Shown here piece after piece: positions 1 to 64,000 of a DNA stretch of 64,000 nt (position 1 is its first letter; each line of letters starts with the position of its first letter). Source of the DNA: Squalus acanthias. Its lineage: Eukaryota. The notes below the pieces were generated by a model. It did not search any database, had not been told where the DNA came from, and saw only the letters and a program-made list of their open reading frames with translations. The DNA lies in the NCBI GenBank assembly GCA_030390025.1, contig CM059432.1, positions 85,066,001 to 85,130,000 of the forward strand, in the 5' to 3' direction. The position numbers and the translations under genes were made by a program.

Positions 1-359
1 TGCTAAAAATAAACTTACCTTTCTTTAAAGTATCTAAAAAAGATAAACCTGTTGAAAAATTTTTTAAATTGTAATTAATTAACCACTTACCTTGTTAAAA
101 ACAGGTCTTGCGCCTCCTTTTTAAAAGCGCAGCTTTTTCAATACTTACCTTCCCGGAGAAACCTGAAAAAAACCTAAGTTCGCTGCGTGCGCGCAGCCTC
201 TCCCGCGCACGCGGTTCACCTCTCAACCCCTCCCTTCAGGGGAACGGAAGTTCCGGTTCCCCACGCATGTGCAGTGCATGCAGGAAACCGGCACTTCAGG
301 TGGCCTTACGAGTGAGTACACAGCGCGTACTCGCCCGGCAAGTGCCGAATTTCTGGCCC
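1..359 (-). mobile_element. Non-autonomous Harbinger-type element (MITE), cut by window start
   Basis: Ends AATTTCTGGCCC. Collinear with 36587-37171 and reverse-complement similar to 14506-14860. Three ACTTACCT motifs. Confidence 0.8.
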
Positions 360-978
360 AATGGTAGTGATAGAACTGAATGGGTGGTAGGAAGGTGAAT
401 GGGTAGTGGGAAGATGAAGGGGATTGACAGATGCAGTAAAGAAGAGACAGAGAGAAGCAGCAACACAAGGATAGGTAAGAGAGTGACCATATTCTCTGAC
501 TTAACATGGTGACACCACAGCAAATTGACTAGTATAAGTAATAACATAAAAGTTGAACGAATGACAAAATGTAGTCATATAATAAAACAGCTGTTGCAAA
601 TCTGCCAAAAGCATTTATTCCACGAATGACCATTTGCAAAACTAAATTACATTTTAGTAGAACAGGAGATTGGTGAATGGGAGTTTTACTGTAATGCATT
701 TTTATTTCACTTGGTGGGGCTAAAGTGTAATCACTCCAGCCATAAGAAAGACATGAAAAGCTCCTTCAAGGCTCCAGAACTGTTCAGTTTTGTATCACAG
801 AACACTGTATCCCATTGGCACAAGAATTGTCTCATTTACTTAAAAATGATTACGATGTTTGTCCTCTTGAACATCATTCCGAGCTAATTAACGTGAGGTA
901 ATCCCTATATTAAAAGTGCAGTATGTATTTGACTATGGTTATTAAACAAGCAAAATATTAAAATGTTATTAAAATATA

Positions 979-1680
979 TCACTTCCAGTGTTTAACCACA
1001 TGCAATTCACTAGATGAAATTATAAAGGAATAGTGATAATGTAGATAGGTGTGGGGTGGAGGTGTTGTGACTTGAGCAGTTGATGAGGCTAGTGGTGCAG
1101 CTGTTAGGATGTGCCATTTGAACATTGAACTCACCTTGACAACTGGTGTCAAATCATTAAACTTCTTCATACACTGCATCCATGTTCTTGGAGCTATACA
1201 TCTGGCATTGACCTCCACCGTTACTTCCTCCCACTGCCTCCTGAGCATATGTCTCAAGGGCCTCCTGCCCACCCCCTGCCCACTGCCCCCCATTCCCTGC
1301 CCTGTGGATACAGGTTGCTCTCCTTCCCTCCACCTCCTGCACCAAGGCCTCCAGTGCAGCATCAGAAAACCTTGGTACACGTTCACTCGCAGTTGAGCCA
1401 CCTTGACAAAATTCTTCAAAATCAATTCAGTTCCTGACACCACTTCCAGCAACTGCAATGCACCTCCCCTTTAAGAGGTGCAGGCTGCCTTTAAGTAGCA
1501 TTAGCCACTCACAATTTTGGGCCTCCTGCTAATACAATGAACAGCGTGGGTCACGCTAGCTGCATGCAACAACCATGGAAATTAGCAGGCAGCACGAATT
1601 TAATCTGCTGCCGGCAACACAATGAATAAGTGTGACAGCAATTTTGAGTGCAAAAGCAAAGGGACATTAAGGAGACAGAT
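979..1680 (-). mobile_element. Harbinger fragment with degenerate Myb/SANT-like exon
   Basis: Translation RRQWEEVTVEVNA...RTWMQCMKKFNDL, frameshifted. Homologous to 42650-43272. Confidence 0.75.
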
Positions 1681-2255
1681 TTTTGGCCGAGGTGATTCTA
1701 ACGGAGAGTGGTGCTAGTTCTTATGTATGCTGTTGCTTTCGTTCTTTGTTCTTTTATTTATTTTGTTTGCTTTGTTGCAAAATTTATAACATACAAATAG
1801 CTTTTTGCAGTATGTTTGTTGTAAGCAACTGAACTGTGCTGACATATTGGGCTGAATTTTAATCTGCAGGAGCGCGTGGGTTTGGGTGCGGGTCGGGGGG
1901 GGGGTTAAAACTGGCAAAATTGACAGCACGTCGGGAAGCCAGATCCAACCTGCCGACTTCCACATTTCACTGCAGCGCATTAGGCTGTGTGCAAGTAACC
2001 CCCTCGGAGGAGGCAGGTTGCCACTCAATTAGAGTGATATTGACATGGGATTTCAATTTTAACTTTGGGTCCATGGGTTTCCCGGGCTTCCTGGAACTCG
2101 CCAGTGAAAACAAGGCAACAACACAGTGGCAATTGAGGTGGGTGAAGCCAGGTCAGGGAAATATGCCAATAAGTACGCAGTACTGACAGCTGCTTTCTTA
2201 CCTGCTTGTGGGAAAGGGTTTGTTCACAGTACTTGTGCTGAGAGGTTACTTTACG

Positions 2256-2377
2256 CACTTTGGAGGTTTCTTCAACACTTTGGAGGTGTCTACACTTTGG
2301 AGGTGTCATCTACACTTTGGAGGTGTTGTCTACACTTTGGAGGTGTCATCTACACTTTGGAGGTCTGATTTGCACTT
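2256..2377 (+). repeat. ~20-bp tandem repeat (CACTTTGGAGGTGTCATCTA), about 6 units, upstream of the transposase
   Basis: Directly visible. No unique spacers. Confidence 0.9.
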
Positions 2378-2415
2378 TAGAGCACTGATCTATTAGATCA
2401 GCATGGGTGCCACTT

Positions 2416-3642
2416 ATGCAGACCTCAGATGAGGACAAAGATGACCAGCAACATCAACAGCAGCAGTGCCAGCAGCAGCACCAGTAGTACCAGCAGCACC
2501 AGCAGCTGCACCAGCAGCAGCAACAAGCTGCTGCTCACAAACCTGTAGCTCCACAGGAGAGAGGGAAGCAGTAGAGAGGTGCAGCTCGCAGGAGGCCATA
2601 CCTGGCACACACTGTCTACAGACAGAGGATAAGCTTCCTCAACATATCTGGACACCAGGGTCTCAGGAGGCTCTTGGTGTTGCATCAGGTGGTGGCAGAC
2701 ATTTGCAGGCTGCTGGAACAAGACTTGCTGCCAATTGGACTTGGTGGCCACACTTTACCAGAGGCTGTCAAAGTCACCACCGCCCTCACCTTTGTTGCCT
2801 CTGGATCCTTCCAGGGCTCTGCCGGAGACAGTTGCAGGATCTCACAGTCGACGGCCCACAAATACATAAGACAGGTGACTGATGGCTTCTTTGCCAGGGC
2901 CGCCAATTTTGTCAGCTTTGCCTGCGATAGCGCCAGTCAGAATGAGTGGGTGCTCGGGTTTGTGGCTCTAGCTGGCTTCCCACAGGTGCAGGGCATTATC
3001 GACTGCAAACATGGGGCAATTAAAGCACCCATAAATCACCCAGAAGTGTTTGTCAACCGCAAGGGCTTCCGCTCCATCAATGTGCAGCTGGTGTGCAACC
3101 ACAAAAAGATCTTTATGCAGGTGTGCACAAGATTCCCAGGCAGTTGCCATGATGCTTTCGTCCTGCGGCAGTCCACCCTCCCAAACGTCTTCACACCTGG
3201 AAGCAGAGTTACCAGCTGGGTGCTCAGAGACAAGGGATACCCACTTAAAACGTGGCTGATGGCACATCTCAGAAACCCGAGGAATGAGACTCAGGAACAC
3301 TACAATGAATGCCATTTGACCACCAGATGTGTCATCGAACAAGCGATTGGCATGCTGAAGATGCGCTTCAGGTGCCTGGACAGATCTGGAAGCGCCCTTC
3401 AGTATGCACCAGCCAGGGTCTCCAGAATGGTCGTGGTGTGCTGCGCTCTGCACAACATTGCCCAACAGCGAGGTTTAGACCTACAGGAGGAACAAGGCGC
3501 AGAGCACAGAGCCTCTTCAGAGGATTCCGAGGAGGAGGAGGTGGAAGACGAGGAGGCAGAAGGTGATGCGGGTAATGCACCACCAGCGACGCACATTGCC
3601 TCGGATGCCCGGGGTGCCCTCATTATTGTGAAGTTCACTTAG
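2416..3642 (+). pseudogene. Harbinger (HARBI1-like) DDE transposase; open 322-aa core at 2674-3642, Gln-rich N-terminus broken by TAG at 2485 and 2572
   Basis: Motifs GFPQVQGIIDCKH, NRKGFRSINVQLVC, PGSCHDAFV, DKGYPL, IEQAIGMLKMRFRCL, CCALHN, acidic tail. Confidence 0.92.
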
Positions 3643-3955
3643 GTTCCAACAGTGCACCCGTCTAACAACCACATGCAAAAGCCTCTTTGCCTTCCCCACC
3701 CCGCCCAATGCCACTAACACAAAGCAGTCCTGCAAACAACCAAGCCTTCCTTTCATAGCCCCCCATTGGTCACTGTCAATTCATGTCTTCCCATTCATCA
3801 TCACACAACTGAAAAGGCCACTTGCCAGCCAGCAAACAAGAATGGGCAAGACAGGAAAGTGGTGCAAAAGAATAATATTTATGTGCTTCAAATAGACAAC
3901 AGAAACTTAACAATCTAACAATGTGTTGCACACCTATGTACATACTCTTGTGCAA

Positions 3956-6400
3956 CTACGAGTCTTCATTCTTCCTTTTCCTAGCGCTTCTATGTGGTGC
4001 AACATCTATGACTTCAGCAGAGGTAGATGCAGGCTGGCCAGATCCCTGCACTGACTGTTGAGTTGTTCTTGGCCAACGTCCTCTTGGAGCCCGTGAGGGC
4101 CCCGTCAAAGACTGCTCCACCTGAACCTGTGCAATGGCAGATTCGGCCATCGGGACAATGGGTGAGAAGTGGAAGCACTTTGAGCTAAGTCCCCACTTCC
4201 ATGTCCCCTCTCACCATCATCCCTCTCATGGCCCAGCCGCACTTCCCTGCTAGCAATATGCTGGAGAACACTTTGCTACAGATCAGCGGGGCGATGAGAG
4301 GCCAAAGCTAAGGTATCATTCATCCTATTTAAGCTGGCATTCAGCGTGTGCAAGCTATTGTTGAAGGCCTGCATGCACTCATGTGATTGCCGTGTTTGAT
4401 GCTCCCTGCAGGTGGCCACTCATTCTGAAGAAGAAAACATCATCGCAACGGCCTTTAACATTATGTCACTCATGCTTGAGACAGACTCCTCCAATTTCTC
4501 CGTAATTGTGCGCAGTGCACTTACAACGCCTGCCAGTACATCACATATTCTCTGCTACTGCTCAATAAGTATCCTATACATCGACGGCCCCTGGAGTATA
4601 GCATCTGCGTCCAGCTGAACAGATCTTGGAGAGTCCTGTGCCCTCTGACGCGAACTCTCCACTACTGCCCCTGAATCCGCCATCTGCTCTTGCTCAATTG
4701 TGAAGTGCAAGTCACCATGTGAAAACCCAACTATCTCTATAGGGTTGAGAACCAGAGGACACAGATTTAAGGTGATTGGCAGAAGAACCAAAGGCGACAT
4801 GAGGAAAAACGTTTTTGCGCAGTGAGTGGTTAGGATCTGGAATGCACTGCCTGAAATTGTGGCTTTCAAAAGGGAATTAGATAAGTACCTGAAGGAAAAA
4901 AAGTTGCAGGGCTACAGGGAAAGGGTGTGGTTTGGGACTAGCTGAAGTGCTCTTGCAGAGAGACTGCATGGGCTCGACGGGCCGAATAGCCTCCTTCTGT
5001 GCTGTAATCATTCTATGATTCTATGATTCTATCTTGTCCCACCGAAGTTCGAGTATCTGAGCTGGTGCATGGTCTGTATAAGTCCTGCAACAATACACCC
5101 TTGAGGGAGTGAGTTCCTCTGATGCGTCTGCATCATCCTGTGTGACCTCGACCACCTCCTGCTGGAGGCATGAAGGCCCTATGGGAGATAAAAGACATGA
5201 ATGAGTACTGTCAAGGTAGGAATGCGTGAAGTTTTCATTATGTACGTGATCATACTTCAGTCGCTGTTGACATCAAGTCAACATGACTGAGTGTTGTATG
5301 CCATGTGGGTGCCTGATATTTACCCCTGTCACCAGCTAGTTGGCAGGCAGGCAGACAGTCCGATGGCCAGGCATGCCGAGACTCTGCTGATCTCCATTGT
5401 CTCCTCCTCTGCCCGTGTTAGTTGCGAGATGGCTAGAGGGCCGCCTCCAGTTCACTGTCTCTCCCTGGTGTTCTGTGCTTTCTTCTCCTGCCAGGAGAGA
5501 AAGAAGAGACCTATGAGTGAGAGTAATGGCATGTGTTCACCCGATGGCTGGATAGGATTTGTTGAGAGTGATTATGAGGGCTAGGCATGACATTGCATAA
5601 GGATGAAGGTGAATGTCAGTGGTGGATGGATAGATGGGGATGTGAGTAGGTGCATAGACAGAGAGGGATGGCTGCACCTGCAAGGTAAGTTGGTGTGAGG
5701 AATGATGACTAGAGTAGGCTTGAGAAGGCAGAATGAAGTGGTTAGGGTGATACGCACATCAGAATATAGGGCAATGTGCCATTGCTCTCACCTTTCTTGC
5801 CCTGCTTAGATCATTGAAGTGCTTCCTGCATTGGATCCAGGAGCATGGCTCCTGTTGCTGACCTCCTGGGCAACCTCCAACTACTCCTTCTTTGTGTCAC
5901 CAGCAGGCTTCTTCCTCCCGTCACTAGGGAACAGTATTTCCCTCCAGGCCCATACAACCCTGGAGTGTGAGGGGTAACTAGTGAGATGGGGATGTGATAA
6001 TGTAGATAGAGAGAGAGGGATGGGTGGAGGTGCAAGGTAAGTTGATGTGAGTAAGGATGTGCAGGGGTAGGGTAGGGAAGGCAGAGTGATGGGGATGTGA
6101 TGAGAGGCACAGCAGGATGAGGTTGAGTATGGCTTTGTACTAACATTTCGTATTCTAATGAGATCATTGAAAGGTTTGCGCCACTGCACCCAGGTCCTCC
6201 TGACCACATCCCTGCTTGTGCCCTCCTCTGCAATGTGCAACCAGGCTGTTTTGTTCTCCTGGGAGGTCTCTTCCGCCCATGGGAAGGGAAGAGGACCTCC
6301 CTGTGTGCTGTGACTCCCTCCATAAGCATATGAAGGGAGTCATTGGAGAGCCTGGGTGCAGCCCTGCACCTCTGTGCAGTGATTGTCAGTGTTTGCAGCA
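3956..6400 (-). pseudogene. Multi-exon Myb/SANT-like Harbinger ORF2 with two Myb-like exons, disrupted
   Basis: Myb motifs at ~6150-6370 (PRLSNDSLHML...RRTWVQWRKPFNDL) and ~5790-5975. Basic C-terminus HRSARKRK. Splice-like boundaries. CR1 insertion at 4736-5031. Confidence 0.75.
4736..5031 (+). mobile_element. CR1 LINE 3' fragment
   Basis: RTRGH...VVRIWNALP coding remnant and (ATTCTATG)n tail. Confidence 0.88.
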
Positions 6401-7251
6401 CTTCAATGCTGTGGAACACTGACAACACAAACGTCAAAATAAAGTTGGCCATGGTCCCTTTAAGGAAACCGGCTGATGACGTGTCATCAAATGACATCAT
6501 CAGACCCGCTTCCTCTAATTGGACCTGGAAATGCACTGGGCGGGCTTAACAAAACCTATGAACAGAAAGTCATTTCACAGAGTGGGATGGAGCCAGCAGC
6601 GGGGTTGGGACCCGCCACCAACGTCGCCCACCCCGGACCCGCCGAGGTGAGCAAAAACCCAGCCATAGAGACAAATTTTCATCCCAGTGGGGAACAAAGC
6701 AATAGCGCATTTAAAATTGGAGTGCAGAACGTACTGCCCTGTTCCCATCTGTGTCCAGGTTGCTGCCATCTTGGAAAATCTTTGAAATGACTATCCCAGG
6801 AAAATCAGGAACCAATGACATCAGTAGGACACCAGTGTGATTTTCAGTGTGCTCCATGTACGCTCCGCCCATTGGCATTTTCTCCGAGCGGTTAAACCAG
6901 CGGTCCTTAAAGGATCCCATCATGCCACTCAAAAATCAGGTATGTTAAACTTTTAAAGTGGATTATTGTGGGGTCAGAAGGATCATTAATACTCCTCCTG
7001 ACCCCACAAAAATGGACCCCCGCAATGTCCAACCCTTTGCATTCCTCCCGCCTTAAAAGTGTGCACTGGCTGGGCTGCACACTGGAGACGCCGGACTTTT
7101 GGTCCTCTCCGATCGCTGAGCTGCTCTAAATTCACAAGTAGCTCACCAATGTTATGGAAATGAGACCCAATCATCAAAATTGGTCAGGCCTCAGACTGAT
7201 TCCATCAGACTGTTGGTGCACTTGCACCTCCATCTCCTGCCCGATGGAATC

Positions 7252-8070
7252 GAACACAACAGGTACAGAAAATAATCAAAAAGGCTACTGGAATGCTGGC
7301 CTTCATATCTAGGGGACTAGAGTACAAGGGGGTAGAAGTTATGCTGCAGTCTGTGAGCAATTCTGGACACTACACCTTAGGAAGGATAGATTGGCCTTGG
7401 AGGGAGGGCAGCGTAGATTTACCAGAATGATACCCGGACTTTAAAGGTTAAGTTACGAGGAGAGATTACACAAATTAGGGTTGTATTCCCTAGAATTTAG
7501 AAGGTTAAGGGATGATCTGATCAAAGTTTTCAAGACATTAAGGGGAACAGATAGGGTAGATAGAGAGAAACTATTTCCGCTGGTTGGGGATTCTAGGACT
7601 AGGGGCCATAGTCTAAAAATTAGAGCCAGACCTTTCAGGAGTGAAATTAGGAAACATTTCTACACACAAAGGGTGGTAGAAGTTTGAAACGCTCTTTTTT
7701 TTATTCGTTCATGGGATCTGGGTGTCGCTGGCATGGCCAGCATTTATTGCCCATCCCTAATTGCCCTTGAGAAGATGGTGGTGAGCCGCCTTCTTGAACC
7801 GCTGCAGTCCGTGAGGTGAAGGCACTCCCACAGTGTTGTTAGGGAGTGAGTTCCAGGATTTTAACCCAGCAACGATGAAGGAACGGCAATTGATGCTAGA
7901 TCAATTGTTAATTTTAAATCGGAGATTGATAGCTTTTTGTTAACCAACGGTATTAAGAGATATGGGCCAAAGGCGGGTATATGGAGTTAGGACACAGATC
8001 TGCCATGATCTCATTGAATGGCGGAACAGGCTTGAGGGGCTGAATGGCCTACTCCTGTTCCTGTGTTCCT
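7252..8070 (+). mobile_element. CR1 LINE 3' fragment with nested antisense LINE 3' end (~7695-7889)
   Basis: YSLEFRRLRDDLI...RTRGHSLKI...FYTQRVV. The insert matches the reverse complement of ~22045-22217. Confidence 0.85.
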
Positions 8071-8689
8071 AAAATACACCCCTTAGAATTAACTAGTACA
8101 TTCTATAACTGGAATAAACAATAAACCAATTTTTATTGAGGCCATTCTAAGTATTCATTACGTAAGAGTAAGTAATGCAGCATAACACACAACCTATTAT
8201 ACAACAACAATAACAACAGGCATTTATATAGTGGTCACCAACCATTTTATTATTTATAGTAATGGTCAAATAATTTTAAAATACATGGGGGGAAATTTTA
8301 ACCTAAAAAACGGGTCGGTTGGGGGCGTGGGGGTACTTAAAGTGTTAAAAATCAGAATCCCGACCTGAACCCACCTCCTACCTGCCCACTTCCGGTTTTA
8401 ACAGAGGCAGGATGGGAGGCGGCATGGGAGCGGACGGCCAACCCACTGCCAAGAGGCGGGTGGTCTATTTAAATATTATAAATATTATAAAGCCCCTTCT
8501 TTAACTTCCATTTTGTGTTTAACTGTAGCTGGTCGGGTTTTACACAGCTCGTAAAACCCGCCAGCTACAGCAAGGTAAGGACTGCTGCATCCAGGAGGTA
8601 AGTGCCTTTACACCTACCTCCTGGATCCAGGGTTTCTGCCTAACCCATCCCCCACGTTCAGAGACACCCCCTCGAGGCCTCCCTCCCAG

Positions 8690-9079
8690 GCCTCCGATCC
8701 CCCTCACTCCTCTGACCCTTCCCGTGCTGCTCCTCTGGCCCACAATCCTCTTCGGACCACCCCACATCTTCCTCCGGCCCCCAATCATCTTCGGACCCCC
8801 CCCCCATCCTCCTCCAGCCCCCGATCTTCTTGAGGCTCCTGCCTGCTCCTCGATCTTCACCCAGCCTCCAACCCCACCCCCCCCAACCTTCACCCAGCCC
8901 AACCCTGCCCCCCCAATCTTCTCCCGGCCCCCACCGCCCCCGCACCGATATTCTCCCGGCCCAACCCTGACCCCTCGATCTTCTCCTGGCCCCAACCCCG
9001 CACCCCCCCCCGATCTTCTCCTGGCCCCCAACCACTCAATCTTCTCCCGTCCCCCGCTTCCCCACCCCAACCTTCTCCC
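8690..9079 (+). repeat. C-rich minisatellite (CCCCGATCTTCTCCCGGCCCC-like), left part
   Basis: Repeated ATCTTCTCC(C/T)GGCCCC units. Confidence 0.85.
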
Positions 9080-10200
9080 TGAAGGGATAATTACTAGTCC
9101 TAGCCCCTTTAGGGCTACCCTGGATCAGGCGTATTCCCCAGACGTTCACTTTCAACTAAAGTTTGAGGTAGCCGAATCCTAAAGATGCTTAATTGGGTCT
9201 AAAGGTCCAGACTATCTCTCCCTAAAGGAAAGGAACAACCTGAAGATGTTACCGTCCTCCAGATAGAACTTTTAATAAGTTTAGCTAGACTGTAACATTC
9301 CGGATATTATGAGGGTCCAGAAAACTCCCTCAGAATTCTGCAACTCCTCACCAAAGAGCGTACAGAGATTGAGTTCGCGAGTTTGATACAGAAGTATTAT
9401 GTGAGATCATTCTAAAAATATATAGATTTATTAAAGAACCGACATGTAATTACAGTAGGTGTTTCAATCGCAACATTAACAGTTCCAAAAAGAGTAAGCT
9501 TTTACAATCTTATTATCAGAGATCCTTATTCTCAAATCTTAACTTACTCCAGGATATCCACCAAAATCAAATACAGTACAATACCTTGATCCCTGAGGTA
9601 CAAAGAGTTGTAGACTTACAGAGCTTGCCTCTGAAGCCAAGAATCGCTTTGCCCCTTTACAGCGAGACTATCATCCCATTTGAAAGTTCAATATTTATAT
9701 CCTTTTTCAGTGGTATTTTCTTTGAAGTTTTCTGCTGATGTAAGTTAATTATCTCTAGTCATTTTTCTGCTGACCCCTGCTATTCTTACAGTCAGTTCAG
9801 CTGGTAGCAATGCAGACTCGTGTCTCTCCTTTAGGTGTTCAAAGCTAATCATAAAAAACAGTGTAACAGCAAGTGCATCTATTTGCTGTCATTCTTACCA
9901 AGGTCTATGTTTCTTAATTTTCTGTGTTTCTTTTCGAAGTGTAATTTAGGACACCTTAACAGGGTGTACCATTGTGTTCTTTCCAAAGCTTCAGACTTAA
10001 GGAGCTTCCAACCTCCTGTTTCAATAAGGTTATTGATTCAGTGTCAACAACTTATCTTATCTCAATAGCCTGAATGCTGTTAACAATACAGCTTTTCATA
10101 GTCAGGTTTCTAGATTTCCAGACCTAGTTTGTTATGTTTTAATAAGGCTAGAATTCTTTCATAGAATGGTGTATTTTTCTGAATATGGCTTATTCCTTCA
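9080..10200 (-). repeat. 3' LTR (~1121 bp) of foamy-like provirus
   Basis: Terminal inverted repeat TGAAGGAATAA...TTATCCCTTCA (10/11). Upstream polypurine tract AAGAGGGG (10212-10205). TATAAA ~9698-9693, GTAAGT ~9618-9613, AATAAA 9432-9427, all on the minus strand in U3-R-U5 order. Confidence 0.8.
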
Positions 10201-10639
10201 CACACCCCTCTTGACCAAAAAATGAACTTGAGCATCAAGACAGAGTTTGGTCAATGTTACTAATAAGTTTACAATAGCACATTAATTTCACGAGATTCAC
10301 AAAAGCCTAATCATGCGCTACATGAAAATTCCTCTTAAGTCATCCTAGGACAATGTTTTGCCTTATTTTAAATTGAACACAATTTAAAAGGATGATAGAT
10401 ACATTGTCATGCAATTAGTGAAACAACATGTACTTAGAATGTCCAATCGGCAGATGTATGTTCCGTAGAGGTGAGTTATTCATACGAGTCAAGGAGACGT
10501 CATTTGGAACTAGCTGAAGCTTGACATGCTGTTCCTTCGATCCAGCATGTAGACAGATTCTTGTTTTCGTAAAGGACTTGCCAGGCGCTCAGTTGATTCC
10601 TTCTTCATCCGCGGTGTTTTCCTCCTTTGTTGAAGTAAC

Positions 10640-13540
10640 TCATTGATCTTTCCTTGTTTCGGTTGTGGCTTTTTGCAAATCCAGATCTTCAGGCGTTGCC
10701 AAGCATCGTGTGGAAGAGTCGGCGACACTGACTGACTGACCGTCGTCAGTAGTTCGATCATATCCATTTTCTGTGTCGTGCTTCAAGCTGGGTCTTGAAA
10801 GACAGTGTACGACTGCACCTTGTATTATTCCTCCATTTCGGTATCCCGCAGGACATCTTTTGAGATTGTCTATGGAGACACTTTTAAGAATATGCTTCCC
10901 ATTCGGCTGATTAATATGTATTTTAACTGCTCTTTCATTAATAACAGAATGTATTTGAACAGGTTTTTTCCACTTCGGTCTTAAACCAGGTTTTTGCTCG
11001 AACTTCTTTTCCTGTACCCATTCTCCTGCTAGGGGTTGCCATGCTTTGTTTGTCAATTTTTTCTGCCTATTTGCCTCCCTTATCCTCTGATCAATTTGAT
11101 GAATCTCCTCTGTTACTTTTTTTTAAATCTAACTGTCGCTGTCGAGTCAAAGACTCAGAGAGTGTAGAGGCAATAAAAGAACTATGGGTAAGCGGTGTAT
11201 GCATCTCAACCCCATACATCAGACAATATGGAGTTTTAGGGGACACTGTCCCTGGTGCAGATGCGGGCACATTATTAAGTGATAGCTGCACCTCCGGAAG
11301 GATGGTGGTCCACTTATTTCCCCTGATTCTCAACAGTTTGACCAATAGCTTTATTACTTCCTGGTTTTTACGTTCCACCAGCCCCGCTGATTGCGGATGA
11401 CGTGGCGTGCTGTGCTCTAAGCCAATCCCCCTTTGTTCACAGTAGGCTTTGAAGACCTTGGAGACAAAGGCTCCGCCTTGATCGGAGTGTAAGATTTTGG
11501 GTGCACCAGCTACAGTAATTATGTCAGCATTGGCGAGTGCATTTTCCGAAACAATTTTTGTGGGGACCAGCCAGCAGAAGGAAGTGCATCCATCTACATA
11601 AACGAGAACATGTCTGTATCCCAAAGACGGGGGAAGTGGTCCAATAAAGTCAATAAAGAATTTTCCCATTGGCTCATCAGCTTTCACAGGAGCCAATGGT
11701 GGTGGCTTAATTAGTGATGACTTATTGGTTAAATAGCATGGTTTGCCACATATGTTTTACAGGCCTTAAGCATGCCTGGCCACCAATGTAAGGGGGTCAA
11801 TTTGCAGAATGTTGTTCTGGCACCACAATGTGCTTGACCTATGCCCTCGTGAGCTTCTTTTACAAGTTGTTCTCGTTTGTGTCTCGGGGGTACTTCTCGG
11901 TTTCCGTTGGGCAACTTAACTAGCACAATACCCGTAGGGGTTTCCGAGTAAAAGTACTTTGATGGATATCCTGGTGGATTCTCTTTTGTTGGGTCTAATA
12001 GCTGAATCAGTTCCTCATCCTGATTAGCTGCCCGTTCTGCCCTAGTGATTACACTAATATTGGCAGGCCCCTCTCGAGGGGGTGTCATGCAGACCGAACG
12101 TTTTGCTTGTTCGTCTGCAAGACTGTTTCCTTTTGAGTGTACTGTCCCAGTGGTATGCCCGTTTACATGAATCACCTGACAATTCTGTTTCTCCATTCTC
12201 GAACGGAGAATGTCTTCCCACAATGACTTATGTTTTATGGGTTTACCCTTATGATTGATAAAATTTGTTTGTTCCCAGAAAACCAGATCTTGGTTATATC
12301 CTTTTTTACAGTAGTCACTATCCGTACAGATTAGTATGGGTTTAATACGGTCTGCCTTTTCTAAAGCATACCGTAATGCTGCGGCTTCAGCATATTGTGC
12401 TCTCTTATGGCCAAGGGGTATGGACAGTAATTCTTCTGGATAAAAAGAATAGGAATCTCGAAAAGTCCCTACTACTATCCCCATCCCAGCTGAGGATTGT
12501 TGGGATGTCCCTTTTTTAATTGTCATTGAAGATCCATCACAGTAAATGACTTGATGGTACTCTGTAAGTGGTCTCATAGGTATTTGTCTGATTTCCTCCT
12601 CCGTATCATCATCCTCCATGATGGGGAGATGCTCTAAGTCCATTTCCAGGGAGAGGAATTTAAAAATGAGTGTAGGATCATTCAAGAACGATGCCCATTT
12701 ATCATATCGGATCTGGGTGGCTCTTTTTTCATCAGAGGCCATCCTCAATACTGATCTTAAATCGGGAATCTCAGTATAGATGGTAATGGGGTATTTCTCT
12801 TGAAGGGTTCGTGCCTTGATGAGGCATTGGACTACCATAGTCATGACCCTTTCTTTTTTAATGTACCTCCTTTCGACATTGGAAAAGTTATTAGAATGGA
12901 ACTGAATGGGCACTATGCTCTTTTCATTATAGAAAACTGCAACTGCCACTTTAGGTGATGACCTGAGATGAATATTGAGGGGAACTTGTAAGTCCCTCTG
13001 TTCCAGGTCTATGGCTTTTTGTACCTCTCGGCATAATTGTTGCTATTTTGAGTAATCGTCTGGTGAAAATATGAATGGTCCTTTTGCTGCTTCGCCCACT
13101 CTAGCATACAGGGGTGCTGAGAGCTCGGCAAAGGTTGGCGTAAAGGATCGAGCAAAATTCAGGAGTCCTAAACTTGCTTGCAGATTTTTCAGACTTTTAG
13201 GATATTGAATGGTGGCTAATTTTTCTTTATAGGATTGAGTTAATCCTCTACCGTTTCCAGTTATTCGCAGGCCCAGAAAATTTACCTCTTCCCTAACTAG
13301 CTGACTCTTTTTTATGTAGATTAAGTACCCAGCGGTTGTAAGTCTGGATAAAACGCTATCAATGGCTTTCAAGTGCTCTTGGAGATTGTCATGTGACAGA
13401 TATATATCGTCCACGTAAGAATTGACGTTAGGTAGGTCTTTTAAAAGGTCAATGATGTGGACTGAAAAGAGAACGGGACTGTTTTGAAATCCCTGGGGCA
13501 ATCTGGTCCAGCAGTACTGATAACCATCGGGTCCAGTCAC
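10640..13540 (-). pseudogene. pol: Endogenous foamy-virus-like pol (RT C-terminal half, tether, RNase H, integrase); 5'-truncated, one in-frame stop and about 2 frameshifts
   Basis: YCWTRLPQGFQNSP, YVDD. RNase H DGS/AQYAE/TDS/KPIKH/GNSLAD. IN GYPSKY, KFFIDFIGPLPPS, HSDQG-(D35E)-VERKN, LRPKWKKP, VSIDNLK. These are spumavirus-type motifs. Confidence 0.92.
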
Positions 13541-13830
13541 CCCCAATTTTTTCCCGGCCCCTGATCACCAATCTTCTCCCGGCCCCTGATCCCCAATCTT
13601 CTCCCGGCCCCTGATCCCCAATTTTCTCCCAGCCCCTGATCCCCAATCTTCTCCCAGCCCCTGATCCCCAATCTTCTCCCAGCCCCTGATCCTCGATCTT
13701 CTCCCAGCCCCTGACCCCCACCCCCCTGATCTTCTCCCGGCCCCTCACCCCCGATCTTCTCCTGGCCCCTGACCCCCAATCTTCTCCAAGTCCGACCCCT
13801 CGATCTTCTCCCGGCACGAGCCCCACACGA
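13541..13830 (+). repeat. C-rich minisatellite (~23-bp CCCCTGATCCCCAATCTTCTCCC(A/G)G), right part
   Basis: About ten tandem units directly visible. Confidence 0.9.
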
Positions 13831-14505
13831 TCCCTCCCTCCCTCCTCTGTGCGGCCTAGTGCCGCAGACCTACTTCAATCTGGCTGGCTGTGGGTGGGAA
13901 ACAGAGGCTTCACATTGAAATCAGGCCCTGCTGTTAAAGTCGGCAGGGCCTGCGGGAAACCCGTTCTCCGGGGTTTCCCTAGCGCCTCGGAACCCCCCAC
14001 CCCACTGCCCCCAACCCGAATTTCCCATTAAAAATCAGCCCATATTGTGCAATTTTGGCCATGATACTTAAACTGAAGGGTAATACTAGCACATGGTTCT
14101 TTTCAATTGTGATTTGGAAGTTTAAATATTAATTATATTTTGATTATAATGTTATTATGGTAATTTCATCGAATTACTTCCACTAAGCCACTGCTATCAA
14201 ATTTTAATGAAAGCATTGCTCTACCACTGCATGATCTACAAGGCATTCTTTACATACTTATTGTTCCAATCATGAATCTTGTGCTATCTTGAATTTCATT
14301 CATATTAAGTGCAAATTGCATGCGAGACACTTTTACATGACTTTCACATCTCACCGACTTGTACAATTTATGTAAGAAGCAAAAGAAAAATTTATGATGC
14401 AGGATCAGTCACTGAACCATGGAAACATTATCCATGACTTTTACGGATGGAAGAGTAATTCATTTCAGAGTCAGGATCAGAATTTTCTTTTAAATATAAA
14501 TCATT

Positions 14506-15250
14506 GGCTCAAAAATTCATCCCGGTGCGCGAGAGTACGCACTGCGTACTCTCGCGTATTCCCTCTGCAATTGCCGGTTTTCTGCATGCCCTGCGCATGC
14601 GCTGAAAACCGGCAATTGCTCTTTTGAAAAGGGGGCGGTTCCTCGGTGCATCGCGTGCGCGCTACAGGCTGCGCGCACGCTGTGCACTTCATGCTTTGGA
14701 CGCGCAGGTAAGTACTGAAGATTTTAGAAATGTAAAAAGGAGGAGTAAGACCCACTTTTAACAAGGTAAGTAGTGAATTAAGTATTTTTTTGAATTTTTT
14801 TTTACAGGTATATCTTTTTTAGAGACTTTAAAGACAGGTAAGTTTATTTTTTATAACTTTTTAAAAGATTTTAAATTTTTTCAAAAATTTAATTTTTTAT
14901 TTAAAATGGTTAATTTATTTAACTATACTTATTTTATTAATGTGATGGTTTTTTTTAAAAATTTAATTGAGGTTTAGCTGTTATTTTGGGGGGTGGTAAG
15001 ATTCATAGATTTCACAGCATGTATCTGAAACTTATGAATGGAAGATGGTGTGCTGCCATTGGCTCTAACTGAGTCACGTGTTCCCACAGCTCGCACGAAT
15101 TCACTACGCCGGTGGGATACGCAAGCACTGCCCGGCTGATGTCTGGAACATCAAGTTCGTGCGAGCTGGATCTGAAAAAGCACAAGCGAGGTGAGAGATC
15201 GCGGGGAAGGCTTACCCCCGCGGGAACAGAGCGAGATCAATTTCTGGGCC
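14506..15250 (+). mobile_element. Non-autonomous Harbinger-type element (MITE)
   Basis: TIRs GGCTCAAAAATT / AATTTCTGGGCC, TSD ATT/ATT. Related to 1-359 and 36183-37171. Confidence 0.85.
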
Positions 15251-16016
15251 ATTATTACATCAGGTAAGAAGTAACATAATGGAAATGAGTAAGGTGGATT
15301 CATGGTTATGATATTGGACTAGCAACCCACAAGTCATGAATTTAAATCCCATGAGATTGAATTCAATAATCTAGTAATTTGTATGAATCATAGAATCTTA
15401 GAAATTTACAGCACAGAAGGATGCCATTCGGCTAGCCATGGCCAAGTATTCTAGCCATTAAAATTGCAGTTTTGTTATTAAAAACCCAACTGGTTCATCA
15501 GTGTCCATCACAGAAGGGAACCTCCACCCCTACTCAGTCTGACCAATGCATGACCCCAGTCCCACAATGTGTGATTTTAACTCATTTCAGCTGACATTAA
15601 CGGGATGGTAAAGGCCTCAAAATGGGGTCGGGAGCCTTACCACCCCATTAACCCCAACGATGCAGCCAGCAACATTTTGAAAGGATCCACAAGAGAACTT
15701 AGAGGTATGCCCGACTGGCAAGAGCTATCAACTATGCCTGTTGTTCACTCTTTTCTACACAAAAGCACCATAGCAAGACTGAGCATGGCAATGATAATAG
15801 CTGTTCAATGATTCTACCAGCATTCCACTCAAATGTCAGTTGGCTCCCAAGTAATGCTTTCACCTCTGAGTTAGGAATTGTGAGAGAGACACATGGCAGC
15901 ACTGACGCTTCCTGGAGTCCTCAAGGGGATTAAAAACTGAACATTGTACATCGATAAATACTGTACAGCGGATTAACGAGGTGTGAAAACTGCTCGAAAT
16001 AGCTGGCGCACTTAAT

Positions 16017-17459
16017 GGGCCGTATTTTGTGACCCCTACGGGTGCGTACGAGTTGGGCACGCGCCCTGCAAGGGCCACACAAGTTCCGGGTTTAGGCATA
16101 GAAGCTCATGCACGAAAACCCGGAAATTGCGATCTGTCAAGAAATCTCTTGACAGAAGGACCTCCATGGGCGGAGAGTTGCGCTATTTGCACAACTTCCG
16201 CCCGCTGAATGCTTGTGAAATTCTTACACCTGGTAAAAACAGGCATAAGGCCTGCTTTTACCAGCATAAGAGTTTTATAAAATAGAAAAATAAAACTTTA
16301 TCACTCATTTCTACATTAAAAACCCTGTCCAATAAGATAAGTTTATTTTTAGCCCCGTTAAAACATATAGGGCCAGATATTCCGATCCCTACGGGTGCTG
16401 CGTACACACCCGTAGGGACATCGGAAATGCCGGTTTCAGGCATGCCAAGCGCATGCGCTGAAAACCGGCATTTCCAATCTGTCAAGAATGCTCTTGACAG
16501 ATCGGACGCCTGCCCTAGAGATGGGCCTCTGTGGGCAGAGAGTTTCGCTTTCTGGAGAACCTCCACCCGCAGAAAACCCTTAGAATTCTCACGCCTAGGT
16601 AAAAGCTTTTACCAGCATAAGAGTCGAAAAAAGTAAAAAAAAAAAATTCACTCATTTATCATTTAAAAATACTTTTTAAGAAAAAGGTAAGTTTATTTTT
16701 CGCCCAGTAAAAAATTTTAATTATTTTTTTCAAAAAATTAAATTTTTGTTTAAATATTTAATTTATTGTAATTTCAACTAATTTAAAAAATGTGATTTAA
16801 AACATTTTTTATTTAATGCTTTACAGTTTTTGGGGTGATCTCCATTCATATATTTGACAGGTCTATCTGTCAAATATATGAAGGGAGATTCCCTTCTCTA
16901 ATTGGCTCCCTGCATGCGCCTCTGGGATACGTGGGCCCTGCGCATTTTGAGTTGGAGAGGTTCAGGAGCGGAAGTGTCCGGACCTCGGGAGCCCTCAGGT
17001 ACGTCCGTAGATTTTTTCCAGATCGGAGGCCTCTGTACGCAGGAAGCCTCCAATCAGAAAATACGGCCCATTATTTTTTTTCAAAAAATTACATTTTTGT
17101 TTAAACTATTTAATTAAATGGTATTTTAATTAATTTTAAATATGTAATTTAAAAAAATTTATTTCATGTATTTTTTAAGTGATCCCCATTCATACTTATG
17201 GGGATTCCATACGTATGGAACTCCCATAAGTATGAATGAGGATTCCCTTCTTTTATTGGTTGGGCCGGCCCACGTGATCCCAGGGGTGCTTGAGAACCAC
17301 TTGCGCCCCTGGAATACGTGGGCCTCTACCTGCGGGTACCCGGAGAGGCCCAGGAGTGCGAGTCTCCCGTACCTCCCAGACCACCAGGTAAATTCATAGA
17401 TTTTTTTACAGGTCGGAGGCATACGCCTGCGGGAAGCCTCCGACTGCAAATTTTGGGCC
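16017..17459 (+). mobile_element. Harbinger-type MITE (outer copy)
   Basis: TIRs GGGCCGTATTTT / AAATTTTGGGCC, TSD AAT/AAT. Confidence 0.82.
16370..17069 (+). mobile_element. Harbinger-type MITE of the same family nested in the outer copy
   Basis: TIRs GGGCCAGATATT / AAAATACGGCCC, flanks ATA/ATT. The host sequence resumes collinearly at 17070. Confidence 0.82.
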
Positions 17460-17656
17460 AATATGTTATTAATTCCTTTTTAAAGATGCAATAACTCCTA
17501 TGGTACAGGCAAATGGTTAGCACTATTTGCCTGATATAGGCGGCCACCCAAGCGTGGATGGTATAAGCGGTCGGGACTGTATATAGAATTAAAGAGATGT
17601 TGAAGACAGAATTCAGAAATCCAAAAGTCTGCAGAGCATCCTGGATTTTGCCACTA

Positions 17657-17746
17657 TCACAGTGACTACACTTCAAAAGTACTTCATTGGCTGTGAAACG
17701 TTTTGAGACATCTTGAGGTCATGAAAAGTATTATATAAATGCAAGC
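17657..17746 (+). mobile_element. DeuSINE (AmnSINE1/SacSINE1-like) 3' tail fragment
   Basis: CAGTGACTACACTTCAAAAGTACTTCATTGGCTGT...TATATAAATGCAAG resembles the tail of this SINE family (recognised from memory). Confidence 0.6.
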
Positions 17747-17974
17747 TCTTTTCTCTTTTTTCCTTAGTGAAAGCAAAGTTGGTGTCTATGTCCTAGAAAT
17801 AACGAGCGAGGAAATCTAATACTAATAATAACCTGCAGATTTGGTTCCACTATGATTAGTGAAAGGTTCCCATCAAATGACCAGAAATTTATTATTCTTC
17901 AAGAAATCAATGATATCACCAGAATCTCAACATATCATGTAGACCGAACACAATCTCGACTTCAATACAAAAGG

Positions 17975-18100
17975 CAAAATACTGCAGATGCAGGAAATTT
18001 GAAATATAAACAAAAGTGCTGGAAATACTCAGCAGGTCAGGCAGCATCTGTGGAGAGAGAAACAGAGTTAATGTTTCAGGTGTGTGACCCTTCGTCAGAA
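17975..18100 (-). mobile_element. Penelope-like element terminus with hammerhead core
   Basis: Minus strand CTGACGA-AGGGTCACACACCT-GAAA-CATTA. Related copies at 37893-38075 and 53930-54030. Confidence 0.6.
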
Positions 18101-18324
18101 TACATTTCTCACTTTCCTACTGGAAAGAACACACCAACTGGAGTTGCACAGAACTTTTACTGTCTGACAGGCTGTGCAAGAGTCCAAGGATGGAACCCAT
18201 GTGACAATCAGGTCTCTACACTTCAAGCTGAATGCATACATGAACAGGAACGGATACCACTCCATTAATGTGCAGGTAATTTCTGAGCACAGAAGTGTGA
18301 TCCTGCATGTTAATGCCCATCATC

Positions 18325-18785
18325 AGGATGAGGCCGAGGATGGGAAATTATAGTAATGAGAGATGCTTGAGATATGGGAATATTTTCAGTGGAGCTATGA
18401 AGGCTAAGAGGAGATTTATCAGCTGTTCTTAAAATTGTGAAAGATTTTGATAGGGTGAACAGGGATAAACTGATTCTTCTGGTTGGGGAGTCAATGATGA
18501 AGGTTCATCAATTTAAAACCATCACTAAGAGAGTGAGGAGAGAGTTGAGGAGAACTTTATTTACTCAGAGGTTTGTTGGAGTATATAATGCTTTGCCACA
18601 GGAAGTGGTTGAGGCAGATACTATTGCATCTTTAAAAAGGAAAATTGGATAAATATTTGAAGCAGAGAGAGATACAGGACTATGGGCAGTAGGGTTAGTT
18701 TTGGAATGTCCCAACAAAGAGCCAACACAGACATGATGGGCCGAATGGTCTCCTTCTGTGCTATAAACTTCTATGGTTCTATTAT
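18325..18785 (+). mobile_element. Old CR1 LINE 3' fragment
   Basis: DFDRVNRDKL...FTQRFVGVYNALPQEVVEA and CR1 tail. Confidence 0.8.
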
Positions 18786-19239
18786 CCAGGGAGCAGCCAT
18801 GATGCTTTTATTATGCAGCAGTTCATGAAGCCTCCATTATTTGACAGACCTGAGAGAATGAGAATGCTGTTGGGAAGCCAGGGCTACCCTTTACAGCCCT
18901 AACTGCTGACCCCAATTAGAAACCCAATGCAAAGTTCTGTTCTACAATCCAACCAAAATCTGCAGAATTATCGCTCTGCTAAATGCGGCACACTTTTGCC
19001 ATCGAAAGAGGAGTGAGTTTGCAGCTGGATGAGGAGAAGGTTCATGGGCTTCAGCCCCACAGGAAGATGATAAAGAAGAGCATGACAACATCAACAGAGA
19101 TGTTGTGCACACCGTGGTAACCTGTGGATTTTTAAAAATTCATTCATGGGATGTGGACGTTGCCGGCAAGGCCAGCATTTATTATCCATCCCAAAATGCC
19201 CTCGAGGAGGTGGTGGTGAGCCTTTTTCTTGAGTACTGA

Positions 19240-22217
19240 AATAAAAATCTGCAATAAAAAGCTAGTATCAGTAATGGTGACCATGAAACTACCGGATTGC
19301 CATTAAAAACCCAACTCTTCACTCATGTCTTTTAGGGAAGGAAACCTGTCGTCCTTACCCGGTCTGGCCTATATGTGACTCCAGACCCACAGCAATGTGG
19401 TTGACTCTTAACTGCCCTCTGAAATGGCCTAGCAAGTCACTCAGTTGTATCAAACCACTACAAGAAAGAATAAAACTGGACGGACCACCCGGCATCGACC
19501 TCGGCATCGGACTTGGGAACAACAAAGTTTAGCCTAGTTGACCCTGCAAAGTCCTCTGCATTAACACTTGTGCCAAAATTGGGAGAGCTGTCCCACAGAA
19601 GTTTAGTCTGTCATACTCACAGAATCATACCTTTCAGCCAACGTCCCAAAATCCTCCATCACCACCGGCAGGACAGACCCACCAGAGGTGGCAGCACAGT
19701 GGTATACAGTCGGGAGAGAGTGGCCCTGGGAGTCCTCAACATTTACTCCGGACCCCATGAAGTCTCATGGCATCAGGTCAAACATGGGCAAGGAAACCTG
19801 CTGCTGATTACCAACAGCACCACTTGGAAGAAGGGTACTGAGCGTAGTGGGGAACTTCAAGGTCCATCACTAAGAGTAATTCGGTAGCACCACTACTGAC
19901 CGAGCTTACCGAGTCATGAAGGACATAGCTGCCAAACTGGGCCTACAGCAGGTGGCATCTGTCCATGACAGTATTGGTAGGAGTGACCACCACACAGTCC
20001 TTATGGAGATAAAGTCCTGCCTTCACACTGAGGATACCCTCCATCGTGTTCTGTGGCACAACCATCGTGCTAAATGGGTTTCATTCACAACAGATCTAGC
20101 AGCTCAAAACTAGGCATCATTCTGCACCATCAGCAGCAGCAGAATTGTATTCCACCACAATTTGTAAACTCATGGCCCAGCATATTACCATCAAGCTAGA
20201 GGACCAACTCAGGTTCAATGAGGAGTGTAGAAAAGCATGCCAGGAGCAGCACCAGGTGTACCTGAAAATGAGGTGCCTACATGGGGAAGCTACAACAGAG
20301 GACTACATGAATGCTGAACAGCGGAGCAGCATGTTATAAACAGAGCTAAGCGATCCCAGAAACAATGGATCAGATCAAAGCTCTGCAGTCCTGCCACATC
20401 CAGTCGTGAATGGTGGTGGACAATAAAATAACTGACGGGAGGAGGAGGCTCCATGAACATCACCATCCTCAATGATGGCAGAGCCCATGCACGTGAGTGC
20501 AAAAGACAAGGCTGAAGTGTTTGCAACCATCTTCAGCCAGAAGTGCCGAGTGGTGATACATCTGGATCGCCTCCCGAGGTCCCCACCATCGGAGAAGCCA
20601 GTCTTCAGCCAATTTGATTCACTCCAGGTGATATCAAGAAACGGTTGAGCGCACTGGATACAGCAAAGGCTATGGGCCCCGACAACATCCCGGCTGTCGT
20701 GCTGCAGACTTGTGCTCCAGAACTAGCCGCGCCTCTAGCTAAGCTGTTCCAGTACAGCTACAACACTGGCATCTACCCGACGATGTGGAAAATTGCCCAG
20801 GTATGTCCTGTCCACAAAAAGCAGAATAAATCCAATCCGGCCAATTACCACCCCATCAGTCTACTCTCAATCATTAGCAAAGTGATGGAAGGTGTCGTCG
20901 ACAGTACTATCAAGCAGCACTTACTCACCAATAAACTGCTCACCGATGCTCAGTTTGGGTTCCACCAGGACCACTCGGCTCCAGACCTCATTACAGCCTT
21001 GGTCCAAACATGGACAAAAGAGCTGAATTCCAGAGGTGAGGTGAGAGTGACTGTCCTCGACATCAAGGCAGCATTTGACCGAGTGTGGCATCAAGGAGCC
21101 GAGTAAAACTGAAGTCAATGGGAATCAGGGGGAAAGCTCGCCACTGTCTGGAGTCACACCTAGCACTAAGAAGACGGTTGTGGTTGTTGGAGGCCAATCT
21201 GCTCAGCCCCAGGACATCGCTGCAGGAGTTCCTCAGGGCAGTATTCTAGGCCCAATCATCTTCAGCTGCTTCATCACTGAACTTCCCTACATTATAAGGT
21301 CAGAAGTGGGGATGTTTGCTGATGATTGCAGTGTTCAGTTCCACTCACAACTCCTCAGATAATGAAGCAGTCCATGCCCGCATGCAGCAAGACCTGGACA
21401 ACATTCAGGCTTGGGCTGATAAGTGGCAAGTAACATTCACGGCACACAAGTGCCAGGCAATGACCATCTACAACAAGAGAAAGTCTAAGCATCTCCCCTT
21501 TACATTCAATGGCATTACCATCGTCAAATCCCCCACCGTCAACATCCTGGAGGTCACCATTGACCAGAAACTTAACTGGATCAGCCACATAAATACTGTG
21601 GCTACAAGACCAGGTCAGAGGCTGGGTATTGTGCGGCGAGTGACTCACCTCCTGACTCCCCAAAGCATTTCCACCATCTACAAGGCAGAAGTCCAGAGTG
21701 TGATGGAATACTCCCCACTTGCCTGGATGGTTGCAGCTCCAGCAACACTCAAGAAGCTCGACACCATCCAAGACAAAGCAGCCCACTTGATTGGCACCCC
21801 ATCCACCACCTTAAACATTCACTCCCTCCACTACTAGTGTACCATGGCTGTAGTGTGTACCATCTGCAAGATGCACTGCAGCAACTCGCCAAGGCTTCTT
21901 CGGCAGCACCTCCCAAACCCGCAACCTCTACCACCTAGAAGGACAAGGGCAGCAGGAGCATGGGAACACCATCACCTCCAAGTTCCCCTCCAAGTCACAC
22001 ACCATCCTGACTTGGAAATATGTCGCCGTTCCTTCATCGTCACTGGGTCAAAATTCCTGGAACTCCCTACCTAACAGCACTGTGGGAGTACCTTCACCAA
22101 ACAGACTGCAGCGGTTCAAGAAGGCGACTCACTACCACCTTCTCAAGGGCAATTACGGATAGGCAATAAATGCTGGCCTTGCCAGTGAGGCCCACATCCT
22201 GTGAATGAATAAAAAAA
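19240..22217 (+). mobile_element. Non-LTR retrotransposon (APE + RT, CR1/L2 group but distinct from the CR1 copies here), frameshifted
   Basis: IGRSDHH (APE), AMGPDNIP, NYHPISLLS, LDIKAAFDRVWH, GVPQGSILGP, FADD. AATAAA/poly-A end. Confidence 0.88.
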
Positions 22218-22621
22218 TGTAATTATGGAAGTAGTTGTGAGGGCAGTAGCAGGTGTTGAATGTGTAGGTGCAAGTAGAAGGAGGTGTAGTGGAGTGTCCT
22301 GTTGTGTTTGGAGGACAGACCTGGGAAGCAGGGGAGGGAAGAATTGATAGTGCTGGGGCTAAAGTAGGGTGGTGAAGGGGAGTCTTATCCTGGCAGTCCT
22401 GGTGAGGTTGTTGTTTCTTCTTGTACTTCAGCCAGGTCCTTGGTACAATGCTGCTGGCATTGACTTGCTCAGCCACCTATCGTTATTCCTGCTGGTTAAT
22501 TATACAGGGCAGCTGTCATCTATTGAAGGGAAGGAGGACTTCCTTCCAGTTTCTCGCTTGCTCCATGGCTGCATCAGAGAATTAGGGGACCCTAGACAAT
22601 GTCATCCTGCCTGCTGCTTCA

Positions 22622-22895
22622 ATAAATTCAATAAGGAATTCAGGAGAAACTTTTTTACTCAGAGTGTGGTAAGAATGTGGAACGTGCTACCACATGGAGT
22701 GGTTGAGACGAACAGTATAGATGCATTTAAGGAGATGCTAGATAAGTAAATGAGAAAGAAAGGAATAGAAGGATATGTTGATATGGTGAGGTGAAGTAAG
22801 ATGGAAGGAGGTTCATGTGGAGGATAAACATCAGCATAGATCTGTTGGGCCGAATGACCTGCTCCTGTGCTGTAAATTCTATGTAATTCTATGTT
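22622..22895 (+). mobile_element. CR1 LINE 3' fragment abutting a degenerate Harbinger Myb fragment (~22230-22620, minus)
   Basis: FRRNFFTQSVVRMWNVLP. Minus strand VNASSIVPRTWLKYKKK. Confidence 0.75.
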
Positions 22896-23772
22896 AGGAC
22901 TCACTCTCTACTGACCACCTTTGAAAAGTGCCCTCCCAAATGGCGAGCTGCCTATAAGGAGCGCAACAAGCGCTGGCAACTCATCTATTGTATTTAAATG
23001 AGGCCCACCCATGTAAACTGATTAGGCCTTCCACTGACATCATCATGCGCACTGCGTGGGCGCCCTGCCCACCATTCACCTGATGTACGTTCCATACGAA
23101 AATCAAATCTATTATCTTCCAACAAAACTCACCTTTTCCACTGTCCTCTACAGATTCATACCCAAAAAAGGTGAGGAACATCTTCTCAAACTACAGTTGC
23201 TTCAGGATGCCCATCCTCTGGTTATTTGCTGATTGATTATGATTAGCCTTAGTTTGTAAACAGAGCACATTTATAAGGATGTTAGCAAGTGACTGAGCAC
23301 CACAAGCAGCACCTCTGTGTCCTGACCACTTCCCTTCTTTGGGTAGGCCTTTAAAAATTAACTTGCATGGTGTTTTTCCTGCAATGCATTTTTGTGTGTT
23401 ACCTGTGAAGTGTTGCGTGCATGGTGTTATTGTCCACCAGTGCAATTGTGCTGTGCATTTTCTGTTGAATAAAAGAGTGTTGTAAAAAAAAAATGGAGTA
23501 GTGCTGTTCATGTTTTGCAGATTATCCCACTGAGGGTGCAGCAGATTAACATTTCAGATGGGTGCATGACTTTTGTGAAGGAAGAGTATGTATACAAAGG
23601 TATCTACACTTACTTGGCACTTCACCTGATACCACTGAACTTTTTCCTCATTAGCTCCCAAGTGTGGCAGACTGCATTTATTTGCTCAGAGACCACCATC
23701 TATGCAGCTTGTACCTGGGATTTTACAGATCCCCTTTGGCACCAAAAGGCATACTTCCTGCTGAAAGCCAGA

Positions 23773-24503
23773 GGGGGAGAAATTCGGTTGGTTAGCGCTC
23801 CCGTTAGCGCCTCCGGGGGGCGATAACAGGGCGTTAACGACTTACCACCCGGGCATGGCAAAAGAAACAACTCCCGCTAAATTCACCTGCAGGTTTGCGG
23901 CGGCGGTAACTCCTAGCGCCACGATCTCCTGCATCCGGAAATCGTGACGTCATCGTCCCGCGCATCGTTCCAGTAGCGCCCCAGACCCGAAAGTTGGTTT
24001 CGCCCCCTGCAGCATCGCCGGGCGACAACACCGACAGTTGCAGGAAGCATTGTTCGGGAGGCCTGGTGCTTCGGGAGGCTGTTTAAAGGCAATGATGGTT
24101 GCGGGGGGAAAAATTTTTTTGTGAAGCCTAACGTTCATTTTTCATTATTTTCTTGGGCTAGAGTGCTTGGGGCTGATTGTGGCGGTTCGCAGATGCCGTT
24201 GGCGACGAGGTACCTCTTTTCATTGCAGAGCCTGCAGCGATGGCCCTTCCCTTTCAGGGAGGGAAGGAGCCTCCGTTCCTGGCAGCGCTGCCCTCGACAT
24301 TGGGCAGTGCTGCACCGCTACCGCCCCTCCTGCCGGCTTTAGCGCTCCAAGGGAAGTGGTAGCGCTTGATTTAATGCTTCACTTCCTTCCTGGAGCGCTA
24401 ACGGACAATTTCGTGGAAGCTGAGAATCATTAGCGCCTGGCGCTAATTTTTCAGGATTTCAAAATTTACCGCCCCAAACGGGCCGATACCAAATTTCTCC
24501 CCC
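23773..24503. mobile_element. GC/CpG-rich Harbinger-type MITE
   Basis: TIR GGGGGAGAAATT / AATTTCTCCCCC, flanks AGA/AAA. Repeated TAGCGC motifs. Confidence 0.82.
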
Positions 24504-25970
24504 AAAGTCTTTGTGCGGCTCTCATTACACACAGGACACTTCCAAATATGTTACTCCCTTCAACAGAGCAATTGCAGGCAACTCCTTTGTAAGGCTGATC
24601 AGGAGCCCTTTAAGGGCTGATGCCTCACCCAATTTTGTGGATTGCAACCAAGCAATTTCTAGACCTGACTGCGTTTTTTCATTTTTATCTCAAAGGTCAA
24701 ATAAAGTTCTTAATTACATTTAGTTGAAGGTCAAAGAAGAATTGAGAGACCAATTTTAACACTAAATAATATTTGTACAAACTGACCTTTAAAGCTGGGA
24801 CAAATGTAGAAAATAGAACAGCAGATTGTCTGGATTCCTTCTGCGTCATGACCTTTGCACACAAAAAGCCCTGAAATCCTGCTTTTCAGAATTTATTTCA
24901 AGAAAATCTCAACAATATGCATTCAAAGCATTTTTAGTACTAAATTCAATAAACGCACTAAAAATTAGCTTTCGTACAGTCCTCATTTTTTATGCTGAAT
25001 ATAATTGAGTGATATCCCACGGGGCGGGGGGGGGGCGGGTTCTGGTTTATTTCAAATCAATACAAAATAATTGTAGGGCCGGTGAAAATCTGACTTTAAA
25101 GGGGACACAAATGGTAGGCAAAAAAGGGCTCTGAGGCAATGGGACGAGAGCACTGCAAGTCTTGCTTATATGAATCAGGAAGAACTGACCCCAACAGATC
25201 TTCTGGGGCCAGCCCTTATGCAAGGCAGGTATGAACTTGATAAGAGCCCACCAAAATTTGGGGAGGGGCGCAAAATAGTGCATGTCATTAGCCTTTGAAG
25301 AGCTCTCGACCAAAATTAAAAGGATCAGTTCACTTATTTTTCCAGTCACCAATTTAAATGGTCAAAAAATTATGCGCAGCACATACCCTATTTTCTGAAA
25401 TGCACCCCCAGCAAGCAAGCCAGTAGTGCAAAGTCGGAAAAAGACCTCGAATACATAAGTTTAATCATGTTAACATGTTTTTATTCAGTTTGGGCATTAG
25501 AAATTTCAGTTACTGTGAAAAAAATGGTGGATGAAAAGACTTGGATGTTTTTTCAGTAATTTGATTAGCTTGCTTGTGTATCTTTTTGTTTTTCTAACAA
25601 ACTGACATGAGTGAATTCCAGTAAATGAATTTCCATTACACCAATCAGTTTGAGGGAATTTGTTTGATGTGAAATAGATTTTAATAGCACCCAAATGACT
25701 ACAAGAAATTTGTAACCTAAATTTATAAATTAATGTATTTGACTGATTAATCTTTATAACTGTGTTACAGGAAGGATGAGAGCACAAGATATATGCAGTC
25801 TTTCTAATAAATGAATAGCAGATCAATGGCTTTGCTCACAGAGTCAGAGGTTGCAGTGTTTTACAACAATTGGGGTGTATATGCCATGTAGGGTACAACA
25901 TCAGGGCCAGTGATTTTTAATGACTAATTAAGTCAAATTCAGTTTTTATTATGCAGTTGTCTGAGATTAG

Positions 25971-27030
25971 GGGGGCTATTTTCCCCGCTGTAGCCCCGGC
26001 AGTTTAGTGCTAAAAGTGGCCAAGATGAGGTCTTGAGCTGCAAAGTCTGGTTAGCCCGCCTTTAGTGCAAGGCGCCATCTTGTAAAGGAGTTTAAGCCAG
26101 TGATGCCTACATCCCGTGAATGAATTAAAACAAATTATAGGATAGCCACTAACGGTAAGCACCAGGGAGAATAATTTAATCTTTATAAGTGCTGTTGGTT
26201 GTGTCATGTTTTCATTGTTTGTTTTTGCTTTAGATAAATAATGATTATGGTAATTGGGTAGTGGTGGAATTGGTGGTCTTTTTGATTGTGTTCTTCATGG
26301 GGAAAGGTTGAAAGGATTAAATGTAGATGGTGGACTTCCTCTTCCCCAGGTCAGGTCCTGCTGGTGTCTGTTATGTGCTATCTTGTCCTGAAAGAGAAAG
26401 AGCGGTGATTGTGAATGAGTGTATTGGCAGGTGTGTTTGTGTGTCTGTGATGCCTCACATAGTTGAAGAGTTGCAAAATGTGTCTGAGGTGTGCCTTTGA
26501 AGGATGCAATAGTATGGAATGTGTGAATGTCAGTGTATAGTTAGATGGTGGATGCAGTGTGTTGAAGTTGTGATGTTGGTGATGGTGCAGTTATTGAGAA
26601 GTGTGTTTGTGAGATAGAATTTTACCTTCACCACTCGAGTCAAATTATTAATTTTTTTGCGGGACTGGAGCCATGTCCTGAGGGCACTGCTGCTGGCTGT
26701 GACCTCCTTAGTGATCTCCTCCCACATCCACCAGATTAGTTGCCTTTCTGGCCTTCTTCCCCCGCTGTGAGTAAAGGACACCCCTCCTCCGCTGAACCTC
26801 CTCAAACAAGACCTCCAGTGCCGCCTTTGAGAACCTGTGAGCCCTCTCTCTCGGTCCCTGAGCCATCCTGATACATGCCGTTGTCTGTCAGCTAGCGCAT
26901 TGCACACCTTCAGTGGAAGTGTGTGCGTGGAGGCTACATATACCGTCCATGAAAATTGCTTCTAAATCAGCGCTTGAGTGCTAAACATGCAGGTCTCCAT
27001 TTTAGCGCCTCCAGGCATGTTGGGATCATG
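25971..27030 (-). mobile_element. Degenerate Harbinger fragment with Myb exon
   Basis: WEEITKEVTASSSALRTWLQSRKKINNLTRVVKV. TIR-like GGGGCTATTTT at the left. Confidence 0.65.
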
Positions 27031-27072
27031 GTAATCAGTAATTGCCACCAAAGTTGCAGGCTAAAACCAGAC

Positions 27073-29455
27073 TGTGGAGGACGAATACATGGAATGTATG
27101 CAAGATACTTTTCTAGATCAGTATGTTGAGGAACCAACTAGGGAACAGGCTATTTTAGATCTAGTATTGTGCAATGAGAAAGGGTTAATTAATAACGTTG
27201 TAGTAAAGGTGCCTTTAGGGAAGAGTGACCAGAATATGATAGAATTTTATATTGAGTTTGAAACTGATTTCGTTAAATCCAAAACTAGGGTCTTAAATCT
27301 AAACAAAGCAAACTATGTAGGTATGAAGGGCGAGTTGACTAAGGTAGATTGGGAAACTACATTAAAAGGTATGACGGTAGACAAGCAATGGCTAGCATTT
27401 AAAGAATTTATACATCATTTACAACAAATATACATTCCATTAAGGCACAAAAACCCCACAGGAAAAGTGGTTCTCTCTCTCTCTCTCTCTCTCTCTCCTG
27501 CTTTTCATTTTGCATCCAGGTCCTCTCACAGCAAAGGCCAGGCAGTCTCTGAAGACCTTCAATGCAGCAGCAATGATGACATCATCAGAGGCGACTTTCA
27601 GACTGAAAACACTAATTGGTTCATGGGTTCCCACATGCTGGAACTCAATTGCCCAATTACGTGAAAATTGCATCAATCTCCCACATCCAATTGCAGTCGG
27701 GTGGATAACACGACCCCAACCCGCCCCAGTATCAAAATCCAGCCCTTTGTGTCTGTCTTCACGGAAGAAGATGCAAAAAACTTCCCGGAAATAGTGGAGA
27801 ACCAAGGGTCTAGCGAGAATGAGGAACTGAAAGAAATTAGTATTAGTAAAACAAATAGTACTGGAGAAATCAATGGGACTGAAAGCTGATAAATCCCCTG
27901 GACCTGGCCTACATCCTAGGGTTTTGAAAGAGGTGGCTATAGAGATAATGGATGCATTGGTTGTCATTTTCCAAAATTCCATAGATTCTAGAACGCTTCC
28001 TGCGGATTGGAAGGTAGCATATGTAACCCCACTATTTAAGAAAGGAGGGAGAGAGAAAATGGGGAACTACAGACCAGTTAGCCTGACATCAGTAGTAGGA
28101 AAAATGCTAGAATCTATTATTAAGGACATGATAACAGGGCACTTAGAAAATAATAATAGGTTGGTCAACATGGATTTATGAAAGGGAAGTCGTGTTTGAC
28201 AAATCTGTTAGAATTTTTTGAGGTAGTAACTAGCAGAATAGATAAGGGGGAACCAGTGGATGTGGTGTATTTGGATTTTCAGAAGGCATTCGATAAGATG
28301 CCACACAAAAGGTTATTAAACAAAATTAGGGCTCATGGGATTGGGGTAATATACTAGCATGGATTGAGGATTGGTTAACAGACAGAAAACAGAGAGTAGG
28401 AATAAACAGGTCATTTTCAGGTTGGCAGGCTGTAACTAGTGGGGTACCGCAAGGATCAGTGCTTGGGCCTCAGCTATTCACAATCTACATCAATGATTTG
28501 GATGAGGGGACCAAATGTAATATATCCAAGTTTGCTGATGATACAAAGCTGGATGGGAATATAAATTGTGAGGAGGATGCAAAGAGGCTTCAAGGGGATA
28601 TAGACAGGCGAAGTGAATGGGCAATAACATGGCAAATGGAATATAATGTGGAGAAATGTGAAGTTATCCACTTTGGTAGGAAAAATAGAAAAGCAGAGTA
28701 CTTTTTAAATGGTGAGAGATTGGGAAATATTGGTGTTCAGAGGTACCTGGGTGTCCTTGTACTTGAATCACTGAAAGTTAACATGCAGGTACAGCAAGCA
28801 ATTAGGAAAGCAAATGGTATGTTGGCCTTTATTACAAGAGGATTTGAGTATAAGAGTAAAGACGTCTTACTGCAATTATATAGAGCCCTGGTGAGACCAC
28901 ACCCGGAGTATTGTGTACAGTTTTGATCTCCTTACCTAAGGAAGGGTATACTTGCCATAGAGGGAATGCAACGAAGGTTCACCAGACTGGTTCCTGGGAT
29001 GGGGGGATTGTCCTATGAGGACAGATTGAGTAGACTAGGCCTATATTCTCTAGAGTTTAGGTGATCTCATTGAAACATGCAAAATTCTTACAGGGCTTGA
29101 CAGGGTAGATGCAGGGAGGATGTTTCCCCTGACTGGGGAGTCTAGTAGCAGGGGTCACAGTCTCAGAATAAGGGGTCGGCCATTTTAGGACTGAGATGAG
29201 GAGAAATTTCTTCACTCAGAGGGTGGTGAATCTTTGGAATTCTCTACCTCAGAGGGCTGTGGAGGCTCAGTCGTTGAGTATATTCAAGACAGAGATCGAT
29301 AGATTTTTGAATATTAAGGGAATCAAGGGATATGGGGATAGTGCAGGAAATTGGAGATGGGGTAGAAGATCAGCCATGATCTTATTGAATGGCGGAGCAG
29401 GCTCGAAGGGCCAAATGGCCTACTCCTGCTCCTATTTCTTATGTTCTTATGTTTT
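27073..29455 (+). mobile_element. CR1 LINE ORF2 remnant interrupted by a Harbinger-type end (~27470-27745) with adjacent deletion
   Basis: FLDQYVEEPTR, KSPGPG-LHPRVL, NYRPVSLTS, FADD, HPEYCVQF and CR1 tail. Confidence 0.9.
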
Positions 29456-29782
29456 AAGTAGGCATGTCTTATTCGCACAACACCCACTTAGCACCTACTT
29501 TCACCCTTTTCCCAAAATAATCCCCATGGGTTTTGCAGAATTCTGATGTGGAATGTGAAATGAGGGAATGGTGGTGAAAATAATTTGAAAAGATGTTTTT
29601 AAGAGAACTACTGATGATTTTTTGATTGTTTCTTGGAAAATAAATAAATCAATGTTTTCAGACACTAACAGCAAGTAAATACAGGGCTGCCTTAACAAAC
29701 ACAAATTGCATTAATATATATCTTCTGGTACATACACTGTTTTTCATGTCAAAAATACCTCATAAAACACTCCAAAGATCAT

Positions 29783-31675
29783 GGCCTAGAAATTCGTTTG
29801 CCCCCGAAAATGGGTGCAGGGATCGCGGTGCGCTAGGAACCCATGCCCATTCCGAGGACTGCAGGCAGCATGCAAACTTTGTGCTGCCTGGCCATTTGCG
29901 GGGTTGTAGCATTCAGCCCAGCGCGGAGCATGGGAGAGTCCGGCACCAACGTTGCACAGGGCTTTGCGCAGAGCTTGGAACCCATCTTTTCCAGCATGGA
30001 AGGGGTGGGCAGATCCATTAGTGCACTTGTGAACCCAACCATCATGCAGCGTCTGATGGCTGATGTCTCAGCTTCCATTGCAGCACAAGCACAAGCCACC
30101 CTGTGTCTGAGTGCTGCAGTGGAAGCTCAGACTTCTTTTATGCAAGCTCAGACTGTTCCCATGCAGACTCAGCTTGCTGCCACGCAGTGTGGAAATGAGC
30201 TTGCAGGGTGTCACAGCATTCCAGCAATCTGTCCTCCAACAGATGGCTAGGAATGCTGAGGCACTGCCCCGGGGGAGTGGCAGTGGCTCCACGGAGGATG
30301 AACCTGCTGTCCTCTGTCAGGATGACAGAATTCGTCCTCCCACCACTGTCATTCTGCCAGTGTCCTTGCTGTTGCCTGTTACCCAGCCTGCCCAGATTAC
30401 TGCCACCCATGCCGATGTGATGCAGTCCACAGCCAGGCCTTCAAGGCCCAGAGCTGCTCAAGGTCATCCTGCAAGCCCATCTGCAGTCTCCCCCACTGAA
30501 AGTCAGCAGCCTTCCACCAGCCATGCTGCAACCACTGGGACAGCACTGCACAGGAGCACTAGGTCAGGCAAAGGCACACGGAAGACAATCATTAAGGGAA
30601 TGCACAAGGGTGATTGGTTGACTTTGTTAGGTTATATTGGATGGATTAATGGATAAAGTTGGATCGGAATGTTTCTTTTGTGGTGGCTTTTATTTCAACA
30701 TTATGGCCAAGAGGAAGCTGTGATGTTCAGTAATAGAGGGAAGGTAAGGTGTTGGACTATTGTTGAATGGGGAATTTGGGTTGCGTTAACTCAAACCGCA
30801 GTCGAATGAGTCGATCACAGACAACCTAGGCAGAATAATGCTGTCTGGGTTGCCTCCTCCCTTCCACTTCCTCCTTTTCCACTTCCTCCTCTTCCACTTC
30901 CTCCTCCTTCGCTTCCGCTGCCTCCTCGTTCTCAGCTGATCGCTGTATCCCTGGAGGCAAGGGCTGTGTTCCCATGATGGTGAGGTTGTGGAGCATGCAG
31001 CAGACCACGACAAATCTTGAGACACGTTCTGGTGAGTACTGCTGGTCTCCTCCAGAGCAGTGCAGGCAGCGGAAGAGTTGTTTAAGGACACCAATGGTCT
31101 GCTTTATGATGTTTTGTGTGCCAGCATGGCTCTCATTGTAAGCATGTTGTCGACGTTTGGTTGGGTTGCGGAGCGGAGTCATGAGCCAGGTGGTCAGCGG
31201 ATAGCCCTTGTCACCCAGTAGCCACCTCTGGTTTGTCTTGGTGGCTCAAAGACTGAGGGAACAGCGGACTAGCGCAGAATGAAATCATCATGACTGCTGC
31301 CAGAATACCGGTCATTCACCATCATGATGTGCTGAGCATTGTCGCACACCAACTGCACATTCAGTGAATGGTAACCTTTGCGGTTGCGCTACATCTCAGT
31401 ATTTAGATGCGGTGCCCGCAAAGCCATGTGCATGCAGTTGATGGCACCCTGCACCATGGGGAAGCCTGCTATCCTGGCAAAGCCACATGCACGATCTGCC
31501 TGCTTCTCTCTGGTTAGATAGAAGACAATGAAGTCCCATCTCCTGGCATGAAGAGCGTCTGTCACCTTATTATGCAGCAGTGGATGGTGAACTGGGTGAT
31601 GTTACAGATGTCGCCTGCTCAAACCTCGAACGATCCCGACACGAAGAAATTCAGGGCAATGGTCACCTTCACAGC
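29783..31675 (-). mobile_element. Harbinger fragment (Myb-gene 3' part +, transposase -), interrupted by Gypsy at 31676
   Basis: TPLRNP...[11 protein letters not shown]...CCMLHNL on minus. HRSTRSGKG tail on plus. TIR-like GGCCTAGAAATT at 29783. Confidence 0.85.
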
Positions 31676-31812
31676 TGTAATGTATTGTCACATGGTTTGT
31701 CACATGGTTTGGTATGAGCATGCTCAATTCACTCTGGCCTAATAAAGGAAGCACATGGACTAGCAACTCATCGTGTCACTGACCTTCATTTGTTCTACCC
31801 ACATATATTACA
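31676..31812 (+). repeat. Gypsy 5' LTR (137 bp)
   Basis: 6-bp terminal IR and AATAAA. Direct repeat at 37232-37332. Confidence 0.9.
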
Positions 31813-32060
31813 TTTTGGTGACGAGGATGGGATACCAAAGCCATCTTTAGGGATCACACAGTGTTCAACATTCGAGTCGACAAGTTTAAGTTGAATTTGT
31901 GACACCTAAACTGAATTTTTGTGATGTTTTACCGTTAATGCTCGTGCAGAATCGTTTGTGCTTCACCTTCGTGTGTATGTATACACAGCAACAGAGGCGT
32001 TGATTCTCACAGGTAGACAGGTAGCGTGCTGAGTCACTGTTCGACGGGATCGGGACAATC

Positions 32061-35000
32061 ATGGCCGCACCTACAGGATTCATCGGAAGCCTCGGCATGT
32101 ATGACTGAACTCATGAACCATTCAGTTCTTATGTTGAGTGGATGCAAATGTTTTTTAGGGCCAATAACATTATTGAGACTGAAGAAGCAGATGAGAATGT
32201 TCAAGCTCAAAATAAAGTCATTCGTGAATGGAAGAAAGCAATTTTTCGAACAGAGATCGGGCCAGATGTCTACAGAACGTTGACAAACCTACTCGCGCCA
32301 GAGAAAGTGAAGGATGCATCGTTTGAAGACATTGTCGAGAAACTCGAGGACCATTTCGACCCAAAGCTGTTAGAAATAGCAGAGAACTATAAGTTTGCTA
32401 CCAGAAACCAAAAACAAAGTGAAACCATCAGTGAGTACATTGTAGCTCTTAAGAACCTGTCTTTGCATTGTAACTTCGGCACATTTTTGGATCGTGCATT
32501 GCAAGATAAGTTTGTGTGTGGACTGGTGGATGAGCGCCCACAGTCCAAGTTACTGAACACACCGAACCTAACGTTTGACATAGCATGCAAAATTGCCCTA
32601 TCTATGGAGATGGCGTCTAAGAATGCTAGGGAACCCCGTCCAACTCAAGTGACTAGTGCAGCTGAGGTCTACAGTCACAAAGCCACCGTCAAACCTAAAG
32701 CTGTGAGACCGAGTCAAAAGCATGTCGGTGAGAGCAGTTCAGTGAACTGTTATCGCTGCAATAGAAATCACTCACCACAGTCCTGCCAATACAGAAATGT
32801 GAAGTGTTTTCACTGCCAGAAGCAAGGCCATATTTCAACAGCTTGCAGAGCTAGATCTAAAGCAGGAAGTAAGAACCATTCTAGTGGCAATGCAAATCAG
32901 CAACAACAAAAGGGAGGAGTTCACAATATTGAAGTGAACACACCTGATGTTGAAGAACTAGGCATCTACAGTATCTATGCCACTAATGGCAATGCTAGCA
33001 GTCATGAGAAAGACTTGCATACAAAACGTTAGATCAACGAGCAATGTATTGATATGTGTATCAACATGGCGGCGGACTGCTCTATCATGAGTAAGGACAC
33101 ATATGAGTGTAAGTTTAATCAAATACCACTTACAAAGAGTACCGTAGAGTTAAAAACCTACTCCGGAGAAATCCTAGAGACATGTGAACAAATGGAATGT
33201 ACAGTTCAACACAATGGCCAGTCAGTAAAGCTGCCTATTATTGTAGTGAGCTACAACAACAGGCCAACTCTCACGGGCAAAGACTGGTTGAGAAAGTTAA
33301 AACTAAACTGGAAAAACATCTTCAGTGTAGATGCTTCAAAGAAGCGACTCGACACAATGCTGAACAAGTACAAAAGCACATTCACAGACAGTTATGAGGG
33401 CATCACTGGGTATGATGCACATATCCGCATCAAGTCCAACATGAAGCCTGACTATTGTAAGGCAAGGCCAGTCCCCTATACGTTGAAAAGTCGGGTGGAG
33501 GAAGAGCTAGCGAAGCTCAGAAAGAACTGAGTGCTAGTAAAAATTGACAAAAGTGAATGGGCTACCCTGATTGTGGTAGTGCCCAAAGCAGAAAAAACTG
33601 TACGCTTGTACAGTGACTACAAAGTTACTATCAACGAAGCAGTTGACGATGAGCAGTACCCGTTACCTACATCGCAAGATTTGTATGTAGCACTCTCTCG
33701 GTCAAAGGTTTTCTCCAAGCTTGACCTGTCGCACGCTTAGGCTCAGCTGAATGTTGACAAAGAGAGTCGACAGTATCTCACCATCAACACACACAAGGGA
33801 CTGTACTCATACACCAAGCTCCGTATGGTGTAAAGTCCTCCCCCAAAATCTTGCAAGCTACGATGGATAAGATTTTGCAAGGAGTTCCAAATTGCTTATG
33901 CAATCAAGATGATGTGCTTATCGCAACAAGCAGCGAGGAAGAAAATCTAGAAGTGTTAGAGTTAGTGCTTCAAAGGTTAAATTCCCACAATGACAAATTG
34001 AAAAGGATCAAATGTGCTTTTGTGTTGCCCAAGGTTTTGTACCTTGGTCTGAAAGTTGAAGCAAATGGCTTGCAACCAGTGAAGGAAAAAGTTGATGCTG
34101 TTCTCAATGCTCCAAAGCCACAGAACGTGTCTGAGTTAAGATATTTCCTTGGAATGGTTCAGTACTATGTACATTTCTTACCTGAGTTAGTGACCATGTT
34201 AGCTCCATTGCACGAGCTCCTCAAGAAAGATGTTCAGTGGAAGTGGATGATAGCGCAACAGGAAGCTTATGACACTTATAAAAGAAGTCTCTCTAGCGAT
34301 GCTCTACTTGTGCACTACGACACAGAGTGTGAGCATAAGTTAGCATGTGATGCTTCCAGCTATGGTGTGGGAGTCGTCATAAGCCACGTAATGGATGATG
34401 GCCAAAAGAAACCAATTGCGTTCGCATCGCGAACCCTCACAAAGAGCGAACGAAACTATGCACAAATTGAAAAGGAGGCACTTGCCATAGTGTTTGGAAT
34501 CAAGAAATTTCAACAGTTCCTGATCAGCAGAAAGTTTACCCTGATAACTGATCACAAACTGCTCCTAGCAATCTTGGGGCCCAAATCTGACATCCCTGCA
34601 ATGGCCGCATGAAGAATGCAACGTTGAGCAGTGTTGTTTTCACAATATGACTACACGATTGAATATCGCACTTCAAAGCAGATGCCTTGTCCAGGTTGCT
34701 ACATGAGGACTCATGTGTTGGGAGTGAAGGTGAGATTTTCACGCTAGGTGCAGTTGACAAAGACTGTGAATGCAACCGATAGTGCAGATGAGACTCAAAA
34801 GGACTCAGTACAGAAAAGAGTGTATGAAAACACCTTGAATGGGTGGACTGATCAGTGTATGGAGACAGAATTGAAACCATTCCATAACCGTCGTACTGAA
34901 TTGTCTTGTGAGCAAGGTTGTATCAAGTGGGGAAACAGAGTGGTTGTACCTACTTCTTTGAGAGATAGAATCCTGGCTGAAATTCATACTGAACATCCAG

Positions 35001-36110
35001 GGATAGTCAGTATGAAAACAATTGCAAGAAGCTTTGTTTACTGGCCTGGATTGGACAGTGATCTTGAATCACTTGACAGCAAATGCAGCATTTGCCAAAA
35101 TTGCAGAAACAAACCACCTAAAACTCCACAACAACCCTAGTCATGGCCAAGTAGACCTTTTCAAAGAGTACATGTAGACTTCTGTGAGAAAGCAAATGAT
35201 TATTTTCTGGTACTTGTAGATAGTCACTCAAAGTGGATTGAAGCGAAACACATGGGTTCAAATACTACAACTGAACGTACCATAGATGAGTTGAGGTCTA
35301 TCTTCGCATGTCATGGCTTACCTGAAGAGCTTGTTTCTGAAAATGGCCCTCAGTTCTGTTCTGTTCTATTCCAAGAATTCATGAAACGGAACGGTATCAA
35401 ACACACTCTCGTTCCACCATATCATCCAGCTTCAAACGGAGCAGCCGAAAGGTCAGTCAGAATAGTAAAAGAAGCTCTCAAAAAGCAAGTGTTGCAGGGT
35501 TGTTCGGGACTCAGCATGAAGAAACATGGTAGATTACTTGCTGAAGTACAGAGCTACTTCGCACACTACAACTGGATATACCCCAGCAGATCTCTTGATG
35601 AAGAGGAGATTGAGAACATGATTGAGTCTTGTTCAACCAAATTTAGCCTCAAGAGTTGAACAGAAACAGTTGAGTCAGAAACGTTATTATGACAGCAATC
35701 AGAAAGAACGCAGTTTCAGGCAAAACGAATGTGTTCAGGTTCTCAGTCCCCCCGGCAAGTCGAGTTCACACAATTGGGATATAGGAACCATAGTAGAGGT
35801 TGGTGGAACCAGGAGATATTTGGTTGAAATTGATGACAACATCCAAAGTGTTCATGTAGATCAAATGATCTCTGCTAGAGATGAACCAAGACATGATCTT
35901 GAACCACTTGATCATGAACACATACATGAGTTTGACTCAGTACAAACTTCAGAAACTGAAGTACCAGGTTCAAATAAGTCTGAGATAGAAACACGATCAT
36001 CTTTGAGTTCGGAACCAAAACAAAACAGCCTGAAAACTGTTTCAACACCAAAACCTTCTTAAAGGAGATCAGGAAGGCTCCACAAACCTGTTATTAAACT
36101 GGATTTGTAG
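32061..36110 (+). pseudogene. Gypsy gag-pol with multiple stops and frameshifts
   Basis: Zn knuckle CFHCQKQGHISTAC, RT FSKLDL and NQDD, RH CDASSYG and YAQIEKEALA, IN HPGI..CSIC, ENGPQF, HPASNGAAERSV. Confidence 0.9.
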
Positions 36111-36182
36111 TTCATTTAAAAGAACAAAAGTCAAGAGTTTTTGTTATGTGGTAATGTAATGTTGGGAAAGGTGGGACATAGT

Positions 36183-37171
36183 GGCCCAGAAATTCGCCTC
36201 TCCGGCTTGCCGCGGGGGTAAGGATTGCGCGCGCACTTACCTACCGCGCCTGCCGTTGTGTTTTGGACCCACGGGAACTTCAGCTCCTGGGCCTGCTCCA
36301 AGAGCCGGCGCACAGTGCGTGCGTGTCCCAGGGGCGTAGTTAGTGCGATGCGTCCCCTGGGATCACGTGGGCCATGGAGAGCCAATGGCAGCAGACCATC
36401 TTTCATTCATAGATTTGACAGGAAGAGCTGTCAAATCTGTGAATTGAAATCGGCCCCAAAAGAACAGCTAAACTTAAAATAATTTTTTTAAAAACCATCA
36501 CATTTATAAAATAACTATAGTTAAATAAATTAACCACTTTAAACAAAAATTTTAATTTTTGAAAAAATTAAAATACTTTTTAAAAGTGATAAAAATAAAC
36601 TTACCTTTCTTTAAAGTATCTAAAAAAGATAAACCTGTTGAAAAAATGTTTAAATTATACTTAATTAACCACTTACCTTGTTGAAAACAGCTCCTGCGCC
36701 TCCTTTTTATAAAAATGAGAAGTCGCACAACACCAGGTTATAGTCCAACAGATTTATTTAAAATTACAAGCTTTCGGAGCGCTGCTCCTTCGTCAGGTAA
36801 CTCTACCTGACGAAGGGGCGATAGCTCCGAAAGCTTGTAATTTTAAATAAATCTGTTGGACTATAACCTGGTGTTGTGCGACTTCTCATTTTTGTCCACC
36901 CCAGTCCAACGCCGGCATCTCCGCATCCTTTTTATAAGCGTAGGTTCTTCACTACTTACCCTCTCGTAGAAACCTGAAAAAAAATCTAAGTTCACTGCGT
37001 GCGCGCAGCCTCTACCGCACGTGCGGTTCACCTAGGAACTGCCCCCTTCACCAGACCGGAAGTTCCGGTTTCCCGCGCATGTGCACTGCATGCAGGAAAC
37101 CGGCACTTCGGGACGCATTACGGGTGAGTACACAGTGCGTACTCACCCGGGAAGGGCCAAATTTTTGGCCC
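36183..37171 (-). mobile_element. Harbinger-type MITE inserted in the Gypsy 3' UTR
   Basis: TIRs GGCCCAGAAATT / AATTTTTGGCCC, TSD AGT/AGT. Confidence 0.88.
36713..36925. mobile_element. Penelope-like inverted terminal-repeat insertion with two hammerhead cores
   Basis: Palindrome 36711-36893 with ~90-bp arms. TSD TCCTTTTTATAA at 36701-36712 and 36926-36937. CTGACGA...GAAA on each strand. Confidence 0.8.
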
Positions 37172-37332
37172 AGTATAGTTTTATTGTATTTGAGAGGAGA
37201 ATACAAACATTTTTTTTAAGGGGTATAGCACTGTAATGTTTGTCACATGTTTTGGTATGAGCATGCTCAGTTCGCTCTGGCCTAATAAAGGAAGCACATG
37301 GACTAGCAACTCATCGTGTCTCTGTCCTTCAT

Positions 37333-37890
37333 GGGGCACTACCATTCAATATCGCAGCACTACGTGCAACAGCACCATGCGTGCCGGCACTTAGCGCCGT
37401 GGTACTATAAGCCTCCTTCCCCTGATTAAAGGGGAGGGGCCTAGCGCAGCACGCACCAGGGCCCAGTTGGACCACCGGGGAGCGGGGTGCCGGCAAAGAG
37501 CCCGGCACTCAAGAGGAGTGCCGGGCTGACTGATCGCAGCCGGCACCCCGCAGGAGGAGGCGAAAGGGGGCAGGTGCTGGTAGGCAGCCCCAAAAAAATG
37601 GCCGCCCAGCACCTGCCCTTTAATTTGCGCCGCCATGGCCGCAAACATGGCACCCTGACCCTGTTGGACATAGCGTCCAGTGGTAGGTCAGGGGGCACGA
37701 GCGAAGTTTGCGGCCGGGGCGCTGCGCATGCCGATGATGTCATCGCCAGAGGCGCAGCGCCACGGGGCGCTACCGCTGCTGCCGCCGCCGCTAACCTTCC
37801 GCTGAACTTCACGGGAGGCGTTAGTGGCGTCGCGCCTGGGCGCTAGGTGCTTTGCGCCCCATTAGCACAAAGCAACCCAATTTTTTCCCC
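37333..37890. mobile_element. GC-rich Harbinger-type MITE, right half
   Basis: Ends AATTTTTTCCCC. TAGCGC-type motifs as in 23773-24503. Confidence 0.6.
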
Positions 37891-37892
37891 TT

Positions 37893-38075
37893 AATCTCTT
37901 CTGCCTTTCACCAATCACAGACCTTCCCTTTTCTTCTTTTGTCCCCTCTTCCCTGCCTCTGCATTTGCTTAAAGCCTGTTATATCTCTAACCTTTTCCAG
38001 TTCTGACCTGAAACATTTCTCTCTCCACAGATGCTGCCTGACCTGGTAAGTAGTTCCAGCATTTTCTGTTTTTAT
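37893..38075 (+). mobile_element. Penelope-like terminus, hammerhead stem II deleted
   Basis: CAGTTCTGAC|CTGAAAC...CTCTCTCCACAGATGCTGCCTGACC matches the reverse complement of 17975-18100. Confidence 0.55.
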
Positions 38076-38299
38076 TACACTAGCTTTGATGTTTTCATAT
38101 GTGAGTTGTTGGTGTCATATTATTTGGTTTTCTGGGATTTAATTGCAGTTTTTATTGGCAGGACATAATGTTTTTATTTGGAGGCTGGGTATCAGCGGTT
38201 TTGGAAGGGGCACAGAGGTGGGAGGTTGGGGTGGTACTTTCTGGATGGAGATATTCAGGATAAGGCAACTGTTTTAATTGGCTGCCTAGTTGCTAATTA

Positions 38300-39270
38300 T
38301 GTGAGTGCTCCTTCATGGTTCTCAGCTGACTCTTCAGAATCTTCCTCCAGCTCCTCATTGGTGGCAACAGCAGAGTTCAGTTATTGTTAATCCAATATCA
38401 CATTTCAGTCTATGGCAATAGTATGTCATAATGGTCCTCACACCTTGGCTGGTCAATACTGTATTAGCCCTCCAGATCAATCAAAGCACTAAAAACTCTG
38501 ATTTAGGGTCGCGATAGTTTCCTTTGGGCACCCTGGTAGATGCACGTGCCTTGTTGTGCTTTCTTTCTGCAGCTCAGGTAGTAGGATTCTTCAAAAGGGT
38601 CATCAGCCATAGCATGAAGGACTATGCCCAGTCTCACAGCTGTCACCCCTTAATCCAGTTTTGCATTCAACTAAGGGATGGTAGATTGCCTCAAGATGAA
38701 GGTATTGTGTGATTTGTGGGGAAATTATCTCATGGGGTGACCACATACAAGTTGAACATTGATAGGAAAGCACCTCTTTCTGTACATGTAAGTGCAATAT
38801 GAGTGCCATCCACTGAAACCTGAACCTTTGGGAATCCTGCTACACAGCAGAAACCCATGGAAGTTGTTCGTTGTTCCTGGGCAATACAACGATGCAGCAC
38901 TGACAGGCACTGACAGGCAAGTATTACCCATGTCACCTGTCACTGCCTGGAAATTTTCTGTGGCAAAGAAATTCAGAGGAATTGTTACTTTAATGACAAC
39001 AGGTGCCAACCCTGCAGTGAGGTTTCAGGTCCTTTACAGAAGGTTTCAGCTCTCCTTTACCACCTCCCTAATAAACCTATCTCTAGATACACTGTTCCTG
39101 AAACAGCTGTAAGAAGACTTGGGATCTATATATTTTGTTTTAGGATGGTCATAAACACAGCCCCTTCTCTTCTGTTGCTGCCTCACCTGCCTTGCCTATC
39201 GTAGCTTCCCTTTCATCCTCCTTTCTCCAGGCAGCATAGGTGGCACCCTGAATTGCACACCCATTATGGT
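38300..39270 (-). pseudogene. Highly degenerate Harbinger transposase
   Basis: IKVTIPLNFFA, AGFPKVQVSVDGTHIAL, RKRCFPINVQLVC. Confidence 0.8.
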
Positions 39271-39966
39271 GCTTCTGGTTGCTGAGTTAAAAGGTAGAAA
39301 TGTTTTAGTCCCTCCTGTAACCTGCCAACAGCCTTTTACACATGCTTTTGCTTAAATGCTGCTTCCAGAATGAAAAGCAGAAACCTGCAATGGTTTTCTG
39401 TATGTTAGTGACTAAACTGCTAACTTACCTGGCTTATGATGCTGAATTATCTGTGGAGAAGCAGCATCTAACCTGTAACTGGTGGAAGTAAGGGGAAAAG
39501 GTCGCAGGTCAGTATGTCAGCTGATCTCAGATAGGGCATCAATAGAGGTTGCAACGACATAACATGAGTATTTATAGAATTCCTTTATTCAGTAAGTGTT
39601 AATATTTCATATCAATTTGAATATATGAGTCATTCCCTTATTAATCAGTGTCTGACAATGAAATCATTAGCAACGGGCTTGAACCAGTCTGCAGCAGGCA
39701 GGGTACCTCATATGGAATTCTATTAGATAAGGCTGAAAGCTATTATATTATGTTTTCTTAAGACCTTAATGAAGTTACTCCTTTCATCAATTTTAGATTA
39801 AAATGAACCTTGATAAAAGTTCAAAATAAGAATATTATTGGGTTCAGGAGTAGTATCAGAATTGATGTAAAAATGCTGTTGCAAAGGAAGGAGAAAAGAA
39901 TAGAAAAAGTAAAGAAACAGCGAATTAGAAAAAACAGAAGCCTTGCACAATAAAATTAAGAGTAAA

Positions 39967-40300
39967 ATGGAGAAGTTGCAACATCCACCTGGACTTCAGA
40001 TGACTGGAAATCTTGCAGAAAAGTGGAAAATGCTTAATTAATATTTTGTTTCGTTTGTAACAAATGAAATGTGTGAAAAGAGGGATGCACCCACTTTCCT
40101 ACATATCACTGGGGAAGCAGCACTAGATATTTATCTTCAACTTTGAGGAAGAAGAGGATTTGGTGCTGGATGTAATAATACATGTGCTTGGGTGATACTA
40201 CAACCCTAATGGAAACATGGCCTATGAAGGGCGCAAATTCTTTACATACGTGTAGAAAATGGGAGAAACCATTGATCAATATGTAACCTTATTAAGAATT
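39967..40300 (+). pseudogene. Isolated Gypsy-type gag N-terminal fragment
   Basis: MEKLQHPPGLQMTGNLAEKWK...GEAALDIY...GETIDQYVTLL across frames. Confidence 0.55.
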
Positions 40301-40309
40301 TGCAGTAAC

Positions 40310-43272
40310 AGAAGAAGGAGGAGGACAAGGAAGGGAGGAGGCAACCTAGACAGCGCCTTTGTGACCAGACTGTCCATGAACAACTCATCCGACTGCGATA
40401 CCAGTAAACGCAACCCCAATTCCCCATTCACCAACAGTCCTACACCTTACCTTTCCTCTGTTACTGACCATCACAGCATCCGCTTGGCCACAATGCAAAA
40501 ATAAAAGCCAACACAAAGGAGACATTTCAAACCAAATTTATAAATCAAAACATGCCAGATTACATACAAACGTAAACTAATCACCCTTGTGCATTCCCTA
40601 AGTGCCTATCTTACGTGTGCCTTTGCCTGTCCTAGTGCTCCTACGCAGTGCTGCCCGAGTAGCTGCAGCATGGCTGGTGGAAGGCTGCTGACTTTCAGTG
40701 GGGGAGACTGCAGATGGCCTTGGAGGACGACCTCGAGCAGCTCTGGGCTGAGAAGGCCCAGCTTCTGACTGCACCACCTTGGCATGGGTGGCAGCAGTCT
40801 GGGCTGGCTGGCTGACAGGCAACAGCAAGGGCACTGGCGGAGTGGCAATGGTGGGAGGAGGAATGCTGTCATCCTGAGCGTGGACAGCAGGTTTGTGCTC
40901 CACAAAGCCACTGCCACTCCCCCTGGGCCGTGCCTCAGCAATCCTAATAATCTGTTGGATGACAGATTGCTGGACTGCTGTGACACCCTGCATCCCCTTT
41001 GAACACGGGTATCCGTAGCCATGATGGCAGCAGTGTGAGCTTGCATGGCAGCAAACTGATGTCGCATGACCGAAGTCTGAACTTCCACTGCAGCTTCTGC
41101 TTGTGCTGCAATGGAAGCTGAGATATCAGCCATCAGACGCTGCATCATGGTTGGAACAATAAGTGTGCTAATGGAGATGGCCACCACTTCCACGTTGGAA
41201 AGGATGGGCTCCAAGTTCTGTGCAAAGTCCTGTACAAAGTTGCTGCCAGACTCCTCTATGCTCCTTTTTTAAAAATTCATTTATGGGATGTGGGCGTCAC
41301 TGGCAAGGCCAGCATTTATTGCCCATCCCTAATTGCCCTTGAGAAGGTGGTGGTGAGCCGCCTTCTCGAACTGCTGCAGTCCGTGTGGTGAAGGTACTCC
41401 CACAGTGCTGTTAGGTAGGGAGTTCCAAGATTTTGACCCAGCGACGATGAAGGATCGGCGATATACTTCTAAGTCAGGATGGTGTGTGAACTTGGAGGTG
41501 GTTGTATTCCCATGCACCTGCTGCCCTTGTCCTTCTAGGTGGAAGAGGTTGCAGGTTTGGGAGGTGCTGCTGAAGAAGCCTTGGCGAGTTGCTGCAGTGC
41601 ATCTTGTAGATGGTACACACTGCAGTCATGGTACGCCGATGGTGGAGGGAGTGAATGTTTAAGGTGGTGGATGGGGTGCCAATCAAGCGGGCTGCTTTGT
41701 CCTGGAAGGTGTCGACCTTCTTGAGTGCTGTTGGAGCCGCACTCATCCAGGCAAGCGGATGCAAGCTTTCTGGCATGCCTGCCATTGCACCAAGCATTTA
41801 ATTGTGCATACTCATCAGTCTTCTTCTGTAGTCCTCCCCATCAAATTGCTCATCTGAGTCCTCTGCAGCAGAATTCATGTGCGACCTTGTCCTCTGGCGA
41901 GCTGGCACCTGCGCAATCCTTGCCCACTGCCCTGGCTACAGGCGACTTGAGCCCGGTGTCTCATCACATGCAGATCCCACCTCTATACTATCCTCTAAAT
42001 TAAGCACAGTGTCAGTATCTGAGTTGGTGGCTACGAGTGTGAAATCGAGTGATGGTGTTTCTTCGTCATCAGTGTCTTCTTGTTCTTGTACCTGTTGCTC
42101 TTCCACCACTGCCTGGCTAGGTGGTAGTTCTTGGGTATCTGAAAAGAGAAAGGCACAAGGGTAGGGTTGTGGTGAGTGGAGGGGGGAAAGTAGGAGGTGC
42201 ATGCTTACACAATCTGCAGCCTGTAAATCAGAAGAGATTGTGGGATGAGAAAGAGGATTAGGTATAAGGATACCGTAATCTTCTATCATTTCAACCCTAC
42301 TGCTGACCATGGTCTCAGCAATGGCCGCTCCAATGATGGTGAGCACCATCTACTCCATGGGGATAAGGACAAGTTGCAGTTCCTGTCCTCCGTTGGTTAT
42401 CTCCTGCTGCCACCAGTTGTGCGCCACCTTGTCCTGCAAAAGAGAGGGAAGTGTATCATTGAGTGTCGTCCAAATTGTTTGAATGATGTGGCTGTTGGTT
42501 GAATAGCTGGCAGTGTGTGCAAGCTGTGAGATGTGGGTGTGAGGCTTGCAGCAGTGCTAAGTGTGTGAGGGTGAGGTGAAGCTATGAATGTGAGCTATGA
42601 GTCCTGATTGAAAGAGATTGTTAGTAGGTGAGTGATGGGGGTGTGGTGCATTAAACAGTGGCGAAGGCTAGTGGTGCAGTTGGTGGGATATGGCATTTGA
42701 AGATACATTCACTGGCCTTGACCACGCTTGTGAGGACATTGACCTTTTTGTGGCACTGCATCCAGGTCCTCCGGGCTTGACTCCAGGCATTGACCGCCAC
42801 AGCTACCTGCTCCCACTGCTTTCTGAGTGTTTGTCTGGAGGGCCTCCTGGACCCCAGTGGATAGATCACATCTTTGCTCCTCTCCACCTCCTCCAAGGCC
42901 TCCAATGCAGCATTGGAAAATCTTGGAGCCCACTCTTTCCCATGTTGTGGCATTATTATATCTTATTCCACATCAAAATGAGTTCCACAATGACTTCCAC
43001 CACCTGTTTCAGCCACAATGCACCTCCCCTTTAAGAGGTGCAGGCTGGCTTTAAGTGGTGCCAGCCTCTCAGAATTTTAATCCCCTGCTGAGGCGTGCAG
43101 CCACTCAACGGTGCGCTTAGCGCTGGCTGCACGCTGCAATCTTGTTAATTAGCAGGCAGCACAAAGTTGCCGTGCTGCTTGCATCGGAAGCAATGTGCAT
43201 TAATTAACAATGCGGGTTAATCGCGCATCACTATCCCCAGGCCCGTTTTCGGGAGCTATCAAATTTAGCCCC
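40310..43272 (-). mobile_element. Harbinger half: transposase 3' tip plus spliced Myb/SANT gene and terminus; LINE 3' fragment nested at ~41264-41756
   Basis: APRFSNAALEAL...RTWMQCHKK, acidic exon, RRSTRTGKG. Terminus AAATTTAGCCCC. Confidence 0.85.
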
Positions 43273-43510
43273 CTGTAAGTTAGAATGGTGAATTCAATGT
43301 TAAATCAAGTACAGAAACAAAAATATAGAAAGGGAAAGAAAGATTGGATTAAGGGAGAGAGAAATAAGAGACAGAAAGAGAAAGTTAAAAAAGTTTAATT
43401 TTAATGTTTTTTTAATCTAAAACAACAAATAAAACTGAAGAAATGAAACTCCATACTTATAATAGTTAATTTTCAGGGACAGAGAGGTTAACTGGCAGTA
43501 ATGGATACTT

Positions 43511-44621
43511 CTCTCTTCTCTCTTAGGCTGAACCTCGGAACCGAGGATGACTTGCTTCCACATTAAAAATCAGTTCTCAGGTGACTGATGAGTCCAATGC
43601 AGGAGCTACAGTCTCTGTCACAGGTGGGGCAGACGGTGGTTGAAGGGGCGGCTGGGTGGGGTGCTTGGGTTGACGTGCACTCCTTGCGCTGCTTGCGCTT
43701 GGCTTCCGCTTGCTCGAGGTGTTCGGCGCCTTCCCGGATGCTTCTCCTCCACTTTGTGCAGTCTTGGGCCAGGGATTCCCAGGTATCAGTGGGGATGTTG
43801 CACTTTTTCAAGGAGGCTTTGAGGGTGTTCTTGAAGCATTTCCTCTGCCCACCTGGGGCTCTCTTGCCATGTTGGAGATCCAAGTAGAGCGCTTGTTTTG
43901 GGAGTCTCGTATCGGGCATGCGGACGATGTGACCCGTCCATCGGAGCTGATCGAGCATGGTCAAAGCTTCGATGCTGGGGATGTTGGCCTGAGCGAGAAC
44001 ACTGACGTTGGTGCGCCTATCCTGCCAATGGATTTGCAGGATCTTGCGGAGGCAGCGTTGGTGGTACCTCTCCAGTGCTTTGAGGTGCCTGCTGTACATG
44101 GTCCATGTCTCTGAGGCATACAGCAGGGCGGGTATCACTGCTGCTCTGTAGACCATGAGCTTAGTGCCGGGTTTGAGGTCCTGGTCTTCAAACACTCTCT
44201 TCCTCAGGCGACCGAAGGCTGCACTGGCACACTGAAGGTGGTGTTGGACTTCGTCATCGACGTCTGCCCTTGTTGACAGTAGGCTACCGAGTTATGGAAA
44301 GTGGTCCACGTTGTTCAAGGCCTTGTCGTGGATTTTGATAATCGGGGAGCAGTACTGTGTGGCGGGGGCAGGTTGGTAGGGGACCTTTGTCTTCCGGATG
44401 TTTAGTGTAAGGCCTATGCTCTCGTACGCTTCGGCGAAGGTGTTGACGATGGTTTGGAGTTCGACCTCCGAGTGTGCGCAGACGCAAGCGTCGTCTGCAT
44501 ATTGTAATTCGATGACAGAGGAAGGGACGACCTTGGATCTGGACTGGAGGCGACGGAGGTTGAACAGTTTCCCGTTTGTTCTGTAAATTAGCTCCACTCC
44601 AGCGGGGAGCTGACTGAGGGT
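43511..44621 (-). mobile_element. RTE-clade LINE, 5'-truncated
   Basis: LQYADD, WQDRRTNVSVL, LRWTGHIVRM, RLPKQAL, C-terminal CPTC..H..., (AGAGAGA)n-type tail. TSD GATACTT at 43504-43510 and 44622-44628. Confidence 0.9.
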
Positions 44622-44739
44622 GATACTTATTACGTCATTAAAAGGGTACTCAGACTTGAAATGACTTGACTTAACAGCAACTTCTCGATTTCCATGTTTA
44701 ATCGCGCATCTGGTGTCACTTGAAGTTGCTGTGGTATTT

Positions 44740-46770
44740 CCATTTTTGGCAGGTTGATAGTGCTGCCATTGCCTGCGCCTGCTGCAGAAATGGAAATTAT
44801 GCAGATCGTGACGTCAATGAGTGGGCAACGCTCATTTGACGCACGATCTGCCGTTTTAGCCGTCGCCGCTCCACTTGCTGCCCTCTCTTAATCACGACCA
44901 GCTGACCAAGCATTCAGCAGCTGGAAGGAGACTCCAGCAGTGATACTTAAAGGGATCATCATCAACAACTTGCAGCTGACATGGTTTCTCAGTTTGACTG
45001 GCTCTGTGTACCTTTCTGCAACTCTTGCAGCTTTCTAAACTTGTTGAAAGTTCCTGATGTGACAGGGAGTGTTGGTGTAACCTTCATTTTTATTTAAAGG
45101 CTTCTACTCACACCACTTGCTCATAGTCATGGGTCCTCTACTTGCAGTCCCCCTCGCGCTCAAGTATCTTCGGGGAGGGAGCGGAGTCAGCGAGAAGAAA
45201 AGAAGATGCGCACAGAGGGAAGAGGAGGAGGGCCAGGAGGGCTCTCAACAGGAGGCCTTACCCACCTAGAGTCTTCTGAGAGCACTTCTCTTATCTCCAC
45301 TTAAGTGAGGAGCAGTGTACTAGGAAGCTCCGCTTCACCAAGGAGGTGGTCACAGAACTCCGCCACCTCCTGCAACCAGACCTGCGGCCTCAGAGCAGGG
45401 TGACCACAGCTTTCCCAGTAGCCCTCAAGGTCACCGGGACCTCAATTTTTCCGCCAGTGGAATCTTCCAGTCTGCAACAGGAGACATAGCTAACATCTCC
45501 CAGTTCGCCGTCCATCACGGCATCTGAGAGGTCACACAGGCTCTTGACTCCAGGAGAAGAGACTACACTGTCTTTTCTCTGAAAAGGGAGAGGCAGGACG
45601 AGCGCATGTGTGGCTTTGGCAGGATATCGAGCTTCTCCATGGGCCAGGGCGCCATCGACTACACACACGTGGTTTTGCAGGCACCATATACCAACCCTGA
45701 GATCTTCTGTAACAGCAAAGGCTACCACTCACTTAATGTGCAGTTGTTGTGTGACCACACCCAACGATTCATGATGGTGAATGCCCGGTATCCTGGCAGC
45801 ATTCATGATGCCTTCATCCTGTACCAGCAATCTTCCAGCCACCACATCAAATCCCTCCGCAACCCTACCACTCGTGCCCAGCATTCATATAATGACAGCC
45901 ATACTGCCACCAGGGACATCATCGAGCAGACCATCGGTGTGCTCAAGCAACGGTTCCGCTGCCTTGACCTATCGAGAGGAGCCCTCCAGTACTCACCAGA
46001 GCGGGTGTCCCATTTCGTGGTGGTCTACTGCATGCTCCACAATTTGGCCATCATGAGGGCCCAGCCCTTGCCACCAGGGATTGTGGGACCACCTCAGGAG
46101 GAGGAGGAGGGAGAGGAGGAGGAGGAAGAGGAAGAGGATGAGGACGAGGAGGGAGGGCGGAGGAAGGCAGCAAATCCCCGTTCCAGACGGTTGTCCGTGA
46201 ACGCCTCATCAGACTCTGATTCTAGTAATGAAACCCCAGATTCCCGTTGCTCACCACTTCCCCATCAGACCATCCCTCTGTCACGGAATATTAAAACATC
46301 CTCCTGGGCACAAAGCTGAAATGAGAGCCACCACAAAATACACATTACAAACAAAAATCATAAATTTATCCGAATCCAATCAACATTACACTATCAACTA
46401 ATCACCCTTGCGCATTCCCTTAGTGCCTGTCATTTGTGTGCCTTTACCTACTCTAATGCTCCTACTCAATGCTTCCCCAGTGGCTGCAGCATGGCTGGTG
46501 GAAGGCTGCTGACTCTCAGTGGGGGAGACTACAGATGGCCTTGCAGGATGACCTTGACTAGCTGTGGACCTAGAAGGCCTGGCTTTAGATTGCACCACCT
46601 CGGCATGGGCGACAGCAGTCTGGGCTGGCTGGCTGATAGGCAATGACCGAGAGGCAGTGGTGGGAGTAGGAATGCTGCCATTCTGAGAGAGGACAGCAGG
46701 TTCTTGCTCCACAGAACCACTGCCACTTCCCCGGGAGGACAGATTGCTGGCCCACTGCGACACCCTGCAA
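44740..46770 (+). mobile_element. Harbinger fragment (degenerate transposase +, Myb-gene tail -)
   Basis: [50 protein letters not shown]. Confidence 0.85.
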
Positions 46771-48735
46771 GAACATAAGAACATAAGAATTAGAGCAGGC
46801 CTAGGCCATATGGCCCCTTGAGCCTGCTCCGCCATTCAATAAGATCATGGCTGATCTTCAACCTCAACTCCACTTTCCCGCTGGATCTCCATATCCCTTG
46901 ATTCCCCTAGAGTCCAAAATCTATCTATCTCAGCCTTGAATATACACAATGACTCAGCATCCATAGCCCTTTGGTGTAGAGAATTCCAAAGATTCACAAC
47001 CTTCCAAGTGAAGAAATTCATCCTCATCTCAATCTTAAATGGCCGACCCCTTATCCTGAGACTCTGCCCCCTAGTGCTAGACTCACCAGCCAGGGGAAAG
47101 AATCTCTCAGCATCTACCCTGTCAATCCCTCAGAATCTTATATGTTTCAATGAGATCACCTCGCATTCTTCTAACTCCAGAGAGTATAGACCCAATCTAC
47201 TCAATCACTCCTCATAGGACAACCCTATCAACCCAGGGGTCAATCTAGTGAACCTTCATTGCACCACCTCTAACCAAAGCCCTGTACAATTGTAGTAAGA
47301 CTTCATTGCTCTTGTACTCCAACCCCCTTGCAATAAAGGTCAACATGCCATTGGTCTTCCTAATTGCTTGCTGTACCTGCATGCTAACTTTTTGTGTTTC
47401 CTGTACGAGGACAGCTAAATCTCTCTGAACACCAACATTTAATAGTCTCTCACCATTTAAAAAATATTCTATTTTTCTATTAACATAAGAACATAAGAAA
47501 TAGGAGCAGGAGTAGGCCAATTGGCCCCTCGAGTCTGCTCCGCCATTCAATAAGATCATGGCTGATCTGATCCTAACCGCCAATCTACTATCACAGAACC
47601 ATCTCCTGAACCTAACAGAATTGGACACACGAAATAGGAGCAGGATCAGGCTACACGGCCCCTGGGCCCGCTACGCTACCCACAGGGCCATGACCGATCC
47701 GAACCTAGACTCATGTCCAAAATCCTGCCCGCTCCCCGTAACCCTTAATTCCCTTTACTTCTAGGAAACTGTCTATTTCTGTTTTAAATTTATGTAATGA
47801 TGCAGCTTCTACAGCTTTTTGGGGCAGCATATTCCATGGACCTACCACCCTCTGAGTGAAGTAGTTCCTTCTCATCTCAGTTTTGAAAGAGCAGCCCCTT
47901 ATTCTAAGACTATGCCCCCTAGTTCTAGTTTCACCCATCATCGGGAACATCCTCCCCGCATCCACCCGATCCAACCCCTTCACAATCTTATATGTTTCAA
48001 TAAGATCGCCTCTCATTCTTCTGAACTCCAATGAGTAGAGTCCCAATCTACCCAACCTCTCCTCATATGTCCATCCCCTCATCCCCGGGATTAACCGAGT
48101 GAACCTTCTTTGTACTGACTCGAGAGCAAGTATGTCTTTTCTTAAGTATGGACACCAAAACTGTATGCAGTATTCCAGGTGCGGTCTCACCAATACCTTG
48201 TACAACTGAAGCAATACCTCCCTATTTTTATATTCTATCCCCCTAGCAATGAAAGCCAACATTCCATTGGCCTTCTTAATCACTTGCTGCACCTGCATAC
48301 TAACCTTTTGAGTTTCGTGCACCAGGACCCCCAGATCCCTTTGTACTTCTATACTTTCCAATTTCTTGCCATTAAGATAATAACTTGCTCTACTATTTTT
48401 CCTGCCAAAGTGCATAACCTCACACTTTCCAGTATTGTATTCCATCTGCCAAATCTCTGCCCACTTACTTAGCCTGTCTATGTCCCCTTGCAGATTTTTT
48501 ATGTCCTCCTCACTCACTACTTTCCCGCCCATCTTAGTATCATCTGCAAACTTTGATATGTTACACTCGGTCCCCTCCTCCAAATCGTTAATATAGATTG
48601 TAAAGAGTTGGGGACCCAGCACTGACCCCTGCGGAACACCACTAGAAACATAGAAACATAGAACAGTACAGCACAGTACAGGCCCTTCGGCCCTCGATGT
48701 TGTGCCGAGCATTGTCCGAGACCAAGATCAAGCTA

Positions 48736-51620
48736 TCACATCCCTATCACTCTGGTGTGCTCCATGTGCTTATCCAATAACCGCTTGAAAGTTCCTAAAG
48801 TGTCCGACTCCACTATCACAGCAGGCAGTCCATTCCACACCCCAACCACTCTCTGAGTAAAGAATCTACCTCGGACATCCCTTCTATATCTCCCCCCATG
48901 CACCTTATAGTTATGCCCCCTTGTAACAGCTGCCTCTACCCGAGGAAATAGTCTCTGAACATCCACTCTATCTATCCCCCTCATCATCTTATAAACCTCT
49001 ATTAAGTCGCCTCTCATCCTCCTCCGCTCTAAAGAGAAAAGCCCCAACTCCCTCAATCTTTCCTCATAAGACCTCCCCCCCAAACCAGGCAGCATCCTGG
49101 TAAATCTCCTTTGCACTCTTTCCAATGCTTCCACGTCCTTCCTATAGTGAGGTGACCAGAACTGCACACAATATTCCAAATGTGGTCTCACCAAGGTCCT
49201 GTACAGTTGCAGCATAACCTCACAGTTCTTAAACTCAAACCCTCTGTTAATAAACGCCAACACACCATAGGCCTTCTTTACTGCTCTATCCACTTGAGTG
49301 GCAACCTTCAGAGATCTGTGGATATGAACCCCCAGATCCCTCTGCTCCTCCACGTTCCTCATAACCCTGCCGTTGACCCTGTAATCCTTATTCAAATTTG
49401 CCCTACCAAAATGAATCACCTCGCACTTATCAGGGTTAAATTCCATCTGCCATTTTTCGGCCCAGCTCTGCATCCTATCAATGTCTCTTTGCAGTCTACA
49501 ACAGCCCTCCTCCTCATCCACTGCTCCACCAATCTTGGTGTCATCAGCAAATTTACTGATCCACCCTTCAGTCCCCTCCTCCAAGTCATTGATAAAAATC
49601 ACAAACAGCAGAGGACCCAGCACCGACCCCTGTGGCACACCGCTGGTAACTGGTCTCCAGTCCGAAAATGTTCCATCCACCACCACCCTCTGCCTTCTAT
49701 GAGATAGCCAGTTACTTATCCAATCGGCCAAATTTCCCTCTATCCCACAACTCCTTACTTTCTTCATGAGCCGACCATGGGGAACCTTATCAAACGCCTT
49801 ACTAAAATCCATGTATACGACATCAACTGCTCTACCTTCATCTACACACTTAGTTACCTCCTCAAAGAATTCAATCAAATTTGTTAGGCAAGACTTACCC
49901 TTCACGAATCCGTGTTGACTATCCCTGATTAAGTTGCCCCTTTCCAAATGGTCATAAATCCTATCCCTCAGGACCTTTTCCATTATCTTACCAACCACCA
50001 AAGTAAGACTAACCGGCCTATAATTACCAGGGTCATTTCTATTTCCTTTCTTGAAGAGAGGAACAACATTCGCCACTCTCCAGTCCTCTGGCACCATTCC
50101 CGTGGACAGTGAGGACCCAAAGATCAAAGCCAGAGGCTCTGCAATCTCCTCCCTTGCCTCCCAAAGAATCCTAGGATATATCCCATCTGGCCCAGGGGAC
50201 GTATCGACCCTCAGGTTCTTCAAAATTGCTAAAACATCTTCCCTCAGAACATCTACCACCTCCAGCCTATCCACCTTTATCACACTCTCATCCTCAAGAA
50301 CATGGCCCCTCTCCTCGGTGAACACTGACGAAAAGTATTCATTCATCACCTCTCCTATCTCTTCTGACTCCATGCACAAGTTCCCACTACTGTCCTTGAC
50401 CGGCCCTACCCTCACCCTGGTCATTCTTTTATTTCTCACATAAGAGTAAAAGGCCTTGGGGTTTTTCTTGATCCGACCCACCTAGGACTTCTCATGCCCC
50501 CTCCTAGCTCTCCTAAGCTCTTTTTTTAGCTCATTCCTTGCTACCTTGTACCCTTCAATCGACCCAACTGAACCTTGTTTTCTCATCCTTACATACGCTT
50601 CCTTTTTCCTCTTGACTAGACATCCAACCTCTTTTGTGAACCATGGTTCTCTCACTCGGCCATTTCCTCCCTGCCTGACAGGGACATACCTATCAAGGAC
50701 ACGCAGTAATTGCTCCATGAAAAAGCTCCACTTTTCGTTTGTGCCTTTCCCTGATAGTTTCTGTTCCCATCTTATACTCCCTAATTCTTGCCTAATCGCA
50801 TCATAATTACCCCTCCCCCAATTATAAACCCTGCCCTGCCGTATGGCCCTATCCCTCTCCATTGCAATAGTGAAAGTTACCGAATTGTGGTCACTATCTC
50901 CAAAGTGCTCTCCCACATACAAATCAAACACTTGGCCCGGTTCATTACCCAGTACCAAATCCAACGTGGCCCCAGCTCTTGTCGGCCTATCCACATATTG
51001 TGTCAGGAAACCCTCCTGCACACACTGTGCAAAAACTATCCCATCCGAACTGTTTGACCTATAAAGGTTCCAATCAATATTTGGAAAGTTGAAGTCACCC
51101 ATGACAACTACTCTGTGACCTCCACACCTATTCATAATCTGCTTTGCAATTTCTTCCTCCACATCTCTATTACTATTTGGGGGCCTGTAGAAAACTCCTA
51201 ACAACGTGACCGCTCCTTTCCTATTTCTAACTTCAGCCCATATTACCTCAGACGGCAGATCCCCCTCGAACTGCCTTTCTGCCGCTGTTAAACTATCCTT
51301 GATTAACAATGCTACTCCTCCACCTTTCTTACCAACTTCCCTACTCTTACTGAAACATCTATACCCCGGAACTTCCAACAACCATTCCTGTCCCTGTTCT
51401 AACCATGTCTCCGTAATGGCCACCACATCGTAGTCTCAAGTACCAATCCACGCTCCAAGTTCTCCTACCTTATTCCGGATGCTCCTTGCATTGAAGTAGA
51501 CACACTTCAAGCCATCTTCCTGTCTGCCGGTACATTCCTGCGACCTTGATACCCTCCTCAGTACCTCCCTACACTCACCACTGGCTCCTGGACTACAGCC
51601 CTTTTTCCCATCCCCCTGAC
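48736..51620 (-). pseudogene. CR1 ORF2 (APE endonuclease + RT), single frame with two premature stops (51436, 50482)
   Basis: YFNARSI, ITETWL, GDFNFP, SDHN, PGPDG, YRPVSL, GVPQGSVLGP, FADD. The three ORF segments share one frame. Confidence 0.93.
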
Positions 51621-51623
51621 AAA

Positions 51624-52551
51624 TTAGTTTAAACCCCCCCGAAGAGCCGTAGCAAATTTCCCTCCCAGGATATTGGTGCCCCTCTGGTTCAGGTGCAAAC
51701 CGTCCTGTTTGTACAGGTCCCACCTTCCCCAGAATGTGCTCCAATTATCCACATAACTGAAACCCTCCCCCCTACACCATCCCTGCAGCCACGTGTTTAT
51801 CTGCACTCTCTCCCTGTTCCTCAACTCGCTAGCACGTGGCACCGGCAACAAACCAGAGATTACAACATGGTTTGTACTGGCTCTCAGCTTCCAACCTAGC
51901 TCCCTAAATTCCTGTTTTAAATCCCCGTCCCTTCTCCTACCTATGTCGTTGGTACCGATGTGTACCACGACTTGTGATTGTTCCCCCTCCCCTTTGAGGA
52001 TTCTGAAAACACGGTCCGAGACGTCACGGACCCTGGCACCCGGGAGGCAACATACCATCCGTGAGTCTCTTTTGCTGCCACAGAACCTCCTATCTGTCCC
52101 TCTGACTATTGAGTCCCCAATAACTATTGCTCTCCTGCTCTCCCCCCTTCCCTTCTGAGCCACAGGGATGGACCCAGCGCCGGAGATCCGGTCACCATGG
52201 CTTACCACTGGTAAGTCGTCCCCCTCAACAGTATTCAAAGCGGTATACCTGTTACTGAGGGGAACGACCACAGAGGATCCCTGCACTGACTGTTTCCTCC
52301 TAGCCCCTCTCACCGTCACCCATCTATCTTCATGCTTTGGAGTAATTACATCCCTGAGGCTTCTATCTATGACCTCCTCTGCCTCCCGAATGATCCGAAG
52401 TTCATCCAGCTCCAGCTCCAGTTCCCTAACACGGTTTTCGAGGAGTTGGAGATGGGTGCACTTCCCACAGGGTGTAATCAGCAGGGACACCTACGGCGTC
52501 CCTCACCTCAAACATTCTGCAGGAGGAACATTTCACTGCCTCCCCTGCTAT
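51624..52551 (-). pseudogene. CR1 ORF1 (CxxC..CxxC, coiled coil, SGNH esterase-like domain); start apparently ATG>ATA and an early frameshift
   Basis: CSSC/CGKC, LELELDEL, IGDSIVR, HIGTND, DGLHLN. Confidence 0.88.
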
Positions 52552-53715
52552 CCCCTCCAGCTAACTTGCAGATTAAACTAGAACAAAAAAGAGCTTACCT
52601 GATAGTCACTCACCTCCTTTAGGTTAGAGGAGGAGGAAGGGTGGGGGACACTGCAAGTGTAGTGTCTCGGGTTTAGGAACCGCCCAACTTATATACAGGT
52701 TACTAGTTACTGATTGCCAGTCTGAGAATGAACCATTTATCCCAACTCTCTGCCTTCTGTTAGATAGCCAATCCTCTATCCATGCCAGAATATTACCCCC
52801 AATCCCATGATTTTTTATTTTAAGCAATAATCTTTTGTGTGGCACCTTGTCAAATGCCTTTTGGAAGTCTAAATACACCATATCCACTGGTTCCCCTTTA
52901 TCCACCCTGTATGTTACTTCCTCAAAGAACTCCAGCAAATTTGTCAAACATGACTTCTCCTTCATAAAACCATGCTGACTTTGTCCTATTAAATTATGAT
53001 TATCCAAATGTCCCGTTACTGTCTCCTTAATAATGGACTCCAAAATTTTACCTACCACAGATGTTAGGCTAACCGATCTATAGTTTCCAGCCTTCTGTCT
53101 ACTGCCCTTTTTAAATAAGGGTGTTACATTAGCAGTTTTCCAGTCTGCCGGGATCTTTGCTGAGTCCAGGGAGTTTTGGAAAATTATTACCAATGCATCC
53201 ACAATCCCTACCGCCACTTCCCTCAAGACCCTAGGATGTAAGCCATCAGGTCCAGGTGATTTATCCGCCTTGAGTCCCATTATTTTACCGAGTACCACTT
53301 CCTTAGTGATTTTGATCGTGTTTAGCTCCTCCCCCCCTATAGCCCCCTGTTTGTCCAGTGTTGGGATATTCTTAGTGTCCTCTACTGTAAAGACTGATAC
53401 AAAATATTCATTCAGTGTTTTTGCCATCTCCATATTTCCCACCATTAATTTCCCGGTCTCATCCTCTAAGGGACCAACATTTACTTTAGCCACCCTTTTT
53501 CTTTTTATATAACTATAAAAACTCTTACTACCTGTTTTTATATTTGTTGCTAATTTACTTTCATAATCTATCTTCCCTTTCTTAATCAATCTTTTTGTTC
53601 GTTTTTGCTATTCTTCCTACCAAAGTGAATAACCTCACATTTCCCCACATTATACTCCATCTGCCACCTTATTGCCCACTCACTTAACCTGCCTATATCC
53701 CTTTGCAGGCTCTTT

Positions 53716-55090
53716 GGGCTAGAAATTCATCTACTTACCACCACTCCATAGCGCCATGAAATGGTGATAAAATGTCGGCCGCTGCTCTTTCACCAGCTAG
53801 GGGCAGGTCCTGCGGCAGCCGTCATATTCCTGGTGGCTTGCTGCGATAGATGTGAAAAGTTTTTTAAGTGTGTAGGGAGTGCTGCTGGATGCTTGCAAGG
53901 GCTCAGATGGTAAATGAAGGCCTTTGAGAAGACAGAACATGCTGCAAATACTCAGCAGGTCATGCAACATCTCAAGTCTAGATGCTGCCTGACCAGCTGA
54001 GTATTTCCAGCATATTATGTTGTCATTTCACATTTACAGCATCTGCTTGCAGAGGGAAGAGGAAGACACAGAAGAGGAGGAAGCAGAAGAGGAGGAAGCC
54101 GAAGAGGAGGAATCAGAAGAGGAGGAATCAGATGGAAGGATGCATCCCAGACAGCCCCTTTGTGGCCAGGATATCTGGAATGGAATCATCTGCCTCTGGT
54201 CCCAGTGACCACAACCCCAATTACCCTTTCAACATTAGTCCCACACCTTACCTTCTACCTGTTACTGTCATCACAATGTCCTCTTGGCCATGATGCTGAA
54301 ATAAAAGCCACCAAAAAGCAAACTTTCTAATCCACCTATACACGTCTACTCATCCAATGTGACATCAAGAAATCAACTCATCCCCCGTATGCATTCTCTT
54401 AGTGACTGTCTTGTGTGTGCCTTTGCCTGTCCTACTGAAGTCACGCAGTGCTACCCCAATGGCTGCAGAATGGCTGGTGGAAGACTACAGTCTTTCAGTG
54501 GGGGACACTGCAAATGTCCTTGCTGGTTGAACTTGAGGAACTGTTGGCATGGGAGTGTCAAATCAATCTTCTTCTGTTCTTGTTCTTCTTCACTCTCCTC
54601 TCCCTCTTCTTGGTCACCCACTGGCTGGGCAGGCTGCATTTCTTGGATGTGTGAAATGAGGAATGCACAAGGGTGGAGTTGTGGTGACGGGAGGGCGGGA
54701 AAGCATGAGGTGCATGCTAGAAGGCGGATAATGTATGAGGATACCAGCATCTTGTATCATTTCAGCCCCGCCGCTGGCAAAGGGCTCAGCCATGCCCCAG
54801 TCAAGAATGGCCTGCACCATCTCCTCCAAGGGGGTGAGGTGAGGCTAGGAATGTGAGATGTGCCTCGTCATTGGTGCAGATTGTTGGTAGGTGAGTGATT
54901 GGGAGTCATGCATTGAGCTGTGTGTGATGCTAGTGGTGCAGTTGGTAGGAGGTCATGCAGCTTTTTTGGGCACTGGAGCCAGATGGTGGAGGTGACACTG
55001 CTGGCAATGACGGCCTCGGTGATGTACTCCCACATCCTTCTTTCTGGAGGGCCTCCTGGCCCTTGACCTCCTGCCATTATAACTGATTCC
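53716..55090. mobile_element. Degenerate Harbinger pieces plus a Penelope-like inverted terminus (~53930-54030)
   Basis: TIR-like GGGCTAGAAATT at 53716, acidic transposase tail, Myb WEYITEAV..WLQCPKKLHDL, imperfect palindrome. Confidence 0.65.
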
Positions 55091-55285
55091 ACAGGCATCT
55101 TTAATGTTAAATGTTGGCCTTAAAACCACAAAAACAGGAAATTAAGGTTATAGACAGAAAATACATGCATACACATTACATTATATATTTCAGCATGCTA
55201 GTTCTTTTATTTGACATTAATTTATTATAACTACCAAATTTTTCAATCATAAATTGTACAATTACATAAATCCTTCCAACATATA

Positions 55286-56005
55286 GGGCCAGAATTTACT
55301 GTAGCCAGCAAACAAACGGCGCCCACCGTTCATTACACTTGCCCATGGTGGTTAATTTCCATGAGCGTTTGAATGGCAAGTTGCTGTAAGTGAGAGATCA
55401 AAATGGCACGGTGCCCTCTACAGGGCCATTGGGACCTGTGTGAATAGGGCAAGCAACTGTGTATTTCCTTAACCAATCAAATTGAAGAATTCTTAATGAA
55501 CAGTGCAGAGCCTGAACCAGGAAGTGTAACATAGAATGGTAAATTCAATTCAGGTACAGAAGGCAAAACAAAGAGGGAAATTTTAAGAGAGTAAAAAAGA
55601 GATAGAAAGAAAAGTTAAAAAAGTTACTTTTTTATATCTCCAACAACAAATTAAACTTGAAGGAATGAGACTCCACACTTGTAAAGTTAATTTTCAGTGC
55701 CAGAGAGGTTGTAAAGGGTACTTAGACTGAAATGGACAAGCCCTAGCTTTCTGTGGCGAGTTTAGTTCATATCTACTGTGCAAGTACGGCAACTTCACAT
55801 TGTTCAATGCATTTGAATGGTGAGTCAGACAGCGAGATGCCATTTTCGGGAAGCAAACGGCAGAGCAGCGGGTCTCAGACAGCAACTTCCTGATTTTCGC
55901 ATTTAACCTCGCATCTGCCCTCACCTGAAGTTGCTGTGCGAATTGCACATAAATAACGGTGAGCACTGTTCGGCTCACCATTATTTTAACAGTAAATTAT
56001 GGCCC
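55286..56005. mobile_element. Non-autonomous Harbinger-type element
   Basis: TIRs GGGCCAGAATTTA / TAAATTATGGCCC, TSD ATA/ATA. Internal homolog at 43273-43510 plus 44622-44735. Confidence 0.82.
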
Positions 56006-56365
56006 ATAATTTCATGCAGTTTTTCAATTAGTCCCCACCGCGTATAGCAGGGGCATTTGTGCGAACGCAATTTGTCCACTATACGCAAAGTGGTAGCGTT
56101 ATTTAATAAAAATATTTTAATAAAATTAAAAATAATTAAAATTTAATTTCAATTTTTAAAAAGCACAAAGGGAATCTTCATCCTCCATCTCTCCACTTTC
56201 CACTCTGTGTACATTTACAGTGTTGTTACTCAATGCCAAAGGACAACAGACATAATGGTCCAAAATCAGAAATTGATCATAGAGGAATTTTAAGATAATG
56301 ATGAGGACTTTTGAATCTCACTGCCAGCTCTTCCTCAGTAACTTGGGTTGGAGATTAAAGACCTG

Positions 56366-56783
56366 GGGCTGGATTTTGCCAATGGGGAGCTTTTGGAGGC
56401 GGGACTCCCACTTGTCGGGTTTCAGTCCCGCCTCCATCAACTTCTGGCCAACCCATGCTATTTTCCCTTGATTGATCTTGTTAAGCCAATTAAGGGAAAG
56501 CCGGTTACAGAGAACGTCATGACGTTTCATCTGTCAAAAAAATTTTGTGTGGGTAAAATGGGGATAATCCTCTTATCTGTCTGTTAACTACCTGTTAACA
56601 GGCAGATAAGTGGCACTAATCCCCTTCCCGCCTCCAAGAAGGACGGGACCCAGCGCTGGTCGGCTACCCCCTTCCTGGCAAGATAGCACTGAGGCGGGTT
56701 GGGGGCGGGATGGGCACCCGCCCCCAGATTCTGCCATTTTCCCGGCAGTCCCACCTCCATACCCGCTTGGCAAGATCACGCCC
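56366..56783. mobile_element. Harbinger-type MITE, internally deleted relative of 61274-62023
   Basis: GGGCTGGATTTT / AAGATCACGCCC, TSD CTG/CTG. Shared CTGTTAACTACCTGTTAAC block. Confidence 0.82.
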
Positions 56784-56929
56784 CTGGATCCGTTTAAGAG
56801 GTGGTCAGACTGTCATGCCAATTTAAAAACAGAGCTAGAAGGTATCCAGCTCAGCAAGCCAGCAAGAAGGTCTTGCAACAGTGGCATGAACTCTAGAGGG
56901 AACAGGTAGTTAGGTCTTAATGACAGGTA

Positions 56930-58060
56930 CTCACATAAGAGACTGTTAGCTAAAATTAAAGCTCATGAAATTGTGGCCAAATTATTAACCTGGTTAGAAG
57001 ATTGGTTATGCGGTAGAAGACAGAGAGTAGGGATAATATGTATGTACTCAAATTGGAAGGAAGTGACCAGTGGTGTCCCACAAGGATCCATGCTGGGGGC
57101 TCAACTATTCACTATATTTATTATGACTTAGATAATACAATAGGAGCCATATATCCAAGTTTAACAATGACACAAATATAGGTGGCATAGTAAGTCGTGT
57201 AGGCAGGAGGATAACATTACAAAGAGACATTGATCGATTAAGTGAATGGGCAAAACTGTGGCAGATGGATTTCATGCAGGTAAGTGTGAGGTCATCCATT
57301 TTGGACCTAAGAAAGATGGATCTGAATATTTTATAAATGGTGAAAAGTTGGGAACAGTGGAAGTTGAAAGAGATTTAGGGGTCCATGTATATAGATCACT
57401 AAAATGTAGTGATCATGTACAAAAAAATAAGCAAAAAGGCTAATGGAGTGTTAGCCTTTATAACTAGAGGACTAGCACATAAAGGAGAGGAAGTTTTTCT
57501 TCAGCTGTACAAAGCCATGTGGGCCCACATCTGGAATACTGTGTACAATTCTGGGCACCGCAATGTTAAAAGGATATGGAAGGAGTGCAGTGCAGATTCA
57601 CAAGAATGTTACCAAGGCTCCAAGGGTTAAATTACAAGATTACATAAACTAGGCTTGTATTCCCTGGAATATAGAAGGTTAAAGGGTTGTTTTGATTGCG
57701 CTTTTTTGGATTTTGAAAGGAATTGATAAGGTAGATAGAGAGAAACTTTTTCTGCTGAGTCTAGGACAAGGGGACATAACCTTTGAAATCAGAGCCAGGC
57801 CATTCGGGAGCGAAGTTAGGAAACACTTTTTCACACAAAGGGTGGTAGAAGTGTGGAACTCTCTCCCACAAAAAGCAGTAGATGCTAGCTCAATTAATAA
57901 TTTTAAATCTGAGATCGATAGATCTTTGCTAGCCAAGGCTATTAAGGGATATGGAGCCAAGGCGGGTGAATGGAGTTAGGATACAGATCAACCATGATCT
58001 CATTGAATGGTAGAACAGGCTCAAGGGGCTGAATGGCCTACTTCTGTTCCTATGTTTTAC
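56930..58060 (+). mobile_element. Degenerate CR1 LINE 3' part
   Basis: RT and C-terminal remnants (FFTQRVVEVWNSLP) and CR1 tail. Confidence 0.85.
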
Positions 58061-58699
58061 ATCTACCAGAGGCTTTGAGGGCTACCCTTGGAATTCAGCC
58101 CACTACATCCTTCTTAGGCTCAGCAGAACCCACACCTGCTGAGAGCAAGCATTGGTTCCATACTGGACCTTCCCAAGTGTTTCCTAGCAAAGGTAATCAA
58201 TCCCAGAGGAGATCACTTATCTTAGAATGAATGCCCTTCAAGGAAAAATAAAACATTTTTGTCAATCCCTTTGGCCCAATAAGGACATCTGACACTCTAA
58301 TTTTCAGCCAGCCAATTGGGATGGGCACTTCTGTTGTGCCTGAGGCACAAGCCACCTAGTCTAGTTATTAAAAGAACCTTATCCCTGGGATTTGGCATGC
58401 GGTCCACATCCTCTCTAGCTGATGGCTAGGAGTCTCAGTCTGTCACAGGTGGTGAAGCAGGTAACCTAGATTTTCAGGTGCTTCATTATTAACTATTATT
58501 TTGTTAATTCCCAAAAACATCTAAAATATACCATCATCCTCCATTAAAATATATTGGGGTAGAAACTGGTCCTCATTGTGCGTGTTTTCTGGGTGGAAGA
58601 CGGGGGCAAAAATTATCCATTTTTCAGGTTATGCCCTGCGCCCCAAGGACGCCTGAAATATGTCTGATGCCATATTGACTTGAAACCTTCTTGGTTGTC

Positions 58700-59960
58700 A
58701 TAAAAACCAAACTAGTTCATAATGTCCTTCAGAGAAGGTCCCCAATCTCATCTAGCCAACATGTGACTCCAGTGCCACACGTGGTTGACTCAATGCTTTC
58801 TAAATGGCCCAACAAGCCACCCAGTTGAAAACAATTGCTACAAAGTCAATAATAAGAAAATCAGACAGACTTATCAACAGCAACCCAAGCATCATATAAG
58901 ACTACAGCACTCTCAGCCCAGTCCACCCTGAAAGGTCCTCCTCACTAACATATCGGGGCTGGTGCAAAGTTGGGAGAACTGTCCCCCAGACTAGACAAGT
59001 AACAGCCTGAGATATTTATATTTACAGAATTATATCTATCAGCTAACATCCCAGACTCCTCTAGCATCGTTCCTGTGTATGTTCTGTCCTACCAGGAAAA
59101 TAGACCCACCAGAGGGCACAGTGATATACAGTCAAGTGGGAGGAAGACTAGGGCACAAACTGTACTCTGTGTGGGGGACTCCGATGTGGGGGACCACTAA
59201 GAGTGGCTCCATAGTACCATCACTGACTGAGCTAACCACGTCCTGAAGGACATAGCTGCCAGACTGATCCTGCATCAGGTGGTGAGGGAACTAACACAAA
59301 GAAGTAGCCTACTTGACTGCAACCTCATCAACCTACTTGTCACAGACATATCTGTCCACGATTGCACTAGTAGAAGTGACCACCGCACAGTCCTTGTAAA
59401 GAAAAAGTGTTGGCTACACTGTGATATCATCTTCCATCAAGCAATGAATCACTAGGACCAACTACTTACAGATCTAACAACCCAAAACTGGGCATCCATA
59501 AAATGCCATGGGCCATCAGCAGAAGCACAAATTGTAACCTCAAGCCACAGCACATTCCTTATTCCCTGATCCCCATCAAGCCAGGAGACCAACCTTTGTT
59601 CAATGTAGTATGTAGAAGGGTGTACCAAGAGCAGCGTCAGACATACATTTGAATGAGGTATGAATATAGTGAAGCTACTGCTCAGGCCTACCTGCATGCT
59701 AAGCATTCTCACAATCAATGGATAAGAGCAAAGTTCTATAGCCCTATCACATCCAGTAGGGAATAGTGGTGGACAACCAGGCAACTAACAGGAGGAGGCT
59801 GCTGAATGATCATCCCCATTCTTAACCATGGTCAAGCCCAGCATGTGAGTTCAAGGATTTGCAAGAGTTTGCAAGTGTCTTCAGCCAAAAGTGCTGAGTA
59901 GATTTACCTATTCAGCCACATCTCGAAGACCCCACTATCATAGCTTGACACCATCCAGGA
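58700..59960 (+). mobile_element. Highly degenerate copy of the 19240-22217 LINE family
   Basis: Collinear similarity to 19300-20600. Confidence 0.65.
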
Positions 59961-60255
59961 CAACAACAACAACAACAACTTGTATTTAAAAAGCACCTTT
60001 AACATAGTAAAACGTCTCAAGGCGCTTCACACGAGCGTTAGAAAACAAAATTTGACACCAAGCTACATAAAGAGATATTAGGGCAGACGACTATAAGCTT
60101 GGTCAAAAGGTAAGTTTTAAGGTGTGTCTTAAAGGAAGAAAGAGAGGTAGAGAGGCGGCGAGGTTTAGGGAAGGAATTCCACAGCTTAGGGTCTTGGCAG
60201 CTGAAGGATCGGCCACCAACGCTGGAACGATTAAAACCAGGGATGCTCAAGAGGC
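59961..60255 (-). mobile_element. L2-type LINE 3' end
   Basis: GGRSFSCQDPKLWNSFP...FKTHLKTYL and (TTG)n tail. Confidence 0.7.
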
Positions 60256-60259
60256 CAGA

Positions 60260-63200
60260 AGAGGCAAAAAGGAAAAGGAGGTGGGGTGGTGTTGTAGTAA
60301 AGGATGAAATCAGAGCAATAGTGAGAAAGGATATTGACTCGGAAAATCAAGATGTAGATTCAGTCTGGGTGGAGCTAAGAAGCACCAAGGGGCAGAAAAC
60401 ATTGGTGGGAGTTGACTATAGGCCTCCAAACAGTAGTGGTAATGTAGGGACGGCATTAAACAGGAAATTAGAGATGCATGTAACAAGGGTACTAGAGTAA
60501 TCATGGGTGACTTTAATCTACATATAGACTGGCCAAACCAAATTAGCAGTAATACTGTGGAGGATGAATTCCTGGAGTGTGTACGAGATGGTTTTTTAGA
60601 CCAGTACGTTGAGGAGCCAACTAGGGAACAGGCTATCCTAGATTGGGTATTGTGCAATGAGAAGGCGTTAATTAATAATCTTGTTGTGCGGGGTCCTTTA
60701 GAGAAGAGTGACCATAACATGATAGAATTCTTCATTAAGATGGAAAGTGAAGTAGTCCAATCCGAAACTAGGGTCCTAAATCTAAACAAAGGAAACTACG
60801 AAGGTATGAAGAGTGAGTTAGCTATGATAGATTGGGGAGCTTCATTAAAAGGCATGACGGTGGATAGGCAATGGCTAACATTTAAGGAACGAATGCATGA
60901 ATTGCAATAGTTATACATTCCTTTCTGGCGCAAAAACACAAAAGGAAAAGCGGCCCAACCATGGCTAACAAAAGAAATTAAGGATAGTATTAGATCCAAA
61001 GATGAGTCATATAAAGTTGCCAAAAAAAGTAGCAAGCATGAGGATCGGGAACAGTATAGAATTAAGCAAAAAACGACCAAGAGATTGATTAAGAGGGGAA
61101 AAATAGAGTATGAGAGTAAACTTGCAAAGAACGTAAAAGCGGATTGTAAAAGCTTCTACAAGTATGTAAAAAGAAAAAGATTAGTGAAGACAAATGTAGG
61201 TCCCTTACAGTCAGAAACGGGAGAATTTATAACAGGGAACAAGAAAATGGCAGAGCAATTAAACAAATACTTTGGGCTCGATTTTTGTCAATGGGGACGT
61301 GATGGAGGCAGGACTCCCACTTTTTGGGTTGTAGTCCCGCCTCCATCGATTTGTGGCCAACCCACGCTACTTTCCCTTGATTGACCTTGTTAAGCCCGCC
61401 CAGCGGGCTCAGCAGGCCAATTAAGGGACACCTGGATACTGGTGACGTTAGTGATTGACATTTCATCTGTCAAGAGCTTTTGACAGATGAAATAGCAGCG
61501 TTTGACAGCTCTGGGAAGCTGCAGCTCAGCGGCCATTCTGCTTTCTGTGCCGGTGAGCTGAGGGACTCCCGAGAACTGAAGGGAGGAAGCCTGGAGGAGA
61601 AAGTAAAGGTAAGTAAAACTTATTAAAACACTTTACACACACCAAACACACTTACCTCTGCACTCATGCACCCATTACTCACCTGTACACCGGACATCTC
61701 GACCCCTCCAAGCCCTGCAGACCGACGGTCCACCTCGCTAACTTGGCGTGGTTTGGAGCCGTCGGGCAGCCCACACTTCAGGGCTAAAAATAGGGATTAG
61801 CCAAAAAACTGCCTGTTAACTACCTGTTAACGGGCAGTTAATTGGCACTAATCCCCTTCCCGCCTTGGGGAGGCGGCTCCCAGCACAGGTCGGGTACCCG
61901 CCTCCTGGGACATTGGCATGGAGGCGGGTTGGGGGCAGGATGGGTACCTGCTCCCCGAATCTGCAATTTTCCCACCACTCCTGCCTCCAAACCCGCCTCC
62001 ACGGGGCTTGGAAAATCGAGCCCTATGGATCTGTCTTCACGGAAGAGGACACAAATAACTTCCCAGAAATGCTAGGGAACCAAGGGTCTAGTGAGAAGGA
62101 GGAATTAAAGGAAATTAGTATGAGTAAAAAATTAGTGCTGGAGAAATTAATGGGACTGAAAGCAGATAAATCCCGAGCGCCTGATAATCTGCATCCCAGA
62201 GTACTAAAAGAGGTAGCCATGGAAATAGTGGATACATTGGTTGTCATCTTCCAAAATTCTATAGATTATGGAACAGTTCCTGCAGATTGGAGGGTGACAA
62301 ATGTAACCCCACTATTTAAAAAAGGAGGGAGAGAGAAAACATGGAACTACAGGTTAGTCTAACATCAGTAGTAGGGAAATTGCTAGAGTCTATTGTAAAG
62401 GATGTGATAACAGGACACTTAGAAAATATCAACGGGATTAGACAAATTCAACATGGATTTATGAAAGGGAAATCGTGTTTGACAAACCTACTGGAGTTTT
62501 TTGAGGATGTAACTGGTACAATAGATAAGGGAGAACCAGTGGATGTATATTTGGATTTTCAGAAGGCCTTTGATAAAGTCCCACATAAGAGGTTAGCGTG
62601 CAAAATTAAAGCACATGGGATTGGGGGTAATGTACTGGCATGGATTGAAAATTGGTTAACAGACAGGAAGCAGAGAGTAGGAATAAATGGGTCTTTTTCG
62701 AGGTGGCAGGTGGTGACTAGTGGGGTACCGCAGGGATCAGTGCTTGGGCCCCAGCTATTCACAATATATCTATCAATGATTTGAATGAGGGAACCAAATG
62801 TAATATTTCCAAGTTTGCTGACAACACGAAACTAGGTGGGATTGTGAGTTGTGAGGAGGATGCAAAGAGGCTTCAAGGCGATTTAGACAAGTTGAGTGAG
62901 TGGGCAAATACATGGCAGATGCAGTATAATGTGGATAAATGTGAAGTTATCCACTTCGGTAGGAAAAGCAGAAAGGTAGAGTATTATTTAAATGGTGATA
63001 GATTGGGAAATGTTGATGTACAAAGGGACCTGGGTGTCCTCTTACACCAGTCACTGAAAGCAAACATGCAGGTGCAGCAAGCAGTTAGGAAGGTAAATGG
63101 TATGTTGGCCTTCATTGCAAGAGGATTTGCGGACAGGAGCAAGGATGTCTTACTACAGTTATACAGGGCCTTGGTGAGACCACACCTGGAGTACTGTGTG

Positions 63201-63328
63201 CAGTTTTGGTCTCCTTACCTAAGAAAGGATATACTTGCCATAGAGGGAGTGCAGTGAAGGTTCACCAGACTGATTCCTGGGATAGCAGGACTGTCGTATG
63301 AGGAGGGATTAGGTCGACTAGGCCTGTA
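60260..63328 (+). mobile_element. CR1 LINE ORF2 remnant interrupted by a MITE and truncated by an LTR-like insertion
   Basis: YRPPNS, GDFN, KSDHN, GVPQGSVLGP, HLEYCVQFWSP. Confidence 0.9.
61274..62023. mobile_element. Harbinger-type MITE inside CR1
   Basis: Perfect 12-bp TIR GGGCTCGATTTT / AAAATCGAGCCC, flanks TTT/TAT. Confidence 0.9.
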
Positions 63329-64000
63329 TGTAAGTTTCATGGAACAGTTTGGCCCCAGTATAAGGGCATGAAACGGTTAAACTTCAAGGCACGGAAAAGG
63401 TGCCAGTCATTAAAGTTCTGGAACTCTGAAAAGGACATTGACATTGAACTGTGAGGCCTTGAATCATGATTGGTTTCGATGGGAAAAATTAACATCTGGA
63501 CAATGCTCCGAGTTTAACTGAAACAATGAGCGTCTCGATAGGTGATTTAACGGTGAATAGGTGATTTAACTTTGGACAATGAGACTTCGTGTTTTAATGG
63601 ATTTCGATGGATCTTCAATGGATAAGACAACGTTGGGCAAAACACATCAGCAGTAAGACTAAATCACATTAAATATGGATCACAGAGCGGGGGAGACAAG
63701 ATAAGGAATTGTCTTCCATCCCCCAGCCCTGTACACATCCTGTGGTTTGGATTACTAAGTGTGTATTGGAAAACAAGAGTTGGGGGAAGGCCCAGACTCG
63801 AAGAGGCCAGGTGACTAAAAGAACTATAAGAAGGAACCACACCCACAGCTCTCTCTCCTTTTTGCTCGGAAGCTCTCTCGGAAGCTCTCTCTCTTGGAAG
63901 CTAGCTCTGACTACAGGAACTGCCAGGTGTAAGGAGGAAGGGAAGACGGTCATCTCCAGCCCCCAGCCTGAAATCGACGTCGGCCACGACCAGCTGGACG
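63329..64000 (+). mobile_element. Probable LTR of a further retroelement, running off the window
   Basis: Abrupt switch from CR1 to TGTAAG..., internal GGTGATTTAAC duplication, TATAA at ~63824 followed by a CT-rich tract. Confidence 0.5.

What the first reader, a model, noticed from the sequence alone, without database searches (positions are those of the whole stretch)
9080..13540. Endogenous foamy-virus-like provirus in a probable cartilaginous-fish genome
Seen: minus-strand pol with YVDD RT, a degenerate tether followed by a retroviral-type RNase H, and an integrase with exact D-35-E spacing. The integrase blocks GYPSKY, KFFIDFIGPLPPSLGY, HSDQG, HPQSAGLVERKN, LRPKWKKP and VSIDNLK parallel prototype foamy virus Pol (GYPKQY, KFFIDYIGPLPPSQGY, LRPRWHKP, VSIDNLK). 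Only one stop and about two frameshifts occur in 2.9 kb. Established: foamy-like ERVs are rare in genomes, and fish and chimaera examples are used to argue for an ancient marine origin of retroviruses. Inference: this may be an undescribed, relatively young elasmobranch lineage.
Basis: partly seen in the sequence, partly recalled or inferred. Interest (0 to 1): 0.85.

Follow-up and report, generated by a model that had tools for sequence, protein, structure and literature searches.

The report
Shark foamy virus turned retrotransposon
This is a broken copy of a foamy virus family in a likely shark genome; nearly all of its roughly 300 copies lack the envelope gene and likely spread by copying inside germ cells, and its stripped-down offshoots keep the same two stretches that engineered foamy vectors need, which would make that requirement very old.

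Summary
Observation confirmed. Window 13540-9080 (-) is a 5'-truncated foamy provirus: RT fragment, tether, RNase H, integrase, env stub, PPT, 3' LTR. Gag, protease and Env of other copies hit foamy-specific Pfam families; full copies have a tRNA-Lys PBS and 4-bp target duplications; the RT tree places it among foamy viruses.

Foamy ERVs in sharks are in print (Wang, Chen and Cui 2023; title seen only), so the lineage may be known. The family history is the new part. Six loci keep a long env; at least 291 share one env deletion; about 4,100 LTRs are estimated. Env was eroded stepwise while pol stayed under purifying selection, pointing to intracellular retrotransposition. Over half of env-less copies are helper-dependent forms lacking most of gag, protease and RT. 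These forms keep the leader and the integrase region, whose protein drifts neutrally, matching the CAS-I/CAS-II layout of foamy vectors. Unlike mammalian foamy viruses, gag and pol share one frame across a TGA, with no pol ATG, suggesting Gag-Pol readthrough. LTR pairs differ by 1.3-6.6% (about 13-66 Myr at an assumed shark rate): not young. New variant of a known kind; 0.62.

The parts
13043..13540 (-). C-terminal half of reverse transcriptase (YVDD); 5' LTR, gag, protease and RT N-terminus are missing from this copy; ends at an in-frame stop
   Evidence: RVT_1 7e-18; homology to full copies starts at 13539
11729..13042 (-). Tether (degenerate RNase H), RNase H (~12550-12095), integrase N-terminal extension and zinc domain (~11890-11741)
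   Evidence: Pfam; foamy Pol 1.6e-53 and PFV integrase 7e-9
11091..11756 (-). Integrase catalytic core, D-D(35)-E; frameshifted at both ends
   Evidence: rve 2e-10; PFV integrase 4e-53; gaps near 11741 and 11118
10589..11122 (-). Integrase C-terminal SH3 domain and pol tail; early stop near 10640, family stop near 10590
   Evidence: SH3_11 1e-8; translations of 8 other copies
10561..10836 (-). env stub: first ~92 codons of the leader peptide, overlapping pol; cut ~30 nt after the pol stop, before the leader's membrane helix
   Evidence: 84-86% identity to the env start of four env-bearing copies, 79% to a fifth; that ORF hits Foamy_virus_ENV
10528..10561 (-). ~30-nt relic of the env TM region left between two deletions
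   Evidence: 88% match inside env of one of six env-bearing copies; longer relics in two other loci
10203..10527 (-). 3' untranslated stretch ending in the polypurine tract with the GGGTG border motif (10213-10203); no accessory ORF
9080..10202 (-). 3' LTR, 1,123 nt, TG...CA with inverted ends; TATA near 9699, AATAAA near 9432
13541..13833 (.). 25-nt minisatellite array of a host repeat; the 5' deletion ends here
   Evidence: repeat families D1 and D3
8835..9069 (.). Same minisatellite family below the LTR; the provirus likely inserted into one host repeat
   Evidence: family D3; one colinear copy of the two flanks in another locus

Best explanation
A foamy virus with a full env entered the germ line of a likely shark ancestor, lost env in steps, and then likely spread as an intracellular retrotransposon, with stripped-down forms predicted to ride along in helper particles. 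Shown: six loci keep a long env; at least 291 share one env deletion that begins ~30 nt after the pol stop; the window holds one such copy that also lost its 5' half. Shown: several deleted forms were amplified with their own LTR pairs and 4-bp target duplications (A about 95 copies, B about 67, plus C, D, E). All keep the leader with the first 58-116 nt or more of gag and the whole integrase region. Inferred: Gag and Pol from env-less helpers reverse-transcribed and reintegrated these RNAs inside germ cells; the integrase region was kept as an RNA element equivalent to foamy CAS-II, not for its protein. Shown: gag and pol lie in one frame separated by one codon (TGA in 71 of 100 copies listed), with no ATG before the protease active site. 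Inferred: Pol was made as Gag-Pol by readthrough, unlike mammalian foamy viruses.
For: Foamy identity: 37-39% to simian foamy Pol over 91-93% of the query, E 1e-202 or better; next hit 2e-87; Gag_FV_central 2.5e-12, Spuma_A9PTase 6e-6; Env; RT clade 98/98. Env loss: 69 env-less rows split from 6 env-bearing rows at 91.5% bootstrap; junction counts 291 vs 3 for an env-only motif, controls 0; intermediates with 250-300 nt of inner env in 2 of 20 PPT-anchored loci. Real integration: 9 of 10 scorable copies have an exact 4-bp duplication. Selection after env loss: singletons omega 0.87-1.09, shared variants 0.23-0.58; full env-less vs env-bearing 15 syn:9 nonsyn in RNase H-integrase, against ~2.9 nonsyn per syn expected. 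Cis, not protein: variants shared within a deleted form and nearly absent elsewhere are neutral in integrase (A 2:10:1, B 3:4:0, D 6:13:5 syn:nonsyn:stop). Co-packaging: form A copies are mosaics of old and new alleles. Integrase kept in 16 of 20 PPT-anchored loci chosen without regard to it, 3 uninformative, 1 lacking; RNase H is cut or lost in form E and L202. CAS-I/CAS-II definition: PMC5035957 section 2.2. Primate foamy genomes can retrotranspose in cells: PMC3705263. Gag-pol junction.
Against: LTR divergence of env-bearing copies (3.1-5.6%, 4 pairs) overlaps that of env-less ones (1.3-6.6%), so Env could have been lent in trans. [quoted passage not shown] If Pol came as Gag-Pol, the Pol-encapsidation part of CAS-II would not be needed, so the match is to its position, not shown for its function. 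Private-variant counts are small, and form D includes duplicated loci (L182 and L183 share a flank). The five commonest deletions are all in frame, which a pure cis-RNA model does not predict. One single-copy locus lacks integrase. A and B do not form supported clades. Shared-variant omega in full copies is not significant in every region (p 0.005-0.53).
Confidence: 0.6

Rival explanations
1. Env-less copies spread by reinfection, borrowing Env from the few env-bearing proviruses or from a circulating virus.
For: Overlapping LTR ages. Env was under purifying selection among env-bearing copies (singletons 44:30 and 88:43 nonsyn:syn, against ~2.8 neutral). Foamy particles need the Env leader to leave the cell (PMC7828637).
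Against: Six env loci against at least 291 env-less. The youngest env-less pairs (1.3%, 1.4%, 1.8%) are younger than any env-bearing pair (3.1% or more). Derived alleles of full env-less copies are mostly absent from env-bearing ones.
Confidence: 0.17
2. The deleted forms keep integrase because they make it: in-frame Gag-integrase fusions act in cis, or an unbroken frame protects the RNA from decay.
For: Junctions A, B, C, D, E are in frame, as are three single-copy ones; 5 of 7 recurrent junctions, about p 0.045 by hand at 1/3 each. Form C also lost the gag stop (TGG) and its protease-RT variants are skewed synonymous (11:4).
Against: Integrase variants private to A, B, C and D look neutral and include stops; an insertion in integrase recurs in 4 of 9 D copies. 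Two recurrent deletions are out of frame. Microhomology at junctions can favour in-frame joins.
Confidence: 0.15
3. The shared layout is not selected: template switches at a few microhomologies near the RNase H start produced the deletions, and my sampling favoured copies with integrase.
For: Junction A sits in a patch of gag/RNase H similarity. Two samples were anchored on integrase or on the env junction.
Against: Right-hand breakpoints differ (reference 4881, 4890, 4967, 4987, 5107, 5525) and none recurrent enters integrase. PPT count (298, control 7) matches the env-junction count (291), and the PPT-anchored sample kept integrase in 16 of 17 informative loci.
Confidence: 0.12
4. Pol was expressed as in mammalian foamy viruses, from a spliced RNA, here with a start codon supplied by an upstream exon or a non-ATG start.
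For: This is the rule in exogenous foamy viruses (PMC7828637). Fish foamy-like ERVs are described with independent gag and pol (PMC5210030).
Against: One frame, one stop, no ATG before DTG in all copies read; no CGA among 100 listed junctions, so the TGA is not CpG decay; the nearest relative found (P0039) is a single 1,687-residue frame with protease after ~520 residues.
Confidence: 0.25
5. Copy number comes from host segmental duplication.
For: A few loci share flanks or pair at 100%.
Against: Different 4-bp duplications at 10 of 10 scored loci; star-like distances near 5%; hits on most large contigs.
Confidence: 0.03

Closest known systems
Spumaretrovirinae (prototype, simian and feline foamy viruses)
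   Same: PR-RT-tether-RNase H-IN order, A9-type protease, foamy Gag central domain without Cys-His box, foamy Env with a long leader overlapping pol, tRNA-Lys(CTT) PBS, GGGTG PPT border, 4-bp duplication; RT 50-52% identical.
   Different: gag and pol in one frame across a TGA with no pol ATG; no accessory ORF or internal TATA between env and LTR; no WxxW in the Env leader; no perfect central PPT; most copies lack env.
CFEFV, cartilaginous fish endogenous foamy virus (Wang, Chen and Cui 2023, PMC9972966)
   Same: Title reports endogenous foamy virus in cartilaginous fish; recalled: sharks and rays, several lineages. This family may be one of them.
   Different: Not readable, so identity is untested. 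The one catshark foamy-type protein found (GCB66461) is only 41% identical.
ERV-Spuma.0-Sca (PMC10699275) and Callorhinchus milii foamy-like ERVs (PMC5512871)
   Same: Foamy-related ERVs of cartilaginous fish; 293 elements reported in the small-spotted catshark.
   Different: ERV-Spuma.0-Sca groups with teleost AciFLERV/AliFLERV; a C. milii RT (XP_007889123) is 43% identical and branches outside the clade holding this family and mammalian viruses (95/89).
ERV-Spuma-Spu (tuatara) and CoeEFV (coelacanth)
   Same: High-copy endogenous foamy viruses; no accessory gene in tuatara, no internal promoter in either; reintegration proposed (PMC6669660).
   Different: 165 tuatara elements with env in the described structure; env loss and vector-like derivatives were not in the passages I read.
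Env-less ERV superspreaders and non-autonomous ERVs (ERV-L, IAP, MusD/ETn, VL30; names recalled)
   Same: Env loss with copy-number gain; retrotransposition in cis and complementation in trans (PMC8922424).
   Different: Those are orthoretrovirus-like or ERV-L; their dependent forms are not known to me to need a 3' pol stretch.
Minimal foamy transfer vectors (CAS-I, CAS-II, CAS-III)
   Same: Leader plus start of gag, a ~1.8-kb 3' pol stretch, PPT and LTR (PMC5035957); forms A and B keep 116 or 58 nt of gag and ~2 kb of 3' pol.
   Different: Natural, with full LTRs; function of the retained stretch is inferred only.
XtERV-S (Xenopus class III ERV, PMC8278194)
   Same: gag and pol in frame across a TGA.
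   Different: Not foamy-like; class I env. Frog proteins of the non-foamy branch fall outside the foamy clade.

Membership tests
Spumaretrovirinae-like ERV | RT and IN group with foamy viruses | tested here: met
   RT clade 98/98, inner clade with mammalian viruses 95/89; IN clade 92/92 and 86/95, weaker. Coelacanth, tuatara and named teleost FLERVs were not available as rows.
Spumaretrovirinae-like ERV | Foamy Gag central domain, no Cys-His box | tested here: met
   Gag_FV_central 2.5e-12 and 1e-13; PDB 5m1h 0.0025; no CCHC pattern in the one copy scanned
Spumaretrovirinae-like ERV | A9 aspartic protease at the Pol N-terminus | tested here: met
   Spuma_A9PTase 6e-6 and 9e-6, above cut-off
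Spumaretrovirinae-like ERV | Foamy Env with long membrane-anchored leader | tested here: met
   PF03408: 11 matches at 6 loci; gp130 7e-13; hydrophobic helix near residue 110-135. Only a stub in the window.
Spumaretrovirinae-like ERV | tRNA-Lys1,2 PBS, GGGTG PPT border, 4-bp target duplication | tested here: met
   PBS matches the 3' end of tRNA-Lys(CTT) over 14 nt, 4 of 4 loci; PPT ending GGGTG in 26 of 48 as top variant; duplication 9 of 10
Spumaretrovirinae (exogenous, strict sense) | Pol from its own start codon in a separate frame | tested here: not met
   One frame, TGA 71, TGG 23, TGC 4, TAA 2 of the 100 listed of 205; no ATG before DTG. Transcripts not examined.
Spumaretrovirinae (exogenous, strict sense) | tas/bet accessory genes and internal promoter | tested here: not met
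   About 560 nt between env end and LTR, no shared ORF, no TATA in 4 of 4 env-bearing copies scanned; copies are decayed; also absent in tuatara
Spumaretrovirinae (exogenous, strict sense) | WxxW budding motif in the Env leader | tested here: not met
   Two tryptophans six residues apart instead
Spumaretrovirinae (exogenous, strict sense) | [quoted passage not shown] | tested here: not met
   Closest purine run in integrase (window 11434) is not a perfect copy; window copy only
CFEFV | Sequence identity to the published elements | not testable with these tools
   Paper not held
Env-less retrotransposing ERV | Shared env deletion, independent integrations, purifying selection on pol after loss | tested here: met
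Env-less retrotransposing ERV | Movement without an extracellular step | not testable with these tools
   Inferred from counts and ages only
Foamy CAS-II-dependent genome | 3' pol stretch needed in cis as RNA | tested here: inconclusive
   Kept in all amplified deleted forms and neutral as protein; function untested
Ty3/Gypsy or non-foamy ERV | RT groups with Gypsy or other ERV rows | tested here: not met
   Separate clades; second RNase H present. No named lokiretrovirus row was available.

The most novel reading that the evidence does not exclude
A shark foamy virus became a retrotransposon and repeatedly produced natural 'foamy vectors'. Their layout shows that the cis-acting element inside the integrase gene dates back to the shark-mammal split of foamy viruses and is older than Gag-independent Pol expression, because this lineage still made Pol as Gag-Pol by UGA readthrough.
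Probability: 0.35. Interest if true: 0.82.

Novelty: new variant of a known kind. Interest (0 to 1): 0.62.

Why it matters
Foamy viruses are defined by separate Pol expression and by a central cis element that loads genome and Pol; how these arose is open (PMC7828637). A shark lineage closer in RT to mammalian foamy viruses than the chimaera element is, with in-frame gag-pol and natural deletion series that never remove the integrase region, would order those steps and map the cis element without building a virus. It also runs against the view that foamy fossils are extremely rare (PMC8922424) and extends the env-less superspreader pattern to foamy viruses. Deletion forms shared by four organisms offer dated markers.

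Tried and rejected
Papers not held: Wang, Chen and Cui 2023, Chen et al. 2021, Magiorkinis et al. 2012; only their titles were seen. Ten searches listed no paper on an env-less or non-autonomous endogenous foamy family or on in-frame gag-pol in one; the library lacks most subscription papers and I read no supplements, which may bear on this. No relative in viral contigs; only 3 distant short proteins; no earlier findings. First RT tree had the window row in the wrong frame and was redone with 27 of the 44 reference proteins; the IN tree dropped one short row and five without a hit. A likelihood tree of copies timed out; a distance tree used 75 of 86 copies. No RNA holder listed; runs laid were contigs, so nothing on expression; form A's joint was not among the 14 joints shown of 122. 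A fold of the Gag N-terminus never finished. Rejected: splicing as origin of junctions A and B (no GT at the left ends); TGA as CpG decay; TGG as the ancestral state, unresolved (env-bearing copies 1 TGG, 1 TGA; most TGG copies are form C or D); Gypsy or non-foamy ERV.
Full report
1. Observation. Pfam finds RT, tether, RNase H, integrase zinc, core and SH3_11 domains. Solved structures single out foamy proteins by over 40 orders of magnitude. After pol come ~92 codons of env, a ~30-nt env relic, a PPT and a 1,123-nt LTR. The copy is broken by two stops and two frameshifts and has lost its 5' half; both ends abut the same minisatellite family, so it likely inserted into one host repeat and was then truncated (inference; one colinear copy of the flanks).

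2. Host. The genome is 3.71 Gb. A CR1 LINE of the window has its best eukaryote-named hits in two sharks (78% and 76%) against 40-56% for birds, turtles and a ray, among the 120 listed. Shark is likely, not proven.

3. The family. All 150 scored hits to the integrase core are 85-100% identical. Complete copies are ~8.7 kb, LTR-gag-pol-LTR; 10 of 10 first fetched lack env and each is broken somewhere. LTRs run TG to CA; 9 of 10 scorable copies have an exact 4-bp duplication, the tenth one mismatch; the PBS fits tRNA-Lys(CTT). Gag hits Gag_FV_central and the protease Spuma_A9PTase. Motif counts: LTR end 2,751 exact; env junction 291, form A 95, form B 67 (six overlap A), gag-pol junction 205, each with up to 2 mismatches and control 0; PPT 298 with control 7. 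As 64 of 95 LTR ends in my sample match exactly, about 4,100 LTRs are estimated, so most are likely solo.

4. Placement. Pol is 37-39% identical to simian foamy Pol over 91-93% of its length; RT is 50-52% identical to mammalian foamy RT, 43% to a Callorhinchus protein, 41% to newt proteins. The RT tree holds the family in a foamy clade (98/98) and inside a sub-clade with mammalian, newt and catshark rows that excludes Callorhinchus (95/89); its sister is an unnamed Logan protein, P0039 (93/83). The integrase tree agrees with weaker support. Coelacanth, tuatara, named teleost and loki references were not available.

5. Env loss. The foamy Env profile finds 11 matches at 6 loci, a floor. All six belong to this family; their env matches gp130 and shows fewer replacements than neutral. 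The common deletion starts ~30 nt after the pol stop, just before the leader's membrane helix, about as far 5' as pol allows. Two of 20 PPT-anchored loci keep 250-300 nt of inner env and the window keeps 30 nt of it, so the loss was stepwise. Sixty-nine env-less rows split from the six env-bearing rows at 91.5% (75 of 86 copies used). Singleton changes are neutral (omega 0.87-1.09); shared ones are skewed synonymous (0.23-0.58), significantly in some regions only. LTR pairs differ by 3.1-5.6% in env-bearing copies (4 pairs), 1.3-4.0% in full env-less (8 pairs), median 3.4% in A (15) and 5.1% in B (8). At 0.5e-9 per site per year, the rate assumed in PMC10699275, the range 1.3-6.6% is about 13-66 Myr, uncorrected. 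Forms B and C appear in 4 of 4 runs from four coded organisms, D in 3 of 4.

6. Dependent forms. Of 60 copies taken from the 178 exact junction hits, 20 are form A, 14 form B, 12 keep gag or RT, 14 are undetermined. A and B join the first 116 or 58 nt of gag to the start of RNase H. Twenty copies with TGG at the gag-pol junction are mostly form C (inner gag deleted), some with further RT (D) and RNase H (E) deletions. No recurrent deletion enters integrase; of 20 PPT-anchored loci picked because no junction hit was listed there, 16 keep it, 3 are hidden by insertions, 1 single copy lacks it. Integrase variants private to a form are neutral, and A copies are mosaics of old and new alleles, as expected from co-packaging with helpers. 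Foamy genomes strictly need CAS-I (R, U5, PBS, first 200 nt of gag) and CAS-II (~1.8 kb of 3' pol), and vectors are built on them (PMC5035957). The natural forms match this layout. Against: no perfect central PPT, small counts, duplicated loci in D, and an in-frame bias (5 of 7 recurrent junctions) that hints at a role for translation. Form C keeps selection on protease-RT (11 syn:4 nonsyn), so it may have supplied its own Pol and borrowed capsid.

7. Gag-pol. In every copy read, gag runs in frame into pol through one codon, with no ATG before the DTG active site: TGA 71, TGG 23, TGC 4, TAA 2, CGA 0 among the 100 listed of 205 (counted by eye). Mammalian foamy Pol comes from a spliced RNA with its own start (PMC7828637; PMC8278194). 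P0039 is one 1,687-residue frame. Readthrough is the simplest reading; splicing to an upstream start is not excluded.

8. Mechanism and odds. Foamy ERV: 0.97. Env-less spread by intracellular retrotransposition: 0.75; primate foamy genomes do this in cells (PMC3705263). Integrase region kept as a cis RNA element: 0.6. Gag-Pol readthrough: 0.65.

9. Novelty. Foamy ERVs of cartilaginous fish are reported. I saw only the title of the 2023 shark-and-ray paper, so this lineage may be in it. Ten searches listed nothing on env-less or vector-like foamy ERVs or on in-frame gag-pol in them; reintegration has been proposed for tuatara and coelacanth elements and trans-complementation for teleost ones. 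Verdict: new variant of a known kind, interest 0.62.

10. What I saw of each paper. PMC10699275: parts 1-2 of 4. PMC5035957: passages, sections 2.2 and 3.1. PMC5210030: passages, section 3.4. PMC5512871: passages, one results section. PMC7828637: passages, first part of section 5. Passages only: PMC6669660, PMC3705263, PMC6955096, PMC8278194, PMC4422223, PMC8922424, PMC12386078, PMC10581153, bioRxiv 2021.11.23.469661. Titles only: PMC9972966, PMC8223930, PMC3358877. No supplements. Form names A-E and 'reference' positions (one natural copy, L039/L040) are mine.

Noticed in passing
window 32109-36062 (+): Decayed Ty3/Gypsy element: gag with zinc knuckle, RT, single RNase H, integrase; falls outside the foamy clade in the integrase tree.
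   Followed up: partly
window 47711-52490 (-): Near-complete CR1-type LINE with a 581-codon RT frame; best named hits in sharks; two close hits are labelled as bacterial proteins, probably contamination.
   Followed up: partly
window 2575-3642 (+), 45528-46319 (+), 30826-31245 (-): ORFs that look like Harbinger-type transposases (label recalled, not tested).
   Followed up: no
P0072 (GCB66461, Scyliorhinus torazame): Gene model joining a foamy-type RT/tether to a PRDM PR/SET domain: annotation chimera or a captured exon.
   Followed up: partly
P0039 (Logan, unnamed): Single 1,687-residue Gag-Pol-like frame, sister to this family in both trees; host unknown.
   Followed up: partly
L105/L106 (G000:C1:44679566-44696742): Tandem proviruses sharing one LTR.
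   Followed up: no
window 10202-9700 and LTRs of other copies: U3 varies strongly between sub-families, with internal duplications; env-bearing LTRs match env-less U3 only in patches at ~78%. Possible promoter remodelling after env loss.
   Followed up: no
G000:C273, C782, C2649, C3270, C3631: Six loci match both the form A and form B junction motifs 18 nt apart, possibly an A/B recombinant spread by duplication.
   Followed up: no
L142, L200, L202: Recurrent out-of-frame RT deletion (reference 3921-4284); two of the three also keep gag from its start.
   Followed up: partly
G000:C21 and C26: Large arrays of a tRNA-Lys 3'-end motif, 245 matches genome-wide.
   Followed up: no
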